A stretch of 64,000 nt of DNA from Planctomycetota bacterium (GTDB lineage Bacteria > Planctomycetota > Phycisphaerae > WQYP01): assembly GCA_021818445.1 (NCBI GenBank), contig JAKAEB010000005.1, positions 26,780-90,779 on the forward strand. The letters run 5' to 3'. The position numbers and the translations under genes were made by a program. Positions 1 to 64,000 of the stretch are shown piece after piece. A model generated the notes under the pieces. That model saw only the letters and a list, made by a program, of their open reading frames with translations. It was not told where the DNA came from and did no database searches. Position 1 is the first letter of the stretch; every line of letters begins with the position of its first letter.

Positions 1-411
1 AGAAGCAAAGTTGATGGCATTCAAACGATAACCCTGGCCTATCCTGCAAAGAAGTTCCAGTTGGACCGCAAGTTTCTTTACATCATGGTGCTTCAGGCGG
101 CCAATCAGAAAGTTTCGGGCAGACCATATGTGGAAACCTTTAACCATAAAAACTCGTTTGGACAGCCTGAGACTCTTGAGCGACTGGTGATACCAAGTTA
201 CAGCGTATCACCCCATTATAAAGTATTGATCTATCCGTTCCGCAAGGGGCAAACGCTGCCAACCGCCGCCTGGAAGCAAGGCCACTCTCATCTGGTCATT
301 CAACTGCCGGGTGAACACGACACATGGACGTTCAAACCTTTGGCAAGCGGTCGATGCCACCTGACATTCAGCAGAAATGGAAAGGTAATATTTTCAGGTA
401 TTAAGCATTAA
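1..411 (+). CDS. C-terminal part of a hypothetical protein, truncated by the window edge
   Basis: Frame is open from base 1 (RSKVDGIQT...) to TAA at 409-411; no diagnostic motif. Confidence 0.6.
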   Translation, partial: RSKVDGIQTITLAYPAKKFQLDRKFLYIMVLQAANQKVSGRPYVETFNHKNSFGQPETLERLVIPSYSVSPHYKVLIYPFRKGQTLPTAAWKQGHSHLVIQLPGEHDTWTFKPLASGRCHLTFSRNGKVIFSGIKH

Positions 412-512
412 GTCAATGATTTTGGGTGGCACCCGTCGGCCCCCGGCTCGGTGCCCAGGATTCACCGACGGCAAGCGTTTATATTGGTGAACAGGTAATT
501 AGAGTTATATAG

Positions 513-1523
513 ATGAATTCAGGCAAGTATATTCACTCAATCCTTTGCGCGGCTGTCGGTTTTGCCGCCTCTATTTCATTGGTGACCCAAGCCGTGGTCG
601 CTCGTGAGAAGAGCAACAGCGGGGATACGGCCAAAATGGTAAGCACCGTTGGCCATGTGCGACAGAACACACCTATCTGGGTGTATATCCTCGCAGGTCA
701 GTCCAACATGACGGGCCAAGGTTATATGAAAAACCTTCCACCGCATTTTGTCATCAATCGGAAGGTTCTTTTATATCATTCCCCCGGCGATCTTCGCGAC
801 AATGCCCCAGCGGACACCTGGATTCATCTCCGCCAGGCTGCGGAATCGCCTGATCGGTTTGGCCCGGAACTTTCATTTGGCAACCGAATACAGCAATTTT
901 TTCCACATCACCATATTGCACTGATTAAAGACGCCTGGACATCAACAGACCTTGAACACCATTGGAACCCCGGCAAAAACCGCACTGACAAAGCGGATTG
1001 GGGGCCTCAATTTAAGGAATTGGTGCAGACCGTTGACAGCGGTATGAAGTCGCTGCGAAAACTGGGCTATTCCCCACACATTGTTGGCATGCTTTGGCAG
1101 CAGGGCGAAAATGATGCCTTTGATGGGACGAAAGTTTCAGCTCAATACGGGTGGAATCTTTATCATTTTATCCATCGGGTTCGCCAGCAATTCAGGGTAC
1201 CGCACATGCTGTTTGTCTACGGACTGGTGATTCCACAACCAGACATGGGTCTTTTTACGGTTAACGCGCAGTGTCGGGCGCTGGTGCGTCTGGGGGAGCG
1301 TGAGGTCGCGCATAATTCAAAGAGTCCGCTGGCGGTTCACGGTGCCTATTTAGTCAATACCAATGACCTTGAACTGCGTGCCCAGGACCCCAAAGTGCCA
1401 ATTCCCTACCTCAAAAGAGACCATCTGCATTTTGGTACGATGGGACAAATTGACCTCGGATATCTTTACGCCGACAGCATGTACCGGCATCAGACACTAC
1501 TGCCACCGCATTTCCGCAAATAA
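513..1523 (+). CDS. Secreted carbohydrate acetylesterase, SASA/DUF303 (CE6-like, SGNH fold)
   Basis: Signal peptide; motifs ILAGQSNM (catalytic Ser), FGPELSFG, GMLWQQGEND and DHLH. Confidence 0.85.
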   Translation: MNSGKYIHSILCAAVGFAASISLVTQAVVAREKSNSGDTAKMVSTVGHVRQNTPIWVYILAGQSNMTGQGYMKNLPPHFVINRKVLLYHSPGDLRDNAPADTWIHLRQAAESPDRFGPELSFGNRIQQFFPHHHIALIKDAWTSTDLEHHWNPGKNRTDKADWGPQFKELVQTVDSGMKSLRKLGYSPHIVGMLWQQGENDAFDGTKVSAQYGWNLYHFIHRVRQQFRVPHMLFVYGLVIPQPDMGLFTVNAQCRALVRLGEREVAHNSKSPLAVHGAYLVNTNDLELRAQDPKVPIPYLKRDHLHFGTMGQIDLGYLYADSMYRHQTLLPPHFRK

Positions 1524-1672
1524 GGATGCCCCGTCATGTTTTAACGTAAGTTCGGGGTAAGGAATCACGGTTTTTCCTGATTTCCGGTTACTTTCCCGCA
1601 ACTGTACGATCAAGCGTAGAAAATAAAGCGATTATTTTCGAGGCGGGACACGCCATGGCGAGGTGTTTTTGA

Positions 1673-1714
1673 CGCGCGTGCACCATGCACGCGGCTAAAT
1701 GGGGTGGCGGGTGT
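1673..1714. repeat. Dispersed palindromic repeat, family A (CGCGTGCA-CCA-TGCACGCG plus GCTAAATGGGG tail)
   Basis: Near-identical sequence at 56331-56371 and a variant within 56521-56588. Confidence 0.8.
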
Positions 1715-2026
1715 GAAACGGCTTGCAGGATGTCCGCATCGCCATCGGTGCCGCAGACTCGCGCCATTTGCTTGGGCGAAAGGTTTAATGCCTCGAAGAA
1801 AACGCAAATTACAGCGCCCCTTATCCCGAACTCAAGTTATTTTGAATATATTAGCTGGAGGTGGGTTGGTTCAGCCAGAGAAGGCAAATTTCTAGTGCTT
1901 TGCGTGCTGGCTGCGACGTCCGCTTCCGCTGGATGGCACGGGCTTAAGCACGGCCAACGCGACGCGGGCTACCGGAGTGATGACGCCAAAAGACAGACAG
2001 GGTTTGTGCTGCGAATGCTGAGTGTT

Positions 2027-2506
2027 TCAGCGGAGGTCAATTTCATCCACCAATGTGAATTCTTCATCGGATAGCACAATGCTTGCCAGCGCCGGATTGT
2101 CCACATGGATAACAACCGTGGGGTCCCGTGAGGGATTGGTGATCAGTCCGTAGACGTAGTGGATGTCTACTTCAGCCGCCAGCAGGGCCTTGCCAATTCG
2201 TGCCAGGCCGTCCACCGCACTCCCCTCGGGCATTTCGACGGCTACCAGTTCGCAGATGGAAAATGGGTGGTGATGCATATTGAGAATTTGTGCCGCCATG
2301 TCTGTGTCATTAAACACAAACCGCACGACGGCACAATCGAATCCCTGCAGGACGGTAAGGGCGAGAATCTTGACATCTGACTCGTCAAAGATACCCATGA
2401 GCGACGCCAGCATGCCGACGCGGTTTTCCACAAAAACCGACACTTGCCGTACGCAAGGTGTGCCATGAGATTTTGCGGTGCTTGGACTCTCAGATGCATT
2501 TGCCAT
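2027..2506 (-). CDS. ACT-domain (amino acid-binding) protein
   Basis: QVSVFVENRVGMLA...ILALTV and a second ACT repeat (LARIGKALLAAEVDIHYVY). Confidence 0.85.
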   Translation of the reverse strand: MANASESPSTAKSHGTPCVRQVSVFVENRVGMLASLMGIFDESDVKILALTVLQGFDCAVVRFVFNDTDMAAQILNMHHHPFSICELVAVEMPEGSAVDGLARIGKALLAAEVDIHYVYGLITNPSRDPTVVIHVDNPALASIVLSDEEFTLVDEIDLR

Positions 2507-2685
2507 GGGTTATATATTAACCACAACGCGAAGTTTTCAACAGTGAATTTTCCCTGCGGTGGCCCCAATGGGCTTGCTGGTTTGGGCAGGCTTTGAAATG
2601 TTGGCCATATCGCAGGATAATTCGGTAGTTTGGCGGCAGGCGAAACGACGGAACTGAAAGCGGCGGTAAAAATGGAGCATGACCG

Positions 2686-3249
2686 ATGAACGAATTGACC
2701 AATTGGTTTTTACGGCCGCGCGTCTTTCTTGGCATGCTGATTTTCGCGTTCATCGTTGTTTTTTTGGTCGGGTACCACAACAACCAGATTAAGCAGCAGC
2801 ATAAAATGGCGGCATCCGGCACTGGCCGATCGGCAGGAGCGGGCTATCCGGCGAAAAGGCCGACGCATAATGTCCTGAGCCATTTGCCTGTTATAAAGGT
2901 GGCCATCGCGGGACAGATATTTAAGCTGTGGTTGGCAAGCACCACGGCGGAAAAGGAGGCTGGCCTGATGCATGTGAGCCAATTGGCCGCCGATCGCGGG
3001 ATGATCTTTTTGTTCCACACACCGAAGCCCGAAACATTCTGGATGAAAAATACGCCCATCCCACTGGATCTGGTTTTTCTTAATGCCACCAAGGTGGCAC
3101 GCATTTACACCATGAAACCCCTGCAAACCAAGGTGTTATACCCCAGCAAGGAACCGGTGACGGCAGCGATAGAACTCAAGGCCGGAACTTGTGCTAAACT
3201 TGGGCTTAAACCGGGAGACCAGATAAAACTTCCGGTAAGTGCAGGCTAA
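2686..3249 (+). CDS. DUF192 family membrane-anchored protein
   Basis: N-terminal TM helix; motifs EKEAGLM, GMIFLF, FWMKNTPIPLDLVFL, AIELKAG and GLKPGD. Confidence 0.9.
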   Translation: MNELTNWFLRPRVFLGMLIFAFIVVFLVGYHNNQIKQQHKMAASGTGRSAGAGYPAKRPTHNVLSHLPVIKVAIAGQIFKLWLASTTAEKEAGLMHVSQLAADRGMIFLFHTPKPETFWMKNTPIPLDLVFLNATKVARIYTMKPLQTKVLYPSKEPVTAAIELKAGTCAKLGLKPGDQIKLPVSAG

Positions 3250-3263
3250 AAGCCGACGCGTGG

Positions 3264-4130
3264 GTGGTTGGTGATGCGATGTCGATGGAATCCTCAGGAG
3301 TACGCGTGGCGTTAAGCAGTGTAGCGGGCCAGAAAATGGATTTACCGAATCGGGCTCGAAAAATACTTAAAAACCCTTTGAGTTGGCTGGGTATTGCCCT
3401 GCTCGTGTCGCTATTGCTGGTTGTGGTGGTGGCGTTGCTGACAGCCATGACACCAAGTTGGTACGCCCCGCTGCACGCCGGAAGGCGGCGCGTGCTGAAC
3501 CTGGCAGACAGTGCCGAGCGTGTGCTGCTTCAACTGCGCAACGAGATTGATAATCCGGCCCGTAAAACCATTACATGGACAATCAGCCAGGCCCAGATTA
3601 ATTCTTTGTTGGCGGTGCGTTATTCTGCACCGGCGTCGGCGCAGTCCACCGCTGTTTTTGTGGGGCCGTTTGTGCGTCTGACGCACGGCCGAATTACGCT
3701 GGCCATACGCGATATGCATCTGCCGTTTCATTCGGTCGCCAGTTTGACGATCGGCATACGGTCAATACCGCCGGTGCCGTCGGGTGCGCCGGAAGCACAC
3801 ATCAGTCTGGAGGCGGTGCATATTGGTTGGGTGCCGATTCCCCGATCTAAGGTGCTTGGCGTCCTGCATCAGCGGTTGAAGGAAGTAGCCCCCCTGATTA
3901 CCCAGACGCTGGCGCGGTATGCGGGGTCGCGTTATGCGGCAGCCGAAACACCGCAAATTCTTCAGTACATTCAGCATGCCATGCACGGCAAGCCATTTCC
4001 TCTCACGTTGCGTGCGGGAGGGCGAACATTGCAACTGGAGCACATTACCATACGCGGGCAGCATACGTCGGCCTCCGGTGTACGGGTGCCGGCGCGCATT
4101 GTGCTGGTGCTTAAACAGATATCCGCATGA
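3264..4130 (+). CDS. Hypothetical membrane-anchored protein (start uncertain)
   Basis: 288-aa ORF with one hydrophobic helix; stop overlaps the rsmA start (ATGA). Confidence 0.7.
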   Translation: MVGDAMSMESSGVRVALSSVAGQKMDLPNRARKILKNPLSWLGIALLVSLLLVVVVALLTAMTPSWYAPLHAGRRRVLNLADSAERVLLQLRNEIDNPARKTITWTISQAQINSLLAVRYSAPASAQSTAVFVGPFVRLTHGRITLAIRDMHLPFHSVASLTIGIRSIPPVPSGAPEAHISLEAVHIGWVPIPRSKVLGVLHQRLKEVAPLITQTLARYAGSRYAAAETPQILQYIQHAMHGKPFPLTLRAGGRTLQLEHITIRGQHTSASGVRVPARIVLVLKQISA

Positions 4131-5032
4131 CGAAATCGGACATCCATTCAGCCATTAAACGGGTGCTGCACGAGGCCGGGATGCACCCGCGTCATCGGTT
4201 TGGCCAGAATTTTATGATTGAGCCATCCTCTCTGGATGCCATGGTTCAAAGTGCCCGGATTGCGCCCGACGACCGGGTGCTGGAGATTGGCCCGGGGCCG
4301 GGCAATTTAACGCAGTTGCTGGCGCAGCGGGCGGCCCATGTGCTGGCGGTGGATATTGACCGTCAGTTGCTGCCGGCGGCGCAGGCGTCGCTTGCCGGGT
4401 ACCGTAACATCACCTGGCTTTGCGCCGATGCGCTTGATGGCAAACATCGCTTGGCGGCCGTCGTGCACGACGCACTGATAAAAATGGCGGACGGGAGGGG
4501 TGTAAAATTGGTGGCCAATCTTCCTTATAACATCGCCAGCCCGCTGGTTGTCATCCTGCTTTCGCTGGCGTGGCGGCATCAACGCGGACTACCGGGGGGT
4601 GTGCACTTCCAACAACTGACGTTCACTGTGCAGTTGGAGGTAGCTCGGCGTATGACGGCCACACCCGACAACAACGCCTACGGTGCCCTGACGGTTATGA
4701 TTGCCGCCATGGCGCAGGCACGGGTAATCCGCACCATACCACCCGGCCATTTTTGGCCGCCCCCGCAGATTGATTCCGCTCTGGTGGAGATTATCCCCCA
4801 GCCCGATCGATCGGCGGCGATTGCTGATTTTGCGTTTTTGGAAACGTTTGTATCGCAGATGTTTTCGCATCGGCGGCAGACCATCCGCAACGCACTGCGT
4901 CACAGTGCCAATGGATCGCTGTTGGGTGGATTAACCGATGTTGCCAACCGCTGGCTGGATCAGCGTCCGGGTGAATTGCGTGCGGAGGATTTTGTTTTGC
5001 TGGCCAACCAATGGCAGCCGCTGGCCAGATAA
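4127..5032 (+). CDS. rsmA: 16S rRNA adenine dimethyltransferase RsmA/KsgA
   Basis: FGQNF, VLEIGPGPG, VANLPYNIAS, QLEVARRM and FWPPPQIDS motifs. Confidence 0.95.
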   Translation: MTKSDIHSAIKRVLHEAGMHPRHRFGQNFMIEPSSLDAMVQSARIAPDDRVLEIGPGPGNLTQLLAQRAAHVLAVDIDRQLLPAAQASLAGYRNITWLCADALDGKHRLAAVVHDALIKMADGRGVKLVANLPYNIASPLVVILLSLAWRHQRGLPGGVHFQQLTFTVQLEVARRMTATPDNNAYGALTVMIAAMAQARVIRTIPPGHFWPPPQIDSALVEIIPQPDRSAAIADFAFLETFVSQMFSHRRQTIRNALRHSANGSLLGGLTDVANRWLDQRPGELRAEDFVLLANQWQPLAR

Positions 5033-5081
5033 TGGGACAATTGCATGTGTGATTTTTTTTTCATGGACGGAGGCTTTGGCA

Positions 5082-5966
5082 ATGAGCGATGTGGTTTATC
5101 TTAATGGGTCAATTATTGATTCTGACACCGCCGGAATTTCCGTTTTTGACGCGGGATATCTGCACGGGGCGGGCTTATTTGAGACCATGCGGGCGCATCA
5201 CGGCAAGGGGGTACGGACGGGTGCCCATATTGCCCGGCTCAACACCAGTGCCGCCGCGATCGGGTTGGAACTGCATTTGGACGAGTCTGTTATTGCCGAG
5301 GCCATCGCGGAACTGCTCGGGGCGCGGGGCCTGACCGATGCCCGCGTGCGATTAACGATTTCCACCGGTTCGACGAGTACGGACGGCACTGGTGAACCGA
5401 CGCCGACCGTTTTAATCACAGCGGCACCGTGGGTTTCCTATCCCGAAGAACTTTATCAAGCGGGTATGCAGGTGGTTATATCCGAACTATTTCAAAACCC
5501 GCGATCGGTAACCTGCGGGCATAAAACCATCAGCTATCTGGACCGTATGACTTCGCTGCATAAAGCCCGTCTGGCCCGCGCCGGTGAATCATTGTGGTTT
5601 ACCGAGGTGGATAAGCAACTGGCCGAGGGTTCCATCAGTAATATTTTTCTGGTATCGCAGGATGGGGCGATCCGCACACCGCCGTTGATGTGGGATAAAT
5701 TTCCGCAGTTTCGGCTTGTCCTGCCTGGTATTGCCCGCGGTCTGGTGCTGGAATCCGCCCGGTCGATGGGCTTGCCCGTCCACGAAACGCCGCTGAACAT
5801 TCGCGATGTGCTCGGTGCCCGCGAGGTATTTTTAACCAATATGATCATGGGCGTTATGCCGGTGTGCCGGGTGGAACAGCATGCGATTAACGACGGCAAA
5901 CCGGGTGAATTATCCGTTCTGTTGCGGACACGTATGAACCAGATATTGGAGCAGACCGATGCCTGA
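5082..5966 (+). CDS. Aminotransferase class IV (branched-chain aminotransferase / ADC lyase family)
   Basis: DAGYLHGAGLFETMR, HKT (PLP Lys), AEGSISNIF, LPGIAR and EVFLTN; ATG 5082 follows GGAGG. Confidence 0.9.
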   Translation: MSDVVYLNGSIIDSDTAGISVFDAGYLHGAGLFETMRAHHGKGVRTGAHIARLNTSAAAIGLELHLDESVIAEAIAELLGARGLTDARVRLTISTGSTSTDGTGEPTPTVLITAAPWVSYPEELYQAGMQVVISELFQNPRSVTCGHKTISYLDRMTSLHKARLARAGESLWFTEVDKQLAEGSISNIFLVSQDGAIRTPPLMWDKFPQFRLVLPGIARGLVLESARSMGLPVHETPLNIRDVLGAREVFLTNMIMGVMPVCRVEQHAINDGKPGELSVLLRTRMNQILEQTDA

Positions 5967-7128
5967 TAAATCACGCATTGTCGAGACGAAACGCGATCAG
6001 CCAAACTATCCGCGACTATCAGACATGGCGGCTTATCTGAACAAAATCGCGCCACTGGCCGCAGCCGAGTCGTGGGACAATGTCGGCCTGATTGCAGCAC
6101 CGCGCGGTAACCCAACGATAAAACGCGTGCTTATTGCGTTGGATTTAACCCGGGATGTATTGGATGAATGCCGCCGGCAAAAGATCGATATGCTTATCTG
6201 TTATCACCCGCCGATATTCAAACCGCTGGCAAAACTTATCCCTGCCGGTGACACGCCGGAATCACTGGCTCTGGAGCTTTTTCGCATGGGCGTGGCGATT
6301 TACAGCCCGCATACGGCGCTGGATGTGGCCGACGGCGGCACCAACGATGCACTGGCGGCAGCGCTGCAAATTAGGGTGGTGGGTTCATTGACCGATGTGC
6401 CGGCGGCGGAGCGGCAATTCAAATTGGTCACCTTTGTTCCTGAGGATGCCGTTGAAACAATGGCAGCGGCAATATTTGCGACGGGTGCTGGCTGCATCGG
6501 TAAAAACAGCCGCTACACCTGCTGCAGTTTTCGCTCTCCGGGGCAGGGTACCTTTCGAGGTGATGAGACCACCCAACCTGCGGTGGGGAATAAGGGTCGC
6601 ATGGAAATGGTGCCGGAAATCCGTTGGGAAACCGTTGTGGGGGAATCGGCATTAACTGCCGCCATTGACGCCTTGAAAACCGCACATCCCTATGAGGAGC
6701 CTGCGTATGACGTCATCCCATTGGCCAACCCGATAGCCGCGCCCGGCATGGGGCGGTTCGGCGAACTTACCGCCTCTGTTGAGCTTGGCACCTTCGCGAA
6801 ACATGCCAAAAGGCGACTTGGTGCCGCCACGGTGCAAGTGGCGGGCCACGCCACAAGTGCAGTTCGCACCTGTGCCTTGCTGGCGGGCAGCGGCGGGCGG
6901 CTGGCGATCGATGCACACCGTTCGCGGCCCTTTGATGTGCTGATTACCGGTGAATTGAAGCACCATGATTTGCTGGCCTACCGGGCAGCGTCTATTAATG
7001 TGATACTATTGGGGCACGCCGCATCTGAAGCGCCGGTGTTGCCTGTGCTGGCAGCGATGATAGAAACCCAATGGCCGATGGTGCGCCCAACTGTATTGAA
7101 GCCAGTCGCGACGACGCTTCCGGTGTGA
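5959..7128 (+). CDS. Nif3-like dinuclear metal centre protein (DUF34) with PII-like insertion
   Basis: AESWDNVGL, YHPPIF, YSPHTALD, KLVTFVP...HPYEEPAYD, TGELKHH and GHAASE. Confidence 0.92.
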   Translation: MPDKSRIVETKRDQPNYPRLSDMAAYLNKIAPLAAAESWDNVGLIAAPRGNPTIKRVLIALDLTRDVLDECRRQKIDMLICYHPPIFKPLAKLIPAGDTPESLALELFRMGVAIYSPHTALDVADGGTNDALAAALQIRVVGSLTDVPAAERQFKLVTFVPEDAVETMAAAIFATGAGCIGKNSRYTCCSFRSPGQGTFRGDETTQPAVGNKGRMEMVPEIRWETVVGESALTAAIDALKTAHPYEEPAYDVIPLANPIAAPGMGRFGELTASVELGTFAKHAKRRLGAATVQVAGHATSAVRTCALLAGSGGRLAIDAHRSRPFDVLITGELKHHDLLAYRAASINVILLGHAASEAPVLPVLAAMIETQWPMVRPTVLKPVATTLPV

Positions 7129-7160
7129 TGGCATCCGCTTGCGGCCGCATGACACCATCT

Positions 7161-7870
7161 GCCGCACGGAGACGTATTATTGTCTCGCGCAGAGGCGCGG
7201 AGCCGCGGAGAGAATTATAAAAATATGACACAGCTACATCCGCGAACCTTCGCGCTCTTGGCGATCTTCGCGTTGCAAATAGGTACTTTGATTCACCGCA
7301 AAGATCGCGGAGGACGCCAAGAAACGCCAAGCATATTGGATATGGGAATACCTAATTGTCGCGATTTGGCTAATATGGTGCGAATGATCCGGTGACTTAA
7401 ACTCTGTGGCTCTTTTCTCTGTGCGCCACATAAACAAATATCATCATGCCAGCGGCATGAAACCTTATGCCGCACGGAGAAGTGTTATTATCTCGCGCAG
7501 AGGCGCGGGGGCACGGAGAGAGGCATGAAACTATGACACAGCTACATCGGCGAACCTTCGCGCTCTTGGCGATCTCCGCGTTGCAAATAGGTACTTTGAT
7601 TCACCGCAAAGATCGCGGAGGACGCCAAGAAACGCCAAGCATATTGGATATGGACCTGCCTAATTGTCGTGATTTGGCTAATATGGTGTGAGATATCCGG
7701 TGACTTAAACTCTGTGGCTCTTTTCTCTGTGCGCCACATAAACAAATATCATCATGCCAGCGGCATGAAACCTTATGCCACACGGAGAGGTATTATTATC
7801 TCGCGCAGAGGCGCGGAGCCTCGGAGAGAATTATAACAATATGACACAGCTACATCCGCGAACCTTCGCG
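7161..7870. repeat. Tandem direct repeat, 308-bp unit, about 2.3 copies
   Basis: Units start at 7161, 7469 and 7777 (GCC[G/A]CACGGAGA...); long identical blocks with clustered substitutions and a constant period. Confidence 0.95.
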
Positions 7871-7907
7871 TGCTTGGCTCTCGGCTGTGCAAATGGCTAC
7901 CCGGATT

Positions 7908-7924
7908 CACCGCCAAGGGCGGTG
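7908..7924. repeat. REP-like palindrome CACCGCC-AAG-GGCGGTG
   Basis: Perfect 7-bp inverted repeat resembling the palindromes at 36117-36349. Confidence 0.5.
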
Positions 7925-7973
7925 GCTATATAACGCCTGCGGCAACACCACCGCCACGTGGCACCGCGCGATA

Positions 7974-10547
7974 TTATTTAAATACCACACTACCGACGGT
8001 GGATGTATGATTACTTGAATCCCCCACCGCCAGTTGATAGGTTCCCGCCGGTACGATCCATTTATCTTTGTGGGTGTCAAAACAGGCAAAGCTGCGCCAA
8101 TTCAGACTCATCTGGACAATCCGGCTTTGGCCGGGATGGAGTTTAACGCGCTGGAAACCCTCCAGCTTTTGTACCACGCGAACCAGTTTTCCGGCTGGCG
8201 GCTTTACATAAAGCTGCACAACATCCGCTCCCGATCGGCGGCCTGTATTGGTGATGCGGGCCAGTACCATCACTTTTTTATGGCTTTGATGCCCGATGGC
8301 GTTTACTCCGATGCCGGCGATGGCAAAGTGCGTGTATGAAAGCCCGAAACCGAACGGAAACGCCGGCGTAATGTGGTGTTTATTAAACCAGCGATATCCA
8401 ATAAATATGCCCTCGGCAAAATGCACCGTCGGGTGCTTACCCAAAATATCATGCCCTGGAAAATGTCCGTATGCGGGTTCCTGCTTCCTGCTCCAACTGA
8501 ATGTAACCGGCAGGTGACCACTGGGATTGACCTTGCCGAAAATAATATCTGCTACCGCCTGGTTGCCGTTTTCGCCGGGATACCATGCGTCGATAAATGC
8601 ATCGACGTGGTTGATCCATGGCTTAAGTCCGACCGGACCACCAGAGTTAAGCACCACGATGGTATGCGGGTTCAGGCGGCCGACACTTTGCAGATACTCT
8701 CCCTGTAAACTGGGGAGGTTAAAGCTGCGGTCCAGGTCCTCGTGCTCGATTCGCGGACCAAAACCTGCACCGGCCACAACCAGATTGGCCTTGCGAATCA
8801 GGGCTTTTTCCGACGGTGTCAGCAACGAACGACTCATCAGACGCACGCCGAGTTTTACTTCACCGCCCGGTACGGGTGCCAGCGCAGTAATGGGTTTAGC
8901 CACCAGAACAATTTTTATTTTGTATGTTTTGCCGGCTACCAGGTGGTAGCTGTTCATAAATGGCTCGACGGGGCGCGGCCGCCACTGCTCCACCGTGTTG
9001 TACCGATTGATATAAACATTGGCACCGGCTGTACAGAAAAATTTCAGCATGTAATTTCCGGTTACCGTGGGCCGCAGCGTGGTACGAAATACACCGGTGA
9101 AGCCATTCGATCCGTGCAGCCCGTTGGGCCCGCCAGTCGGCCAGTGGTAGTCAACGGTGGGGAGATTTCCAGTGATGCCTGGCTTGGGGGCGTTCATTTT
9201 TGAAAGTTGGTAGCTGCAGCCGTGCGTGTGGGCGTCCCGATAAAGATAGGTACTTTGCCACGCCTGGCTGGATCGATCCAAGTAGGGAATGTTGACGACT
9301 CTGGCATCGGGCGCGTCGGCGCGAATCGCATCAAGCAGGCTGATTGGGCCGGAAATGGGAATCACATATGAGCTTCCGCCACCGCCCGTCACCGCCGGGG
9401 TGGCCATGGGTCCAAGCACCACAATCAGGTCGCCAGCCGACGGTGTCGGTACCGGTAACAGATGTGCTTTGTTTTTAAGTAATACTGCTCCCTGTGCCTC
9501 TTCCGTGTAGGCCGCATAGGCGGAAATGGGGTTATTGCGTGGTATGCATCCCAGCTTCTGCGGACGATCCAGAAAGCCCATTGCCACATCCATTCGCAGT
9601 ATCCGAAGCACATGCGTGTTGATGTTGCCGATGGTTACCTTTCCGCTCCGGATCAGTCGCCCGATCTTTTTCAGGGTGTAATTGATGGGCTTGTGCATTT
9701 CCAGATCCATGCCAGCCAGCAGCGGACCAAGCGTGGAATGCGATGCCCCCCAGTCTGACATTAAAACACCCTTGAACCCCCAATGCTTACGAAGCATATC
9801 GGTAAGTAAAAATTTATTGGCCGTGGAATATTGCCCATTCACCTTGTTGTATGCAGCCATGATACTCCACACATGCCCCTTACGGACGGCTGCGCGAAAC
9901 GGCAGCAGATACAATTCTTCCAGTGCCCGCCGACTGATGATGCAGTTCAGATCCATCCGGTCGGTCTCTTCCTCGTTACCCACATAGTGTTTGGCGCAGG
10001 CTGCCACCTCCTGCGACTGCACACCTTTGATCCACGGCACCGCCAACTGAGCGGTCAGATAGGGGTCTTCACCCATGTATTCAAAGTTACGTCCATCCTG
10101 GGGCTCCCGCATCACATTCATGCCGGGGCCGAATATCAAATGCACACCGCGAGCGCGGCAATCACTGCCAAGCGCCCGGCCGACCCGATAGGCCAGTTTT
10201 CGGTTCCACGAGGCTGCCAGCGCCATTGTCGATGGGTAGGCCGTTGACGCGCCAAACCGTCTAACCCCCACCGATGCATCCGACATAACCAGCGTGGGGA
10301 TGCCAAGCCGCTTAACCCCGGGCACGTCCAGCACATCTTCAAAGGCCATCATCCGAACCTTTTCCTGCAAGGTCATCTGTTTTAAAAGATGCTGGGCGGT
10401 AGCGTTGATTTGCTGCTGTGTGAGTCCGACAGGGCTGTACATTTCAGCACTTCGGGCGTGGCAAACGCCGATGGCCGCGATGGCCATAAGCACTGCGGCG
10501 GTGGCGGACATACCTTTGCACAGCGATTTTATCATTGATGACTGCAT
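7974..10547 (-). CDS. Secreted GH3 beta-glucosidase with PA14 insertion and C-terminal FN3-like domain (start uncertain)
   Basis: GRNFEYMGEDP, KHYVGN, GVLMSDWG (nucleophile Asp), VLLKN, WYPGENG, PSGHLPVTF, FPFGFGLSYT. Confidence 0.93.
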   Translation of the reverse strand: MQSSMIKSLCKGMSATAAVLMAIAAIGVCHARSAEMYSPVGLTQQQINATAQHLLKQMTLQEKVRMMAFEDVLDVPGVKRLGIPTLVMSDASVGVRRFGASTAYPSTMALAASWNRKLAYRVGRALGSDCRARGVHLIFGPGMNVMREPQDGRNFEYMGEDPYLTAQLAVPWIKGVQSQEVAACAKHYVGNEEETDRMDLNCIISRRALEELYLLPFRAAVRKGHVWSIMAAYNKVNGQYSTANKFLLTDMLRKHWGFKGVLMSDWGASHSTLGPLLAGMDLEMHKPINYTLKKIGRLIRSGKVTIGNINTHVLRILRMDVAMGFLDRPQKLGCIPRNNPISAYAAYTEEAQGAVLLKNKAHLLPVPTPSAGDLIVVLGPMATPAVTGGGGSSYVIPISGPISLLDAIRADAPDARVVNIPYLDRSSQAWQSTYLYRDAHTHGCSYQLSKMNAPKPGITGNLPTVDYHWPTGGPNGLHGSNGFTGVFRTTLRPTVTGNYMLKFFCTAGANVYINRYNTVEQWRPRPVEPFMNSYHLVAGKTYKIKIVLVAKPITALAPVPGGEVKLGVRLMSRSLLTPSEKALIRKANLVVAGAGFGPRIEHEDLDRSFNLPSLQGEYLQSVGRLNPHTIVVLNSGGPVGLKPWINHVDAFIDAWYPGENGNQAVADIIFGKVNPSGHLPVTFSWSRKQEPAYGHFPGHDILGKHPTVHFAEGIFIGYRWFNKHHITPAFPFGFGLSYTHFAIAGIGVNAIGHQSHKKVMVLARITNTGRRSGADVVQLYVKPPAGKLVRVVQKLEGFQRVKLHPGQSRIVQMSLNWRSFACFDTHKDKWIVPAGTYQLAVGDSSNHTSTVGSVVFK

Positions 10548-10698
10548 AATCTTCCGTAACCTTTCTGACGCCACTCGGGCGTACTGCAACTAATCTCAGC
10601 TAATGAACCTAGCGTGTATGGTCGTATTCGCAAGGGCCTGCCGCATTCTATCGCCATGGTGGACGCAAAAGAACGGAGTCCGCTTGCAATTAAAGGTT

Positions 10699-12495
10699 TT
10701 AATGCTTCAGGCTGAACACCTCTATCCCATTGATCTGCGCATTGTCACGCTGACTTACGAATTTTAGATTGATCGTGCCATGTGCATCGGCATGGGCGGT
10801 AAAAGATTCGTCAAATGCACGATACCTTCCGCCTGCCAGGGCATAAATATCCACATCCGAAAGTTTTAGATGGTGGTTGGCGAAGACGGCAAATAAGCGT
10901 TTGCGCGGGCCATGCCAATAATATTCCGCCCAATCCAATACCACTGCATATTTGTTACCTGGTTTAAGACCCCGCAAATGGTAGGTGAATGAGCCAAAAC
11001 GGCTGTATTGATATACAACGGGTGGCGCAGCACCTGATACGCGACGGGTTTCGATGGCATGAGTGGTGCCATGCTCAGGCGTGCCACCGTCGGCGTAACC
11101 GACATCTGCCTTAAATACCCCGTGGCTTTTCATATCGCCGCAGTTGATGGCGAGCATCGGCGTACCAAGATCGGTTGCAGATTTGCTGGTCGCGAATTGG
11201 GTGGCGCGTACAACCGGCGTGAATTTCGACACGATCCATCGGTTCATTTTGGAGTCTTTTGTTATTGCGCGGACTTCAGCTCGCGGCAGTTTGAATAGTG
11301 CTGATATTGCGCGCGGAGACAGTGCCGCTATGCGGTAATACCAAGGCTTACCCGCAATAGCGGTTTTGTCCGTCCAAGCCGATAAATCAGGGGCCAACCA
11401 CCACCGACGATCCACGGTGGCAAATGTCGGACTTTCTGACCGCTCAAGTTCAAAGCCTGTCTGGTCGTATGCCGAATCCTTCCATGTAAGTCGTATACCG
11501 CCACCAGCAAGTTTCAGAGCTTGCAGATGCTGTGGCTTGCGGAGGTTCCATTCATATGCTCTAACCCAGTTGACGAGCATGGTTTGAGGAAACTTAGCAC
11601 CCTTCTCCGTGGGCCCGCCGTAGGCACCACCTTCTGCCAAATTCAGTATGATGTAAAAAGGATGGTCGAAAACCCAGCCTTTGCGGGACTGATCACTGGG
11701 AGTAAAGCAGGCGTAGATATGTGAATCACAGGCAAACTGAATTGATCCCGGTGACCAGAACACCTGAAAAATGTGATATCGCTGCCAAAACTGCTTATTG
11801 CGCGGTAACCGGTAAGGGGCCCCGGCACCGACATTCGGTCCATGGATGGTCCCGGTGATAATGTTCGGCCTGTTCCCGGCACTCTCCATAATGTCAATTT
11901 CGCCGCATTGGGGCCAACCCACACGCTTAAAGTTGGAGCCGAGCATCCAGAATGCGGGCCACGATCCCGAACCGGCATCGCGCATGCCACCGGGCACCTT
12001 TATCCGGGCCTCTACCATCCCATAGGTGAAGTTGCCTTTGTGACAGGCTGATGTATTTATCCGCCCAGATATATAAGCGTTTTTTTTCCCGGGGTATGGG
12101 CGCAGCATGATCGCAAGTGCCTTACCACCTTGGGCGTGGGGGTCGCGTACAATATGCATTACCTTGAGACTGTCGGAATAATAGGTCGGGCAGTTTGGAT
12201 CCCATCCTTTGTCGTAAAACCAAATTTTTTTCGTCGGCTGGGACCCCACGGGGCCATCAAATGTCAGATCGAGCCGCAATTTGGGGGGGCTTGCGAACAC
12301 AGTGGGGCTTCCGGTGCCAAGTAGCAATGTCGCGATGGCCGCAATAGAAGCCGTTCTGCAGACGTGCACCATCTGCCGTCTCGTGTACCCTTGGACTGCA
12401 ATGCCGACATGCCGCCAAAACATGTTTTTACTCCTTGCCGCGTCTGTGCCCGGTGATATATCGGAACACACAAAACACCTGGCCGATATATTCAA
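10699..12495 (-). CDS. Secreted GH16 (laminarinase-type) with FN3 and malectin-like domains
   Basis: WPAFWMLG, GEIDIME catalytic motif and FYIILNLAEGG; FN3 (IRLTWKD...GFELERS...YYRIAA); malectin-like C-terminus (AINCG, WAEYYW...RLFAVFAN, NAQINGIEV). Confidence 0.9.
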   Translation of the reverse strand: MNISARCFVCSDISPGTDAARSKNMFWRHVGIAVQGYTRRQMVHVCRTASIAAIATLLLGTGSPTVFASPPKLRLDLTFDGPVGSQPTKKIWFYDKGWDPNCPTYYSDSLKVMHIVRDPHAQGGKALAIMLRPYPGKKNAYISGRINTSACHKGNFTYGMVEARIKVPGGMRDAGSGSWPAFWMLGSNFKRVGWPQCGEIDIMESAGNRPNIITGTIHGPNVGAGAPYRLPRNKQFWQRYHIFQVFWSPGSIQFACDSHIYACFTPSDQSRKGWVFDHPFYIILNLAEGGAYGGPTEKGAKFPQTMLVNWVRAYEWNLRKPQHLQALKLAGGGIRLTWKDSAYDQTGFELERSESPTFATVDRRWWLAPDLSAWTDKTAIAGKPWYYRIAALSPRAISALFKLPRAEVRAITKDSKMNRWIVSKFTPVVRATQFATSKSATDLGTPMLAINCGDMKSHGVFKADVGYADGGTPEHGTTHAIETRRVSGAAPPVVYQYSRFGSFTYHLRGLKPGNKYAVVLDWAEYYWHGPRKRLFAVFANHHLKLSDVDIYALAGGRYRAFDESFTAHADAHGTINLKFVSQRDNAQINGIEVFSLKH

Positions 12496-13430
12496 CTGCC
12501 GATGACCGTCGGTGCCCGCACCGGATCATAAATGTTTTTGATTCGCAGGCCCGCACCGCCCTGCGATCCCGGTGCGTTCGCCGGCGTGCCGCTGGTATTT
12601 CGATTAATGGGGATACCGGTGGCATGCCCGTCAAAAAAAACCGCGTTTCCCCATCCGCCTGCCCGGCTCCAGGTGTTATGTCGATACCGCAGTCCCGTTC
12701 CAAACGTAAATGTTGGTGACCAGTCAGAATTGGCCATGCCGCCGACAATAAATCCATCGGGCGGGACGAGATAGTCTCCAACTCCTGCATACGGTGCCGC
12801 GCAGCCTTCTTGCTGCCAATCGAAGGTTACCCACGATCCGCCATCGGGGAATGCCTGATTCGCATCACCGATGGCCAGCGAATTGGCGGGGTCGCGGATG
12901 GCCGATACAGCCAAAGTAGAATTAAGCGCCACACGTGGGTCAGACGTCAGATACAGGTGCTGGTAGAAGAAGTTGGGGTTACACGCATAATTCAGGCTCC
13001 ATGGGTTACTCATGGACAAAACCGCCGACGGGCAGTGAAAGATAGCCGCATAGGCTTGTCGCCACATATTATTATTGCCACGGGTGGCCATATAGGTCTC
13101 TGGCGTAACGCCCTCATAGAAGCTGAACAGCAGTGAGTCATACTGGTTATTGCCCGTTCCGTATTCCGCCAGACCGTAGGGCAGATGCCCCTCATAGTTT
13201 GCACAGTATGCCAGCAGAATTTGCCCCATGCTGTGAAGATTTCCCTCGCATTGGACGCTTTCGGCCGATGCACTCGCCCGGCTTAGCGTCGGCAGCAAAA
13301 TGGCAATTAAAATGGTGATGATGGCAATAACCACCAGCAGTTCAACCAGCGTAAAGCCGCAGCGCTTGCCGTGTCGGAGGTTGCAACCATGTTTTATGTC
13401 AACCTTAGGAGAACTACATTTTTCGGTCAT
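12492..13430 (-). CDS. Prepilin-type N-terminal cleavage/methylation protein, DUF1559 / H-X9-DG family
   Basis: GFTLVELLVVIAIITILIAILLPTLSRA...QCEGNLHSMG; C-terminal YRH...GNAVFFDGHA. Confidence 0.92.
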   Translation of the reverse strand: MTEKCSSPKVDIKHGCNLRHGKRCGFTLVELLVVIAIITILIAILLPTLSRASASAESVQCEGNLHSMGQILLAYCANYEGHLPYGLAEYGTGNNQYDSLLFSFYEGVTPETYMATRGNNNMWRQAYAAIFHCPSAVLSMSNPWSLNYACNPNFFYQHLYLTSDPRVALNSTLAVSAIRDPANSLAIGDANQAFPDGGSWVTFDWQQEGCAAPYAGVGDYLVPPDGFIVGGMANSDWSPTFTFGTGLRYRHNTWSRAGGWGNAVFFDGHATGIPINRNTSGTPANAPGSQGGAGLRIKNIYDPVRAPTVIGS

Positions 13431-13431
13431 T

Positions 13432-15729
13432 TCAACGGCTCCCCGCCGTATAGGCGACTATGCTGCGGATCAAGGTAATGCTGTATTTGGTGGAGTAGCC
13501 GTCTATCCCCCATGTGTGGGTTCCCAAAAGGCCCGAACCAACATCCAATGGTGAAAAAATAATGACCCATCGCTTGCCACGGCGTACGCCGTAAAGTTGC
13601 GGCAGACGTTTAATTCCGTGTTTCCGCATATAGTATTTTCGAAATACTCCGGGCGCATTACCATGCTTTTGGCCTGCTTGGCCACCAAGCAGTCGGCTTG
13701 AGGCTTTAATTCGCTTCAATGAGGCATGAGGAACCAGTGCGTCCACCAACTTCCGCATGCTGCCTGCCGTGCTGGCGTGCCCACCTATGCAATCCATCAG
13801 CAAGGTTCCACCTGCGGCCAGATATTGCTTGATCGCGGAGACCTGCTGACTGGTCAGGGCCACTTGTGAGGTGCCGGTGATGTAAACCAGCGAATGGCGG
13901 GCGGATGTCGACGCGACAGTCGCGCTGGACGTGTAGTCGATGGTGGTGCCGTAGTTAAGCCGCGATATTCGGGCGTAGCGCCGCCACGCGAATGGTTCGG
14001 GATTCCAGTTCCCTGCATACTTTAATTGGGTGACGTGCAGCGTCCGATTGGTGTGGCCATTTGATCTCGGGACATAAATCGACTTCAGGCGGTTGGTAAG
14101 ATCACCATCCCCTGTGCAGTACAGATAAAGATTCTCGGCAAATATCCACGGGCGTTTCGCTGAAAACGCGTGTCGCTGCCATACTCTGCTCAAGTCCTCC
14201 GGAGCCACGATCCATAGATACCTCGAACCATTGGACATACCGTACGCATTAATAAAAAAGTTTCGATACCACGGCTGCATTTGGTAAAGCAGGCAGGTCT
14301 TTTTGAGCCGCGTGAATTCATATTTTGAATCCATGACATGCTCGCCGAGTTTCATCATGGCCATGCGGAATGATTGCGAGGCATCGTCACATGAACATAG
14401 CACTAACCCGCCAGCGTCAATGTAATGGCGCAACTTTCGTTGTTCGGCGGGGGAATAGACCGGTGGGTGCGAGCCGGTAATGTAAAGTATCGGGGCACTA
14501 AGCCATGTCTTGAGCCTGGATTTAAACGTCACCACCTGCCAATTGACGGGGAAATCAGTTGTCCGGCTCATCCAGGATGCAAGATTCGCTACATCACGTG
14601 GATAACGATTCCATTGCCCGTAATAATGGTGACCGTCGTCGAGCTTGCTCATTAAAAATGGATTCAAGCCGCGATCCAGAATGAGTAACGCATAGGCTGT
14701 GCCGCTGACGGTATCGGCGTCCCAGAAGCCACCGCCCCAGCTTCCATTGTTGTTCTGATTATTAACGAGGGTGCGAACAAAATCGCGGTACCAATTGTGT
14801 CGGCCAAAACTGCTGAGCCCCGATGCCAATCCTACGCGTTCAAACCCGTACATGGCGTATTCATTACTGTCCACTGGCTGGAAATGGGCGTTAATCCACC
14901 TGAGGCCCCGGCTTACGGCCATGTTGCGGCCACGATTCAGATATTCATCGGCAATCAGGAGGCTGGCAATTCCAGCCGGTGTCATCGACTGTTTTCGCCA
15001 AGCCGACGGCTGATGAGCGGGCGGCCTTCCCGCAAACCCCCAGTAGCCCCAACTGCCATCTGGAAACTGCGTACCAACCCAATGGCGCTCTACCAGACGC
15101 CAGTAGCGGTAAGGGGCCGATCGCTGCAGGGCGTGTACGCATGCCCACATACCGAGGACACCGTATTGGCTGTTGGAGTTATCCCATGCCGTAGAGGTAG
15201 CAAAAGGTCTATCCTTTTGCGGAGATCCAAAGTAGGCATAGCTGTAGGCGCCATTATTATGAATGGCCTGGTCTAAATAAATCTGGTCCCAACGCAACAT
15301 TCGTCGCACGGCTGGTTTCAGGGGCAAAAGGGCGAGGGCATTGGCCTGATATGATACGGCGTAATTACCGGTGGGCTTGATGTGGCAAAGCATCGCAATA
15401 GCCGGTTTGAGCGCCGGCCCAAACATACTCAAACTCTTAAGATGCAGTGTCTGCTGGACGTAGAGCAGCGCTTCGACCACCAACGCAGTCTCGCCCCCGC
15501 GTTCGCTGAACGTACCTTCCGGTCCCCGCCCTTTAACCCCGCGCTCCCAGAAACTACCGGGTCGCTCCTGCTTCAAAAGATAATTCACGCCACCGATAAT
15601 TGCCCGGCGGACTACCGCCCCGCTGATCGGCGTGTGCGCGGTCGCAAGGTTTACGACGCAGCATGGAATCATTGCCGCTGTCATCAACGCGGCGATTATC
15701 ATCGACCGTCGGCGTAATGTAATTTTCAT
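13432..15729 (-). CDS. Secreted protein with a prenyltransferase/squalene-cyclase-like alpha/alpha barrel and two DUF4159-like domains
   Basis: Signal peptide; QW-like repeats (QFPDGSWGY, QNNNGSWGG) and WDNSNSQYGVLG; two PILYITG / LVYITG...YIDAGG / YLAAGG domains. Confidence 0.75.
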   Translation of the reverse strand: MKITLRRRSMIIAALMTAAMIPCCVVNLATAHTPISGAVVRRAIIGGVNYLLKQERPGSFWERGVKGRGPEGTFSERGGETALVVEALLYVQQTLHLKSLSMFGPALKPAIAMLCHIKPTGNYAVSYQANALALLPLKPAVRRMLRWDQIYLDQAIHNNGAYSYAYFGSPQKDRPFATSTAWDNSNSQYGVLGMWACVHALQRSAPYRYWRLVERHWVGTQFPDGSWGYWGFAGRPPAHQPSAWRKQSMTPAGIASLLIADEYLNRGRNMAVSRGLRWINAHFQPVDSNEYAMYGFERVGLASGLSSFGRHNWYRDFVRTLVNNQNNNGSWGGGFWDADTVSGTAYALLILDRGLNPFLMSKLDDGHHYYGQWNRYPRDVANLASWMSRTTDFPVNWQVVTFKSRLKTWLSAPILYITGSHPPVYSPAEQRKLRHYIDAGGLVLCSCDDASQSFRMAMMKLGEHVMDSKYEFTRLKKTCLLYQMQPWYRNFFINAYGMSNGSRYLWIVAPEDLSRVWQRHAFSAKRPWIFAENLYLYCTGDGDLTNRLKSIYVPRSNGHTNRTLHVTQLKYAGNWNPEPFAWRRYARISRLNYGTTIDYTSSATVASTSARHSLVYITGTSQVALTSQQVSAIKQYLAAGGTLLMDCIGGHASTAGSMRKLVDALVPHASLKRIKASSRLLGGQAGQKHGNAPGVFRKYYMRKHGIKRLPQLYGVRRGKRWVIIFSPLDVGSGLLGTHTWGIDGYSTKYSITLIRSIVAYTAGSR

Positions 15730-15780
15730 TCAGCTTACCTCAGCGAGATAATCATCAATTGAAGCCGGATTCCGCCGGAA

Positions 15781-16377
15781 CTATTTCTGATATTTGACGT
15801 CATCGAGATAAAAGGTGAAGGGCGAGCCATTGGCGGCTGCCGACCAGTAAAAGCCGGTGATGATGCGGGACATATTTTTTCCCTTAAGCGAGATAGAGTA
15901 TTTTTTCCAGTGTTTACCGAGGGTAACTTTTTTCGACGCCGATGAACTGTCATGATACGCCTTGCCTTTGCCAATGAGTCCGTAGCCAAACGTAACCACC
16001 ACACCCCCGTGCTTTGCTTTGGCCCAAAATACCAGCTTCTTTGCGCCGGTGATGTTGATTCCCCCCTGCGTATCACCCCAATTATTCGCTGGGTTTTGCC
16101 ACACGATCCCACCCCATCCGGAACTTCCGGTAAAGCTGATCTTCAGACAGCGCGTCCCCTTGGGAGGTTTGACATGACACTTGCCATTGTATTGAATTTT
16201 TCCTGTATTTCCCATCCATCCCGATGGAACAAAACCCGAGTTGCCGCTGCCGTTGTTGTAGATCACCAGTGGTAGCGAAGCCTTGGCAGCGGCGTACGCT
16301 GCACCCGCAGCGGCCATCAGGGTGATTACAGCCAACAGGGCGATAAAATGACGGTATGAGAAATTTTTAGACTGCAT
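15781..16377 (-). CDS. Secreted stand-alone putative carbohydrate-binding (galactose-binding-like beta-sandwich) protein
   Basis: Signal peptide; mature region is clearly paralogous to the C-terminal domain of 16435-18300. Confidence 0.75.
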   Translation of the reverse strand: MQSKNFSYRHFIALLAVITLMAAAGAAYAAAKASLPLVIYNNGSGNSGFVPSGWMGNTGKIQYNGKCHVKPPKGTRCLKISFTGSSGWGGIVWQNPANNWGDTQGGINITGAKKLVFWAKAKHGGVVVTFGYGLIGKGKAYHDSSSASKKVTLGKHWKKYSISLKGKNMSRIITGFYWSAAANGSPFTFYLDDVKYQK

Positions 16378-16434
16378 GAAAAAACATCCTTATGTAAAAG
16401 AAGGCCTTTGAAACAATGACCAAGCATTACATTG

Positions 16435-18300
16435 TCATTTTCCGCTGAACACAATCTGGTCGAGATAAAACCGCAGCGGCGTATTATTTGCACCAGCCGT
16501 CCAATAAAATCCGACGATGATGCGCGAAAGATTTTTGCCCGCCAGTCGAAGGGTATATTTTCTCCAGTGCCGGTGCAGCTTGATAGTGCGCGACAGCCGC
16601 GCAGAATCATGATATTTCTGGTTTGATCCGATGAGGCCCACGCCAACGGTAACAGACTGTCCGGCTTTTTGGCCTCTTGCCCAAAATGAAAGTTGCCCGG
16701 CGCCTGTCAAGTTCAGACCGCCCCAATTTTTCCCCCAGTCATCGGCCGGGTCCTGCCACGCTATACCGCCCCAGCAGTGGGGCTTTGTGAGTCCGACTTC
16801 AAGGCATTGCCTGCCTTTGTGCGGGTGTTTACGGCAATGAGGGTTAAACAATATATCCTGATAATTGCCCATCCAACCAGAAGGTACAAATGGGCTCCGC
16901 CCGTTGCCACCATAAATTGCCACCGGCAACTTCGCCTTTGGAGCTCGCATCGGCTGGATGACGCCCTCGTCGAGCAGAGGGATGTTACCGACCGCGGCCC
17001 CATCATGGGCGTTGTAAATATAACAGTACAGGCGATAGAAGCCGCCGCGAGTCGGCATCTTCACGGTAACGGATGGGCGATCGTTATCAATTATTGCGTG
17101 TCGATATCGTCGCGGCATTATCCCACCATGGCCTCCGACGATATTCAGGTTCGAGATGTCGCGTCGTAAAATCCAGTCGTACTGAAGCTTCCCTCCCCCC
17201 GGTTCTGTGGCGGAAACCGTCGCATGGATCAATCCACCCGGTTTAACTTTGTCAGAACCCGTCAGTTTGATGCTCTGCATCAATGGACAGCGATGGGTTG
17301 GCCAATGGCCCGTCCAGAAATGTTGCAGCGCATCGACGGCACCGAGCCGCCGACCATCCGGCAGAATCAGTCCATACCATGTTGGCGTGGCTTCCACTTT
17401 CCACCCCCAGGTGAAGGCGTAACCGCCCAGGCAAAGGCCCCGTGCCGCGAGAATGCTGTTGCGATAGGTGGCCGAGTAGGCTGCCGCCTTCTGCGTGCTG
17501 GTTTCCTCCACGGGCAACCCGATGTTGTTACGGCCGATCTCCCACGTGCCTGGCGGGCCATATTCAGTGATGACGTATGGCTTGTATCCCCCGGCCTTAA
17601 GATACCGCCGGTACAGGGTCGGGCCGCCGCCGTATGAATTAATTCCGATAATGTCGATATCAGGACAATATTTATTTATTTTCTCAACCTTGTGCCCGCC
17701 GATTTCCGCTACTACCGTCATGGTGGGGTGATTGGGGTCAAGCCGATGGCACATGCGTGCAATTTGCTCAACAGCCTTCCATAGTATCTTGTGATCGTAT
17801 CCATTTTCCATTTCATTGCCGATGCCCCACATCAGCACGGCCGGGTTGCTTCGATACTTGAGCACGTATCTCCGGCATTGTTCATACTGGGCGTGCACCG
17901 CTGCGGCATCATGATAGTTGAATCCATCTGAGGGGTGTCCCAGCCAGAACCCGACGGTTACCGTCATATGCAGCCTGGCCGCCAGCCTCAATTCCTTTCC
18001 AATGCCTTCGGCACCCCACGTGCGCCCCGAATTTCCGCCGCAAGCTTTGAGTGCGGTCAGCGAATAACTGCCACCGGCACCCTTAATAAAATAGGGTTTC
18101 CCGTCGCGCAACAATTCCCACCCATGATGCGTCTTGACGATTTGCGTGCGAATCGCCCTGCCTACCGCCGCATGCGCCGCCGTCAGCCCTGCAAAGACGA
18201 GGACGATTGCGGGCAATCGAGACAGGGGGTGCCACAAACGTTGCCGTTTAATAAATCCATCGCATGGCGGAGCATATTTTGCTATTTTGTTACACAACAT
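16435..18300 (-). CDS. Secreted clan GH-A glycoside hydrolase (GH158-like / GH2 TIM-barrel-like), probable endo-beta-1,3-glucanase, with C-terminal CBM-like domain
   Basis: LLRDGKPYFIKGAGG, RTWG, LMWGIGNEME (acid/base), GINSYGG and PYVITEYGP (nucleophile). GH158 assignment is from recalled family motifs. Confidence 0.75.
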   Translation of the reverse strand: MLCNKIAKYAPPCDGFIKRQRLWHPLSRLPAIVLVFAGLTAAHAAVGRAIRTQIVKTHHGWELLRDGKPYFIKGAGGSYSLTALKACGGNSGRTWGAEGIGKELRLAARLHMTVTVGFWLGHPSDGFNYHDAAAVHAQYEQCRRYVLKYRSNPAVLMWGIGNEMENGYDHKILWKAVEQIARMCHRLDPNHPTMTVVAEIGGHKVEKINKYCPDIDIIGINSYGGGPTLYRRYLKAGGYKPYVITEYGPPGTWEIGRNNIGLPVEETSTQKAAAYSATYRNSILAARGLCLGGYAFTWGWKVEATPTWYGLILPDGRRLGAVDALQHFWTGHWPTHRCPLMQSIKLTGSDKVKPGGLIHATVSATEPGGGKLQYDWILRRDISNLNIVGGHGGIMPRRYRHAIIDNDRPSVTVKMPTRGGFYRLYCYIYNAHDGAAVGNIPLLDEGVIQPMRAPKAKLPVAIYGGNGRSPFVPSGWMGNYQDILFNPHCRKHPHKGRQCLEVGLTKPHCWGGIAWQDPADDWGKNWGGLNLTGAGQLSFWARGQKAGQSVTVGVGLIGSNQKYHDSARLSRTIKLHRHWRKYTLRLAGKNLSRIIVGFYWTAGANNTPLRFYLDQIVFSGK

Positions 18301-18333
18301 TCAGTTCTTTACACCGGCTAATGGGTTCACGTG

Positions 18334-18368
18334 AAAAAAAAGGGCCGCCCGTAAGAACGGGCGGCCCT
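18334..18368 (-). terminator. Rho-independent terminator after the PEP-CTERM gene
   Basis: Stem AGGGCCGCCCGT-AAGA-ACGGGCGGCCCT followed by a T run on the minus strand. Confidence 0.9.
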
Positions 18369-18381
18369 GGGATAGAATAAA

Positions 18382-19053
18382 TCAGACTTTGCGACGACGT
18401 AGCAGCGCCAGGCCGGTAGCGCCAGCAAACAACAAACTCGCGGCTGCGGGTTCCGGCGTCGGACTGATCGTTATCAACCCACCGGAAAGATCAAATTCAC
18501 CCGCTCCGCCGGCCGCATTCGTGAATGTCAGCGTGTAGCTGCTTTGGCCGCTAAAAGAACCGGCATCGACAAAGCTCGTGTCACTGTTTATGGCTGTCGG
18601 TGTGCCACCATCGATCGAAACTTGAGGCTCATTTCCCGTCTGGAAAGATTCAAGAAAGGAAAAATTGACCGTATCGCCGGGGGATACCCCGCTCAGCGTG
18701 GCCGTCAAAGGTGTGCTACCGTTTCCAAGGAAAAAAGCATTATTGAGCCACGCAATATCAGTCGTTGGTGTTCCCGACGTTATCCCATTTTGAGTGCTGT
18801 AGTTATTTCCGCTAATACTAAGCGTTGCGCCACTTGCACCTAGGGAATAAGTGGTGGTATTCGCGCTGTTAAACGGCGGTGCCGTAAACGTGGCAACGTC
18901 TACACCCGCTGCCCAACCGGTGTAGGCCGTGTAACCTGTGGGTGCAAATTGCAACCCGTAGGTGGTCGACGCGGCCGCCATGTGGCTGCCTGCCGAGATC
19001 GCGGCTGCCGCCGCAATGCTGGCCATCAACGCAATTCCATTCTTGCTTCTCAT
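18382..19053 (-). CDS. PEP-CTERM surface protein
   Basis: Signal peptide; Thr/Gly/Ser-rich body; C-terminal TPEPAAASLLFAGATGLALLRRRKV; GGAG before ATG 19053. Confidence 0.92.
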   Translation of the reverse strand: MRSKNGIALMASIAAAAAISAGSHMAAASTTYGLQFAPTGYTAYTGWAAGVDVATFTAPPFNSANTTTYSLGASGATLSISGNNYSTQNGITSGTPTTDIAWLNNAFFLGNGSTPLTATLSGVSPGDTVNFSFLESFQTGNEPQVSIDGGTPTAINSDTSFVDAGSFSGQSSYTLTFTNAAGGAGEFDLSGGLITISPTPEPAAASLLFAGATGLALLRRRKV

Positions 19054-19137
19054 ACGATACTCCATAAAAAGAGCAACCATCTCCCACTCCTGGTCCAAGC
19101 TGATATCAGCTCGAGAAAAAACCAGTGCGGCTAGAAA

Positions 19138-20160
19138 TCATTTTTCAACGCCTGATAAGAGAGGACCCGTTGACCCGTGGCACTCAAGCTGGGTTGCCAA
19201 TATCCTTCGCACGGCACTGTTTTGCAGTTCACGCCCCTTTTGAGAAAAGAGCAGGTCCAACGCCTCAAAGGCCACCCGCCCCAGTTCTCTGGCGTCCTGA
19301 CATATGGCCGTCATCGTCGGATGAACCATAAAACGAAGTTCGGCATCATCAAACCCGACGATGGATAAATCTCGCGGTATGCTCCAACCAATACTCTGAG
19401 CCTCCATCATGGCCCCTATCGCGGGCAATGGATCGGCAAAAAACAAGGCTGTTGGCCGCTCGGGCATGGCGGCAATCCGCCGAATCAATTGAATGCCACC
19501 CTCACGTTTCGCAGCGATACGGAAGATCATCCGATCATCCACCGGCAACCCGCGGCTGGTCATGGCTTCGCGGTAGCCAGCGATCCGGTCCAGATGATCG
19601 GAATCATCCACCAGATTGACCGCAATGGCGATACGTTCATGCTTCAAGTCTATTAGATGGTTAACAGCGTCGCGGCTGGAGGTCAGCGAATCGCTTCGCA
19701 CAACGCTGATACTATCGTTATCGAAATGTTCGCCCACCACCACACAAGGAAATCCCTCTTCGGCTATTTGCGTGCAGAGTTCCTTTGCTGCGGAGGTAGT
19801 GCGAAGCACCGCTCCGCGAATTCCCTTCCGCCGAAACATGTGTGAAAATGTTTCGCGTGGATGGACGGCCCGCTTTACATCCAAGATGACCAGATCAAAT
19901 CCACCCGCCTCCATGCGATCGGTAAGGCCTTCCATCAGTGCGGCGTCGAAAGGTGACCCGATGCTGCGGTCGCCCGCATATGCAAACGCAATGTTCATGG
20001 TTTCCCGCCGCCCGATTGTTGGGACATATTGGAGTTTGTTGGCTGCGTTGAGCACGCGCCGCCGCACCTCGGGTGCCACTAAAGGATTGTTATTCAGCGC
20101 GCGCGACACGGTCGCAGGTGAGAGTTTCAATTCCTTTGCGAGGTCTCGTATCGATGCCAT
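19138..20160 (-). CDS. LacI-family transcriptional regulator
   Basis: ASIRDLAKELKLSPATVSRALN HTH; IPRDLSIVGFDD and PTMTAI; GAGGT RBS. Confidence 0.95.
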   Translation of the reverse strand: MASIRDLAKELKLSPATVSRALNNNPLVAPEVRRRVLNAANKLQYVPTIGRRETMNIAFAYAGDRSIGSPFDAALMEGLTDRMEAGGFDLVILDVKRAVHPRETFSHMFRRKGIRGAVLRTTSAAKELCTQIAEEGFPCVVVGEHFDNDSISVVRSDSLTSSRDAVNHLIDLKHERIAIAVNLVDDSDHLDRIAGYREAMTSRGLPVDDRMIFRIAAKREGGIQLIRRIAAMPERPTALFFADPLPAIGAMMEAQSIGWSIPRDLSIVGFDDAELRFMVHPTMTAICQDARELGRVAFEALDLLFSQKGRELQNSAVRRILATQLECHGSTGPLLSGVEK

Positions 20161-20187
20161 GTTGACCACCTCACTGAAAAAAGTATA

Positions 20188-20209
20188 AACAGTTAATGAA
20201 ACTGTTCCA
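20188..20209. promoter_or_regulatory. Candidate LacI operator
   Basis: AACAGTT-N5-AACTGTT inverted repeat overlapping the near-palindrome TGAAACTGTTCCA, about 30-50 bp upstream of the LacI start. Confidence 0.45.
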
Positions 20210-20449
20210 GATTTAATCTTAACTTTTTGCGAAGGGAGTGTCAATGCGCCGGGCCACTTTTTCCGGCATTTTGTGCTTATCGGGCGCTTGAACAGAACCC
20301 TTTACAAATTTCTCCATTTTTATATGTTTGCGAATATAATCTGCCCTGTGCTGGTGCCCGCCAGCCATAAACCATGGGAGTTAGGCCCGGCGACGGTATA
20401 CTGTAGTTGTGGGTATGGGAGATGAATTGAAAGACCAAGGAGGTGTTCA

Positions 20450-22111
20450 ATGAATCGCAACTTTAATCTGATACGGGCTGGTATGCTGGCCGCCATCGTG
20501 GCTGCGGCTGTCACCCCGGTTTACGCGCAGGTTTATGTGCAGAACGGCAACGCTCAGGATGCCAATAATTTAGTAGGAAGCGGAGGCAGTAATACGCCCG
20601 TCCAAGGCTTTGTGCCGAGCAATCCGAACATTTACGGTTTGCAGAATTCGGGGGCCGCATTCAATCCCGCTGGCATGCCGCAGTTTTCGCGTGTCGTTCC
20701 GGTGCCGATCCCCGGTGGGGGCACGACATATGCCCAGATACCTGTTGTCGGGCAATCTTCTTTTCAATCGTCGGGTGTGTCGCCATCGCAAGTGCGTTTA
20801 AGCAGCGTCAGCGCGGTTAGCCAAGGTGTTTCCAGTTTGGCCGTGGGCCGTGCACTCAATGGTGCGGTCAATCCGAATCAAAGCTATTCGGCGCAGATAG
20901 GTGCGGGTTTGGGTGTCAGTTCCGCCCTAACAGGGATTGGTGCGGTCAATCAGGTTAATGCCCCCCTTAATGCCAACGGTCAGTATACGTCATACTTTAA
21001 TAATAATGTAAGCCTGCCCACCAATCCGCAGGCCTATTCCGGCATTTCAACGGGCAGTTCGGGGCAGATCAATCCCCTCTTTGGCCTTCGCCCTATGAGT
21101 GGTGCATTGATGCCGACGGGCAACCAATCCTCAAAATCGCGGTACCTCAATCGGGGCGAATCAAGTTTCAAGATCAATGGGAAGGTGTCGGGTAGCAGAA
21201 GTTTGGGCCTCGCATCTGTCCGCCCCACGAACAGTGCCATTGGCAAGCCCAATCAGGGGATGGTTGGCTATGTACCGCGTAAACATGTCCCGTCGGGGGA
21301 TTATTATCAGCGTTTGCTGACGGAATTAAGCACCGGGCGTCGATCCAAGATCGTTGCACCGGGTATCGGCGGTGCGTCAGCGATCACGAATACCACCCTT
21401 GCCCCTGTCAACAGTAAAAAAGCTCAGCAGCTAATGATTGATCCAATCACCGGGCTGCCCATCGCGCCTATTACCGCCAAGCGAACGGTGGGACAAACCA
21501 GCACCGGCGGCGTGGCCCCGAATGGTTCATCGAATGTCCCGCATGCGGTTTCACCCACCGGGTCGCAGAACTGGCTTACGCCCAAAACCCAGAAGATGCT
21601 AAGGGCCGGACGCCATGTGCCAGCCATCTCGCAACTGGCGGGAAGGACCCACAGCACCTTCAACCGCTTTATGAAACGCGGCCAGATGGATCTGAAACAG
21701 GGACGCTATATCGCCGCCCTTTATCGCTTTAATTCCGCGTTGATTGTCAACCCCGGCAACCAACTGGCCCGGCTGGCGAGAGCCAATACAGAATTGATGG
21801 GTGGCATGTATGCCAGTGCCTATGCGGACTTCAAAACGGTCTTTGCCCATCATCCGCGTTTCACCGCGCTGCGGTATAACTGGAACGCCATGCTGCCGCG
21901 CCACGCCGTTGAAAAAACGCAGACGCAGCTTAAACGCATGCTGCCTGATCAAAGTGATGCCGCCGCATTTTTGCTGGCCTACACCTATTACCAGACCGGC
22001 CACGATAATAATCTGCGGCAACTGCTTTCCCTTTGGGCTTCATGGGGTACGGGCAGTCTCTGGCCGTCCATTTTAAACAGGGCGTGGCTGATAAACCCCG
22101 CCAAACGTTGA
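20450..22111 (+). CDS. Secreted protein with a low-complexity G/S/N/Q/P N-terminus and TPR-like C-terminus
   Basis: AGGAGG RBS; signal peptide ending VYA; TPR-like segment GQMDLKQGRYIAALYRFNSALIVNPGN. Confidence 0.75.
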   Translation: MNRNFNLIRAGMLAAIVAAAVTPVYAQVYVQNGNAQDANNLVGSGGSNTPVQGFVPSNPNIYGLQNSGAAFNPAGMPQFSRVVPVPIPGGGTTYAQIPVVGQSSFQSSGVSPSQVRLSSVSAVSQGVSSLAVGRALNGAVNPNQSYSAQIGAGLGVSSALTGIGAVNQVNAPLNANGQYTSYFNNNVSLPTNPQAYSGISTGSSGQINPLFGLRPMSGALMPTGNQSSKSRYLNRGESSFKINGKVSGSRSLGLASVRPTNSAIGKPNQGMVGYVPRKHVPSGDYYQRLLTELSTGRRSKIVAPGIGGASAITNTTLAPVNSKKAQQLMIDPITGLPIAPITAKRTVGQTSTGGVAPNGSSNVPHAVSPTGSQNWLTPKTQKMLRAGRHVPAISQLAGRTHSTFNRFMKRGQMDLKQGRYIAALYRFNSALIVNPGNQLARLARANTELMGGMYASAYADFKTVFAHHPRFTALRYNWNAMLPRHAVEKTQTQLKRMLPDQSDAAAFLLAYTYYQTGHDNNLRQLLSLWASWGTGSLWPSILNRAWLINPAKR

Positions 22112-22202
22112 GCATGGTGCGCTGTCCATGCCAACTGAATTCAACCGCGTTTAATCCCGCATCTGCGGGGCGGGGAGCAGTCCAAGCAAGGATGTATCGA
22201 TT

Positions 22203-24011
22203 TTGACCAGCACCGAATCGACAACTTCAACCAGTGACGGTCCTGTGCAACTGAAGTCGGCCGAGCCGATACCCGATGCGTCGGCCGATAATGAAATCGC
22301 TGACTTGGTATCGCTTAAGGGTACATCCCTGACTGACTTTATTGATGCCGACACGCTTCAGGACATTCAAGACTCCCTCACGGCTGTGGCCCAGGTGTCC
22401 GCGTGCATTCGTGATGCCGGGGGAAAGGCGCTTACCCAGCCTACAGTCAGCCATCGGTTCCAGACTCGCTCGGCTGCCATTGCCGCGGCCCATCGAGATG
22501 GAGGGGTTGGCAATCAACCATTTTCCGCACCCATCATGGTGGCGGGGGTGCGACTTGGCAGCATCAGCATTGAACCGATGCGGCATCAGCGGGTTGATGC
22601 CGCCCGTGTCGAGCAACTGGCGGCCAAATTTTCCATTGACGCTTCTCAAGCCCGCGAATTACTGCAATTGTGCGTTTCGGAAACAGAATTGCAGCGGTCG
22701 GCAGGTATCCAATTTTTGCAACTTCTCGCCAGCGCCATCTCTCGCCTCTGTGAGCAGGAGATGCAGCTTCGCCGGCGCATTGTGGAACTTTCAACCCTGT
22801 TCCACATTTCCACGCTTACAGCCGAGGCACGCGGTTTGGCGCAGACCCTTGACCGGGTGACGCAAAGTGTCGCCCAGGCCATGGGTGCCAAAGCCTGCTC
22901 ATTGCGGCTGCTTGATGATCAGCGTGATGAACTGGTTATTAAAAGTGTTTACAACCTATCTGACGGCTACCTGAAAAAAGGCCCCATTATCGTCGACAAA
23001 AGCGGTGTTGACCGTGAAGCACTCGCTGGCAAGGTGGTACAAGTGGTGGACATGACCACCGACCCGCGCATCGCCTATCCGGATGACGCACGCCGTGAAG
23101 GCATCGCCTCGGTGCTATGCACGTCTCTTTCTTATCACGGCCACCCTATTGGCGTCATTCGTGTGTACACCGATACACCCAAGACCTTCACTTCTTTTGA
23201 GGTGAGGCTTTTGCAATCCATCGCGAATCAGGCGGCGGCAGCCATTGAAAATGCCCGGCTGCAGGAAGAGGCCATCGAGAAAGAACGTCTGCATCGGCAA
23301 GTACAAATTGCTGCGGAGGTTCAGCGCCGCATGATTCCACCCAGTGCCCCCATTATTAAGGGGTTCGACATTGCGGCACTGTATGTCCCCTGCTTTGAGC
23401 TTGGAGGGGATTTTTATGATTTTATTGAATTTGGCCCGCAGGCGCTGGGCATTGCGGTAGCGGATATTGTTGGTAAGGGGCTGCCGGCTTCAATACTTAT
23501 GGCGTCGGCCCGGGCATCTATTCGCGCCTATGCCAGCGATATCTACGACCTGGACGAAGTTATAAGTCGCGTCAATAAAGCCATTGTTGCCGATACGCAG
23601 CGTGGCGAATTTGTCACCCTCTGGTACGGCACACTGGAATTTAAATCCCGACGATTGACCTATTCCGTCGCTGGCCATGACCCTGCCCTGTTGTTGCGCG
23701 ATGGCACCATCCGTGAACTAGGATCCGGGGGCATGGTGCTTGGCGTTGACCCGCAGGAAAAATATGGCAAGCACATTCTGGATATCCGCAGGGGGGACTG
23801 CATCCTCATCTATACCGACGGCCTGACCGATGCCATGAATTTTGACGGTGAGTCCTTTGGCAAACAGCGCCTGCGTGACGCATACATTCGCTATGCCGAT
23901 TTACCGGCCGAGCAAATTTGTCGACAACTCGTGTGGGAAACGCGCCGATTTGTGGGCCTCAACAGTCGCGTTGATGACACGACTTTGGTTGTCATTAAAG
24001 CCGTGGAATGA
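22203..24011 (+). CDS. PocR-like + GAF + SpoIIE/PP2C (RsbU-type) phosphatase
   Basis: LTDFIDADTLQDIQD (PocR-like start); GAF; LGGDFYDF, IAVADIVGKG, AGH, YTDGLTDA and DDTTLVV. Confidence 0.9.
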   Translation: MTSTESTTSTSDGPVQLKSAEPIPDASADNEIADLVSLKGTSLTDFIDADTLQDIQDSLTAVAQVSACIRDAGGKALTQPTVSHRFQTRSAAIAAAHRDGGVGNQPFSAPIMVAGVRLGSISIEPMRHQRVDAARVEQLAAKFSIDASQARELLQLCVSETELQRSAGIQFLQLLASAISRLCEQEMQLRRRIVELSTLFHISTLTAEARGLAQTLDRVTQSVAQAMGAKACSLRLLDDQRDELVIKSVYNLSDGYLKKGPIIVDKSGVDREALAGKVVQVVDMTTDPRIAYPDDARREGIASVLCTSLSYHGHPIGVIRVYTDTPKTFTSFEVRLLQSIANQAAAAIENARLQEEAIEKERLHRQVQIAAEVQRRMIPPSAPIIKGFDIAALYVPCFELGGDFYDFIEFGPQALGIAVADIVGKGLPASILMASARASIRAYASDIYDLDEVISRVNKAIVADTQRGEFVTLWYGTLEFKSRRLTYSVAGHDPALLLRDGTIRELGSGGMVLGVDPQEKYGKHILDIRRGDCILIYTDGLTDAMNFDGESFGKQRLRDAYIRYADLPAEQICRQLVWETRRFVGLNSRVDDTTLVVIKAVE

Positions 24012-24181
24012 AAACCCCATCGCAAAACGTCGGCTCGCATGCGGACGGGCCAGGAGCCTGTCCGAGTAATAACAGGGATTGTGACGTATGGATTTTGGCG
24101 GGCACAAAAAGCGGGGACGAAGGCGTATCGGGCGAAGGTGATACGTCGCACCCGCCGCGTCCACCGGCCGATCTAACGCAT

Positions 24182-24209
24182 TTGTAGTTTGCGTTTTGAC
24201 CGGTATAAT
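24182..24209 (+). promoter_or_regulatory. Candidate sigma70 promoter upstream of the nusA operon
   Basis: TTGTAG-N16-TATAAT. Confidence 0.45.
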
Positions 24210-24638
24210 CTGATGTTTGGCTGGTGGGTTGGCTATCCATCGGCGTGTGTGGCTCGGATAGAGGTTCGACGTGCAAACATTACACGTCAATAGAGTTGGC
24301 ACATGACGCAGCGTGAAAGTATAGCGCTTTTGGCTGCGTATTGGCACCCGGCACAACGGCCCGATAAATATCGGCGTGGTGTATGCATCGGGGTCTGGCT
24401 GCAGGATTTTTGTTAACATTTCTGCGGCCGTACCGTTCCGGTGTGGCTGCGTTTTTTAGCGTTAGTTGGGATGTCGGTTGTGGGTGGATGCGGTTTCTGC
24501 CGCATTTGACGTTGGGTTTTATAGTTCGGATCGGCCGCTTGGTGTGAGGCCGCAAACCGAGCCTGACCCGCGCCGGTGGTAATTTATGAATGCCGGGCAT
24601 TTGGTGGTCGGCGTAACTCCAAAAGGATTGGACAAACT

Positions 24639-26021
24639 ATGAATCAGGAATTGCTGCGAATCATCGATTCAATCGCCCGGGACAAAAATATCGAAAAAGA
24701 TTCGGTATTTACAGATATAGAGGCGGCGTTGATGTCGGCTGCCAAAAAGTTCTACGGTGAAACCGATGACGTCCAATGCAGCATCGATCGCATGAGTGGC
24801 GAAATTGAAGTCCGTAAAAACGGCGTCCTGATTGAATACCGTGAATTTGGCCGCATCGCCGCCCAAACGGCCAAGCAGGTGCTTATCCAAAAATTACGAG
24901 AAGATGAACGCGGCAGCATCATGGATGAGTTCAGCGACCGGAAGGGACAGATCATCACGGGTACCGTTTCGGCCTCGGACGATAAAATCCCCGTCGTCAC
25001 TGTGAACTTGGGCCGCTGCGAGGGGTTTCTGCCCCGCAGCGAACAAATCCCCGGCGAAAAATACGATGTGGGGCAGCGTATTCGGGCGTTGGTGCTCGAG
25101 GTGCGTCCGGCCGGCAATCATGTCAAAATCGTTCTCTCGCGTTCGCACCCCGATTTCATCCGGCGGCTGTTTGAAATTGAAGTGCCGGAAGTGCAGGAAA
25201 AAGTAATCGAGATCAAATCGCTGGCGCGTGAGGCAGGGTATCGCACGAAAATTGCCGTCTCGTCCATGGATTCAAAGGTGGACTGCATCGGCGCATGCGT
25301 TGGGGTGCGCGGCAGCCGCATTAAAAACATCGTTGATGAACTCGGTGGCGAACGTATCGATATCGTTCGCTGGAATGAATCGTCGCAGATGTTCATTGTT
25401 AACGCCCTGAAACCCGCCGAAATAGTTAATATTTTCCGTAGCTATGAACTTGCCCGTGCAGTAGTGATTGTCGATGAGTCCAAACTCTCTTTGGCGATTG
25501 GTAAACGCGGTCAGAATGTCCGTCTTGCCGCCAAACTCACCGGTTGGGAGCTTAGTATCTGCACGCCGGAAGAGCTTGAAGCACACCGCAATGATCTGGC
25601 GGCCATCACCAGCCAGATCGATAATCTTCCTGAGCACTTTGTAGATCGCCTGCTTGAGTTCGGTATTATTCAGGCGGAAGAAATTGAGGAAGTCGGGGCC
25701 GAGCCGATTGCCAAGACGCTCGACATCCCGCTGGAGAAAGCCGAGCGGATGATTGAAATTGCCCGAGTGTATCTGAAGGAAAAGGCTGCCTCGGAAAAGA
25801 AGCGGGCGCAGGAGCGTGCCGCCAAGGCAGCCGATGATGCGGCTGGCGAAGATGCCATTGAGCCCGTCGCCGCCGAAATTGATGGAGCGGCTCCTGCTGC
25901 CGGGCCGGATGGTACCGGATCTGCCGCTTCAGCCGTGGCGGCCGCCCCGGACGCGGTGACGGATGAGGTTGCGGGAGGTGAAGGCTCATCAGCCGAGCCT
26001 CAGGAGCATGCCTCGACTTGA
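24639..26021 (+). CDS. nusA: Transcription termination/antitermination factor NusA
   Basis: FGRIAAQTAKQV, AREAGYRTKIAV, GACVGVRGSRI and LAIGKRGQNVRLA. Confidence 0.97.
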   Translation: MNQELLRIIDSIARDKNIEKDSVFTDIEAALMSAAKKFYGETDDVQCSIDRMSGEIEVRKNGVLIEYREFGRIAAQTAKQVLIQKLREDERGSIMDEFSDRKGQIITGTVSASDDKIPVVTVNLGRCEGFLPRSEQIPGEKYDVGQRIRALVLEVRPAGNHVKIVLSRSHPDFIRRLFEIEVPEVQEKVIEIKSLAREAGYRTKIAVSSMDSKVDCIGACVGVRGSRIKNIVDELGGERIDIVRWNESSQMFIVNALKPAEIVNIFRSYELARAVVIVDESKLSLAIGKRGQNVRLAAKLTGWELSICTPEELEAHRNDLAAITSQIDNLPEHFVDRLLEFGIIQAEEIEEVGAEPIAKTLDIPLEKAERMIEIARVYLKEKAASEKKRAQERAAKAADDAAGEDAIEPVAAEIDGAAPAAGPDGTGSAASAVAAAPDAVTDEVAGGEGSSAEPQEHAST

Positions 26022-26155
26022 TGGTGTAATGTGCAGATAGTTTTGGTGGCGTTAACTACCCACGGGTTGGGATGGCTTTAACACAGTGCCGCTAAAGCGA
26101 CTAAGATTGATGATATGAAGCGGCAATTGGCGTTTTGAAATTTTTGGAGTCCTCG

Positions 26156-29011
26156 TTGAGCACACTAAAGGTATATCAAATAGCACGAGAATTGGGGGTG
26201 ACCAGCAAAGACATCATCGCCAAGTGCAAAGCTGAGGGCGTCCCCGGCATTGAAAGCCACCTGAGCGCCGTTAAAACGGGCTTGGCGGTAAGCATCCGTG
26301 AATGGTTCAGCGCGGGTGCACCCAAAACCGCAGTGGAGAAGGCCGCGCATGTCGAGGCCGCCAAGGTACGCCGTAAACGCACCACGAAGACCAAATCCTC
26401 GGCGAAAGAGTCACACACGTCTGACGATGCCGAAACGGAGGCGTCGGTGGCGGTGATGGAACCTGAAACCGATCCCAGCGCTCCGTCCGAAACATCATCA
26501 GAAAGTGAAACCTCTGCCGCATCAGAATTCCAGTCGCAGACGGCCGACGAAGTGGCAGACACTTCCGCACGCGATGAAACGCATACCTCTGCGGAAGATG
26601 TGGAGTCTGCCGCCGAGAAAACGCGTGTTAAGGCAAAAGAATCGCACGCGCCAGAGGCATCGCCGACTCCAGCGGCACCGGCCGCGCCGGCGAAGCCTGC
26701 TGCACCTGAAATTCCGCAAAAACCCGTCAAGCCGGTGGCTCCCATTGCACCTCGTGGTGTGCCGAATGTGGTTGCCAAGCCGGTTGTGACGGCTGTTGGC
26801 CCGAAAAATATCCCCGCTCCGGCGCAGATGCAGGGGCCGCGCCTTATCCGTGTGGAAGCGCCGGACCCCGTGCGGGCGATACGCCAGCGTCCGAGACCCG
26901 CCACGCCGTTTACACCCGGTGGTCCGCGTCTCGACTCGATGCCGCCGCCGCCGCCAACCAATACACGCCATCGAAAATCGGGCTTTACCACTGCACCGCG
27001 CGTTGATGATGAGGAGGCCGAGGCCAAGCGAAAAGGGCGGCTTGGGCGGCGCGGCCATGGTCACGATGCAGACGCCGGCCTTGAGCAGATACGCGAATGG
27101 ACGGAGGCCGAAATTGCTGAACGTGCCGAGCGCATTGCCGCCGCCGGGCAGGGTGCCCTTCGCGAGCGCCGCCGCGAGGCCAAACAGAATCAGCAAAAAC
27201 GTCAAAACGCCGCGTCGCATCAGGCGCAGCGCCCGACCCATATTGAGATTACCGCGCCCATCACGATCCGGCAGTTATCGCAGGCCATGGGCGTACAGGC
27301 CGGAAAATTGCTGGGCAAACTATTGGCGCAGAACATCATCGTGACGGTCAACCAGACCATCGAGGATGATGTGGCGCAACTGCTGGCCGCTGAAAATGGT
27401 GTGGAACTTATTGTAAAACAGCGCGAGTCGCTGCTGCAGTTGATGGTTCGAAAATATTCCGAACTCAAGGCTTCTGCGCCCACTGAGTCCCGGGCCCCGG
27501 TAGTCACGGTGCTCGGCCATGTGGACCACGGCAAAACCAGCTTGCTGGATAAAATCCGTTCGGCCAATGTCGCGGCCGGCGAGGCCGGAGGCATTACCCA
27601 GCATATCGGTGCCTACACCGTGAAAATTACGGGTTCAGACGGTAAAACCAAACGCGTCACCTTTTTGGATACCCCCGGTCACCAGGCATTTACCGCCATG
27701 CGTGCCCGTGGTGCCAACATGACCGATGTGGTGGTGCTTGTGGTGGCCGCCGACGACGGCGTAATGCCGCAGACCGTGGAATCGATCAACCATGCCAAGG
27801 CGGCTGGCGTGCCAATTGTTGTGGCGCTAAACAAAATTGATAAGCCCGAGGCTCGGCCCGACCGGGTGTTGGGTCAATTGGCGGAAAACGGCCTGAATCC
27901 ATCGGAATGGGGAGGCGAGACTGAAGTGGTGCGTACCAGCGCCACCACCGGTCAGGGTGTGCGTGAACTCATTGAATATCTTGACTACGTTGCGTCGCTT
28001 CGGGAACTTAAAGCATCGCCAAGCCTGCCCGCCAGCGGACGGGTTGTTGAGGCATTTATGGATCCCAGTCGCGGGGCAGTAGCGCGTGTTCTGGTGCAGG
28101 ATGGAACGCTGCGCATCGGCGATGCGTTGGTGTGCGGAGCCACCTCAGGACGCGTACGATCGATGTCCGACGATAAAAATCAACCCATTACGGAAGCTGG
28201 CCCCGCCACCCCCATTGAGGTCATCGGGCTGGATGCGGCACCCACGGCTGGCGAGAGTTTTTATGTGGTTGAGGATATATCGCAGGCCAAGGCCATTGCC
28301 GAGGAGCAGGCCGTCGCGGTGCGAGAATCGGAAATCGCCCGCCGGAGCAAAGTGACACTGGACAACCTTTTTGACACCATCAAACAGGGCGAAGTGCGGG
28401 AACTCAACATCATCCTCAAGGCCGATGTGCAGGGTTCCGTCGATGTGCTTCGGAAGGTGGTTACCGAGGAGCTTTCCAAAGAGGTGCAGGTGAAGTTGCT
28501 CCATGCGGCTGTTGGCGGGATCACCGAAAGCGATGTGCTGCTTGCGGACGCATCGGGTGCCATGATTATTGGTTTTTCGGTAACGCCGGATGAGTCGGCT
28601 CGCAAACTTGCCGAACGTACCGGCGTGGAGATACGCCTATATCGTATTATTTATGAGATCAGTGACGATATCCGCAAGGCCCTGGCTGGCATGCTGTCGC
28701 CCGAAAAACAGGAACAGGTTGTCGGACGGGCTGAAATCCGCAAGGTGATCCGTGTGACCAAACTTGGGTCCATTGCCGGGTGCATGGTCACCGATGGCAT
28801 ATTAAATCGTTCCAATAAATACCGCCTTATTCGAGATGGAGTGGTGGTGGTTGAAAATCTGGCGCTCGATTCGCTCAAACGTTTCAAGGATGACACCAAA
28901 GAAGTGCGATCCGGCATGGAATGCGGATTGAAGCTTGCCGGTTACGACGATATCAAGGTGGGCGATCGGCTTGAGGCTTACAAGACCGTGGATGTTGCAC
29001 GTACACTCTGA
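26156..29011 (+). CDS. infB: Translation initiation factor IF-2
   Basis: [28 protein letters not shown] and KADVQGS; TTG start after GGAG. Confidence 0.98.
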
Positions 29012-29052
29012 TGACAATGGGGTCTTTTCACCCGCTGCGACGGGTTTGAATC

Positions 29053-29334
29053 TTGAATATTGGAATATTGCAGGTGAGTTTGAAAATTGGTGATGCGTTA
29101 ACCGTCCGCGACAAACGCCGCATATTGCGGTCTGTCAAAGACAGTTGGCATCATCATCACAATGTGTCGGTTGCCGAGGTGGGCGACGCCGATCATCCGC
29201 AGCACGCTATGCTGGGGGTGGCAATGGTCGGTGCTGACCGGCGGCGGCTGGAAAGCTCACTTTCCCGGATGGTGCACTCGATCGAAAAGGAACGTCGATT
29301 GGAGCTTCTGGACTATCAAATTGAGATATTGTGA
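29053..29334 (+). CDS. DUF503 (YlxP-like) protein
   Basis: DKRRILRS...NVSVAEVG; typical position between infB and rbfA. Confidence 0.85.
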   Translation: MNIGILQVSLKIGDALTVRDKRRILRSVKDSWHHHHNVSVAEVGDADHPQHAMLGVAMVGADRRRLESSLSRMVHSIEKERRLELLDYQIEIL

Positions 29335-29385
29335 TAAGGCGGCATCCGCGTCCCGATGTCATCTGATGGAGTGGCCAACGCAGCA

Positions 29386-29841
29386 ATGAATTTCCGCAAG
29401 CAGAAACTTGAATCCCAGATTCGGCGCGTGCTCTCATCAGCCCTTCTGCGTGACGTGGCCGATCCGCGTGTCATGGGCCTGGTCAGCATTACCCACATTG
29501 AACTCACCGCCGACCTGCATGATTGCAAGGTGTACGTGAGTGTGCTATCGGATATTCCTACCGGCACAGTGATGCAGGGGCTGCATTCAGCCAAGCCGAC
29601 CATCCAGCGTACATTGGCCAAAAACCTGGCGACGCGCACGGTACCGCGCCTTCATTTTGTTTTAGATGAATCGCTTAAAAAACAGGCCGAGGTACTTGGA
29701 ATATTAAAAACTGTGGCCGAATCACCTTCCGCCCCGCCCGAAGCGGTCATCGACGCACCGCTGCCTGAAAAACGCCGCGTTAATGAACCGGACTTATCGC
29801 AGTTAAACGTAAACCAACCACCCATTGAGGAAATAGAATGA
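29386..29841 (+). CDS. rbfA: Ribosome-binding factor A
   Basis: DPRV..VSITHIELTADL...KVYVS and RTVPRLHFVLDES; synteny with infB. Confidence 0.93.
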   Translation: MNFRKQKLESQIRRVLSSALLRDVADPRVMGLVSITHIELTADLHDCKVYVSVLSDIPTGTVMQGLHSAKPTIQRTLAKNLATRTVPRLHFVLDESLKKQAEVLGILKTVAESPSAPPEAVIDAPLPEKRRVNEPDLSQLNVNQPPIEEIE

Positions 29842-30680
29842 AGAAGAAGCCTAATTTGCAGGGTGCCCGCAAAAAAATTATCGACCGCTTCGTCAGCGCA
29901 GGGTCGGTAAAGCCAGGTGAAACCGCTATGCCGCTGGCCAACCTCTGTACCACATTTTGTGTGGCCGAAGACCTGGCCAAAATGCCCGTGGCGCAGGCCC
30001 GGCTCAAAACAGCCATTCCGCGCATGATCAGGGCGTTTTTGGAGTTTGACGCCGACAACGCCCGCGCTCAGGCGGCGGAAGCCCGTCTGGCTGCCGCTAT
30101 GGTTGATCTTAACGAACTTCGTGTGACGCCCGCCATCGAAGTCGCCGCCATCTTAGGGTCGCGTTATCCCTTTTCTGAACACCGCAGTTCTCTTTTGCAC
30201 CGGACGCTGCAGTCTATATACGAGCGCGAAAATCAGATGTCGCTGGCAAGCCTGCAAACCATGAAAAAAACAGAAGTCCGTAATTACCTTCGCACGCTTG
30301 CCGGTATAACCCCTTACGTCGAGGCGGCGGTGGCGCTGGAATGTTTTGAGGTGGCCGCTTGTCCAGTTGATACCAAATTAATGCTTTGGCTTATCAGCAA
30401 GGGTGTGCTTGACGAGAGTTGCACACCCATTGAAGCCCAGCAGACGCTTGAACGCGAAATCGTTGCAAAAAAAATGCACAGCTTCTATCTTGGTTCCCGC
30501 AAGGAACTTGAAGATTGGGCACCTAAAGTCTGGCCACCCGTCGCCAAGGTGCCATCGCCGGTGCTTGCGCCACCGGCTCTCACCGCACAGCCGGTTGCAG
30601 CCGCCGCAGCCAAGCCGGCGAAAGCCCGTGCCGTAAAACCTAAACCGATCACTGTAAAAAAAGCGGCTGTAAAAAAATGA
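29838..30680 (+). CDS. Degenerate HhH-GPD (endonuclease III-like) fold protein with Lys/Ala/Pro-rich tail
   Basis: DLNELRV and YLRTLAGITPYVEAAV...CPVD resemble the HhH and PVD motifs. Confidence 0.55.
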   Translation: MKKKPNLQGARKKIIDRFVSAGSVKPGETAMPLANLCTTFCVAEDLAKMPVAQARLKTAIPRMIRAFLEFDADNARAQAAEARLAAAMVDLNELRVTPAIEVAAILGSRYPFSEHRSSLLHRTLQSIYERENQMSLASLQTMKKTEVRNYLRTLAGITPYVEAAVALECFEVAACPVDTKLMLWLISKGVLDESCTPIEAQQTLEREIVAKKMHSFYLGSRKELEDWAPKVWPPVAKVPSPVLAPPALTAQPVAAAAAKPAKARAVKPKPITVKKAAVKK

Positions 30681-30735
30681 TCGGCCGTTGCGGATTAAGA
30701 CCGTATCGATAAATTTAAAAATTATGGAGTAATCA

Positions 30736-31620
30736 ATGCTCAAATCATCACCGGGTATCCTCCGACTCGGTATCCCCAAGGGTTCGCTGGAGAGCGCCAC
30801 CGTCGATCTGTTCGCACGCGCGGGGTGGCGCATTTCTATCAATGACCGCAGCTATTTTCCAACCATAGACGACCCGACCATCGAGGTTGTGCTGTTTCGG
30901 GCCCAGGAAATGTCACGCTATGTCGAAGAAAATGTCGTCGACGTTGGCTTGACCGGTTCCGATTGGATACGCGAAAATAATTCAGATGTACATGAAGTGG
31001 CTGAGCTTGTTTACAGCAAAGCCACCAGCCGACCGGCGAAATGGGTACTCGCCGTTCCGCAGGAGTCGGCGGTTCAAAAGCCCGAAGATCTTGCCAACGG
31101 CGTGATAGCGACCGAACTGGTGCGCGTGACCAAACAATACTTTGACGAGCGCAAAATACCTATCAAGGTAGAATTCAGTTGGGGAGCGACCGAGGTTAAA
31201 GCCCGATTGCTTGATGCCATTGTCGATATCACCGAGACTGGCTCATCCATCCGCGCCAATAATCTCCGCATCATTGATACGCTGCTGACCAGCACCACGC
31301 GCCTTATCGCCAATCATCACGCGTGGGGCGATTCGGCCAAGCGTGAGAAAATAGAAAATCTCGCGCTGCTTCTTCAGGGGGCCATCAACGCGCGGGAAAA
31401 AGTGGGCCTTAAACTCAACAGCCCCCGGGAGAAACTTGATGCGATCCTCGCCTTGCTGCCGGCGGAAAAATCTCCCACTGTTTCCCCCTTGGCCGATGGC
31501 AGTTGGGTGGCCGTTGAGGTTATTGTTGAAGAGCGACTTGAGCGCGAACTGGTCCCACGACTCAAGCGTGCCGGTGCCACGGGGCTTATCAGCTATCCGC
31601 TTAATAAAGTTATCGCTTAA
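30736..31620 (+). CDS. hisG: ATP phosphoribosyltransferase, long form
   Basis: LGIPKGSL, RAQEM, DVGLTGSDW and DAIVDITETGSS; C-terminal regulatory domain. Confidence 0.96.
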   Translation: MLKSSPGILRLGIPKGSLESATVDLFARAGWRISINDRSYFPTIDDPTIEVVLFRAQEMSRYVEENVVDVGLTGSDWIRENNSDVHEVAELVYSKATSRPAKWVLAVPQESAVQKPEDLANGVIATELVRVTKQYFDERKIPIKVEFSWGATEVKARLLDAIVDITETGSSIRANNLRIIDTLLTSTTRLIANHHAWGDSAKREKIENLALLLQGAINAREKVGLKLNSPREKLDAILALLPAEKSPTVSPLADGSWVAVEVIVEERLERELVPRLKRAGATGLISYPLNKVIA

Positions 31621-31632
31621 GGGTATTGACCT

Positions 31633-31842
31633 ATGCTGCCTCCTTCCGCCTCAAGACCTGTTATTGAACATTTAGCCCCCGTGCTGCATGGCCCGGTGGT
31701 TCCCGCCGAGGCGGCGTGGGCGCGATACGTGCTTCTTGCGATCGTCTGGTTTTTTGTCATTGCGGTATTGACCGGCCCTGTTGAACGCTGGTTACGATCA
31801 CGCAAGGCAGGTAATCTGCCGCGATCCAGACCACGTTGGTAA
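31633..31842 (+). CDS. Small hypothetical membrane protein
   Basis: 69-aa ORF with one TM helix filling the hisG-yajQ gap. Confidence 0.5.
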   Translation: MLPPSASRPVIEHLAPVLHGPVVPAEAAWARYVLLAIVWFFVIAVLTGPVERWLRSRKAGNLPRSRPRW

Positions 31843-31888
31843 AATTGATGCTGTCAGGCCCGAATTCGTTGTGTGGAAGGAAATATTT

Positions 31889-32389
31889 ATGGCGTCTAAT
31901 CATACATTTGATATCGTCAACGAAATTGATCTCCAGGCCATGGACGAGGCGATCGTTCAAGCCCGCCGGGAAATTGCCAATCGCTACGACTTTCGCGGTT
32001 CGGCGGCCGGTATCGGCGATTTTGACCGGAAGGAAAAATTATTAACTCTCACCGCCGACCATGAACCGCAGCTTGATGCCGTCATCGAGGTGCTGATATC
32101 CAAGATGGTGAAACGAGGTGTCGATTCGCGCGTGCTTGATCGGCAGAAGATTGAGGCCGCCACCCACAAAACACTTCGCCAGGTGGTTAAACTCAAATCG
32201 GGCATTGATCGGGATAACGCCAAGACGCTTCAGCAGCGCATCAAAGATTTGGGGCTTAAGGTAAATGTTTCCATCCAGGGCGAGACACTTCGGGTGGCAG
32301 GCCCCAAAATTGACGATCTGCAGGCGATAATTGCCGAGTTTAAAGCGCGTCCGCCGGCGGTACCGGTGCAATTCACCAACTTCAGATAA
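31889..32389 (+). CDS. yajQ: YajQ-family nucleotide/c-di-GMP-binding protein
   Basis: TFDIVNEID, NRYDFRGS, SIQGETLRV, DDLQ and QFTNFR. Confidence 0.93.
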   Translation: MASNHTFDIVNEIDLQAMDEAIVQARREIANRYDFRGSAAGIGDFDRKEKLLTLTADHEPQLDAVIEVLISKMVKRGVDSRVLDRQKIEAATHKTLRQVVKLKSGIDRDNAKTLQQRIKDLGLKVNVSIQGETLRVAGPKIDDLQAIIAEFKARPPAVPVQFTNFR

Positions 32390-32406
32390 AACGCTTCGGG
32401 TGGTAA

Positions 32407-33165
32407 ATGAGGAAATTTAATACCAAGCCGGCACTGCATGTTGAGCCAACCACCCTCTGGGAATATCCGTCGCAAGATTACGGCACGTCTCCACATGGTG
32501 ATACCGGCTTTCTGGGGGCCACACCCGCATGGGTCATATGGAATCTTCTCCAGCGCTACACACGCGAAAATGATAAGGTGCTCGATCCTATGTGCGGCAG
32601 CGGCACCACGATAGATGTTGCCGAGGAACTTCATCGCATACCCATTGGCTGTGATCTTGCCCCCACCCGCCCGGATATTCAACAGGCCGACGCCCGCTAT
32701 TTGCCATTGAAAAGTGGCACCGTTGATTTTGCGTTTGTCGATCCCCCCTACAGCACGCACATTCACTATTCTGATGACAAGCGCTGCATCGGCAAATTGG
32801 ACGCATCACCCATCGATGGCCCCCCTGCCGATAACCCGTATTACCGCGCTATGGACGACGTATTTAAGGAACTGAATCGCGTGCTTAAGCCGCGCCGCTA
32901 CCTTGCCATTTATGTCAGTGATTCATTCAAAAAGGGCAAGCCGTTCATGCCGATCGGCTTTGAATTGTTTTCCATTTTGCGGCGGCGTTTTCAACCCGTG
33001 GACATCATTGCGGTGGTGCGGCACAACCAAAAATTGACCCGCAATCACTGGCAGACGGAAGCGGTGCGAGGAAACTTTTTTCTGCGGGGGTTCAATTACC
33101 TGCTGATATTCAAAAAGCCCGAATCATCCACCGCACGCCCATCAGGCTCAACGACCGCGGCCTGA
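32407..33165 (+). CDS. Orphan SAM-dependent amino-methyltransferase (DNA N6/N4 or Trm11-like)
   Basis: VLDPMCGSGTT (motif I) followed by FVDPPY (motif IV). Confidence 0.85.
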   Translation: MRKFNTKPALHVEPTTLWEYPSQDYGTSPHGDTGFLGATPAWVIWNLLQRYTRENDKVLDPMCGSGTTIDVAEELHRIPIGCDLAPTRPDIQQADARYLPLKSGTVDFAFVDPPYSTHIHYSDDKRCIGKLDASPIDGPPADNPYYRAMDDVFKELNRVLKPRRYLAIYVSDSFKKGKPFMPIGFELFSILRRRFQPVDIIAVVRHNQKLTRNHWQTEAVRGNFFLRGFNYLLIFKKPESSTARPSGSTTAA

Positions 33166-34287
33166 CAGCAGCAATCTGCCATCAGATTTATGTGAAGCCG
33201 CAGTTCCCGCCGGCCAGAAAAACAAATGGGCCAGCGCAACGGCCAATTCTGGCATCGAGATACGTCGATCTGCCAGCATATAAACTGGCTCCCACGGCAT
33301 ATCGCAAAGCCGGTGCCGAAACGCCTCGAGGCCGGCAAAATTATAGAATCGATTGCCCCAGCGGCGTGCGCACCAACGCATCAACCGAAATGACCACGGA
33401 TTGCTGTATCGATTCGCCAGATAGCGCTCGCTTAGCGCGGTCAGTCCCAGCGACATCTGCCCATCGTTGGGCAGGCACCCCCGCGAGAGTACATGGTCGC
33501 ATAATGCCTCAATGACGCCATTGGGTGCGTCGGGTCTGCGTATCATGTGCTCGGCGAGAAATCGATTCCCGACGGGTGGCGCTGCAAGGCATATGTACGC
33601 CATAACCTCACCTTTCTCATTCACGGCAGCATGAACACCGTGATAATATTCCAGGTGCGTTGAGAGCCGCGCGTCGGCGGCAAACCCCATTGGCGGTGCC
33701 GGCCGGGTGTCAATCCATGCACAGAGACAAGTGCTGATTTCCTGCAGCATGCGTGCTGTGGCGTCCCGCCCCGATAGCCGCACGGGAACAAACCTCATCC
33801 CGCGCCGACCACGATTGATCTGGGCCCTGAGTCCCGCCGACTGCGTCTTCAAATGACGCCATTTATCGCTGGTCAATACCGGCTGCGATCCAATAAGTAT
33901 CCGTCTGCGTCCGGTCGCCAATCGATGCGTCTGCGGGGCCTCGGCACCAAAATAAACGCAACGCAACTTCCGTCTGGCCATTTTGCGCTCAAATTCCTCG
34001 GTGACCGCCGCCATATCTGCGATGGAGGCAATCGGGCTTCCCAAGGCAAATACAATCCTCCCCCGACGAGAGTAGTACACACAACCCCGCGAAAGCCGTT
34101 CGCACTTCAGTCGCGATTTTACCGCCGGAGTTTGAATATACTCACCAACCGGTCGATTCAACTTTGGTTGATAGGTCACTTCAGACGGGCGATCCACATT
34201 TTCAGGCAATTCAGCTAAGTAAGGCACCGGCACTTGAGGGCGTTCCCGTGCGGTAGATACGAGGGCTGACTCCGAATTCTCGGCCAT
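33148..34287 (-). CDS. DUF2156 / MprF-type aminoacyl-transferase C-terminal domain protein (start uncertain)
   Basis: ALGSPI, LRAQINR, MIRRPDAPNGVIEAL, SLGLTAL, FYNFAGLEAFR and WEPVY. Confidence 0.8.
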   Translation of the reverse strand: MAENSESALVSTARERPQVPVPYLAELPENVDRPSEVTYQPKLNRPVGEYIQTPAVKSRLKCERLSRGCVYYSRRGRIVFALGSPIASIADMAAVTEEFERKMARRKLRCVYFGAEAPQTHRLATGRRRILIGSQPVLTSDKWRHLKTQSAGLRAQINRGRRGMRFVPVRLSGRDATARMLQEISTCLCAWIDTRPAPPMGFAADARLSTHLEYYHGVHAAVNEKGEVMAYICLAAPPVGNRFLAEHMIRRPDAPNGVIEALCDHVLSRGCLPNDGQMSLGLTALSERYLANRYSNPWSFRLMRWCARRWGNRFYNFAGLEAFRHRLCDMPWEPVYMLADRRISMPELAVALAHLFFWPAGTAASHKSDGRLLLSGRGR

Positions 34288-35623
34288 ATTCAGAGACAAC
34301 CCCCAAAAGATGATCGGTCGCTTTCACACTCGCGGGCATAAGTACAATTACCAATTGCCCATCTCCCATTTCTGTCACCCGCGCACCATAGGCACCGCAC
34401 CCCGCTGCGGCATCGGTTAAACGCGCGATTACCCAATCGGCGTGAGGCGACGACAAACCCAGTCGCAATCGGTAACTGTGCTGCGACGCCAGCAGCAATC
34501 GGCCGGCCCTCTGCGCACTTAATATACGCGCCGCCTCGGGCAATGGTTCATTCCAGTTAGGAGCCAATTCCTCCATTGCTTGTAAAAAGTTTTCGGCATA
34601 GTCCCCCTCACCGATGAGATGATCCACCGCCGCGCGGATATGGTAAAAATGATCCAGATCGATGCCAACTCCGGGTAACTCCCCGTAGCTGCGTGTAAAG
34701 TCGCGCCCGCGCATACGCCGCGGGAGCAAGGCTCGAAAATAGCGTTTGTAAAGCCCCGGTGAAATATTTCCTAAATATCCGCCGGTGTTGGGTTCAAGCC
34801 CGAGGTCACGGTACACAGTCTCGATAATACGCATCCCCATCGCCCCGGCTACCATCACGCGCTGCGCAATGGCAGGTGCGTCAGGATTTTTCGCATCCAG
34901 TTCGATCGCCAATAACTGAATATTATCCGCAACAGGGATCGTCCCGAGTAATTGATGGGGCTGACAACGATACCGCAGCAGACAAGCACCGCCGCCCGTC
35001 GGAGCGCACAATGCGGTCAATGCATCGACCGTGTGCGCGTGGCTGACACCACCTTCTGCCAGCGCATGAGCCGCCATCTCGGCCTTTTCAAGCGGGGTGG
35101 CGGCAATTCGATAATAATCGCACAGGCACTGCACCAAAGCCGCAGCCAACGCATTAAATGCCGCAGTTGATCCGCGAAGGCTTATGGCATTGTCGATCCC
35201 GATGGATAGCCCCTCACCTACGTTCCGAACATTGCCAAAATGGATACGTGTGGCAATGTGGCGCATGGTGGTCAGTGCAAGGTTAAAGCAGATTGCATCG
35301 TCACCCGGATGGCTGGAAACATCCGCCCTCCAGTCAGCATCGAGCAGATGGCTGATCGCCAGCCTGATCTGAGCTTGCCTCGCGTTACCCGACGAGCATA
35401 TGAAAATCCATAGGTATCCATCGCGACGCGGTGCCACTGCCACGGTGGCCCTCATGCCTAACGTGCTTTGGGCCACAACGCCACCGGTGTGCGCCGCAAG
35501 GCCGCCAGATACGTCAAGTCGCGCTGGCGCACTGGCGGTAATAATGGCGTCGGCCGCTGCGCAATATTCCCCCGCTAGTAATTGATTGATTAAACGTGCT
35601 CGGTCATCCGCACTGCTGGCCAT
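34211..35623 (-). CDS. GHMP-kinase-fold protein (L-arabinokinase/galactokinase-like) with degenerate motifs
   Basis: SAPARLDVSGG, YRCQPH, GYLGNISP, LLLASQHSY and GAYGARVT. Confidence 0.75.
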   Translation of the reverse strand: MASSADDRARLINQLLAGEYCAAADAIITASAPARLDVSGGLAAHTGGVVAQSTLGMRATVAVAPRRDGYLWIFICSSGNARQAQIRLAISHLLDADWRADVSSHPGDDAICFNLALTTMRHIATRIHFGNVRNVGEGLSIGIDNAISLRGSTAAFNALAAALVQCLCDYYRIAATPLEKAEMAAHALAEGGVSHAHTVDALTALCAPTGGGACLLRYRCQPHQLLGTIPVADNIQLLAIELDAKNPDAPAIAQRVMVAGAMGMRIIETVYRDLGLEPNTGGYLGNISPGLYKRYFRALLPRRMRGRDFTRSYGELPGVGIDLDHFYHIRAAVDHLIGEGDYAENFLQAMEELAPNWNEPLPEAARILSAQRAGRLLLASQHSYRLRLGLSSPHADWVIARLTDAAAGCGAYGARVTEMGDGQLVIVLMPASVKATDHLLGVVSEYGREFGVSPRIYRTGTPSSAGALLS

Positions 35624-35989
35624 CGTTCAGAATATACGCGCCCCAACGGCATAGCGGCAAGTGCCTTCCTCCCAAGCCTGAAATTCGTATTGCATCTGTC
35701 CCTTGCGAATAATGGCGAGGCGGCAAGTAATAACAAAAGAAAAGGCAGCGGCACCAAGCATGCCGGTTGCGAGTTGTCGGTTGCGGGCGGTCGGGACAGG
35801 AGACGCGCATTTTCTTTGGTCGACAGCACATGCAGCGGTGTAACGAAGCCGCGGCTGATTGCCAAGGCTTGCCAATTGCGCAGGTGAATCAGTCGCAAAG
35901 CGATATGAAGTAGAGTGCAGCTCGGGCTTTTATCCTGCAGTACCCTCAGTCCGCTTTACCGTCCATGAATGCTGTAGCCAACTCCGCGC

Positions 35990-36040
35990 GCCGCACGGAG
36001 AGATTCCATTATCGCCCGCAGAGTGCGCGAGGATCGCAAA
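35990..36040. repeat. Diverged solo copy of the first module of the 308-bp repeat
   Basis: GCCGCACGGAGAGATTCCATTATCGCCCGCAGAG versus GCCACACGGAGAGGTATTATTATCTCGCGCAGAG at 7777. Confidence 0.6.
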
Positions 36041-36065
36041 TACATTTTTATTGAATGACAACGCG

Positions 36066-36349
36066 CCGGGCAAGACCGGATTTACGCACTGGGGCACCGC
36101 CGCGCACGTATTACAGCCACCGGCTTGCCGGTGGTTCGTGCATTGGCGGTTGGCGGTTGGCGGACGGGCTGCGACAGGCGGTGGCGGGCCTTGCAGGCAT
36201 GCAGACACCGGGCAAGCCCGGTGCTATGTATTTCTGTTGGAAAATCCGTTATCAATGCGGCGTATAGCACAACTTTGCACAGCGGAGAGCGTGAGAAGAG
36301 CCAACATCTTTCATTGGCCGAAAAGCCGCCGGGACAAGTCCGGCGGCTT
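36066..36349. repeat. Cluster of REP-like palindromes with AA/TT centres; the last may act as the gcvP terminator
   Basis: CCACCGGC-TT-GCCGGTGG (36117-36134), CACCGGGC-AA-GCCCGGTG (36206-36223), AAGCCGCCGGGAC-AA-GTCCGGCGGCTT (36323-36349) and a degenerate copy at 36066. Confidence 0.7.
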
Positions 36350-36445
36350 ACTGGCTGTCACCTTTTTATATTTTTTTTCATTTTATCCGTGGATCTGCTC
36401 CCCTGCTCACGATAATACCATCCCTCTTCCAGAGTGGTAATCGGC

Positions 36446-39379
36446 TCAGGAGGCTTCCTGCGGCGGCGGGCACGCACAAAACAGATGCCGATCGCCGTAG
36501 GCACCGTCAATACGCCGGACAGAGGGCCAAAACTTTCTTGTGTGCAGGCCATCCACGGGATAGGCGGCCTGCTGACGGCTGTAGGCATGAGGCCAATCGG
36601 CAGCCAGCATTTCGGCCGTATGGGGCGCATTTTTCAAGGGGTTATCACGCCGGTCCCATTGGCCCTGTTCGATATTACCAATCTCATGGCGTATCTGAAT
36701 CAGTGCGTCGCAGAACCGATCCAGTTCGCCCTTGGACTCACTTTCCGTTGGTTCAAGCATCAATGTACCCGGCTCCGGCCAGGAGACGGTCGGGGCGTGA
36801 AAGCCGTAGTCCATAAGACGTTTGGCGATGTCTTCAACCTTGATACCGGCAGAGGCTTCAAACGGGCGGCAGTCAATAATAAATTCATGGGCCACGCGCC
36901 CCTGCCGACCGCGAAAGCGGATGGCATAGTGGTCTTTAAGCCGCTGGGTCATGTAGTTGGCATTTAATATGGCGACCATGGTGGCAAGGGCAAGCCCCGG
37001 CGCACCCATCATGGCGATATAGGCCCACGAAATGGTGAGTATCGAGGCACTGCCGTACGGTGCCGCCGACACGGGCCCGATGGCATTGGCACCGCCGATA
37101 CCGGCTGTGGGATGGCCCGGCAGAAAGGGGACGAGCTTTTGCACCACTCCGATGGGGCCCATCCCCGGCCCCCCACCACCATGCGGAATGCAGAACGTTT
37201 TGTGCAGATTCAGATGGCAGACATCGGCCCCCACATCGGCTGGGCGGCAGAGACCCACCATGGCATTCATGTTGGCCCCATCCATGTACACGAGGCCACC
37301 AGTCTCGTGTACCACTCGGCACACCTCTTCGATGGTTTCTTCAAATACGCCGTGGGTGGATGGATAGGTGGCCATGAGGCAGGCGAGGCGGTCGCGATAC
37401 ATGCCCGATTTTTTGTGCAGGTCGGTCAGGTCGATGCTGCCCTGCGGATCGCAATCGACGGTAACAACTTCCATCCCGGCAATCACGGCACTGGCGGGGT
37501 TGGTGCCGTGCGCGGAAACGGGTATCAGGCAGACATTACGATGGCTCTGCCCGTTGGAGGCATGAAAGGCCGCAATGACGCGCAGGCCCGCATACTCCCC
37601 CTGCGAGCCGGCATTGGGCTGCAGCGACACACCATCAAAACCGGTGATTTCGCACAAAAAACGCTCAAGCTGCCCGGTGAGCAGGCTGTAACCGGTGCTT
37701 TGGTCCGCCGGCGCAAAAGGGTGCATATCCGCCCAGCAAGGCTGCGTGAACGGTACCATCTCCGACGCGCTGTTGAGTTTCATGGTGCACGAACCGAGGG
37801 GGATCATGGAATGGGTAAGCGACAGATCTTTGGATTCCAGGTACCGCATGTAGCGCTGCATATCGGTTTCGTTATGGTATTGATTAAATACGGGGTGCGT
37901 CATAAATGGCGTCTGCCGGTGCATATCGACGGGCAGGGCCTTGCGGGCCGCCTTTACCACCGGGTCAAGCAGAAATGGCAGCGGCCGATTAGGGGAAAAG
38001 ACGTGGAGCAGTGCATGGACATCATCCATGGTGGTGCGCTGGTCGAGCGAAATACCGATGGTGTCGTCATCATAACGCCGCAGGTTAATCTGCCGCCGTT
38101 GCGCTTCACGATGAATATCAGCCGCCATCGACTCAATAGATGGAATGATCCGCAGGGTATCAAAAAAATGGCCGTGGACCAGTTGATGCCCCAACTTGCG
38201 CAGACCCGTCGCCAGGACGCAGGTCCAGCCATGAATGCGACTGGCGATGGTGCGCAAGCCGTCCGGGCCGTGGTAAACGCCGTGCATGGAAGCCACGATG
38301 GCTGGCAGTACTTGCGCGGTGCAGATGTTGCTGGTGGCTTTTTCACGCCGGATATGCTGTTCGCGTGTTTGAATTGCCAGACGGTATGCAGGGCGACCGG
38401 CGGCGTCGCGCGATACGCCGACAATTCGGCCCGGCAGCTTGCGGGCGTATTCCATGCGAGTGGACATGAACGCCGCATGCGGCCCCCCGAAGCCCATTGG
38501 CATCCCGAGCCGCTGCGCATTGCCAACGGCAATGTCGGCCCCCAATTTTCCAGGCGACTCAAGTATGGTCAGTGCCAGCAGATCGGTGGTCACCGCCACC
38601 AGTGCTCCGTGCTGATGGGCAGCAGCAGAGAGTTGGCTGATGTCGCGTAATTTGCCGTCGGATGCGGGGTATCCGATAAGAAAGCCAAAATAACCAGGGT
38701 CGCTGGCATCGAGTTGATCCACATCACCCACCTCATAGGCAATATTCAAACCGGCGGCGCGGGCGGCTACCACTTCAATAGTTTGCGGGTGCAGGTCCTG
38801 GGCGATGAAGAATACTTTTTTGTCTGTGTCGGCCAGGGCGCGGCACATGCTCATCGCCTCGCCGGCTGCCGTGGCCTCATCAAGCATGGACGCATTGGCC
38901 AGGGGGAGGCCGGTTAAATCGGCCACCATGGTTTGGAAATTTAACAAGGCTTCAAGCCGTCCTTGAGCAATTTCAGCTTGATAAGGGGTGTATTGGGTGT
39001 ACCAGCCGGGATTAGCGAGAATGTTGCGCTCGATCACAGGCTCGGTGATACAGGGGTAATACCCCATACCGATAAAGGACCGGAAGATTTTATTCTGGCG
39101 GCCCAGGCGCTGGAGATTTTCAGCCATTTGCGTTTCAGACATCGGATGGGCGAGAGCCAGAGAATCGTGCAGGCGGATGGATTCGGGGATGGTTTGGGCG
39201 ACGAGTTCATCAAGGCTGCCCAGGCCAAGGGTCGCAAGCATATCGCTGATATCTGCGGCCGATGGGCCGATGTGCCGCTCGTAAAACGGGCGGCGCGCCT
39301 CAAGCATGTTCCAGCTTATGGCGTCGGGGGTAGAGGTAGGTAACTCACGGGCATCCTGTTTAACGGTAATGACATCCAT
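36446..39379 (-). CDS. gcvP: Glycine dehydrogenase (decarboxylating), glycine cleavage P protein
   Basis: WYTQYTPYQAEIAQGRLE, REQHIRREKATSNICTAQ, MIPLGSCTMKLN and NLHKTF. Confidence 0.98.
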   Translation of the reverse strand: MDVITVKQDARELPTSTPDAISWNMLEARRPFYERHIGPSAADISDMLATLGLGSLDELVAQTIPESIRLHDSLALAHPMSETQMAENLQRLGRQNKIFRSFIGMGYYPCITEPVIERNILANPGWYTQYTPYQAEIAQGRLEALLNFQTMVADLTGLPLANASMLDEATAAGEAMSMCRALADTDKKVFFIAQDLHPQTIEVVAARAAGLNIAYEVGDVDQLDASDPGYFGFLIGYPASDGKLRDISQLSAAAHQHGALVAVTTDLLALTILESPGKLGADIAVGNAQRLGMPMGFGGPHAAFMSTRMEYARKLPGRIVGVSRDAAGRPAYRLAIQTREQHIRREKATSNICTAQVLPAIVASMHGVYHGPDGLRTIASRIHGWTCVLATGLRKLGHQLVHGHFFDTLRIIPSIESMAADIHREAQRRQINLRRYDDDTIGISLDQRTTMDDVHALLHVFSPNRPLPFLLDPVVKAARKALPVDMHRQTPFMTHPVFNQYHNETDMQRYMRYLESKDLSLTHSMIPLGSCTMKLNSASEMVPFTQPCWADMHPFAPADQSTGYSLLTGQLERFLCEITGFDGVSLQPNAGSQGEYAGLRVIAAFHASNGQSHRNVCLIPVSAHGTNPASAVIAGMEVVTVDCDPQGSIDLTDLHKKSGMYRDRLACLMATYPSTHGVFEETIEEVCRVVHETGGLVYMDGANMNAMVGLCRPADVGADVCHLNLHKTFCIPHGGGGPGMGPIGVVQKLVPFLPGHPTAGIGGANAIGPVSAAPYGSASILTISWAYIAMMGAPGLALATMVAILNANYMTQRLKDHYAIRFRGRQGRVAHEFIIDCRPFEASAGIKVEDIAKRLMDYGFHAPTVSWPEPGTLMLEPTESESKGELDRFCDALIQIRHEIGNIEQGQWDRRDNPLKNAPHTAEMLAADWPHAYSRQQAAYPVDGLHTRKFWPSVRRIDGAYGDRHLFCACPPPQEAS

Positions 39380-39646
39380 CGGGGGGTATATCCTTCCAAG
39401 CACATTTCTGCGGAAATTATAGCCGATTCAGTTTCCGAACGTCGGCCCACCAAACATTCCTGCGACGCTCCTATTATGAGATGTTATTTGTGGGCTGGCA
39501 GTTCATGGATCGACGGGCTTTCAATCCAGAAGTTTACTTTGCCGCGTAGTGTAATTTACCTGAGCGGGCCATTCAGAGGGGCAAGGGGTGTAAGGATTGG
39601 GGGTTAAATGGCGACGAAGACCTTAACAAAGATGGAGAATAGTATC

Positions 39647-41701
39647 ATGCAATCAGCAGGTTTTAATCCGGCAGCACCTGAAACCGCGGGGCACAGTCAC
39701 CGGTCCAATGGGGTGCGTCGCGCCCCGGCGGCCATTTTGTTGTTTTTCGCTTTGCTAACCGCCTGTTCACACCGAGGATGGACGGCTATCGGCCGAGGCC
39801 CGAAGGCTCCCAACTTTCCCGGCAATTTTGCGTGGATCAATACGCCGCGGCCCCTGAGTTTTAAGCATCAACTCAAGGGGCAGGTGGTGCTGCTGGACTT
39901 TTGGACCTATGGCTGCATTAACTGCATACATATGTTTCCCGTTCTGGACCGGCTGCAAAAGCACTTCGCCGGCCGACCGTTGGTGATCATCGGAGTACAT
40001 AGCGCAAAATTCGCAAATGAGAGTCTTCCGCGCAATGTCCGCGCTGCGGTGATGCGGTACAAAATCGACCATCCGGTGGTCGTTGATGAAGATATGCAGA
40101 TATGGAACGCGTATGGGGTAAATTCATGGCCTACCTTTGTGGTGGTAGGTGCTGGGAGACATATCGACGGGTCGGTTGCCGGTGAGGTGAGCTATCGCAC
40201 GTTGAAGCACGCGATCAGTGCGCAGTTGAAGTATGACAAGGCGCATCATCTGCTGGCAGCAAAGCCCCTGGTGTTTCCCAAGCGGTCGCGTGAATATTCG
40301 GCTACCGGTCTGGCGTTTCCCGGGAAAGTGCTGGCCGTCGGCAGTCTCAAGCGTTTATTCATCGCCGATACGGACCATAATCGCATCATTGAAACCACTT
40401 TGCCCCGGCACAACGGCGTGGCAAAATTGATTGCGATTTTCGGCAACGGCAAAAAGGGACGAATTGACGGCGCGGCATCGAAGAGCGAATTCAATTCCCC
40501 CCAAGGGATGGCATTGCTGGGGCACACGCTTTACGTTGCTGACACCAATAACCATCTCATCCGGGCGATCAACCTGCAAAATGGAATGGTTAAAACTGTA
40601 TTGGGCACGGGAAGCGAAGTGTTTGACTTTTCTGGCGGTGGGACGGGGGTTGAGCAGGGAATCAATTCGCCGTGGGCTTTGGCCGGCGACGGGCACACAC
40701 TTTACATTGCTATGGCAGGTGAGCATCAGGTGTGGCGAATGAACACGAAGACGATGGTTGCCTCCGCTTTTGCCGGTTCCGGTTATGAGGGGCTGCAAAA
40801 TGGCGTAGGCACATCATCGGAGATGGCCCAACCGTCGGGCTTGGCGCTGCGCGGCCACTATTTATATGTTGCTGAGCCGGAGGCTTCTGCCATCGCCCGT
40901 ATCAATCTGGCAAATAAGTCGGTGCGAACCATTGTCGGGCAAGGGCTTTTTACATTTGGCGATCGTGACGGCAGTTTAGGCTCTGCATTGCTGCAGCATT
41001 GTCTGGGTGTAGCGGCTTATGGCCAGCATGATTTATTGGTGGCTGATACTTACAACGACAAGTTACGGCTTATCAACCTGCGAACCCATCAAGTGAGCAC
41101 ATTTGCCGGGACTGGCAGGCCGGGTGCCGGCCGGACTGGTGGGCGGGTGAAGTTTGCCGAACCAGGCGGATTATCGGTGCTGGGGCGGACTATTTTTGTG
41201 GCCGATACCGACAACCAGAGAATTGTGGTGATAAATGGGGTAACGAAACAATGGCATCAATTAATAATTTCCGGCCTGCAGGTTAAAACACCGGACGCCG
41301 TGGCATCGCACGTTGCAGCCCGGCTGAATGCTACATCAGCGGTTGCGGTGGGGCTTATGGCAGGCAAACCTGCAAACTTGACGGCCCATGTAATGGTTCC
41401 ATCGGGTACACATCTAACCGTCGGTGTGCCGATATCCCTCCGCATAACAGGAAAGGGGGGCAAGGTTGAATATGAATCGACTGTCAATTCAGATGGACGA
41501 CCGGCGGTGAACTTTTCGCTGCCGACCGGTTTGCCTGTCGGGAACTCAACCGCGGAGGTATATTACGACTACTGCACGAACGGTTCGATGGGGGAATGCA
41601 TTCCGGCGAGCTGTGCATGGAAAATTGTTGTGCGGCCGGGTGCCCAACATCATGTTATTTTAAAGTTGTCCAAGGCCGCATTCGAGGGGCTTACGCCGTG
41701 A
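39647..41701 (+). CDS. Exported thioredoxin-like + NHL beta-propeller protein (NHLRC2/SOQ1-like)
   Basis: DFWTYGCINC and GVHSAKF; repeated IADT.N NHL blades; C-terminal YC-x7-C. Confidence 0.88.
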   Translation: MQSAGFNPAAPETAGHSHRSNGVRRAPAAILLFFALLTACSHRGWTAIGRGPKAPNFPGNFAWINTPRPLSFKHQLKGQVVLLDFWTYGCINCIHMFPVLDRLQKHFAGRPLVIIGVHSAKFANESLPRNVRAAVMRYKIDHPVVVDEDMQIWNAYGVNSWPTFVVVGAGRHIDGSVAGEVSYRTLKHAISAQLKYDKAHHLLAAKPLVFPKRSREYSATGLAFPGKVLAVGSLKRLFIADTDHNRIIETTLPRHNGVAKLIAIFGNGKKGRIDGAASKSEFNSPQGMALLGHTLYVADTNNHLIRAINLQNGMVKTVLGTGSEVFDFSGGGTGVEQGINSPWALAGDGHTLYIAMAGEHQVWRMNTKTMVASAFAGSGYEGLQNGVGTSSEMAQPSGLALRGHYLYVAEPEASAIARINLANKSVRTIVGQGLFTFGDRDGSLGSALLQHCLGVAAYGQHDLLVADTYNDKLRLINLRTHQVSTFAGTGRPGAGRTGGRVKFAEPGGLSVLGRTIFVADTDNQRIVVINGVTKQWHQLIISGLQVKTPDAVASHVAARLNATSAVAVGLMAGKPANLTAHVMVPSGTHLTVGVPISLRITGKGGKVEYESTVNSDGRPAVNFSLPTGLPVGNSTAEVYYDYCTNGSMGECIPASCAWKIVVRPGAQHHVILKLSKAAFEGLTP

Positions 41702-41925
41702 AGTTAACATGCAACATAGACAGCCGAGGAATGCGAGCTCGATTGATGGCCGGATGCGCATTGGGTGCGATCAGTATGATTCTGGCAGTGGCAGCATGGT
41801 TTACAGGTGTCGCTTGGCTCTGGTGGCCGATGGGTGGCTTTGCCTGCGGCAGTTGTGTGATGGTGTTTGAGGCCCGGAGCGGCTGGTGTATGGTCCGCGC
41901 TATGGGATTCAAAACGCGGATTTAA
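41698..41925 (+). CDS. Small membrane protein (DUF2892/YgaP-like)
   Basis: GTG overlaps the upstream TGA; CNID...R, two TM helices and GWC....G motif. Confidence 0.65.
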   Translation: MKLTCNIDSRGMRARLMAGCALGAISMILAVAAWFTGVAWLWWPMGGFACGSCVMVFEARSGWCMVRAMGFKTRI

Positions 41926-42111
41926 TTGGCGTTTTCAGATTCCGTGAGCGTGGCCGCCCGTCAAATGGCCTGTTATATTTGCGCACAATTCAGAACATCA
42001 GGCGTTCGAGGATGGGAAATTTTTCATCTTCACAATCTTGCGGTATGCTCTCGCTTAGTGTGATACCCGGGTGTAGACCACGTTTTAATGAGTGACAGGA
42101 GTGAAATAAAT

Positions 42112-43971
42112 ATGACAACCGCAACCGCCCCAACCACCGAAACCACGACTCTTACCGAATTGGCACGCCAGTTGAAAATTGATTCCATCCGCTGCACCAC
42201 GGCGGCTGGATCGGGCCATCCGACATCCTCCATGTCGGCGTCGGAATTGATGTCGGTGCTGATGACGGATTATCTGAAGTATGATTTTTCCGATCCTCAT
42301 AATCCCTGCAATGATCGGTTGATTTTCAGCAAGGGGCATGCATGCCCGCTGCTGTACGCCATGTATAAGGCCGCCGGTGTTATTTCTGATGCAGAACTCC
42401 TTACGCTGCGAAAATTCGACAGCGTGCTGCAGGGACACCCCAACCCACATGTGCTCAAATGGGTGGATGTGGCAACTGGATCGCTGGGGCAGGGCTTGCC
42501 GATCGGCGTTGGAATGGCTATCAACGCCAAATATCTCGATAAACTCCCCTGCCATGTCTGGGTGCTCTGCGGCGACAGCGAGATGGCGGAAGGTTCAATC
42601 TGGGAGGCGTTTGACAAGGCGTCTCATTACAACCTTAATAATTTGACGGCAATCATCGATATGAACCGCCTCGGTCAGCGCGGTGAGACGGACTTGGGAT
42701 GGCACGGCGAAATTTATGCCGCCCGCGCCCGGGCTTTCGGTTGGCACACCATTGAGGTGGACGGCCATGATGTTGCCGTAATTCGCAAGGCGTACGCGGA
42801 AGCGGTCGCACAAAGCAGCAAGCCCACCTGTATTATTGCCAAGACGGAAAAGGGGCATGGCGTTTCGTTTTTGGCTAACAAGGACGGCTGGCATGGAAAG
42901 CCTCTGAATAAAGACGAAGAGGCCAAGGCGCTGGCTGAACTTGGGGCGTCACCGAATATTACCGTTAAGGTACAAATGCCCAAGAAAACGCCGGTATCGC
43001 ACCCGGCCAAGGGTGGTGGCAAGACGCCGACGTATGACGTGGGAAGTAAAGAGGCGGCCCGTAAAGCCTACGGCGATGCTTTGGCGGCATTGGGTTACAG
43101 CGATCCGCTGCTGGTGGCGGTGGATGCAGAAGTTTCCAATTCCACCCATGCTGACGAATTCAAAAAGGCGCACCCCGATCGCTTTTTTGAAATGTACATT
43201 GCCGAACAGCAGATGGTATCTGCCGCAGTCGGCATGGCGGTGCTGGGGAAAAAGGTTTTTGCTTCGACCTTTGCCGCCTTTTTTACCCGAGCCTATGACC
43301 AGATTCGCATGGCGGCCATCTCGAACGCCACCATTCGCTTAGTTGGCTCGCACGCCGGTGTCAGCATCGGTGCCGATGGTCCGTCGCAGATGGCGCTCGA
43401 AGATCTGGCCATGATGCGGGCCGTGTACGAAAGCGTTGTGCTTTATCCCAGCGATGCGAATCAGACGGTGCAACTGGTTGCAGAGATGGCACAGCAGCCG
43501 GGCATAAGTTATCTGCGTACCACGCGCGAAAAGTTGCCGGTGCTGTATTCCGCGCAGGAGCGATTTCCGATTGGCGGATCAAAGGTGGTACAGCGGTCCA
43601 ATCAGGATCGGGCCACGGTTGTAGGTGCCGGCATCACTTTGCATGAGGCGATCAAAGCTGCCGCTGAATTGAAAAAGGACGGCATTCACGTGCGAATAAT
43701 CGACCTGTATTCGGTCAAGCCCATAGACGCCAAAACGCTGCGCCAGGCCGCCAGCGAAGCCGGCAACAAGTTTGTAGTAGTAGAAGACCACTGGATTGAA
43801 GGCGGCCTCGGCGATGCCGTGCTGGAGGTCTTTGCGCAGTCCACAGATCGGCCGCAGGTGGTGAAACTCGCTGTAGAAGGAATGCCCGGCTCCGGCACCC
43901 CGGCTGAACTGATGAATGCGGCGGGCATCGACGCGGCGCATATCATCAAGGCTGTGAAAAATCTCATCTGA
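42112..43971 (+). CDS. tkt: Transketolase
   Basis: GSGHPTSS, SKGHA, TGSLGQG, GDSEMAEG, IAEQ and DGPSQ. Confidence 0.96.
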   Translation: MTTATAPTTETTTLTELARQLKIDSIRCTTAAGSGHPTSSMSASELMSVLMTDYLKYDFSDPHNPCNDRLIFSKGHACPLLYAMYKAAGVISDAELLTLRKFDSVLQGHPNPHVLKWVDVATGSLGQGLPIGVGMAINAKYLDKLPCHVWVLCGDSEMAEGSIWEAFDKASHYNLNNLTAIIDMNRLGQRGETDLGWHGEIYAARARAFGWHTIEVDGHDVAVIRKAYAEAVAQSSKPTCIIAKTEKGHGVSFLANKDGWHGKPLNKDEEAKALAELGASPNITVKVQMPKKTPVSHPAKGGGKTPTYDVGSKEAARKAYGDALAALGYSDPLLVAVDAEVSNSTHADEFKKAHPDRFFEMYIAEQQMVSAAVGMAVLGKKVFASTFAAFFTRAYDQIRMAAISNATIRLVGSHAGVSIGADGPSQMALEDLAMMRAVYESVVLYPSDANQTVQLVAEMAQQPGISYLRTTREKLPVLYSAQERFPIGGSKVVQRSNQDRATVVGAGITLHEAIKAAAELKKDGIHVRIIDLYSVKPIDAKTLRQAASEAGNKFVVVEDHWIEGGLGDAVLEVFAQSTDRPQVVKLAVEGMPGSGTPAELMNAAGIDAAHIIKAVKNLI

Positions 43972-44010
43972 AGCAAGCCGTTGATATGACATCGGCTGCA
44001 CTGAAAATAT

Positions 44011-44048
44011 CCGCCCGGCAAATTGATTTCTGCCGGGCGGTTTTTTAT
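44011..44048 (+). terminator. Rho-independent terminator after tkt
   Basis: CCGCCCGGCA-loop-TGCCGGGCGG-TTTTTT. Confidence 0.88.
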
Positions 44049-44196
44049 TTTCCGCCGGCCCGATCCGTTTAAGCCGCGGACTGACCGTCGCGTGTTGCCA
44101 AATTTCAAACGCTTTTTTCAAGTATCACACGCACGCGGTTGCCGCTATCATTTAGAAATATATCCAAGTTGGTCTTTTTGCAGCGAGGTAGTGTAT

Positions 44197-45210
44197 ATGT
44201 TCAAACGCCGTTGGGTTTTATCCGCCATTGGCCTTATTTTCATCGGTGCATCACGGTGCATTGCGGCCGATACTGGAATGAGCAACGCTGTATGCCCTGG
44301 TGCGGTTTGGCGCGATACGGCGGGACATTTGATTCAGGCTCACGGCGGATGCATCATTAAACAAGGCGATGAATTTTATCTTTTCGGTGAAGACTACTCC
44401 CGGCATAACAAGCCCGACCGTCGGTACATTGACTGCTATCGATCGGCCGATTTAATTCACTGGCATAACTGCGGCGCAGTTGTGCGGCTTAAGAACCCGG
44501 ATTTGCGACTCTTCACCAATAATTGGATATTGCAGCGTCCGAAGGTTCTTTACAACCGTTTCACTCATCGCTATGTGATGTACGCCCACATTGACGGGCG
44601 AGGTTATTCGCTGGCGCGCGTGGCGGTGTTTATCAGCCGTACGATAGCCGGGCATTACCGGTATTTACGCAGTTTCCGCCCTCTGGGGCATCAAAGCCGC
44701 GATATTGGAATGTACCAAGCTCGTAATGGAAAAGCGTATTTATTATTTGAAGATCGACCATCGGGTTTCCGCATCGCGGAGTTATCCCTCAACTATCTGC
44801 ATGTAAAGAAAAATATCTGTCTGATTCACCAGCATCTGGAGGGTTTGGGACTGGTTCACTATCATGGATTGTACTATGTTGTTGGTTCGCATTTGACAGG
44901 CTGGGGACCAAACCCGGATGTGTATGCGACGGCCAGGTCGCTGCGCGGCCCTTGGAGCAAATTTCGAAATATAGCCCCGCCACGGACTAAAACGTACCAT
45001 TCGCAGTCAGGATTTTTGCTCAAGATTACCGGCACACGGCGTACGGCCTTCATCTATATGGGCGACCGATGGAATCCAAGGGAGTTGTGGAATTCCCGGT
45101 ACATCTGGATGCCTCTGCAGATCGGCAACGGAAGACTCTGGCTTCCGAAGCCGCGGTGCTGGCGCATCAACGTCCACACCGGGGTGATTTCTTATGTGCG
45201 TCGACATTAA
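44197..45210 (+). CDS. Secreted GH43 (subfamily 24-like, exo-beta-1,3-galactanase type)
   Basis: IQAHGG, FGE, (Q)RPKVLYN, SRD, SHLTGW, YHSQ, MGDRW and SRYIWMPL. Confidence 0.85.
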   Translation: MFKRRWVLSAIGLIFIGASRCIAADTGMSNAVCPGAVWRDTAGHLIQAHGGCIIKQGDEFYLFGEDYSRHNKPDRRYIDCYRSADLIHWHNCGAVVRLKNPDLRLFTNNWILQRPKVLYNRFTHRYVMYAHIDGRGYSLARVAVFISRTIAGHYRYLRSFRPLGHQSRDIGMYQARNGKAYLLFEDRPSGFRIAELSLNYLHVKKNICLIHQHLEGLGLVHYHGLYYVVGSHLTGWGPNPDVYATARSLRGPWSKFRNIAPPRTKTYHSQSGFLLKITGTRRTAFIYMGDRWNPRELWNSRYIWMPLQIGNGRLWLPKPRCWRINVHTGVISYVRRH

Positions 45211-45219
45211 TGCTGCGCG

Positions 45220-48200
45220 TCAACCTGCCGCGGGCAAGGTAATGCGCAGGTTTTGGCGGCAGGCGGCAGCATAAATGGATAGATGAACCTGCGTTGGTGA
45301 ATGCCCCTGTTCGTCAAAGACAATGATGGAATTGCGGCCGGTGTGCAGCCACGCCGAAGGTATGTAAAGTCCCAATGGCATAATATTATCGGGATAACGG
45401 CCAAGGTTGTGGCCGTTAATCCATACATACCCCCCGCTCATGCCGGTCATGGCCAGGCGCAACACGCGATGGAGGCCTCCGGCCAGCGTACTGATCACGA
45501 AACTGCTCTTGTAAAAGGTGGGCACACCAGTGGCGACGCTGCCAGCTTTCCAGCCAGATTTGGCGTTGATTGGTCCGATGCCGCCGTGCATTTTCCACGG
45601 TGTGACATGGCCAGATTTGCCAAACGCGGGGGCGCGAAATTTTGTAAGCATGCGTAATTTGGCATCAAATTGAAAAGCCTTTTTTTGCACCGGTATAAGC
45701 AAATCGAGGCGGTTTTTTCGGTTGCCGTGATGCCACCCCTCACGCATAACCGTATGAAGTTGATTCTTGGGGCTTTTGCTTAGTGTCAATTGATGTCCGT
45801 CAACAAACAGCATGACGCCGTTGGGGAGTTGCGGTAAAAACAGACGCAGTGAGTCGGCGGCAATCCGCCCGGTCATAGCGCGAAACCACCAGTAACCTTT
45901 TTTGGCCACCGGCAGCGAGGTACCTCGCTGATAGATTTTCCACCCCTTATGCCCAGGCTCATTGCTGAGGACATTGGCCACGATGTTGGCCACGGGGGTG
46001 GCCACCTGCTTGACGCGCCACGCGGTGATCCATCTGGCATGCATTTCCTGACGTTTGAGATGGACGGCACCAAACATGCCCATTTTAAAAACCGGTGCCA
46101 GCGGACCGGCGTAACCCCACATCTTGCTGCGGCCCTGATTGACGGTAAACACCGCCATGGTTGTTTTGCCCTTTGTCAAATGGATAATGCGCAAACCACC
46201 ACCGCCAATGAACCGCATCTGGCCATTGATGAATACCTCGGCATAGCTGCGTATACCGGGCAATTCAAGGGTGTAGTTACCGGTGGCGGGTATCTTTATC
46301 TGTGCCCGATACCATTCGTAAGCGCCGGGGTAATCATCAGCGCCCATCTGCCTGGGATTGACGCACGAGAGCCACGCGGAATCATTAAAAGCCGGAGATG
46401 CGGGCTGATCATCCACACGCCACTGCCATTGTGCCAGAGCCGGGGCCGGCGGCGGTGTGATTTTGGGGAATGTCGCAACTTGGGTATAGGGCTTGCCCGC
46501 GGGGGGAAGTAATTCCACCTTTACCGAAGAACTTTTGGAAAGCATCGGACGTTGGATGCGCAGGCGCAGATGCCCGCTGGACAGCTTGGCGTGTCCGATG
46601 AACTCAGGCCCCATGACGATGAAGCGTTGGTCATGTTTTTTGATAATCCAGGTGCGCTGGGCCAACGTGTTTGACATAACGATGATGCGAAGCGTGTGCC
46701 GTCCATTATGCAGAGCGTAGATACTGGGTGCACCCGCAGAAAATTTAATTGATAATGAATATTTACCACGTGTCGCGGTTTTCCATCCCGATGAGGCAGT
46801 GACGGCCTTGCCCCCGACGGCATCAATCTGCACCAAACCGGTACTTTTCGGACGGCCATACATGATCAAGGTTTCAACCGTAGGGCTTTGCCGGAAGCAG
46901 CCAAATACACGACCGCAAAGCGCTGCAATGCGGAAATGCGCGTTGAGCTTGTAATTGAGGATAACGGGTACCGTGCGATTGGCCGGTATGGTGAGCGTAC
47001 CGCCGATTTTGGCTTTTGCGGTTTGCGTCTGTGGGGAGAAATTACGCAAAAATACAATGGTTCCGGCTGACGACCGCCGGGCCGCAATGGACACGTTGGT
47101 CGCAAAATTTTTATATTGGCCAGTTACATCGACACTGTCAGCAAGAATGGATTGGAAACTGCGACCAAAATAGTTGGCGAATTTGTAGTTGTAGTAGCTG
47201 GGGCGCAGATTACCCCCCTGCCCCACGGGTGAACCAAAATCATAACTGGCCTTGTTGGACTGGTTATTCCAGTGCGAGAAGTTGGTGCCGCCAATCGTCA
47301 TATAAACGTTATAACCGGCACCGCCATTGGCAATTACATCCCAAGGTGCCCGCATCATGACCAATCGCTGATGCGATCCAATCGGCCATTCACCATATTG
47401 CGTGAACCAGCCGGACCACATTTCCGTGGTGAACCAAGGGGCCTGAGATCCGGCATGATTAAATGGACGCGTGCCGGCCGGGTCGGGACCATGGTGCTGA
47501 CCACTGAAGAACAGCGGCACGTTGACACCAAATTTCATACATTCATGATATAAATATTTATAATAATTGTTGGGGAGTACCGCGCCCCAACCCTGCGGGT
47601 CTTCATTTTCAAGTTGCATCATGATGACCGGCCCCCCGTGTGTCACCTGCAGGGGAATTAATTGGGGCAGCAATTTATGGTAGTACTGCCGCAATGCCGC
47701 GATATACGGCGCATCACCATGCCGAACCGAAAGACCGGGTATAAAGCGCAGCCAGACAGGATAACCGCCGGAATCCCATTCAGCACAATCCCACGGTCCA
47801 ACACGCAAGATGACATAAAAGCCCATTTTTTGCGCCAACTTTACAAATGCCGCAATATTGTGGCGGCCGTGGAAGTTGAATTGCCCTTCGTGCGGTTCCT
47901 GATAGTTCCAGAAAATGTAGGTGGAAAGGCAGTTATAGCCAGCTCGCTTCATTTTCTCCATGCGATCGGCCCACATCGCGCGCGGAACCCGCGGATAGTG
48001 AAGCGATCCCGATACGACAAACACCCGCTTGCCATTGATAACAAAACCTTTGCCATCAATGCGTATTTTTGACGCCACCGACTTGGGCGGCACAAACATG
48101 GTGGCACCGGCCGATGGCACAAAGGCGAAGCTGGCCAACCATGCGAATATCCCAACCACCAACCATTGACGCAGCGGCGCAAATGCCGGGGATTTTGGCG

Positions 48201-48294
48201 TTGTCAGAGTCCGAACAGGCGGTGTCGCATATGTTGCCGTTTTCAATTTAGAGAACCAAACCTTTCTGTTTATTCCTCGGCATCGTCTGGCCAT
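45220..48294 (-). CDS. Secreted GH35 beta-galactosidase (start uncertain)
   Basis: SGSLHYPR, YIFWNYQEP, LRVGPWDCAEW, QLENE, TEMWSGWF, GGTNF and WINGHNLGRY. Confidence 0.92.
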   Translation of the reverse strand: MARRCRGINRKVWFSKLKTATYATPPVRTLTTPKSPAFAPLRQWLVVGIFAWLASFAFVPSAGATMFVPPKSVASKIRIDGKGFVINGKRVFVVSGSLHYPRVPRAMWADRMEKMKRAGYNCLSTYIFWNYQEPHEGQFNFHGRHNIAAFVKLAQKMGFYVILRVGPWDCAEWDSGGYPVWLRFIPGLSVRHGDAPYIAALRQYYHKLLPQLIPLQVTHGGPVIMMQLENEDPQGWGAVLPNNYYKYLYHECMKFGVNVPLFFSGQHHGPDPAGTRPFNHAGSQAPWFTTEMWSGWFTQYGEWPIGSHQRLVMMRAPWDVIANGGAGYNVYMTIGGTNFSHWNNQSNKASYDFGSPVGQGGNLRPSYYNYKFANYFGRSFQSILADSVDVTGQYKNFATNVSIAARRSSAGTIVFLRNFSPQTQTAKAKIGGTLTIPANRTVPVILNYKLNAHFRIAALCGRVFGCFRQSPTVETLIMYGRPKSTGLVQIDAVGGKAVTASSGWKTATRGKYSLSIKFSAGAPSIYALHNGRHTLRIIVMSNTLAQRTWIIKKHDQRFIVMGPEFIGHAKLSSGHLRLRIQRPMLSKSSSVKVELLPPAGKPYTQVATFPKITPPPAPALAQWQWRVDDQPASPAFNDSAWLSCVNPRQMGADDYPGAYEWYRAQIKIPATGNYTLELPGIRSYAEVFINGQMRFIGGGGLRIIHLTKGKTTMAVFTVNQGRSKMWGYAGPLAPVFKMGMFGAVHLKRQEMHARWITAWRVKQVATPVANIVANVLSNEPGHKGWKIYQRGTSLPVAKKGYWWFRAMTGRIAADSLRLFLPQLPNGVMLFVDGHQLTLSKSPKNQLHTVMREGWHHGNRKNRLDLLIPVQKKAFQFDAKLRMLTKFRAPAFGKSGHVTPWKMHGGIGPINAKSGWKAGSVATGVPTFYKSSFVISTLAGGLHRVLRLAMTGMSGGYVWINGHNLGRYPDNIMPLGLYIPSAWLHTGRNSIIVFDEQGHSPTQVHLSIYAAACRQNLRITLPAAG

Positions 48295-48518
48295 TATTCG
48301 TTGCCAAGAAGCAGCTTACCAAACGGAGTCTATAACAAAAACGCCGGGATGGCGATTGTATTTCTGCAACCCAGTCCATCTTATAACAGCCAAAACAGTC
48401 AATTGGCGCGGATGTTTCAAAAAATTTGGGGCAATGGGTATGAATTGGCGTTGGCTTGTGACTGCTGTATCGCTTTTGCAGCACAATTCGTTAGAATCGT
48501 GGTAAGGCAGGCACCGAA

Positions 48519-49211
48519 TTGAAGGATACGAGCACCATATCTGATTCAAACAATTTTTCCGCGGTGGCACTCCGTCTTTATTCTTATATCAGCCGTCGGC
48601 AAACCGACCACGCCACCCTTTTACTGCGTCGCCAAATGGCCAAGCTGACCACGGAGCAAGTACACCTGAATATCATACTTCCGGCGGTAGGGTTGGCTGG
48701 TACAAAAGCGGCATTACATGAGATTACGAATGACGACGCCCATGCCATTTTTGAGGATTTCAATAACCTGCTGGATATTTGCCGATCGAGCATGCAGCGT
48801 CAACCACCCCTCGGTTTGGACATGCACGCGGTCAGCCTGCCCGGCGAACTGCATGGGGCCGGCCTTCGGGTGATATGTGATTGGCTTTGGCGCGATGGCT
48901 GGGAAACGCATCTTAATGTTTGCACCACCGGCGAGAGTGGGTTGGCTGAACAATTACTGAAAAAGCCGCCCCAGATGCTGGCCATTTCGTGTTCCACCCC
49001 CCGGCAGGCTACCACCGCCCGAAGGTTGATCCGCCTGCTGCGGCGCGGGGGTTTTGCGGGTTCAATCTGGATCGGCGGCATGGCCATCAACGCCTTTCCC
49101 GCGCTGTTTGAGCGAAGCGGGGCCGATCATACAGCGCCGGATATCGTGCGGTTTTCGCGTGAATTAGCCACTGAATTTGGCTATTCGACCGCCACGCCTC
49201 CTTACCTCTGA
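48519..49211 (+). CDS. Stand-alone cobalamin-binding domain protein
   Basis: PGELHGAG (ExHxxG), LAISCST and IWIGG; N-terminal helical cap. Confidence 0.8.
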   Translation: MKDTSTISDSNNFSAVALRLYSYISRRQTDHATLLLRRQMAKLTTEQVHLNIILPAVGLAGTKAALHEITNDDAHAIFEDFNNLLDICRSSMQRQPPLGLDMHAVSLPGELHGAGLRVICDWLWRDGWETHLNVCTTGESGLAEQLLKKPPQMLAISCSTPRQATTARRLIRLLRRGGFAGSIWIGGMAINAFPALFERSGADHTAPDIVRFSRELATEFGYSTATPPYL

Positions 49212-49705
49212 TCGCGCCATCGTTTTTGGGCTGAGATTCGAGCGATCAATTCCACTTCCACAGCGGCATTTAGCGGTAATGCATTAACTCCAACTGCCGC
49301 GCGGGCGTGCCTTCCCGCTTCGCCAAAGACACTGGCAAGAAAATCGCTGGCACCGTTGGCCACCTGCGGCTGGCCGTAAAAATCGTTCGCTGACTGCACA
49401 AATACCCCCACTCGGAGAATACCAACCAGGCGCCCCCACTGCCCATCCAGGCCAAGCGTCTTGAGTACGGCCAAGGCATTGATCGTTGCCAATTTTGCCG
49501 CCGCCTGTGCGTCGTCGAGTGAAATATCCGTGGGAACCTTGCCAGAATACCGTACCTTTCCTTCGATTGACGGCAATTGCCCACTGATGAATACCAGATC
49601 GCCCGACACGACGCACGGCAGGTAGCTGGCCACCGGCCGGGGCGGTTCCGGCAAGCTGATAGCCAGTTCCTTGAGCCTTTGTTCAATCTGGACATGGTCA
49701 GTCAA
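49202..49705 (-). CDS. RidA/YjgF family protein
   Basis: PVASY, FISGQLP, VANGASD and GRHARAAVGVNALP. Confidence 0.92.
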   Translation of the reverse strand: MTDHVQIEQRLKELAISLPEPPRPVASYLPCVVSGDLVFISGQLPSIEGKVRYSGKVPTDISLDDAQAAAKLATINALAVLKTLGLDGQWGRLVGILRVGVFVQSANDFYGQPQVANGASDFLASVFGEAGRHARAAVGVNALPLNAAVEVELIARISAQKRWRDQR

Positions 49706-49762
49706 GGCGACGCCTTTCAGCGAGTGAATGGGGGTGCCATACGGTTATCCAACCTGCTGCAA

Positions 49763-50437
49763 TCAATGGTGCAGATGCAGAGCCTTGGCGATAATTTGTG
49801 CCATAATCGCTTCGCCTTTGATGTTTGGATGCACGCCGTCAAAATCGTAAAACTTCATTTTGCCCGGCAATTTGCCGAACACATTTATGATCGATGTATG
49901 AGTTATGCGCGCTGCCTTTTTGATTGCAGGTATAACGCCGTGCACCATATTCTTCTCGGTGATGTGATATGAGGGCTTGAGAATTTTGGGTGGATAGCAA
50001 ATGTAAACTTTGGGATGCGTCGGCAAATTTTTGAACACATGAATCATCGCTACGGTGTTGGCTTCAAAGGCTTTGCCGTGCTTGTTCCAATTCCACGGCT
50101 TGGTATCGTTGGTACCAAGCATGATGATGACAATATTGGGTTTGAAATGGATGGCTTTTTTGTACTCGGGCTGCTTCCAGTAAGGCAAATCGCCTTTCTT
50201 GAGCATTGTAGCGCCCGAATGGCCGCAATTTAATGTTTTGTAATGTGGCCCGAGGAGTCGCCCCAGCACGGCAGGCCAGGCATTGTGCCAATGGTTCGGG
50301 ATAATTCCATAGGTAATGCTGTCGCCCACACAGGAAATGCGCACGGGCGCGGCCTTAGCGACGGTAACCGCCGCGAAAAGCGCCATCGCCACCAAAACCA
50401 CCACTGCTGCCTTGCTACGAATTACACGCAACACCAT
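49763..50437 (-). CDS. Secreted SGNH/GDSL acetylesterase
   Basis: GDSITYG, SGAT, MLGTND and DGVHPN; signal peptide. Confidence 0.92.
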   Translation of the reverse strand: MVLRVIRSKAAVVVLVAMALFAAVTVAKAAPVRISCVGDSITYGIIPNHWHNAWPAVLGRLLGPHYKTLNCGHSGATMLKKGDLPYWKQPEYKKAIHFKPNIVIIMLGTNDTKPWNWNKHGKAFEANTVAMIHVFKNLPTHPKVYICYPPKILKPSYHITEKNMVHGVIPAIKKAARITHTSIINVFGKLPGKMKFYDFDGVHPNIKGEAIMAQIIAKALHLHH

Positions 50438-50727
50438 AAAACCACTCCAACAAAAATGCGGCCCACAAAAATACTAATAGCGGAATGGTAACCTACCTAC
50501 CATAGAATTCGCAAGATGGATAGGAATAAATGCGCATATTGACGTTCCGCGATTCCAGATTTGCCATCTACGCCGCAAATCAACCGGGCAGGACGCGGTG
50601 CGTGCAGCCATCAGAGGTAACCCGTAAAGTGCAAGTGAGCGATCAACACCCCCTGCGCCGCCTTGACCGCGGCGAACAGCCCGAGTTAACATCGCGGTAC
50701 GTAATTTGTCACGCTTGGAGGTAGCCG

Positions 50728-51915
50728 ATGCCGAAACTCGATCTTACTTCGTCGAAAATAATTGGAATGAATCGCCGGCGCTTTGTGCAGCAGACCGCGG
50801 CGACGGCCATGCTTAGTGCGATGACGGCGGCGAGTGTCAGGGCGGCCGTGAATTGGGATACCCTTCCACAATCACCCGTCGTACATGCGGATGGCAAAAT
50901 TACCTTTCTCTTCCCCAAGGGTCGTTTTGGCAGTGTTGTGCTGAATTTTGGTGGATTAAAGCCCACCAGTTTAAAGCCGAATCGGGCTGGAACCTGGTCG
51001 GTAACGGTGGGACCATTCCCGCCACAGATTTACTCGTACAGCTTTTCGGTCAATGGAGTTGACGTGCTTGATCCACTTAATCCGTGGGTTAAGAAAAATT
51101 TATTCCATTCAGGTAATTTGGTTCTTGTGCCGGGCCATCCGCCGCAACCATGGGAGCAAACACGGGTGCCGCACGGGTCGGTCGCGCGGCACTATTATTT
51201 TTCAAAAGTGAGCGGTGTCCATCGATCGTATTACGTTTATACCCCACCGGGGTACGATGCGGACAGAACAACTAAATTTCCGACGTTGTATCTACTGCAT
51301 GGCTACAGCGATACCCCGAGCGCATGGGTAGATGTGGGTCGGGCCAACTTCATTCTGGATAATTTAATCCACAGCGGTAAGGCCAAGCCGATGATAATTG
51401 TCATGCCCAACGGCTATGGCGACCCGGCGATTGCGGATCGGAATAGTCCAGCCTTATCTTCCGCACATCTGTGGCAGCGTAATTTGAGGATGTTTCAGGA
51501 ATCTTTGCTCGGCGAGATCATACCCCGTATCGGATCTGAATACCGCGTCGTGCATGACCGCCAACAGCGGGCGATCGCCGGACTTTCCATGGGTGGCGGC
51601 GAGGCGCTGATAACCGGTCTGAATCATCTGAATCATTTCGCGTGGGTGGGAGGTTTCAGTTCATTTGTGGGTAACAAGGGGATGAATTTCCGGCCATTTT
51701 TTCCGCATCTTTCGGCCCATGACGACAAACGCATTAAATTGCTGTGGGTGTCATGCGGGCGGCAAGACCCGCTCGTGGGTAAATACAACCACGAATTGGA
51801 TACGTGGCTAAGTAAAATTGGCGTTACCTACCGTCAGGTATGGACGCCGGGCATGCACCAATGGCGGGTGTGGCGCGAGAATTTAGTCCATTTCGCGCCC
51901 CTGTTGTTTAGTTAA
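50728..51915 (+). CDS. Tat-exported CE1-type esterase with N-terminal CBM48-like domain
   Basis: NRRRFV Tat motif; VYTPPGY, LYLLHG, AGLSMGG and GMHQWRVWR. Confidence 0.9.
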   Translation: MPKLDLTSSKIIGMNRRRFVQQTAATAMLSAMTAASVRAAVNWDTLPQSPVVHADGKITFLFPKGRFGSVVLNFGGLKPTSLKPNRAGTWSVTVGPFPPQIYSYSFSVNGVDVLDPLNPWVKKNLFHSGNLVLVPGHPPQPWEQTRVPHGSVARHYYFSKVSGVHRSYYVYTPPGYDADRTTKFPTLYLLHGYSDTPSAWVDVGRANFILDNLIHSGKAKPMIIVMPNGYGDPAIADRNSPALSSAHLWQRNLRMFQESLLGEIIPRIGSEYRVVHDRQQRAIAGLSMGGGEALITGLNHLNHFAWVGGFSSFVGNKGMNFRPFFPHLSAHDDKRIKLLWVSCGRQDPLVGKYNHELDTWLSKIGVTYRQVWTPGMHQWRVWRENLVHFAPLLFS

Positions 51916-52024
51916 TAAATCAGCACAATACCGGGCCCATACGCTTCAGCGGTGAACACCAACGATCTCAGCATCGTTGCCGATTCGCAGGTTACGGATG
52001 TCGCCACTGAGAGCCAACTCCAGC

Positions 52025-53893
52025 CTATGCAACCGAAATCGCAAAGGCAACGGCGTAGCGATGATTTGGAATATCTCGCGGCGGAAATATCCGCAGGCCT
52101 GTCGCTGTTTGCTGCCACCGAATGGACTTGGTGTATCCATAAAGCTTTACCTGCTTCACTTTAAGCGGGTGTTTGGTGGCGTGGGCACCGGCAGCCAAAC
52201 CAAGCGACTTAATCTGCACGGGTTCATTCGGTACACCCAGTACCAACGCATTGATAACCGTACTGGCCTTGTTGCGTGTAAAGCGGATGTCTTTAACACC
52301 CAGCTTTGCGATACTATTACCCTGGAACGAACCCGCTTTCACGACTGTTGGCCCTTCGCCGTAGACCACCCATGGTCGGGTAGAATAAATGGCATCACCA
52401 TTGAGTTTGAACCACTGAGCCAATTCGGAAAGGATCAATTTTTCCTTCCGGTCGATGGTGCCATCGGGTTTACCGGGGATATTGAGGACAAAATTGCCAT
52501 TTTTGCTTACGGCGTCAATCATCCAATGAATGGCATCGCCGGGATGGAGATAGCCACCATATTCACCTGGCTGGTCGAACAGCGCCCGTTGATAATGCCA
52601 ATCGCCAATGCAGGTTTCCGACTGCCACGGGTATTTGAGTATCTGAGAGGCCAAGCCGCGTTCAATATCCGCCACGACAGTTTTAGCCCATTGCGGCGGA
52701 ACATTTTTAATATTGACCACGCCCTCCACCTTGCCGCCATTGTACTGCATACTTCGGTTGTAAAAGTATGCACCGATGCTCATGCCGGCCCACCCCAATG
52801 GAAAGAGTGGATTATCAAAGTACAAAATATCCGGGTTGTGAAGATCAATTAAATTACGGGTACGGTCGTAAAAATTCTTGGCGTAGGAGATGTCCGGCAG
52901 CGCATGGTGGGGATGCTTGACGTTATAGAGTTGCTGCGGATTATACCCCTCCCACCAGGCATATTTGCCGTCGGCCTGGGTCATTCGGCCGTCATATGGC
53001 AGGCCGGCGTAAGGCCCTTTTTTGTCCGCCCCATGCGAGGTTTGAAACCACCACCAATTCCGGGCTTGATGCACCGTCACACCGAACCGCAATCCCATGC
53101 TTCGGGCGTGCTTCGCCCATGTGCCTATCACATCCCGATGCGGCCCGATATTTTGGGCATTCCACTGATGGTGCCTGGAATTCCATGTATCAAAACCGTC
53201 GTGGTGATTGGCCAGGGCTAAAAAGTATTTGGCACCGGCGGCCTTATATTCAGCCATGCGATGCTCCGGCTCCCAATTCAGCAAGGTCCACTGGGCGCAG
53301 AGGTCTTTGTAGCCGAAGTGGCATTGGGGGCCATAATGCTGCAATTCAAATTTGTACTGGCCCTGTCCTTCGATGTACATGTTGCGGGCGTACCAATCAC
53401 CATCCTCCGGCACACACTGCGGCGACCAATGGTTCCATATCCCGAACTTGGCGTCCCGATACCATTCCGGGCAGTCGTACTGCTGAAGTGAATCCCAGGT
53501 AGGTTCAAACGGCCCCTCGCCTTGGAGATGCGGAAACGGCGATACCATCGGTACGCCATCGTGCGATCCGCCGGGTATGGGCAGCTCAGGTGGGTTACCC
53601 CAACCGGTCGGCCACCAATGGTCCGGGTTGAGTTTTTCTTCGGTTATCTTTTTACCCGTAAGGGCATAAAACACGCGATCGTTTTGCGGCGTTGCGCAGA
53701 GACCTTCAAAAGTTCGGGAGGTATCCAAAAACCCGGAGGGAACGACCTTTTCTATCGCAGAGAGCATTTTACGGCGCTTGGCCTCATAAACGTCGGCCTT
53801 GCCCGCTTTGGCGATTGATGGCCGGGAATTGGCCCCTATCGCACCTGCCGCCGCAACGGCTACTGACGATTTAATAAATTTTCGCCGATCCAT
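52025..53893 (-). CDS. Tat-exported GH29 alpha-L-fucosidase
   Basis: DRRKFI Tat motif; WYRDAKFGIWNHW, NHHDGF, ILYFD, SKNGNFVLNI and AIYSTRPW. Confidence 0.92.
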   Translation of the reverse strand: MDRRKFIKSSVAVAAAGAIGANSRPSIAKAGKADVYEAKRRKMLSAIEKVVPSGFLDTSRTFEGLCATPQNDRVFYALTGKKITEEKLNPDHWWPTGWGNPPELPIPGGSHDGVPMVSPFPHLQGEGPFEPTWDSLQQYDCPEWYRDAKFGIWNHWSPQCVPEDGDWYARNMYIEGQGQYKFELQHYGPQCHFGYKDLCAQWTLLNWEPEHRMAEYKAAGAKYFLALANHHDGFDTWNSRHHQWNAQNIGPHRDVIGTWAKHARSMGLRFGVTVHQARNWWWFQTSHGADKKGPYAGLPYDGRMTQADGKYAWWEGYNPQQLYNVKHPHHALPDISYAKNFYDRTRNLIDLHNPDILYFDNPLFPLGWAGMSIGAYFYNRSMQYNGGKVEGVVNIKNVPPQWAKTVVADIERGLASQILKYPWQSETCIGDWHYQRALFDQPGEYGGYLHPGDAIHWMIDAVSKNGNFVLNIPGKPDGTIDRKEKLILSELAQWFKLNGDAIYSTRPWVVYGEGPTVVKAGSFQGNSIAKLGVKDIRFTRNKASTVINALVLGVPNEPVQIKSLGLAAGAHATKHPLKVKQVKLYGYTKSIRWQQTATGLRIFPPRDIPNHRYAVAFAISVA

Positions 53894-54213
53894 TCCGCAC
53901 TCCTTAATAGATTTTCTGTCGCGCACCCTGCACGGGATACTATTGGGTTGGTCATTTTGTGTCAATGTGCCGCAACCGCCGGAGGCAGTTTTTTTTTCGG
54001 CACACCCAGGAGCCTGTCCGCACCCGTTCAGGCCCTTGGCGGAGGTGCCGGTAAAAGCTTCCAATCGTCGGCTTTTCGGCGGCGCAAACCCTGCCCAGGA
54101 AAAATAACCACGGCCATCGAAGCCCGGTGGGCGTTACAAGTTGACAGGTACCACAATGAAAGTTAGCTTTTCAACGGTTTCTTGCACTCTTGGCGTCCCT
54201 TGGAGAACATACG

Positions 54214-56025
54214 ATGGCGGACCGGCGGCAATTCATCAAAGCTATTTCAGCGGCTGCGTTGGCGTCATCGGTGGCTGCACGGAGTGCGGCTGTGGCAAAG
54301 CCAAGGACGGGGAGAGTTGTATCAGCAGCGCAAGCAAACCAATCCCCATTTGGTGAAAACGTCTATGTTTTTGATCCGCAGATGCCGTCTGAGGGCATCA
54401 ATCACATCACGCGGGATGTTTTCAGAAAAATGGAATCAAACCAATTTGCAGCGAAGGGGTATGCGTTTCTTTTCAAGCCGGGCCGATATAGGGTGAATTT
54501 TAACGTGGGCTTTTATACCGAAGTGGCGGGCCTGGGGAAAAATCCCGACGACGTGCTTATTGACGGCGGCGTCAATATAAATGCCCAATGGAGCGGTGGC
54601 GCGGCCCTCGACAACTTCTGGCGGTCGGTAAGTAATTTTTCCGTGCTGCCATCGGCAACGGGCGGGGCTACCCGTATAGCGGTATCGCAGGCGGCACCGA
54701 TACGCCGTTTACATGTGAAGGGAGACCTTAACTTATACGACGTTTGGACGTCATGTAAATGCGGGGCGGGGTATGCCAGCGGAGGGTTCCTGGCTGATTC
54801 GATTATAGATGGCAAAGTGGTACCGGCATCGCAGCAGCAATGGTTATCACGTAACAGCAAATGGTCGGCCTGGAGCAACGCGGTGTGGAATATGGTTTTT
54901 GTGGGGTGCGGCAACGCCCCCGGCAATACGTTTCCCAATCCGGCCTACACTGTTATAAGTCAAACACCCGTGATCCGTGAAAAACCATACTTATTCATTG
55001 ATTCACGGGGGGATTTTTCGGTGTTTGTTCCTGCCCTGGAGCGCAATACTGCCGGCGTATCATGGGCCGCAGGATCCACGCCGGGGCAGGCCGTGCCCCT
55101 GAACAAGTTTCACATAGCCCATGCGGGAAAAGACTCCGCATCCGACTTGAATGAGGCGCTATCCAATGGCAAGCACATCATTTTCACGCCCGGCACCTAC
55201 CGACTGCATGAAACGCTGCGGGTAAGCCGGCCAGATACGATTCTCCTCGGGTTGGGGGTACCTTCTCTCAAGGCCATGACGGGCGAGCCGGCCATCTCGG
55301 TGGCGGATGTAGATGGCGTGACCATCGCCGGGCTGATTATTGACGCCGGTGCCGCCAACGCCCGCTGCCTGCTTGAAATTGGGCCGGATGGCAGCTCATC
55401 CGATCACGCCGCCAATCCGACATTTCTCTACGACTTAACAGTGCGAACCGCAGGACCGGCCGTCGGCCGGAATGACACCGGCATTACCATCAACAGCCAC
55501 CACGTCGTTACCGACAACATCTGGATTTGGCGGGCGGACCATGGCAAGGGTGTCGGGTGGAGAACCAATCCCACTAAGCATGGATTGGTCGTCAACGGCG
55601 ACGATGTGGTTTGCTACGGGTTGTTTAACGAGCATCATGAACAATATCAGACACTTTGGAACGGCAACGGCGGACGGGTGTATATGTACCAGTCGGAGAT
55701 GCCGTATGACCCGCCGGATCAGGCAGCATGGATGGACGGCCCAACCGATGGTTATGCCTCTTACAAAATCGCGGATTCTGTAAAACGCCACGATGCCTGG
55801 GGATTAGGAATTTATTGTTATTTCCGGGACGCGGTCATCAAATGCGAAAGCGCCATACAGGCACCGGCAAACTCCGGTGTTAACATTCATCATATGACAA
55901 CGGTTTGGCTCAATGGTAAAGTCGGCAGCGAGATCGCCCATATCATCAATCACCGTGGTGGCCGGGTGTACGGGCATACGCCAGCGTCGGCCATGCGGCA
56001 AACGCTGAAGGAATACATCGGCTGA
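54214..56025 (+). CDS. Tat-exported bacterial GH55-type exo-beta-1,3-glucanase
   Basis: DRRQFI Tat motif; LFKPG, NFWRS, AVSQAAP, SQQQW, WIWRADHG, GLFNEH and YQSEMPYD. Confidence 0.85.
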   Translation: MADRRQFIKAISAAALASSVAARSAAVAKPRTGRVVSAAQANQSPFGENVYVFDPQMPSEGINHITRDVFRKMESNQFAAKGYAFLFKPGRYRVNFNVGFYTEVAGLGKNPDDVLIDGGVNINAQWSGGAALDNFWRSVSNFSVLPSATGGATRIAVSQAAPIRRLHVKGDLNLYDVWTSCKCGAGYASGGFLADSIIDGKVVPASQQQWLSRNSKWSAWSNAVWNMVFVGCGNAPGNTFPNPAYTVISQTPVIREKPYLFIDSRGDFSVFVPALERNTAGVSWAAGSTPGQAVPLNKFHIAHAGKDSASDLNEALSNGKHIIFTPGTYRLHETLRVSRPDTILLGLGVPSLKAMTGEPAISVADVDGVTIAGLIIDAGAANARCLLEIGPDGSSSDHAANPTFLYDLTVRTAGPAVGRNDTGITINSHHVVTDNIWIWRADHGKGVGWRTNPTKHGLVVNGDDVVCYGLFNEHHEQYQTLWNGNGGRVYMYQSEMPYDPPDQAAWMDGPTDGYASYKIADSVKRHDAWGLGIYCYFRDAVIKCESAIQAPANSGVNIHHMTTVWLNGKVGSEIAHIINHRGGRVYGHTPASAMRQTLKEYIG

Positions 56026-56303
56026 GGTGATCGGTGCTATCAAGCGTCGACGCGGAATTAGTGGCCGCCGGACGGCCTCTGCAATTCGGGCCACCGGGGC
56101 AGGACGGCAAGCTCAGTTTTTGGGTTTGCGGGGCTAAGCCACCGGACCGGCAGGGGAATTCATGAAATGACTGGCCGCACCGCGCTGCCGCGTGGATATA
56201 TGCAGCAGGCGCGGCCCAATTATTGGGGTCGGTGCCACGGTTGGACTTAATAAACAAATAATCGGGTGGTGTTCTGGTCTTGGCGTTTGCCGTGTTGAAA
56301 ACC

Positions 56304-56588
56304 GGGGCACGCGGATGGGTCATGCATCGTCGCGCGTGCACCATGCACGCGGCTGAATGGGGGGGCGGATGCGACGTTGTTGTCACAGGGGCCGCAATTT
56401 GGCATTGAGTTAGCGCCCATCGCCCGGCGATGACGCTAAACTGAGGAATGTGGTGTTGCCGGAAATTATTGAAACGGGCGAGACGCCCGCGCTACGGGTG
56501 CCACGTAGTGCGGCCCCGCCGGGCACGCGGATGGGTCATGCATCATCATTCGTGCACCATGCGCGCGGCTAAATGGGTTGGCGGATGT
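56304..56588. repeat. Two ~67-bp direct repeats (family A) flanking a REP-like hairpin
   Basis: GGGCACGCGGATGGGTCATGCATC...GTGCACCATGC.CGCGGCT.AATGGG at 56305 and 56521; CGGGCG-AGA-CGCCCG at 56475-56489. Confidence 0.85.
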
Positions 56589-56681
56589 AAACAATGACGC
56601 CGCCTGCCGCTCGAGCCGGGATGGTGTTCTGCATACCCGAAGACTGGCGCTCTCTTGGGCGCCATCGGGGTGGCTGCCAAG

Positions 56682-58028
56682 TTATGCCCGGATGATGTGC
56701 TTTTTTGATCCTTTTATCCCAGCGGTGGCATTGCGCGTATCCACAATGAGCCGAGAGCTGGCGACGATCATTGACCAGTCATATTGGCTATGATCGGTGG
56801 CAATCAGTACCAGATCGTATTTACGCAAATTGGCCGGCGTCAGCGGCACGCTTTTCATCTGCAGATCATGGTGCCGTTGACGATGGGTGCTGGGGATCAG
56901 GGGGTCGTTGTAATCCACGCGGGCACCACGTTTTTTCAGTTGTTCGATAAGCACAATGGAGGGCGATTCACGCAGGTCGTCCACATCTTTTTTATACGCG
57001 AGGCCGAGGACGAGAATGCGTGATTGGCGTATTGGCTTGCCGATCTGGTTCAGGGCGTCGGCCACTTTGGAAATGACGTAATACGGCATGGAGGTGTTAA
57101 GTTCGCCGGCGAGTTCAATGAAACGGGCGGTGATGTCGTACTGCCTGGCTTTCCAGCTTAGATAAAACGGATCGATGGGGATGCAGTGTCCACCGAGGCC
57201 CGGGCCGGGATAAAAGGCCTGAAAGCCGAATGGCTTGGTTCTGGCGGCGGCGATTACCTTCCACACGTCCACGCCCATGCGATCAAATATCATTTTAAGT
57301 TCATTGATCATGGCGATGTTGATGCAGCGGTAACAATTTTCCAATATTTTTGCGGCCTCGGCAATTTCGCAGGATTCCACCGGCACCACGGTTTTAACGG
57401 CATGCTGATAAAGGGCGGCGGCCGCCTGGAGAGAAGGGGCATCATAACCGCCGACCACTTTGGGAATATCGGCAGTTTGAAAATCGGCCCGGCCGGGGTC
57501 TTCGCGTTCGGGCGAATAGGCAAGCAGAAAATCCCGGCCAACGGATCGGCCCGATTTTTCCAGCGCCGGCAGCACCACTTCACGGGTGGTACCGGGATAG
57601 GTGGTGGACTCAAGCACCACCAGTTGGCCAGGACGCAAATAACGGCTGATGGTACTGGCGGTGCCCGCGACGTAATGCATGTCGGGTTCACGGTGAATGG
57701 TCAGAGGTGTGGGCACGCAGATGATCAGGGCATCGCAGGTGGAGATGCGGGAAAAATCATCGGTGGGTGTGAATTGACCGGACCGCACCAGATCGCGGAC
57801 GAGTTGGGCAGGAAAATGGCGGATGTAGCTTTGGCCAGCCCGAAGTTTGTGGATTTTCTCAGGGTCAACATCGAAGCCGACGGTTTTGAGGCCGCCGGCG
57901 CAAAATGCCCTAATCAGGGGCAGTCCCACATAACCAAGGCCGATCACACCGACAACCGCGGATCGCGACTCGATGGCGGTCAGCAGGCGTTTAATGGCCG
58001 GAAAGGTGCGCGGGCGGGCTTCAGGCAA
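56682..58028 (-). CDS. Nucleotide-sugar dehydrogenase (UDP-GlcNAc/ManNAc 6-dehydrogenase, WbpA/WecC family)
   Basis: GLGYVGLP, CVPTP, LESTTYPGTT, SPEREDPG, GGHCIPIDP and DDLRESP; TTG start after GGAG overlapping the lspA stop. Confidence 0.93.
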   Translation of the reverse strand: MPEARPRTFPAIKRLLTAIESRSAVVGVIGLGYVGLPLIRAFCAGGLKTVGFDVDPEKIHKLRAGQSYIRHFPAQLVRDLVRSGQFTPTDDFSRISTCDALIICVPTPLTIHREPDMHYVAGTASTISRYLRPGQLVVLESTTYPGTTREVVLPALEKSGRSVGRDFLLAYSPEREDPGRADFQTADIPKVVGGYDAPSLQAAAALYQHAVKTVVPVESCEIAEAAKILENCYRCINIAMINELKMIFDRMGVDVWKVIAAARTKPFGFQAFYPGPGLGGHCIPIDPFYLSWKARQYDITARFIELAGELNTSMPYYVISKVADALNQIGKPIRQSRILVLGLAYKKDVDDLRESPSIVLIEQLKKRGARVDYNDPLIPSTHRQRHHDLQMKSVPLTPANLRKYDLVLIATDHSQYDWSMIVASSRLIVDTRNATAGIKGSKKHIIRA

Positions 58029-58602
58029 TGCTGTTCTCCGTGGTGTGATGATTGCGATAGCGCGGGCCGGGCAACAGCAGCCAGCAAAGTACCAGCAGCG
58101 GGACACCGACGCAGAGCATGGAATCGGCGATATTAAATATCCATGGCCAGTGCGCCAGCAGGATGAAATCGCGGACCATGCCATGATTAAAAATGCGGTC
58201 GTACATGTTGCCAATAGCGCCGGCAAGGATCAGACCCAGGGCAATATGCACCACCCAGTGGCGCCGATGACTGCTGAAAAATACATACACGACAAAGGCA
58301 ATCGCGATAAGACTGATGGCCACAAACATCAACGAAAGCCCCTGCCCGATGCCGAATACCGCCCCCCCGTTGAGGGTCGTCTTTAACCAGAGCACATGGG
58401 GAATGATGGCCATGGGAGGCTGGTGCGGATGATATCCGAGGTCTTTGAATGCGAGATATTTCGTCCAGAGATCGAGCGAAGCACCAACACCCGCAACACC
58501 AAGGAAGCGAATCCATGACAGGACGGATTTACCGGCCGCACCGGATAAACTCGATTTCCCTTCGACGGCCACCGACGCCGCCGCCGAACTGGTTTCAGAC
58601 AT
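58021..58602 (-). CDS. lspA: Lipoprotein signal peptidase II
   Basis: DLWTK, NGGAVFG, GAIGNMYDR, VRDFI and FNIAD. Confidence 0.93.
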   Translation of the reverse strand: MSETSSAAASVAVEGKSSLSGAAGKSVLSWIRFLGVAGVGASLDLWTKYLAFKDLGYHPHQPPMAIIPHVLWLKTTLNGGAVFGIGQGLSLMFVAISLIAIAFVVYVFFSSHRRHWVVHIALGLILAGAIGNMYDRIFNHGMVRDFILLAHWPWIFNIADSMLCVGVPLLVLCWLLLPGPRYRNHHTTENSIA

Positions 58603-58653
58603 GGTTCCACCTTGCCGGACCGGCGTCGGAAGGATAAACGAGGGTTGGAAACA

Positions 58654-61600
58654 TCAGTTGCCGCCCCGGAATGTACCCATTACCTGATTAGTCAGATTGT
58701 AGGTGCGCGGAGGATTGCGCAAGCGACTGTCATTGCGGCCGGCGGCAATGGCCGCCTCCAGTTCCTTTACCCGCTTTTCGGCGGCTTCCATCTTGGGGTA
58801 ACGCACCTCGCGGTAGCCGGTGACCGGTTCGGGCGTTTTGAGGATATCCAGCCAGAGGTTGTAAAGCCACGGTTCATGAAGTTCGCATGTGTCTACCAGA
58901 CGGGAGTACCAATCGCGGAAGTTTTTCTCTTTGGCATGCCAGGCCGGCAGCAGATTCCGCACCCAGCGACAATGTCGCATGACGCGCATTTGCCAATCGC
59001 GGCCCTTCATCGAGAAGCGTATCTTCAGGCCGCCGATATCGAATTCCGGGCGGTTCAGGTGCAGGTAGGTGATTTTGTCGCCGTTGGCCGGGTTCACATT
59101 AAAACGTCGCCGATCGCGGCGGTATTTTTCAGGGCTGGTGTACATTAACGCCACGTAGATTTCGTCTTTAATCATCATTACCTTGGCCAGATTCCAGATG
59201 ACGGCGCGGGTGGCGGCAAAATTACGCTCGGCGTTGTCCTGCTGGTAGGTTTTGACGATGCGCGACACATAGCCACGGGCGTAGGGAAGTGTGCCCCATT
59301 GAATGGCATCAAAGACGCGGATGACGAAATCGCGTTTGGCGGATTCATCCAGCAGCGGCATGCGTTCAATGGCCTCGCGTGTCATGGCCCGATAGGCATC
59401 TGCATTGCGGCGTCCCCAGATGGAACTGGCAATAAGAATCTTGGCTTTGCGTTCCACGGCATCGGGGACGGTTTCAATATCGCGGGGCGCTGCGACGCCG
59501 AAAAGATCGGGCCGCAATACGATCTTCCGCCCGATATTAAATGCCCGGTAGTTGCGTTCAAATTCGCGTCGGACGGCATGGCGGATGGCCCATGTAATAC
59601 TTTTGTATGACACGGGGATAAAGCCCAATTGATAGGCAACGCCCAGCATCATAATGTTGGCGTAGAGTTTGGAATCAAGCAGGCGCTCGCACAAATCGCT
59701 GACGTTAAAGCTGAAAAATCCGCCCGGTTTGCATTGTTTTTCAATCGTGGCGGCCAATGCCTCGGGGGAGAAATCTTCCCGCCCCAGCAGCGAAAATATG
59801 GTGGCGGTCTTGCCCGTGTTCACGACCGCCCGTGTGTACCGGGGCGAGGCGACGCGCAGATAATCGGTGGGTGAAATCGCCCGCGCCGCTTCCACGGCGT
59901 CAATGCCGATGAGTAAATCCGCCTTGCCAAAGGGGGTGATGGCGGAAGTGGAGTGTTGATCGCGGGAAAAGACCAACTGGCTGAAAACACCGCCGTTGCG
60001 GATAGCCAGGCCTTTTTTGTCGATGAAATTAATGTGATAGCCTTCTTTGTGGCCGGCCCGCACCAATATCTCACCGGCTACGCCGATTCCCATACCGCCG
60101 ACGCCGGCCAGGTAGCAGCGCCACTGCTCCGACATTTTCAGTACTGGCGGCTCCGGCATGCCGGTGAGATCGACCACTTCATCGGGCATACGGGGTGGGC
60201 GCTTCCGCGTGACGACTACCTGCTCAAAACTGGGGCAGGCGTGGATGCGGGCGCAGGCACCGTCATTGACGCAGGTGGTGAAGTCGGTCTGTATTTTGGA
60301 ACCATAGTCGGTTGTTACCACTTTCAGGGCGGGGCAACCGGTCTGATTGGTGCATTCAAGGCAATATTCGCACACCTCTTCCGCCACGTTCATGTAGGTC
60401 TTCTGGCGGACAAACCCGTGTTCTTTCTTTTCCTGCACTTCCGCGCGATGTTTGCGACGGTTGAACGTGATACCGCACTCTTTGTCGGCAATCATCACCT
60501 TTACGCCATCTTCCAAAATGACGCGTTCGAGCATCTCTTTGTATTCGTCGCGCTGGGATGGATCAAAGCGGATGACGCGGGCCTGTGGCTCCTGGCGGCC
60601 ATCTTTGCCGTTGATGCGCAGCATGCCGGCCGCCTCGGGGATCATGGATCGCACGATGCGTTCGATATCGTGCGCCAGCACCATGTTGCCTAAGATATCC
60701 TCCTGCAGTGTGGGGTTGGGCTGGTGGCCCGTCATGGCGGTGGTTTTATTCTCCAGGATGATGTAGGTGATGTCCTGCCCCTGATTGATCGAGTTGGCGA
60801 TGGCGACCTGACCGGAATGGAAAAAGGTGCCATCGCCCATAAATACAATCTGTTTGTTGCGGATGAACGGATCAACGCCCCCGCCGGTGGCACCGCCGAG
60901 GCCCATACCGCTGTAATTGTGCATGAGGGGTTTGTTGGGTTCAAACATCATCATGGTGTAGCAGCCGGTGTCGCCGTGGGCGACCAGATCGATCGGCCCC
61001 AGACCATAATTGCGCGACATGTATTCAGGGTCCAGCAGGTTTTTTCGTATTTCCAGCAAGGCGCTGGAAGAATCGCGGTGCGGGCAGCCAGGGCAATACG
61101 CGGGTGTGCGTACCGGTACCGGGTCGGTGGCCTGACCGGCAAGCTCGATGGTTTCCAGTTCCTGCGTGAGCCGCCCATTGGAAAGTTCATGCGGAATGTT
61201 GGGCGTATCACGGAGAAAACGCGTAAGTAATTCAATGAGCATCGAGGGGTGCAGCCCCCGCACCGCCGGTATACCCGGCATATCCTTGGGAAATGTTTTA
61301 CCCCACAGTTGAATCCGGGCGGTGGGAGAATCCCCATCGCGCTGGCGGCATCGGGTGATGTGTTCCGCTATTTGTTTTTCAATAAAGCTGCGGCGTTCCT
61401 CCACCACGACGACACGTTCGCACATCTGGGCCAATTCGTCGACAAGTGTGGTGTCGACGGGATAGCTGACCGCCAGTTTCAGGATGGGAAACTGCCCCAG
61501 AAGGCCCATATCCGTCAGGGCATGGACCAGCATGGTGTACGACATGCCGGAGGCTACAAAACCCACCGGCGCGCGCTCCGCACGCCCCCCGCGCCATGAC

Positions 61601-62373
61601 CGTTCGATGGGGTATGCAATGCGGGAAAGCCCCAATTCGCGGCAGCGGGCCAGAAGTTTTGCAAAACGCGTTTCAAATGTCAATTCCTGACGCCAACTCC
61701 GGGGCGGCAGCAGCACGGTGGTTTCCACCGGCAACTTGGCGGTTTCAATGGCGATGCGGTCGTTGGTGCTGATGGTTGGCCACTGGTTGGGATAGCACTG
61801 CACAGTGCCGCCACCGTCAGCAAGGGCGACGGTCACCATCATGCCCATGTACAAACTGCTGGCGACGGAAAGATCAAAGCAGTGCGGCACCCAATCTTTC
61901 AGTTCCTGGGGGGTGCTTGGTTCAATGACAGGCACGCGCAGATGTTCATAAAGAAAGCGTGAATCAGCCGGTACCTGGGTTGAATCACTCCAAGGGTCGT
62001 CACCCGATACGATCACCGCGCCGCCGGTCGGTTTGGGGATACCAGCGAGATTACCGAGGGCCAGCGCGTCGGCGGCGACGTGCAGTCCAACCGATTTAAA
62101 TACGGCAATGCCTTTAACGCCCACCATTTGGGCACCGTTGAGCATGGCGACGCTGATGGCCTCATTGTTGGCCATCTTGGCACAGACGCCTTTTTCCTTC
62201 AGCAGGGGCGCAATGTCGAAGCAGGAATCAAAAAAGCCCGCCACCGGCGACCCCGGATAACCCGTCAGCAAAGCGACGCCGCCGGGGGTTTCAAGGCAGC
62301 CTTTGAGAATAAGCTCCGCCCCGGAGAATATTTCCGTACTGTTCTCAACTGCAAACCGTTGGTCAATTTTCAT
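58654..62373 (-). CDS. Fused indolepyruvate ferredoxin oxidoreductase family protein (alpha + ferredoxin + beta + C-terminal DUF6537-like)
   Basis: GYPGSP, YCPGCPH, GDTGC, MGDGTFFHSG, TAMTGHQ, Cys ferredoxin motifs, AGVGGMG and KDEIYVA. Confidence 0.92.
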   Translation of the reverse strand: MKIDQRFAVENSTEIFSGAELILKGCLETPGGVALLTGYPGSPVAGFFDSCFDIAPLLKEKGVCAKMANNEAISVAMLNGAQMVGVKGIAVFKSVGLHVAADALALGNLAGIPKPTGGAVIVSGDDPWSDSTQVPADSRFLYEHLRVPVIEPSTPQELKDWVPHCFDLSVASSLYMGMMVTVALADGGGTVQCYPNQWPTISTNDRIAIETAKLPVETTVLLPPRSWRQELTFETRFAKLLARCRELGLSRIAYPIERSWRGGRAERAPVGFVASGMSYTMLVHALTDMGLLGQFPILKLAVSYPVDTTLVDELAQMCERVVVVEERRSFIEKQIAEHITRCRQRDGDSPTARIQLWGKTFPKDMPGIPAVRGLHPSMLIELLTRFLRDTPNIPHELSNGRLTQELETIELAGQATDPVPVRTPAYCPGCPHRDSSSALLEIRKNLLDPEYMSRNYGLGPIDLVAHGDTGCYTMMMFEPNKPLMHNYSGMGLGGATGGGVDPFIRNKQIVFMGDGTFFHSGQVAIANSINQGQDITYIILENKTTAMTGHQPNPTLQEDILGNMVLAHDIERIVRSMIPEAAGMLRINGKDGRQEPQARVIRFDPSQRDEYKEMLERVILEDGVKVMIADKECGITFNRRKHRAEVQEKKEHGFVRQKTYMNVAEEVCEYCLECTNQTGCPALKVVTTDYGSKIQTDFTTCVNDGACARIHACPSFEQVVVTRKRPPRMPDEVVDLTGMPEPPVLKMSEQWRCYLAGVGGMGIGVAGEILVRAGHKEGYHINFIDKKGLAIRNGGVFSQLVFSRDQHSTSAITPFGKADLLIGIDAVEAARAISPTDYLRVASPRYTRAVVNTGKTATIFSLLGREDFSPEALAATIEKQCKPGGFFSFNVSDLCERLLDSKLYANIMMLGVAYQLGFIPVSYKSITWAIRHAVRREFERNYRAFNIGRKIVLRPDLFGVAAPRDIETVPDAVERKAKILIASSIWGRRNADAYRAMTREAIERMPLLDESAKRDFVIRVFDAIQWGTLPYARGYVSRIVKTYQQDNAERNFAATRAVIWNLAKVMMIKDEIYVALMYTSPEKYRRDRRRFNVNPANGDKITYLHLNRPEFDIGGLKIRFSMKGRDWQMRVMRHCRWVRNLLPAWHAKEKNFRDWYSRLVDTCELHEPWLYNLWLDILKTPEPVTGYREVRYPKMEAAEKRVKELEAAIAAGRNDSRLRNPPRTYNLTNQVMGTFRGGN

Positions 62374-62708
62374 TCGTAACTTCCCGCTGCCGGTCCAGGA
62401 GTCTCAAAGCATGTTGCTGGTGCAAAACTCTTTGATTCTCACGGCCTGGCGTAGCGTTGAAAAAATCCGCCATTCAAACATCCCCCTTCAGCTAAACGCT
62501 CTCACCGCCCACCGATTTCAAGGAGAGCAATGGTATAGGGCCTCTCCTTAAGTTGGTGACCGACACTATTTTAGTCCCGATAACCGTTACCTACCACCTG
62601 AAAGGGTAAGAAATTCGGCGGATCAAAGCAAGTTGCAACCTGTGCGATTTATTCTACAATCGAGAAAGTTTGGATTTGTCAACGATTTAGGCCGCTGTTG
62701 GAGCTAAA

Positions 62709-63176
62709 ATGCCGGAAGAAAATGACCAAAATTCGATTTATGCGATGGCAGAGGAGATTTTTGCGTTGACCATCGTCGCATGGAAAGAGCGATTGAAGTC
62801 GCGTCGCGGCCGGGCCGAAGAACTCTCCGAAGCACAATTCTTGACGTTGGAAAGTCTGGTACAAAGCCCGCAAAATCAGACTGTGGGTGATATCCTTCGC
62901 ACCATCGCGGTGGCACCGGCCCAGATGTCGCGGATCATCCGCAGTTTGGAAGAGGATTTCGATCAACCCTTGGTGGCCTGTGAATTGAATCGCGAAGACC
63001 GTCGCAAAATTGATGTCATCATCACCGACCACGGCCGCAAGCTGTACGAAGAATTTCGCGATTCGCGGTTGACGCGCACCCGTGAATTGCTGGCGGAATT
63101 GTCCGAGACCGACCGGCGCGACTTTATAAGGGTTTGCGGCCGAATGCGTGAACTTTATAACAAAGAAATCGACTGA
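62709..63176 (+). CDS. MarR-family transcriptional regulator
   Basis: LSEAQFLTL, QMSRIIRSLE and DRRKIDVIITDHG. Confidence 0.9.
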   Translation: MPEENDQNSIYAMAEEIFALTIVAWKERLKSRRGRAEELSEAQFLTLESLVQSPQNQTVGDILRTIAVAPAQMSRIIRSLEEDFDQPLVACELNREDRRKIDVIITDHGRKLYEEFRDSRLTRTRELLAELSETDRRDFIRVCGRMRELYNKEID

Positions 63177-63206
63177 CCAGTTAATCCGGGCGGACCGGTC
63201 GTTCGT

Positions 63207-63250
63207 TTAACGTTTGGTTATCCAATTGCTAAGAAACGATTAACCTTTCA
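63207..63250 (+). promoter_or_regulatory. Candidate Pho-box-like 11-bp-period direct repeats
   Basis: TTAAC (63207), TTATC (63218), CTAAG (63229) and TTAAC (63240); TTGACA at 63270. Confidence 0.5.
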
Positions 63251-63340
63251 TTTGAACCCCCCAAGAGCATTGACATATCAAGGGTTGTTGCCGATTGTTA
63301 TGTCTCCGGCGGAATGGTGTCGGGATTGGATCGGGTGGAT

Positions 63341-64000
63341 ATGTCGCGGAAGAAAAAGATTCTGGTGGTGGATGATGAGAGAGATCTCGTCGAATTAATA
63401 TCCATGAATCTGGTTCGCCACGGCTACGAAGTTGCGGCGTGCCACGACGGCAAGCTGGGTCTTGAGATGGCCCGCAAACAACTGCCGGACATGATCCTGC
63501 TGGATTTAATGATGCCCGGCATGAGCGGGCAGGATGTGGCCACCCGCCTGAAGGGGGATCCGCAAACGGCCTCCATCCCCATCATCATGCTTACTGCCCG
63601 GGGTGATGAGACCGACATTATCGTGGGGCTTTCCCTGGGTGCGGACGACTACGTTACCAAGCCGTTCAACATGCGTGTGCTTCTGGCCCGGGTCAATGCG
63701 GTGATGCGCCGCAAGAGTAATGCGGACTCCCCGCCGCAACACGTAAACGCGGGCCCCATGCTTATTGATCAAGCCCGTCATGAAATCACCATCGGCGGCA
63801 AACCGGTGAACGTAACACCAACCGAATTCAAGCTGCTGATGACTTTAGCCTTGGCCCGAGGACGGGTGCTATCCCGCGATCAACTCACCGCACGCGTGAT
63901 GGGCAGCGAGGTGTATGTGACGGATCGGGCTATTGATGTACACGTAACGGCGGTGCGGAAAAAACTTGGCGACTACCAATGGATGGTGCACACCGTGCGA
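63341..64000 (+). CDS. OmpR/PhoB-family response regulator, truncated by the window end and absent from the ORF track
   Basis: Own translation: MSRKKKILVVDDE...LLDLMMPG...PIIMLTARG...GADDYVTKPF...TPTEFKLL...RAIDVHV. Confidence 0.93.
   Translation, partial: MSRKKKILVVDDERDLVELISMNLVRHGYEVAACHDGKLGLEMARKQLPDMILLDLMMPGMSGQDVATRLKGDPQTASIPIIMLTARGDETDIIVGLSLGADDYVTKPFNMRVLLARVNAVMRRKSNADSPPQHVNAGPMLIDQARHEITIGGKPVNVTPTEFKLLMTLALARGRVLSRDQLTARVMGSEVYVTDRAIDVHVTAVRKKLGDYQWMVHTVR

Follow-up and report, generated by a model that had tools for sequence, protein, structure and literature searches.

How can a bacterium take up a large beta-1,3-glucan when neither SusC nor SusD is encoded beside its glucanases? 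The question is raised by an eight-gene cluster in a Phycisphaerales bacterium (Planctomycetota; assembly GCA_021818445.1), analysed here within a window of 64,000 nucleotides. Judged by its gene content, the cluster points to a LacI-controlled beta-1,3-glucan (laminarin/curdlan-type) utilisation locus, in the midst of which lies a gene for a prepilin-type protein. The answer that we tentatively favour is that this protein is a minor subunit, particular to its cassette, in a type-4-filament machine that the cassettes share, and that it probably serves to capture and import glycans.

A beta-1,3-glucan locus with no transporter gene

All eight genes listed in the original prediction are present as open reading frames, co-oriented on the minus strand, in the calls of a home-made longest-ORF caller, and the profile-HMM confirmation that it called for matched the LacI, PEP-CTERM, DUF4159, GH16, malectin, GH3 and PA14 families. 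The cluster begins with a LacI-family sugar-responsive repressor (19138..20244, minus strand; PF00356 E 6.9e-11, PF13377 E 5.2e-25), whose likely true start is an ATG at 20160 (codon 29), immediately ahead of the HTH in the translation. A promoter-like match lies by this reading frame at 20244-20216, in a scan that overall did not rise above its shuffles. The gene for the PEP-CTERM protein (18382..19098, minus) follows. Given that a strong terminator-like hairpin (18341..18368, minus; a 12-bp stem, 10 of its pairs G-C, followed by a run of T) separates it from the GH158 gene, the eight genes may form two transcription units. No RNA run was found to contain the locus. All six partners of the prepilin-type gene other than the regulator carry N-terminal signal-type sequences, as read from their translations.

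Beta-1,3-glucan as the target is supported, with GH158, laminarinase-type GH16 and GH3 all matched. The GH158 protein (16435..18300, minus) has a signal peptide, a C-terminal carbohydrate-binding-like module and, at residues 50-442, a catalytic domain assigned by its similarity to the solved members 9oro (E 5.6e-96) and 6pal (E 2.7e-56); alignment to these structures shows that the NE and TE(Y/F)G positions, which we take to be the catalytic residues, are kept. A stand-alone exported copy of the C-terminal module follows (15781..16377, minus; paralogous by phmmer, E 8e-58), an arrangement that recurs in 12 loci of the GH158 neighbourhood survey. The solo module matched nothing in Pfam and no PDB sequence; its closest ESM Atlas clusters carry the names CBM11 or CBM30, a lead only towards a CBM11/CBM30-like fold. 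The GH16 protein (10699..12495, minus; PF00722 E 5.8e-17) has a signal peptide and a catalytic motif ExDxxE that reads EIDIME. Its closest solved relatives are the beta-1,3-glucanases 2hyk (E 1e-42) and 5wut (E 1.6e-40), and its best nine PDB sequence matches are all beta-1,3-glucanases or laminarinases, which places it in the laminarinase type. The FN3 domain once predicted between its catalytic and malectin (PF11721 E 2.1e-14) domains went undetected: residues 316-448 have no Pfam match and are described here as a linker domain. The last gene encodes an exo-beta-glucosidase-type GH3 with a signal peptide, a PA14 insert and an Fn3-like domain (7974..10589, minus; PF00933 E 3.3e-48, PF01915 E 1.1e-40, PF14310 E 2e-22, PF07691 E 3.5e-7).

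The tight spacing that had been claimed at the centre of the cluster stands in one of two places. The gene for an exported 765-residue DUF4159 protein (13432..15729, minus; PF13709 in two stretches) is separated by 1 bp from the prepilin-type gene (12492..13430, minus). The 4-bp overlap of the latter with the GH16 gene depends on the TTG start of the longest reading frame; starts at ATG codons 25 or 42, the second directly ahead of a signal-peptide-like stretch, would leave 68 or 119 nt.

The locus was also correctly described as lacking a transporter: no SusC/D, ABC or MFS gene was found in the cluster or in the 30 other window genes scanned. With no adjacent SusC-like TonB-dependent transporter and no SusD-like lipoprotein in the cluster or among the window genes, it is not a Sus-like polysaccharide utilisation locus in the strict sense. 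Work on Bacteroides uniformis behind PDB 6pal is said to have described laminarin loci in which GH16, GH158 and GH3 surround SusC/SusD. The Bacteroidota loci thus share with the present cluster three beta-1,3-glucan enzyme families and non-catalytic binding proteins, whereas the cluster has no SusC/SusD and has a LacI-type regulator, and PEP-CTERM and pilin-like proteins fill the non-enzyme places.

The prepilin-type protein

The 312-residue prepilin-type protein has a leader of 24 residues ending in glycine (...KRCG), followed by FTLVELLVVIAIITILIAILLP, with FTLVE and its Glu5. This is a class III signal peptide by PF07963 (E 7.8e-8; 32 bits, cut-off 21.2) and TIGR02532 (27.9 bits, cut-off 16.3), and Gly-1, Phe+1 and Glu+5 are invariant or nearly so in 66 aligned homologs. 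An AF2 model (pLDDT 89.1) predicts a helix at residues 28-78 and a globular head. VIA alignment of the model returned pilins or pseudopilins in 19 of the best 20 rows, consistent with a pilin-like lollipop shape, with a best Z of only 4.6 (6xxd_A, rmsd 3.7, 123 aligned). Foldseek gave nothing at E<=0.001 and aligned the helix alone, and for the head neither Foldseek nor VIA (Z<=4.6) matched a known lectin or binding fold.

The original label of DUF1559 did not survive. PF07596 (DUF1559, SBP_bac_10) has no match to the protein at E<=0.01 or at E<=5, so the label is unconfirmed and the N-terminal methylation motif is the only part recognised. The same profile has 10 matches elsewhere in the genome and is carried by 1 of 120 among the homologs listed; in all, the protein has >4419 homologs. 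Its C-terminus reads RYRH-x15-DGH, with H251, D267 and H269 invariant in the 66 homologs. The H-X9-DG prepilin-associated C-terminal domain (TIGR04294) was likewise tried; at E<=5 the final 102 residues do not match it, the spacing being H-x15-DGH instead. One source gives the name H-X9-DG to homologs about 42% identical, so the C-terminus belongs to this broader group with a variant spacing.

A prepilin N-terminus need not imply a filament. The protein could remain unpolymerised. Its N-terminus would then fix the head to the inner membrane, where it would bind oligosaccharides in the periplasm or serve as a scaffold, passing products on to shared carriers or keeping the enzymes in position. 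With only 1 bp between it and the exported DUF4159 gene, the two could be translationally coupled, which might point to a periplasmic complex. Dedicated solute-binding proteins are few, with just 4 SBP_bac_1 matches in the genome. The Pfam name SBP_bac_10 and the description of DUF1559 proteins as solute-binding in one report (PMC4807772) lean the same way. However, PF07596 is unmatched here, and neither Foldseek nor VIA found a periplasmic-binding-protein fold in the head. Moreover, the full class III signal is present, and Glu5, invariant in the 66 homologs, is needed for filament assembly and not for anchoring. We therefore regard a non-polymerised anchor as unlikely.

Pilin-like genes in sugar cassettes

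The genome contains about 44 pilin-like genes, the prepilin-type gene of the cluster among them. Of the 44, 20 have a degradative CAZyme within ±3 genes; for random positions matched in size the figure is 4 of 40 (Fisher p 5e-4). A LacI/XylR/AraC/ROK regulator is near 12 of the 44, as against 1 of 40 (p 0.002), in counts where paralogs and kin are not independent. PEP-CTERM-like proteins, their tails read, occur within ±2 genes of 20/44 (permutation mean 3.8, maximum 13 in 2000). Many of the paralogs stand in cassettes of regulator, PEP-CTERM protein, pilin-like protein and CAZyme for different sugars; 24 of the 44 have no recognised CAZyme nearby. Pilin-like genes are thus associated beyond chance with CAZymes, with sugar regulators and with PEP-CTERM proteins, both across this genome and in other phyla, and the recurrence of the pilin/PEP-CTERM pairing around many sugar-degrading genes makes the role of a huge pilin-like family testable.

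The PEP-CTERM protein of the cluster (TIGR02595 20.1 bits, cut-off 16) has a signal peptide, a beta-sandwich-like body and a tail, TPEPAAASLLFAGATGLALLRRRKV, made up of TPEP, a hydrophobic stretch and RRRK. An exosortase is encoded in the genome (PF09721 E 5e-52), which together with the profile score and the tail assigns the protein to PEP-CTERM/exosortase sorting. Orthologs of 61% identity hold the equivalent position in loci L021 and L082. ESM Atlas structural neighbours are CAZyme accessory domains (TM 0.56-0.68, a lead only), and on these grounds the protein is a candidate surface-anchored glycan binder.

Synteny beyond this genome supports the proposed cassette in part. Sets of regulator, PEP-CTERM, pilin and GH158 genes recur in Phycisphaerales, in Abditibacteriota (LacI-pilin-GH158 in 5 of 10 loci) and in one Verrucomicrobiia genome (PEP-CTERM-pilin-GH158 in one locus), with pilins drawn from at least 4 separate lineages. 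However, a pilin-like gene lies within ±3 genes of GH158 in only 13 of 73 loci (6/38 in Planctomycetota, 0/10 in Armatimonadota). Since the GH158-adjacent pilins are not one clade, there is no conserved glucan-specific pilin. Consistent pairing with a conventional transporter, which would have counted against the original prediction, is likewise seen only in part: ABC solute-binding or permease genes occur in 2 of 12 related pilin+GH158 loci.

These numbers bear on the simplest alternative, in which the family is merely very large and mobile, the pilin-like gene is present by accident and the locus is an ordinary CAZyme cluster with its transporters elsewhere. In keeping with this, 60 of the 73 GH158 loci have no adjacent pilin and the adjacent pilins come from several lineages. 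At E<=1e-60, 42 of the 44 other genomes of the family have no ortholog of the window pilin, and one of the two matches is merely 43% identical. Yet the sole ortholog found, of 54% identity, has been kept in a homologous beta-glucan cluster of another genus although that cluster is rearranged. Pilin-like genes lie near CAZymes, regulators and PEP-CTERM proteins more often than random controls do, the genes of the cluster are co-oriented with spacings of 1 bp and -4 bp, and the arrangement recurs in three phyla. An incidental presence thus appears improbable, the most so of the alternatives considered.

A proposed shared filament for uptake or secretion

The processing and assembly parts expected of a type-4 filament are encoded in the same genome, as one set. 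There is one prepilin peptidase (PF01478 match), two PilT/PilU-family ATPases above the cut-off (435 and 397 bits vs 319) and two PilB/GspE-type ATPases, one of which attains the GspE equivalog cut-off (630.5 vs 630.25). A GspF/PilC-type platform protein, scoring best with the GspF model, adjoins four pilin genes, and the single secretin weakly matches the Amuc_1098 family. Several pilin-like paralogs score best as GspG; all GspF, GspG and GspD matches, like those to PilB, PilC and PilQ, fall below their cut-offs. TonB-dependent receptors (PF00593) have no match in this genome, which is 93.75% complete; among 11 genomes of its family, 1 gives a weak match.

Our preferred model for the prepilin-type protein would combine these parts as follows. 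The prepilin peptidase would cleave the protein, which would then be built, as the minor subunit specific to its cassette, into a retractile type-4 filament shared between cassettes. At the cell surface its variable head would bind the cognate glucan, perhaps together with the PEP-CTERM protein of the cassette. As PilT retracts the filament, the glucan would be drawn up to the single secretin, or through it, and into the periplasm, where GH158 and GH16 would cut it and GH3 would trim the products to glucose, to be taken up by shared inner-membrane carriers encoded elsewhere.

A close rival, doubtful but to be taken seriously, runs the same machine outwards. The pilin-like protein would be a cassette-specific type II pseudopilin, co-expressed with the enzymes of its cassette, that helps a shared pseudopilus to recognise GH158, GH16 and others and to push them across the outer membrane; degradation would be extracellular and small sugars would enter via porins. 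The same machine parts would serve secretion equally, and the one ATPase at the GspE cut-off, as well as the platform and paralogs that score best, below cut-off, as GspF and GspG, lean towards type II. All the enzymes are Sec-exported, with binding modules, and the lack of a TonB-dependent receptor match makes extracellular digestion a plausible lifestyle. For an analogous cluster, type II secretion of alginate lyases was proposed by the authors of PMC13274419. Secretion would nevertheless oblige one pilin to recognise several unrelated enzymes per cassette; a glycan, by contrast, offers one ligand common to the whole cassette. Enzymes neighbouring the pilin-like genes include GH2, GH3, GH31, GH43, GH51, GH78 and GH127, families that are mainly exo-acting and usually periplasmic, so periplasmic action fits many of these cassettes better than secretion. 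Finally, two PilT-family retraction ATPases are present, whereas classical type II systems have, to our knowledge, none, and we know of no type II system that encodes pseudopilins together with their cargo.

Relation to known systems

Parts of the uptake model have precedents. Dextran binds pili-like fibres of planctomycetes, whose uptake system was called uncharacterised (PMC5394234). These crateriform-structure fibres belong to the same phylum and bind a polysaccharide that is later periplasmic; they were seen in Planctomycetia and not in Phycisphaerae, and no genes were assigned to the fibres. In Akkermansiaceae, type-IV-like pilus genes are linked to glycan uptake (PMC13174399). The Akkermansia mucin utilisation locus MUL2, a type-IV-like pilus, is similar in that a PVC bacterium ties pilus-type genes to glycan attachment and periplasmic uptake, but it is described as a single dedicated locus with PilM and one pilin, with no substrate-specific pilin per cassette.

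Ligand-binding minor pilins are known from PilC of Streptococcus sanguinis, which binds glycans through a lectin module, and Neisseria ComP, named as a ligand-binding pilin in DNA uptake (PMC9934059). They share with the window pilin a class III signal peptide, a long alpha1 helix and an enlarged head, and are low-abundance subunits that give a shared filament its ligand specificity, a role that by analogy is proposed here. In ComP, retraction draws the ligand in via the secretin. The window pilin differs in having about 44 paralogs scattered in sugar cassettes rather than a pilus operon, and no recognisable lectin module.

A further parallel means that the system is not wholly undescribed, although the original prediction had named it the best candidate for an undescribed one. 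In Verruconatronum alginivorum the pulG-like pseudopilin pgaptmp_000050, with 67 homologs, is over-expressed on alginate, and proteomics showed its cluster to be up-regulated on this substrate (PMC13274419). Both cases place a multi-copy pseudopilin-type gene inside a polysaccharide-degradation cluster of a PVC host with no canonical PUL. The verrucomicrobial cluster differs in phylum and substrate and has a putative uronate transporter, its authors suggest enzyme export, and a genome-wide association with PEP-CTERM proteins and regulators is not among the findings that the report gives for it.

More broadly, the DUF1559/H-X9-DG-kind family of Planctomycetota, Verrucomicrobiota and Abditibacteriota might be a repertoire of minor pilins that differ in substrate. 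Each would be encoded within a sugar cassette of its own, in most cases next to a PEP-CTERM surface binder, and would be inserted when needed into a single retractile type-4 filament common to all, which would draw the cognate polysaccharide via one secretin into the periplasm. This generalisation is speculative and we consider it rather unlikely. If true, such a system would do the work of SusC/SusD where bacteria have no TonB-dependent importers of glycans, and would account genetically for the 'selfish' uptake of polysaccharides by planctomycetes.

The DUF4159 protein

The DUF4159 protein was placed at the centre of the system by the original prediction. Only 1 of 5 other DUF4159 paralogs is near a pilin-like gene, and DUF4159 is thus not a general partner of such genes. 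An ortholog of 57% identity follows GH158 and a CBM in locus L082, and ones of 45% identity occur in loci L023 and L029; the protein may be a lineage-specific periplasmic helper. Its AF2 model (pLDDT 81.4, pTM 0.82) predicts that an (alpha/alpha)6 toroid forms the N-terminal part and that two DUF4159 domains come after it; for this model Foldseek returned terpene cyclases (8paj, E 4.7e-7), GH88 (3wiw, E 3e-4) and the DUF4159 structure 4i66 (E 3e-5).

Organisation of the cluster

Eight consecutive ORFs run along the minus strand of the window at 7974-20244, in agreement with the original prediction. In cluster order they encode a LacI-family regulator (19138-20244, by Pfam), a PEP-CTERM protein (18382-19098, TIGR02595 above its cut-off), a GH158 protein (16435-18300), a solo CBM-like module (15781-16377), a protein with two DUF4159 stretches (13432-15729), the pilin-like protein (12492-13430), a GH16 enzyme with a malectin domain (10699-12495) and a GH3 enzyme with PA14 and Fn3-like domains (7974-10589). 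Pfam confirms the GH16 and GH3 labels. The sequences of these enzymes also show export signals. The GH158 product draws a weak GH2-TIM match alone in Pfam and is clear against solved structures (9oro, E 5.6e-96; 6pal, E 2.7e-56; residues 50-442). The best solved relatives of the GH16 enzyme, which carries an EIDIME catalytic motif, are β-1,3-glucanases; the FN3 domain formerly assigned to it was not detected in residues 316-448. The solo module matches no family but has a paralog in the last 170 residues of the GH158 protein (E 8e-58). In the ESM Atlas the clusters closest to it carry the names CBM11 or CBM30, which is no more than a lead. PDB sequence searches with this module and the DUF4159 protein returned chance-level rows only.

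The intergenic gaps are 39, 81, 57, 51, 1, -4 and 109 bp in cluster order. The tight spacing first described therefore holds for the 1 bp between the DUF4159 and pilin-like genes, and for the 4-bp overlap of the pilin-like and GH16 genes only if GH16 begins at a TTG, since its ATG codons 25 or 42 leave 68 or 119 nt. Housekeeping genes flank the cluster: those for NIF3 and an aminotransferase at one end, and those for a TPR protein, a SpoIIE phosphatase, NusA and IF-2 at the opposite end. None of the flanking genes scanned encodes a recognised transporter, as the description of the locus as transporter-less had it. Elsewhere in the window, a second CAZyme group at 44023-54064 comprises GH43 and GH35 enzymes, two esterases (one of them GDSL) and a GH29 fucosidase whose signal is of the TAT type. 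Nothing in this group was recognised as pilin-like, as a PEP-CTERM protein or as a regulator. A SASA esterase lies at 513-1523.

A predicted filament subunit with an enlarged head

By its defining sequence features the pilin-like protein is a type-4-filament subunit with an enlarged head, an assignment made because of its class III signal, the shape of its model and the pilins retrieved by structure search. The signal is canonical, with a leader ending in Gly followed by FTLVE with Glu5, and the prepilin N-terminal methylation motif is the only domain matched. The label DUF1559 has to be withdrawn, as PF07596 does not match the protein even at E≤5 and is present in just 1 of 120 listed homologs. 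More than 4419 homologs score E≤1e-5 among 8000 candidates, and some at ~42% identity are named prepilin-type/H-X9-DG by one source; TIGR04294 does not match the protein and its C-terminal spacing is H-x15-DG. Across 66 aligned homologs there is no variation in the N-terminal tract, in two cysteines or in an RYRH...N...DGH block. The AlphaFold model (pLDDT 89.1, pTM 0.84) comprises a helix at residues 28-78 and a globular head. Foldseek alignments with type IV pilins cover the helix alone, at a best E of 0.42, and the head has no match in the PDB at E≤0.001. Pilins or pseudopilins fill 19 of the 20 top rows of a wide VIA search at Z≤4.6, with no row at Z≥5 for the head fold. As modelled, the head would thus present no recognised binding fold. 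That such a protein acts as a non-polymerised periplasmic binder is, in our estimate, improbable.

A recurrent cassette across the genome

The host assembly (GCA_021818445.1) spans 3.71 Mb in 124 contigs and is 93.75% complete. A motif scan of our own ORFs yielded 44 prepilin-type proteins, and a protein search 46 matching places. Pfam was applied to neighbours within three genes of the 44 pilins (159 ORFs plus the window genes, 7 of 172 wanted ORFs lying outside the fetched stretches) and, as a control, to 193 ORFs surrounding 40 randomly chosen genes of matched size, every one of them over ten genes away from the nearest pilin. Of the 44 pilin-like genes, 20 have a degradative CAZyme or sulfatase (E≤1e-10) nearby, versus 4 of 40 controls (p 5e-4), and 12 have a LacI, XylR, AraC or ROK regulator, versus 1 of 40 (p 0.002). 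A looser first tally stood at 22/44 and 13/44 before a beta-helix protein, a lectin-type protein and an ECF sigma factor were dropped. The C-terminal PEP-CTERM tail pattern flags 79 proteins; the tails look textbook, and five are confirmed by Pfam. For 20 of the 44 pilin-like genes such a protein is no more than two genes away, whereas 2000 permutations gave a mean of 3.8 and at most 13. The 44 paralogs counted here, spread over 36 loci, are not independent of one another, and the gene calls are longest-ORF heuristics.

This enrichment of pilins near CAZymes, regulators and PEP-CTERM proteins therefore defines a recurrent unit of regulator, PEP-CTERM protein, pilin-like protein and enzymes, which spans many enzyme families (GH2, GH5, GH28 with CE8, GH31, GH43, GH51, GH53, GH78, GH127, PL4 and sulfatases). 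Against these statistics, an incidental adjacency of the pilin-like gene to its neighbours seems very doubtful. The pilin-adjoining PEP-CTERM-tailed proteins are ~250-400 aa long and mutually dissimilar, two matching the CBM-like HpiC1 family. At 20 loci the PEP-CTERM protein directly adjoins a prepilin-type gene on the same strand, for example L125:5009-5980 and the pilin gene that follows it.

Related GH158 loci

The closest homologs of the window GH158 (59-68% identity) occur in Phycisphaerales and Planctomycetota assemblies. Eighty GH158 loci were fetched and the GH158 ORF was recovered by our own caller in 73, of which 13 have a pilin-like gene within three genes: 6/38 in Planctomycetota, 5/10 in Abditibacteriota, 1/3 in Verrucomicrobiota, 1/4 among unlabelled loci, 0/10 in Armatimonadota and 0/8 in other phyla. 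The tie between pilin-like genes and PEP-CTERM proteins, regulators and CAZymes is both statistical and cross-phylum. The cassette synteny recurs in other genomes without making the pilin a universal neighbour: the order LacI-PEP-CTERM-pilin-GH158-CBM is found in L021 and L082, PEP-CTERM-pilin-GH158-CBM in the Verrucomicrobiia locus L045, and LacI-pilin-GH158 in Abditibacteriota loci.

Homologous loci do not consistently carry a transporter. A scan of 72 unlabelled neighbours at 12 pilin and GH158 loci placed ABC solute-binding or permease genes in L045 and L081 only, with no transporter of any kind in the other ten. GH81 or GH1 enzymes are additionally present in three of the 12; in Abditibacterium, a GH81 β-1,3-glucanase (L050:13801-16131, L056:12950-14524) sits where the window cluster has GH16. 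Replacement of the pilin by a TonB receptor in other phyla was considered but not observed: no such receptor was found at E≤1e-8 among 37 GH158 neighbours at nine loci, where several ~1000-aa neighbour proteins have no assignment and the sole recognised transporter is an MFS sugar transporter (L072).

The window pilin has matches at E≤1e-60 in 2 of 44 other genomes of the family. One, at 43% identity, is no closer than paralogs in the host genome. The other, at 54%, is a plausible ortholog that groups with the window pilin (SH-aLRT 96) and is the far-end pilin of the homologous cluster L021, ordered LacI-PEP-PEP-pilin-GH158-CBM-GH16-unknown-pilin. The unknown is a 408-aa ORF between GH16 and this ortholog (L021:14390-15616) with no Pfam match, in a position similar to that of the DUF4159 protein in the window cluster. 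A single conserved β-glucan pilin was rejected, as GH158-adjacent pilins need at least four origins and do not form one clade on a quick IQ-TREE phylogeny with SH-aLRT support only, in which the five Abditibacteriota pilins form their own clade. The pilin/GH158 association therefore looks, from these sequences, repeatedly assembled and not inherited once.

The DUF4159 protein carries an export signal in its sequence, and its model (pLDDT 81.4, pTM 0.82) shows an (α/α)6 toroid similar to terpene cyclases and to GH88/GH105/GH76 barrels, after which come two domains that resemble DUF4159 structure 4i66. Homologs occur in 32 of 41 genomes (the host and 40 relatives) with one to a dozen matches each, none full-length above 49% identity. 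GH158-CBM-DUF4159 synteny recurs in L023, L029 and L082. As a general partner of pilin-like genes DUF4159 was rejected, since of its five other paralogs in the host genome just the C38 one has a pilin-like gene nearby; the protein belongs to the β-glucan locus as a lineage-specific accessory, outside the general cassette.

A model for glycan capture and its rivals

The type-4-filament toolkit of the host looks complete and includes retraction ATPases. Its parts are one secretin, two PilB/GspE-type ATPases, one of which attains the GspE cut-off, two ATPases of the PilT/PilU family that score above cut-off, a platform protein of GspF/PilC type adjoining four pilin genes, and one prepilin peptidase. 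One exosortase was also found. On contig C55 the platform gene precedes four divergent pilin genes and some large ORFs with no assignment (L115:3817-10456), in what is probably the core filament operon; these pilins are the farthest from the cassette pilins on the tree. No TonB-dependent receptor was matched in the 93.75% complete host genome, which has four SBP_bac_1 matches; among relatives, the receptor gives a weak match in 1 of 11 genomes of the family and a match in 28 of 81 of the class.

We tentatively propose that the pilin-like protein is a minor pilin dedicated to its own cassette, which would capture glycan for import. Capture is favoured because a single glycan makes a simpler common ligand than several unrelated enzymes do, because many cassettes include enzyme families that are mainly exo-acting, and because PilT-type ATPases are present. 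It is favoured also because planctomycete fibres bind dextran before its periplasmic accumulation (PMC5394234) and pilus genes of Akkermansiaceae are tied to glycan uptake (PMC13174399). A close rival, in our judgement somewhat unlikely, is that the same machine is used in a type II-like manner to secrete the cassette enzymes. Type II secretion is what the authors of PMC13274419 propose for an alginate-induced verrucomicrobial cluster with a pulG-like pseudopilin, of which there are 67 homologs.

That cluster is one analogous case already in print, and it tempers the original description of an undescribed system. The parts are of known kinds, namely type-4 pilins, PEP-CTERM proteins and CAZyme clusters. 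Our literature searches turned up neither the genome-wide cassette pattern nor the pilin/PEP-CTERM pairing, related tables of which may be contained in the supplements of the papers cited. Literature searches likewise found no link between prepilins or pseudopilins and polysaccharide utilisation or CAZymes in Planctomycetes, none between H-X9-DG proteins and sugar-degradation genes, and no function assigned to DUF1559. According to two sources, prepilin-type/DUF1559-like proteins are the largest planctomycete paralog family, of function not known, with 68 copies in Planctopirus limnophila (PMC10632474), and the system for polysaccharide uptake into the periplasm is "still to be characterized" (PMC5394234). 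The locus and the genome-wide pattern join these two open questions and make them testable, with concrete genes and laminarin as a cheap, well-defined substrate. If the pilins are indeed substrate-specific, their genes would mark sugar-degradation cassettes where SusC/D-based PUL prediction fails.

Transcription signals and environmental occurrence

Directly 3' of the PEP-CTERM gene, at 18341-18368 on the minus strand, a perfect 12-bp G+C-rich inverted repeat with a 4-nt loop is followed by seven T. This is likely a terminator or attenuator parting the LacI and PEP-CTERM genes from the enzyme genes, and because it falls between the PEP-CTERM and GH158 genes the cluster may comprise two transcription units. 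Apart from this hairpin, a scan of three intergenic stretches gave no LacI operator palindrome of at least 12 nt. The ATG at 20160 is probably the true LacI start. A promoter-like TTGACA-17-TAAGAT (10/12 match) lies ~55 nt upstream of it at 20216-20244 on the minus strand; such sites are no commoner than in shuffles (10 vs 10.0).

All 18 public runs listed with the locus are DNA, none RNA, and come from mine drainage, wastewater, sediment and soil in six coded studies. Of the public DNA runs, 16 contain DNA near-identical to 10600-20300 (at least half of sampled words); they stem from four coded studies of mine drainage, wastewater and sediment, and some of these runs may be the source of the assembly itself.
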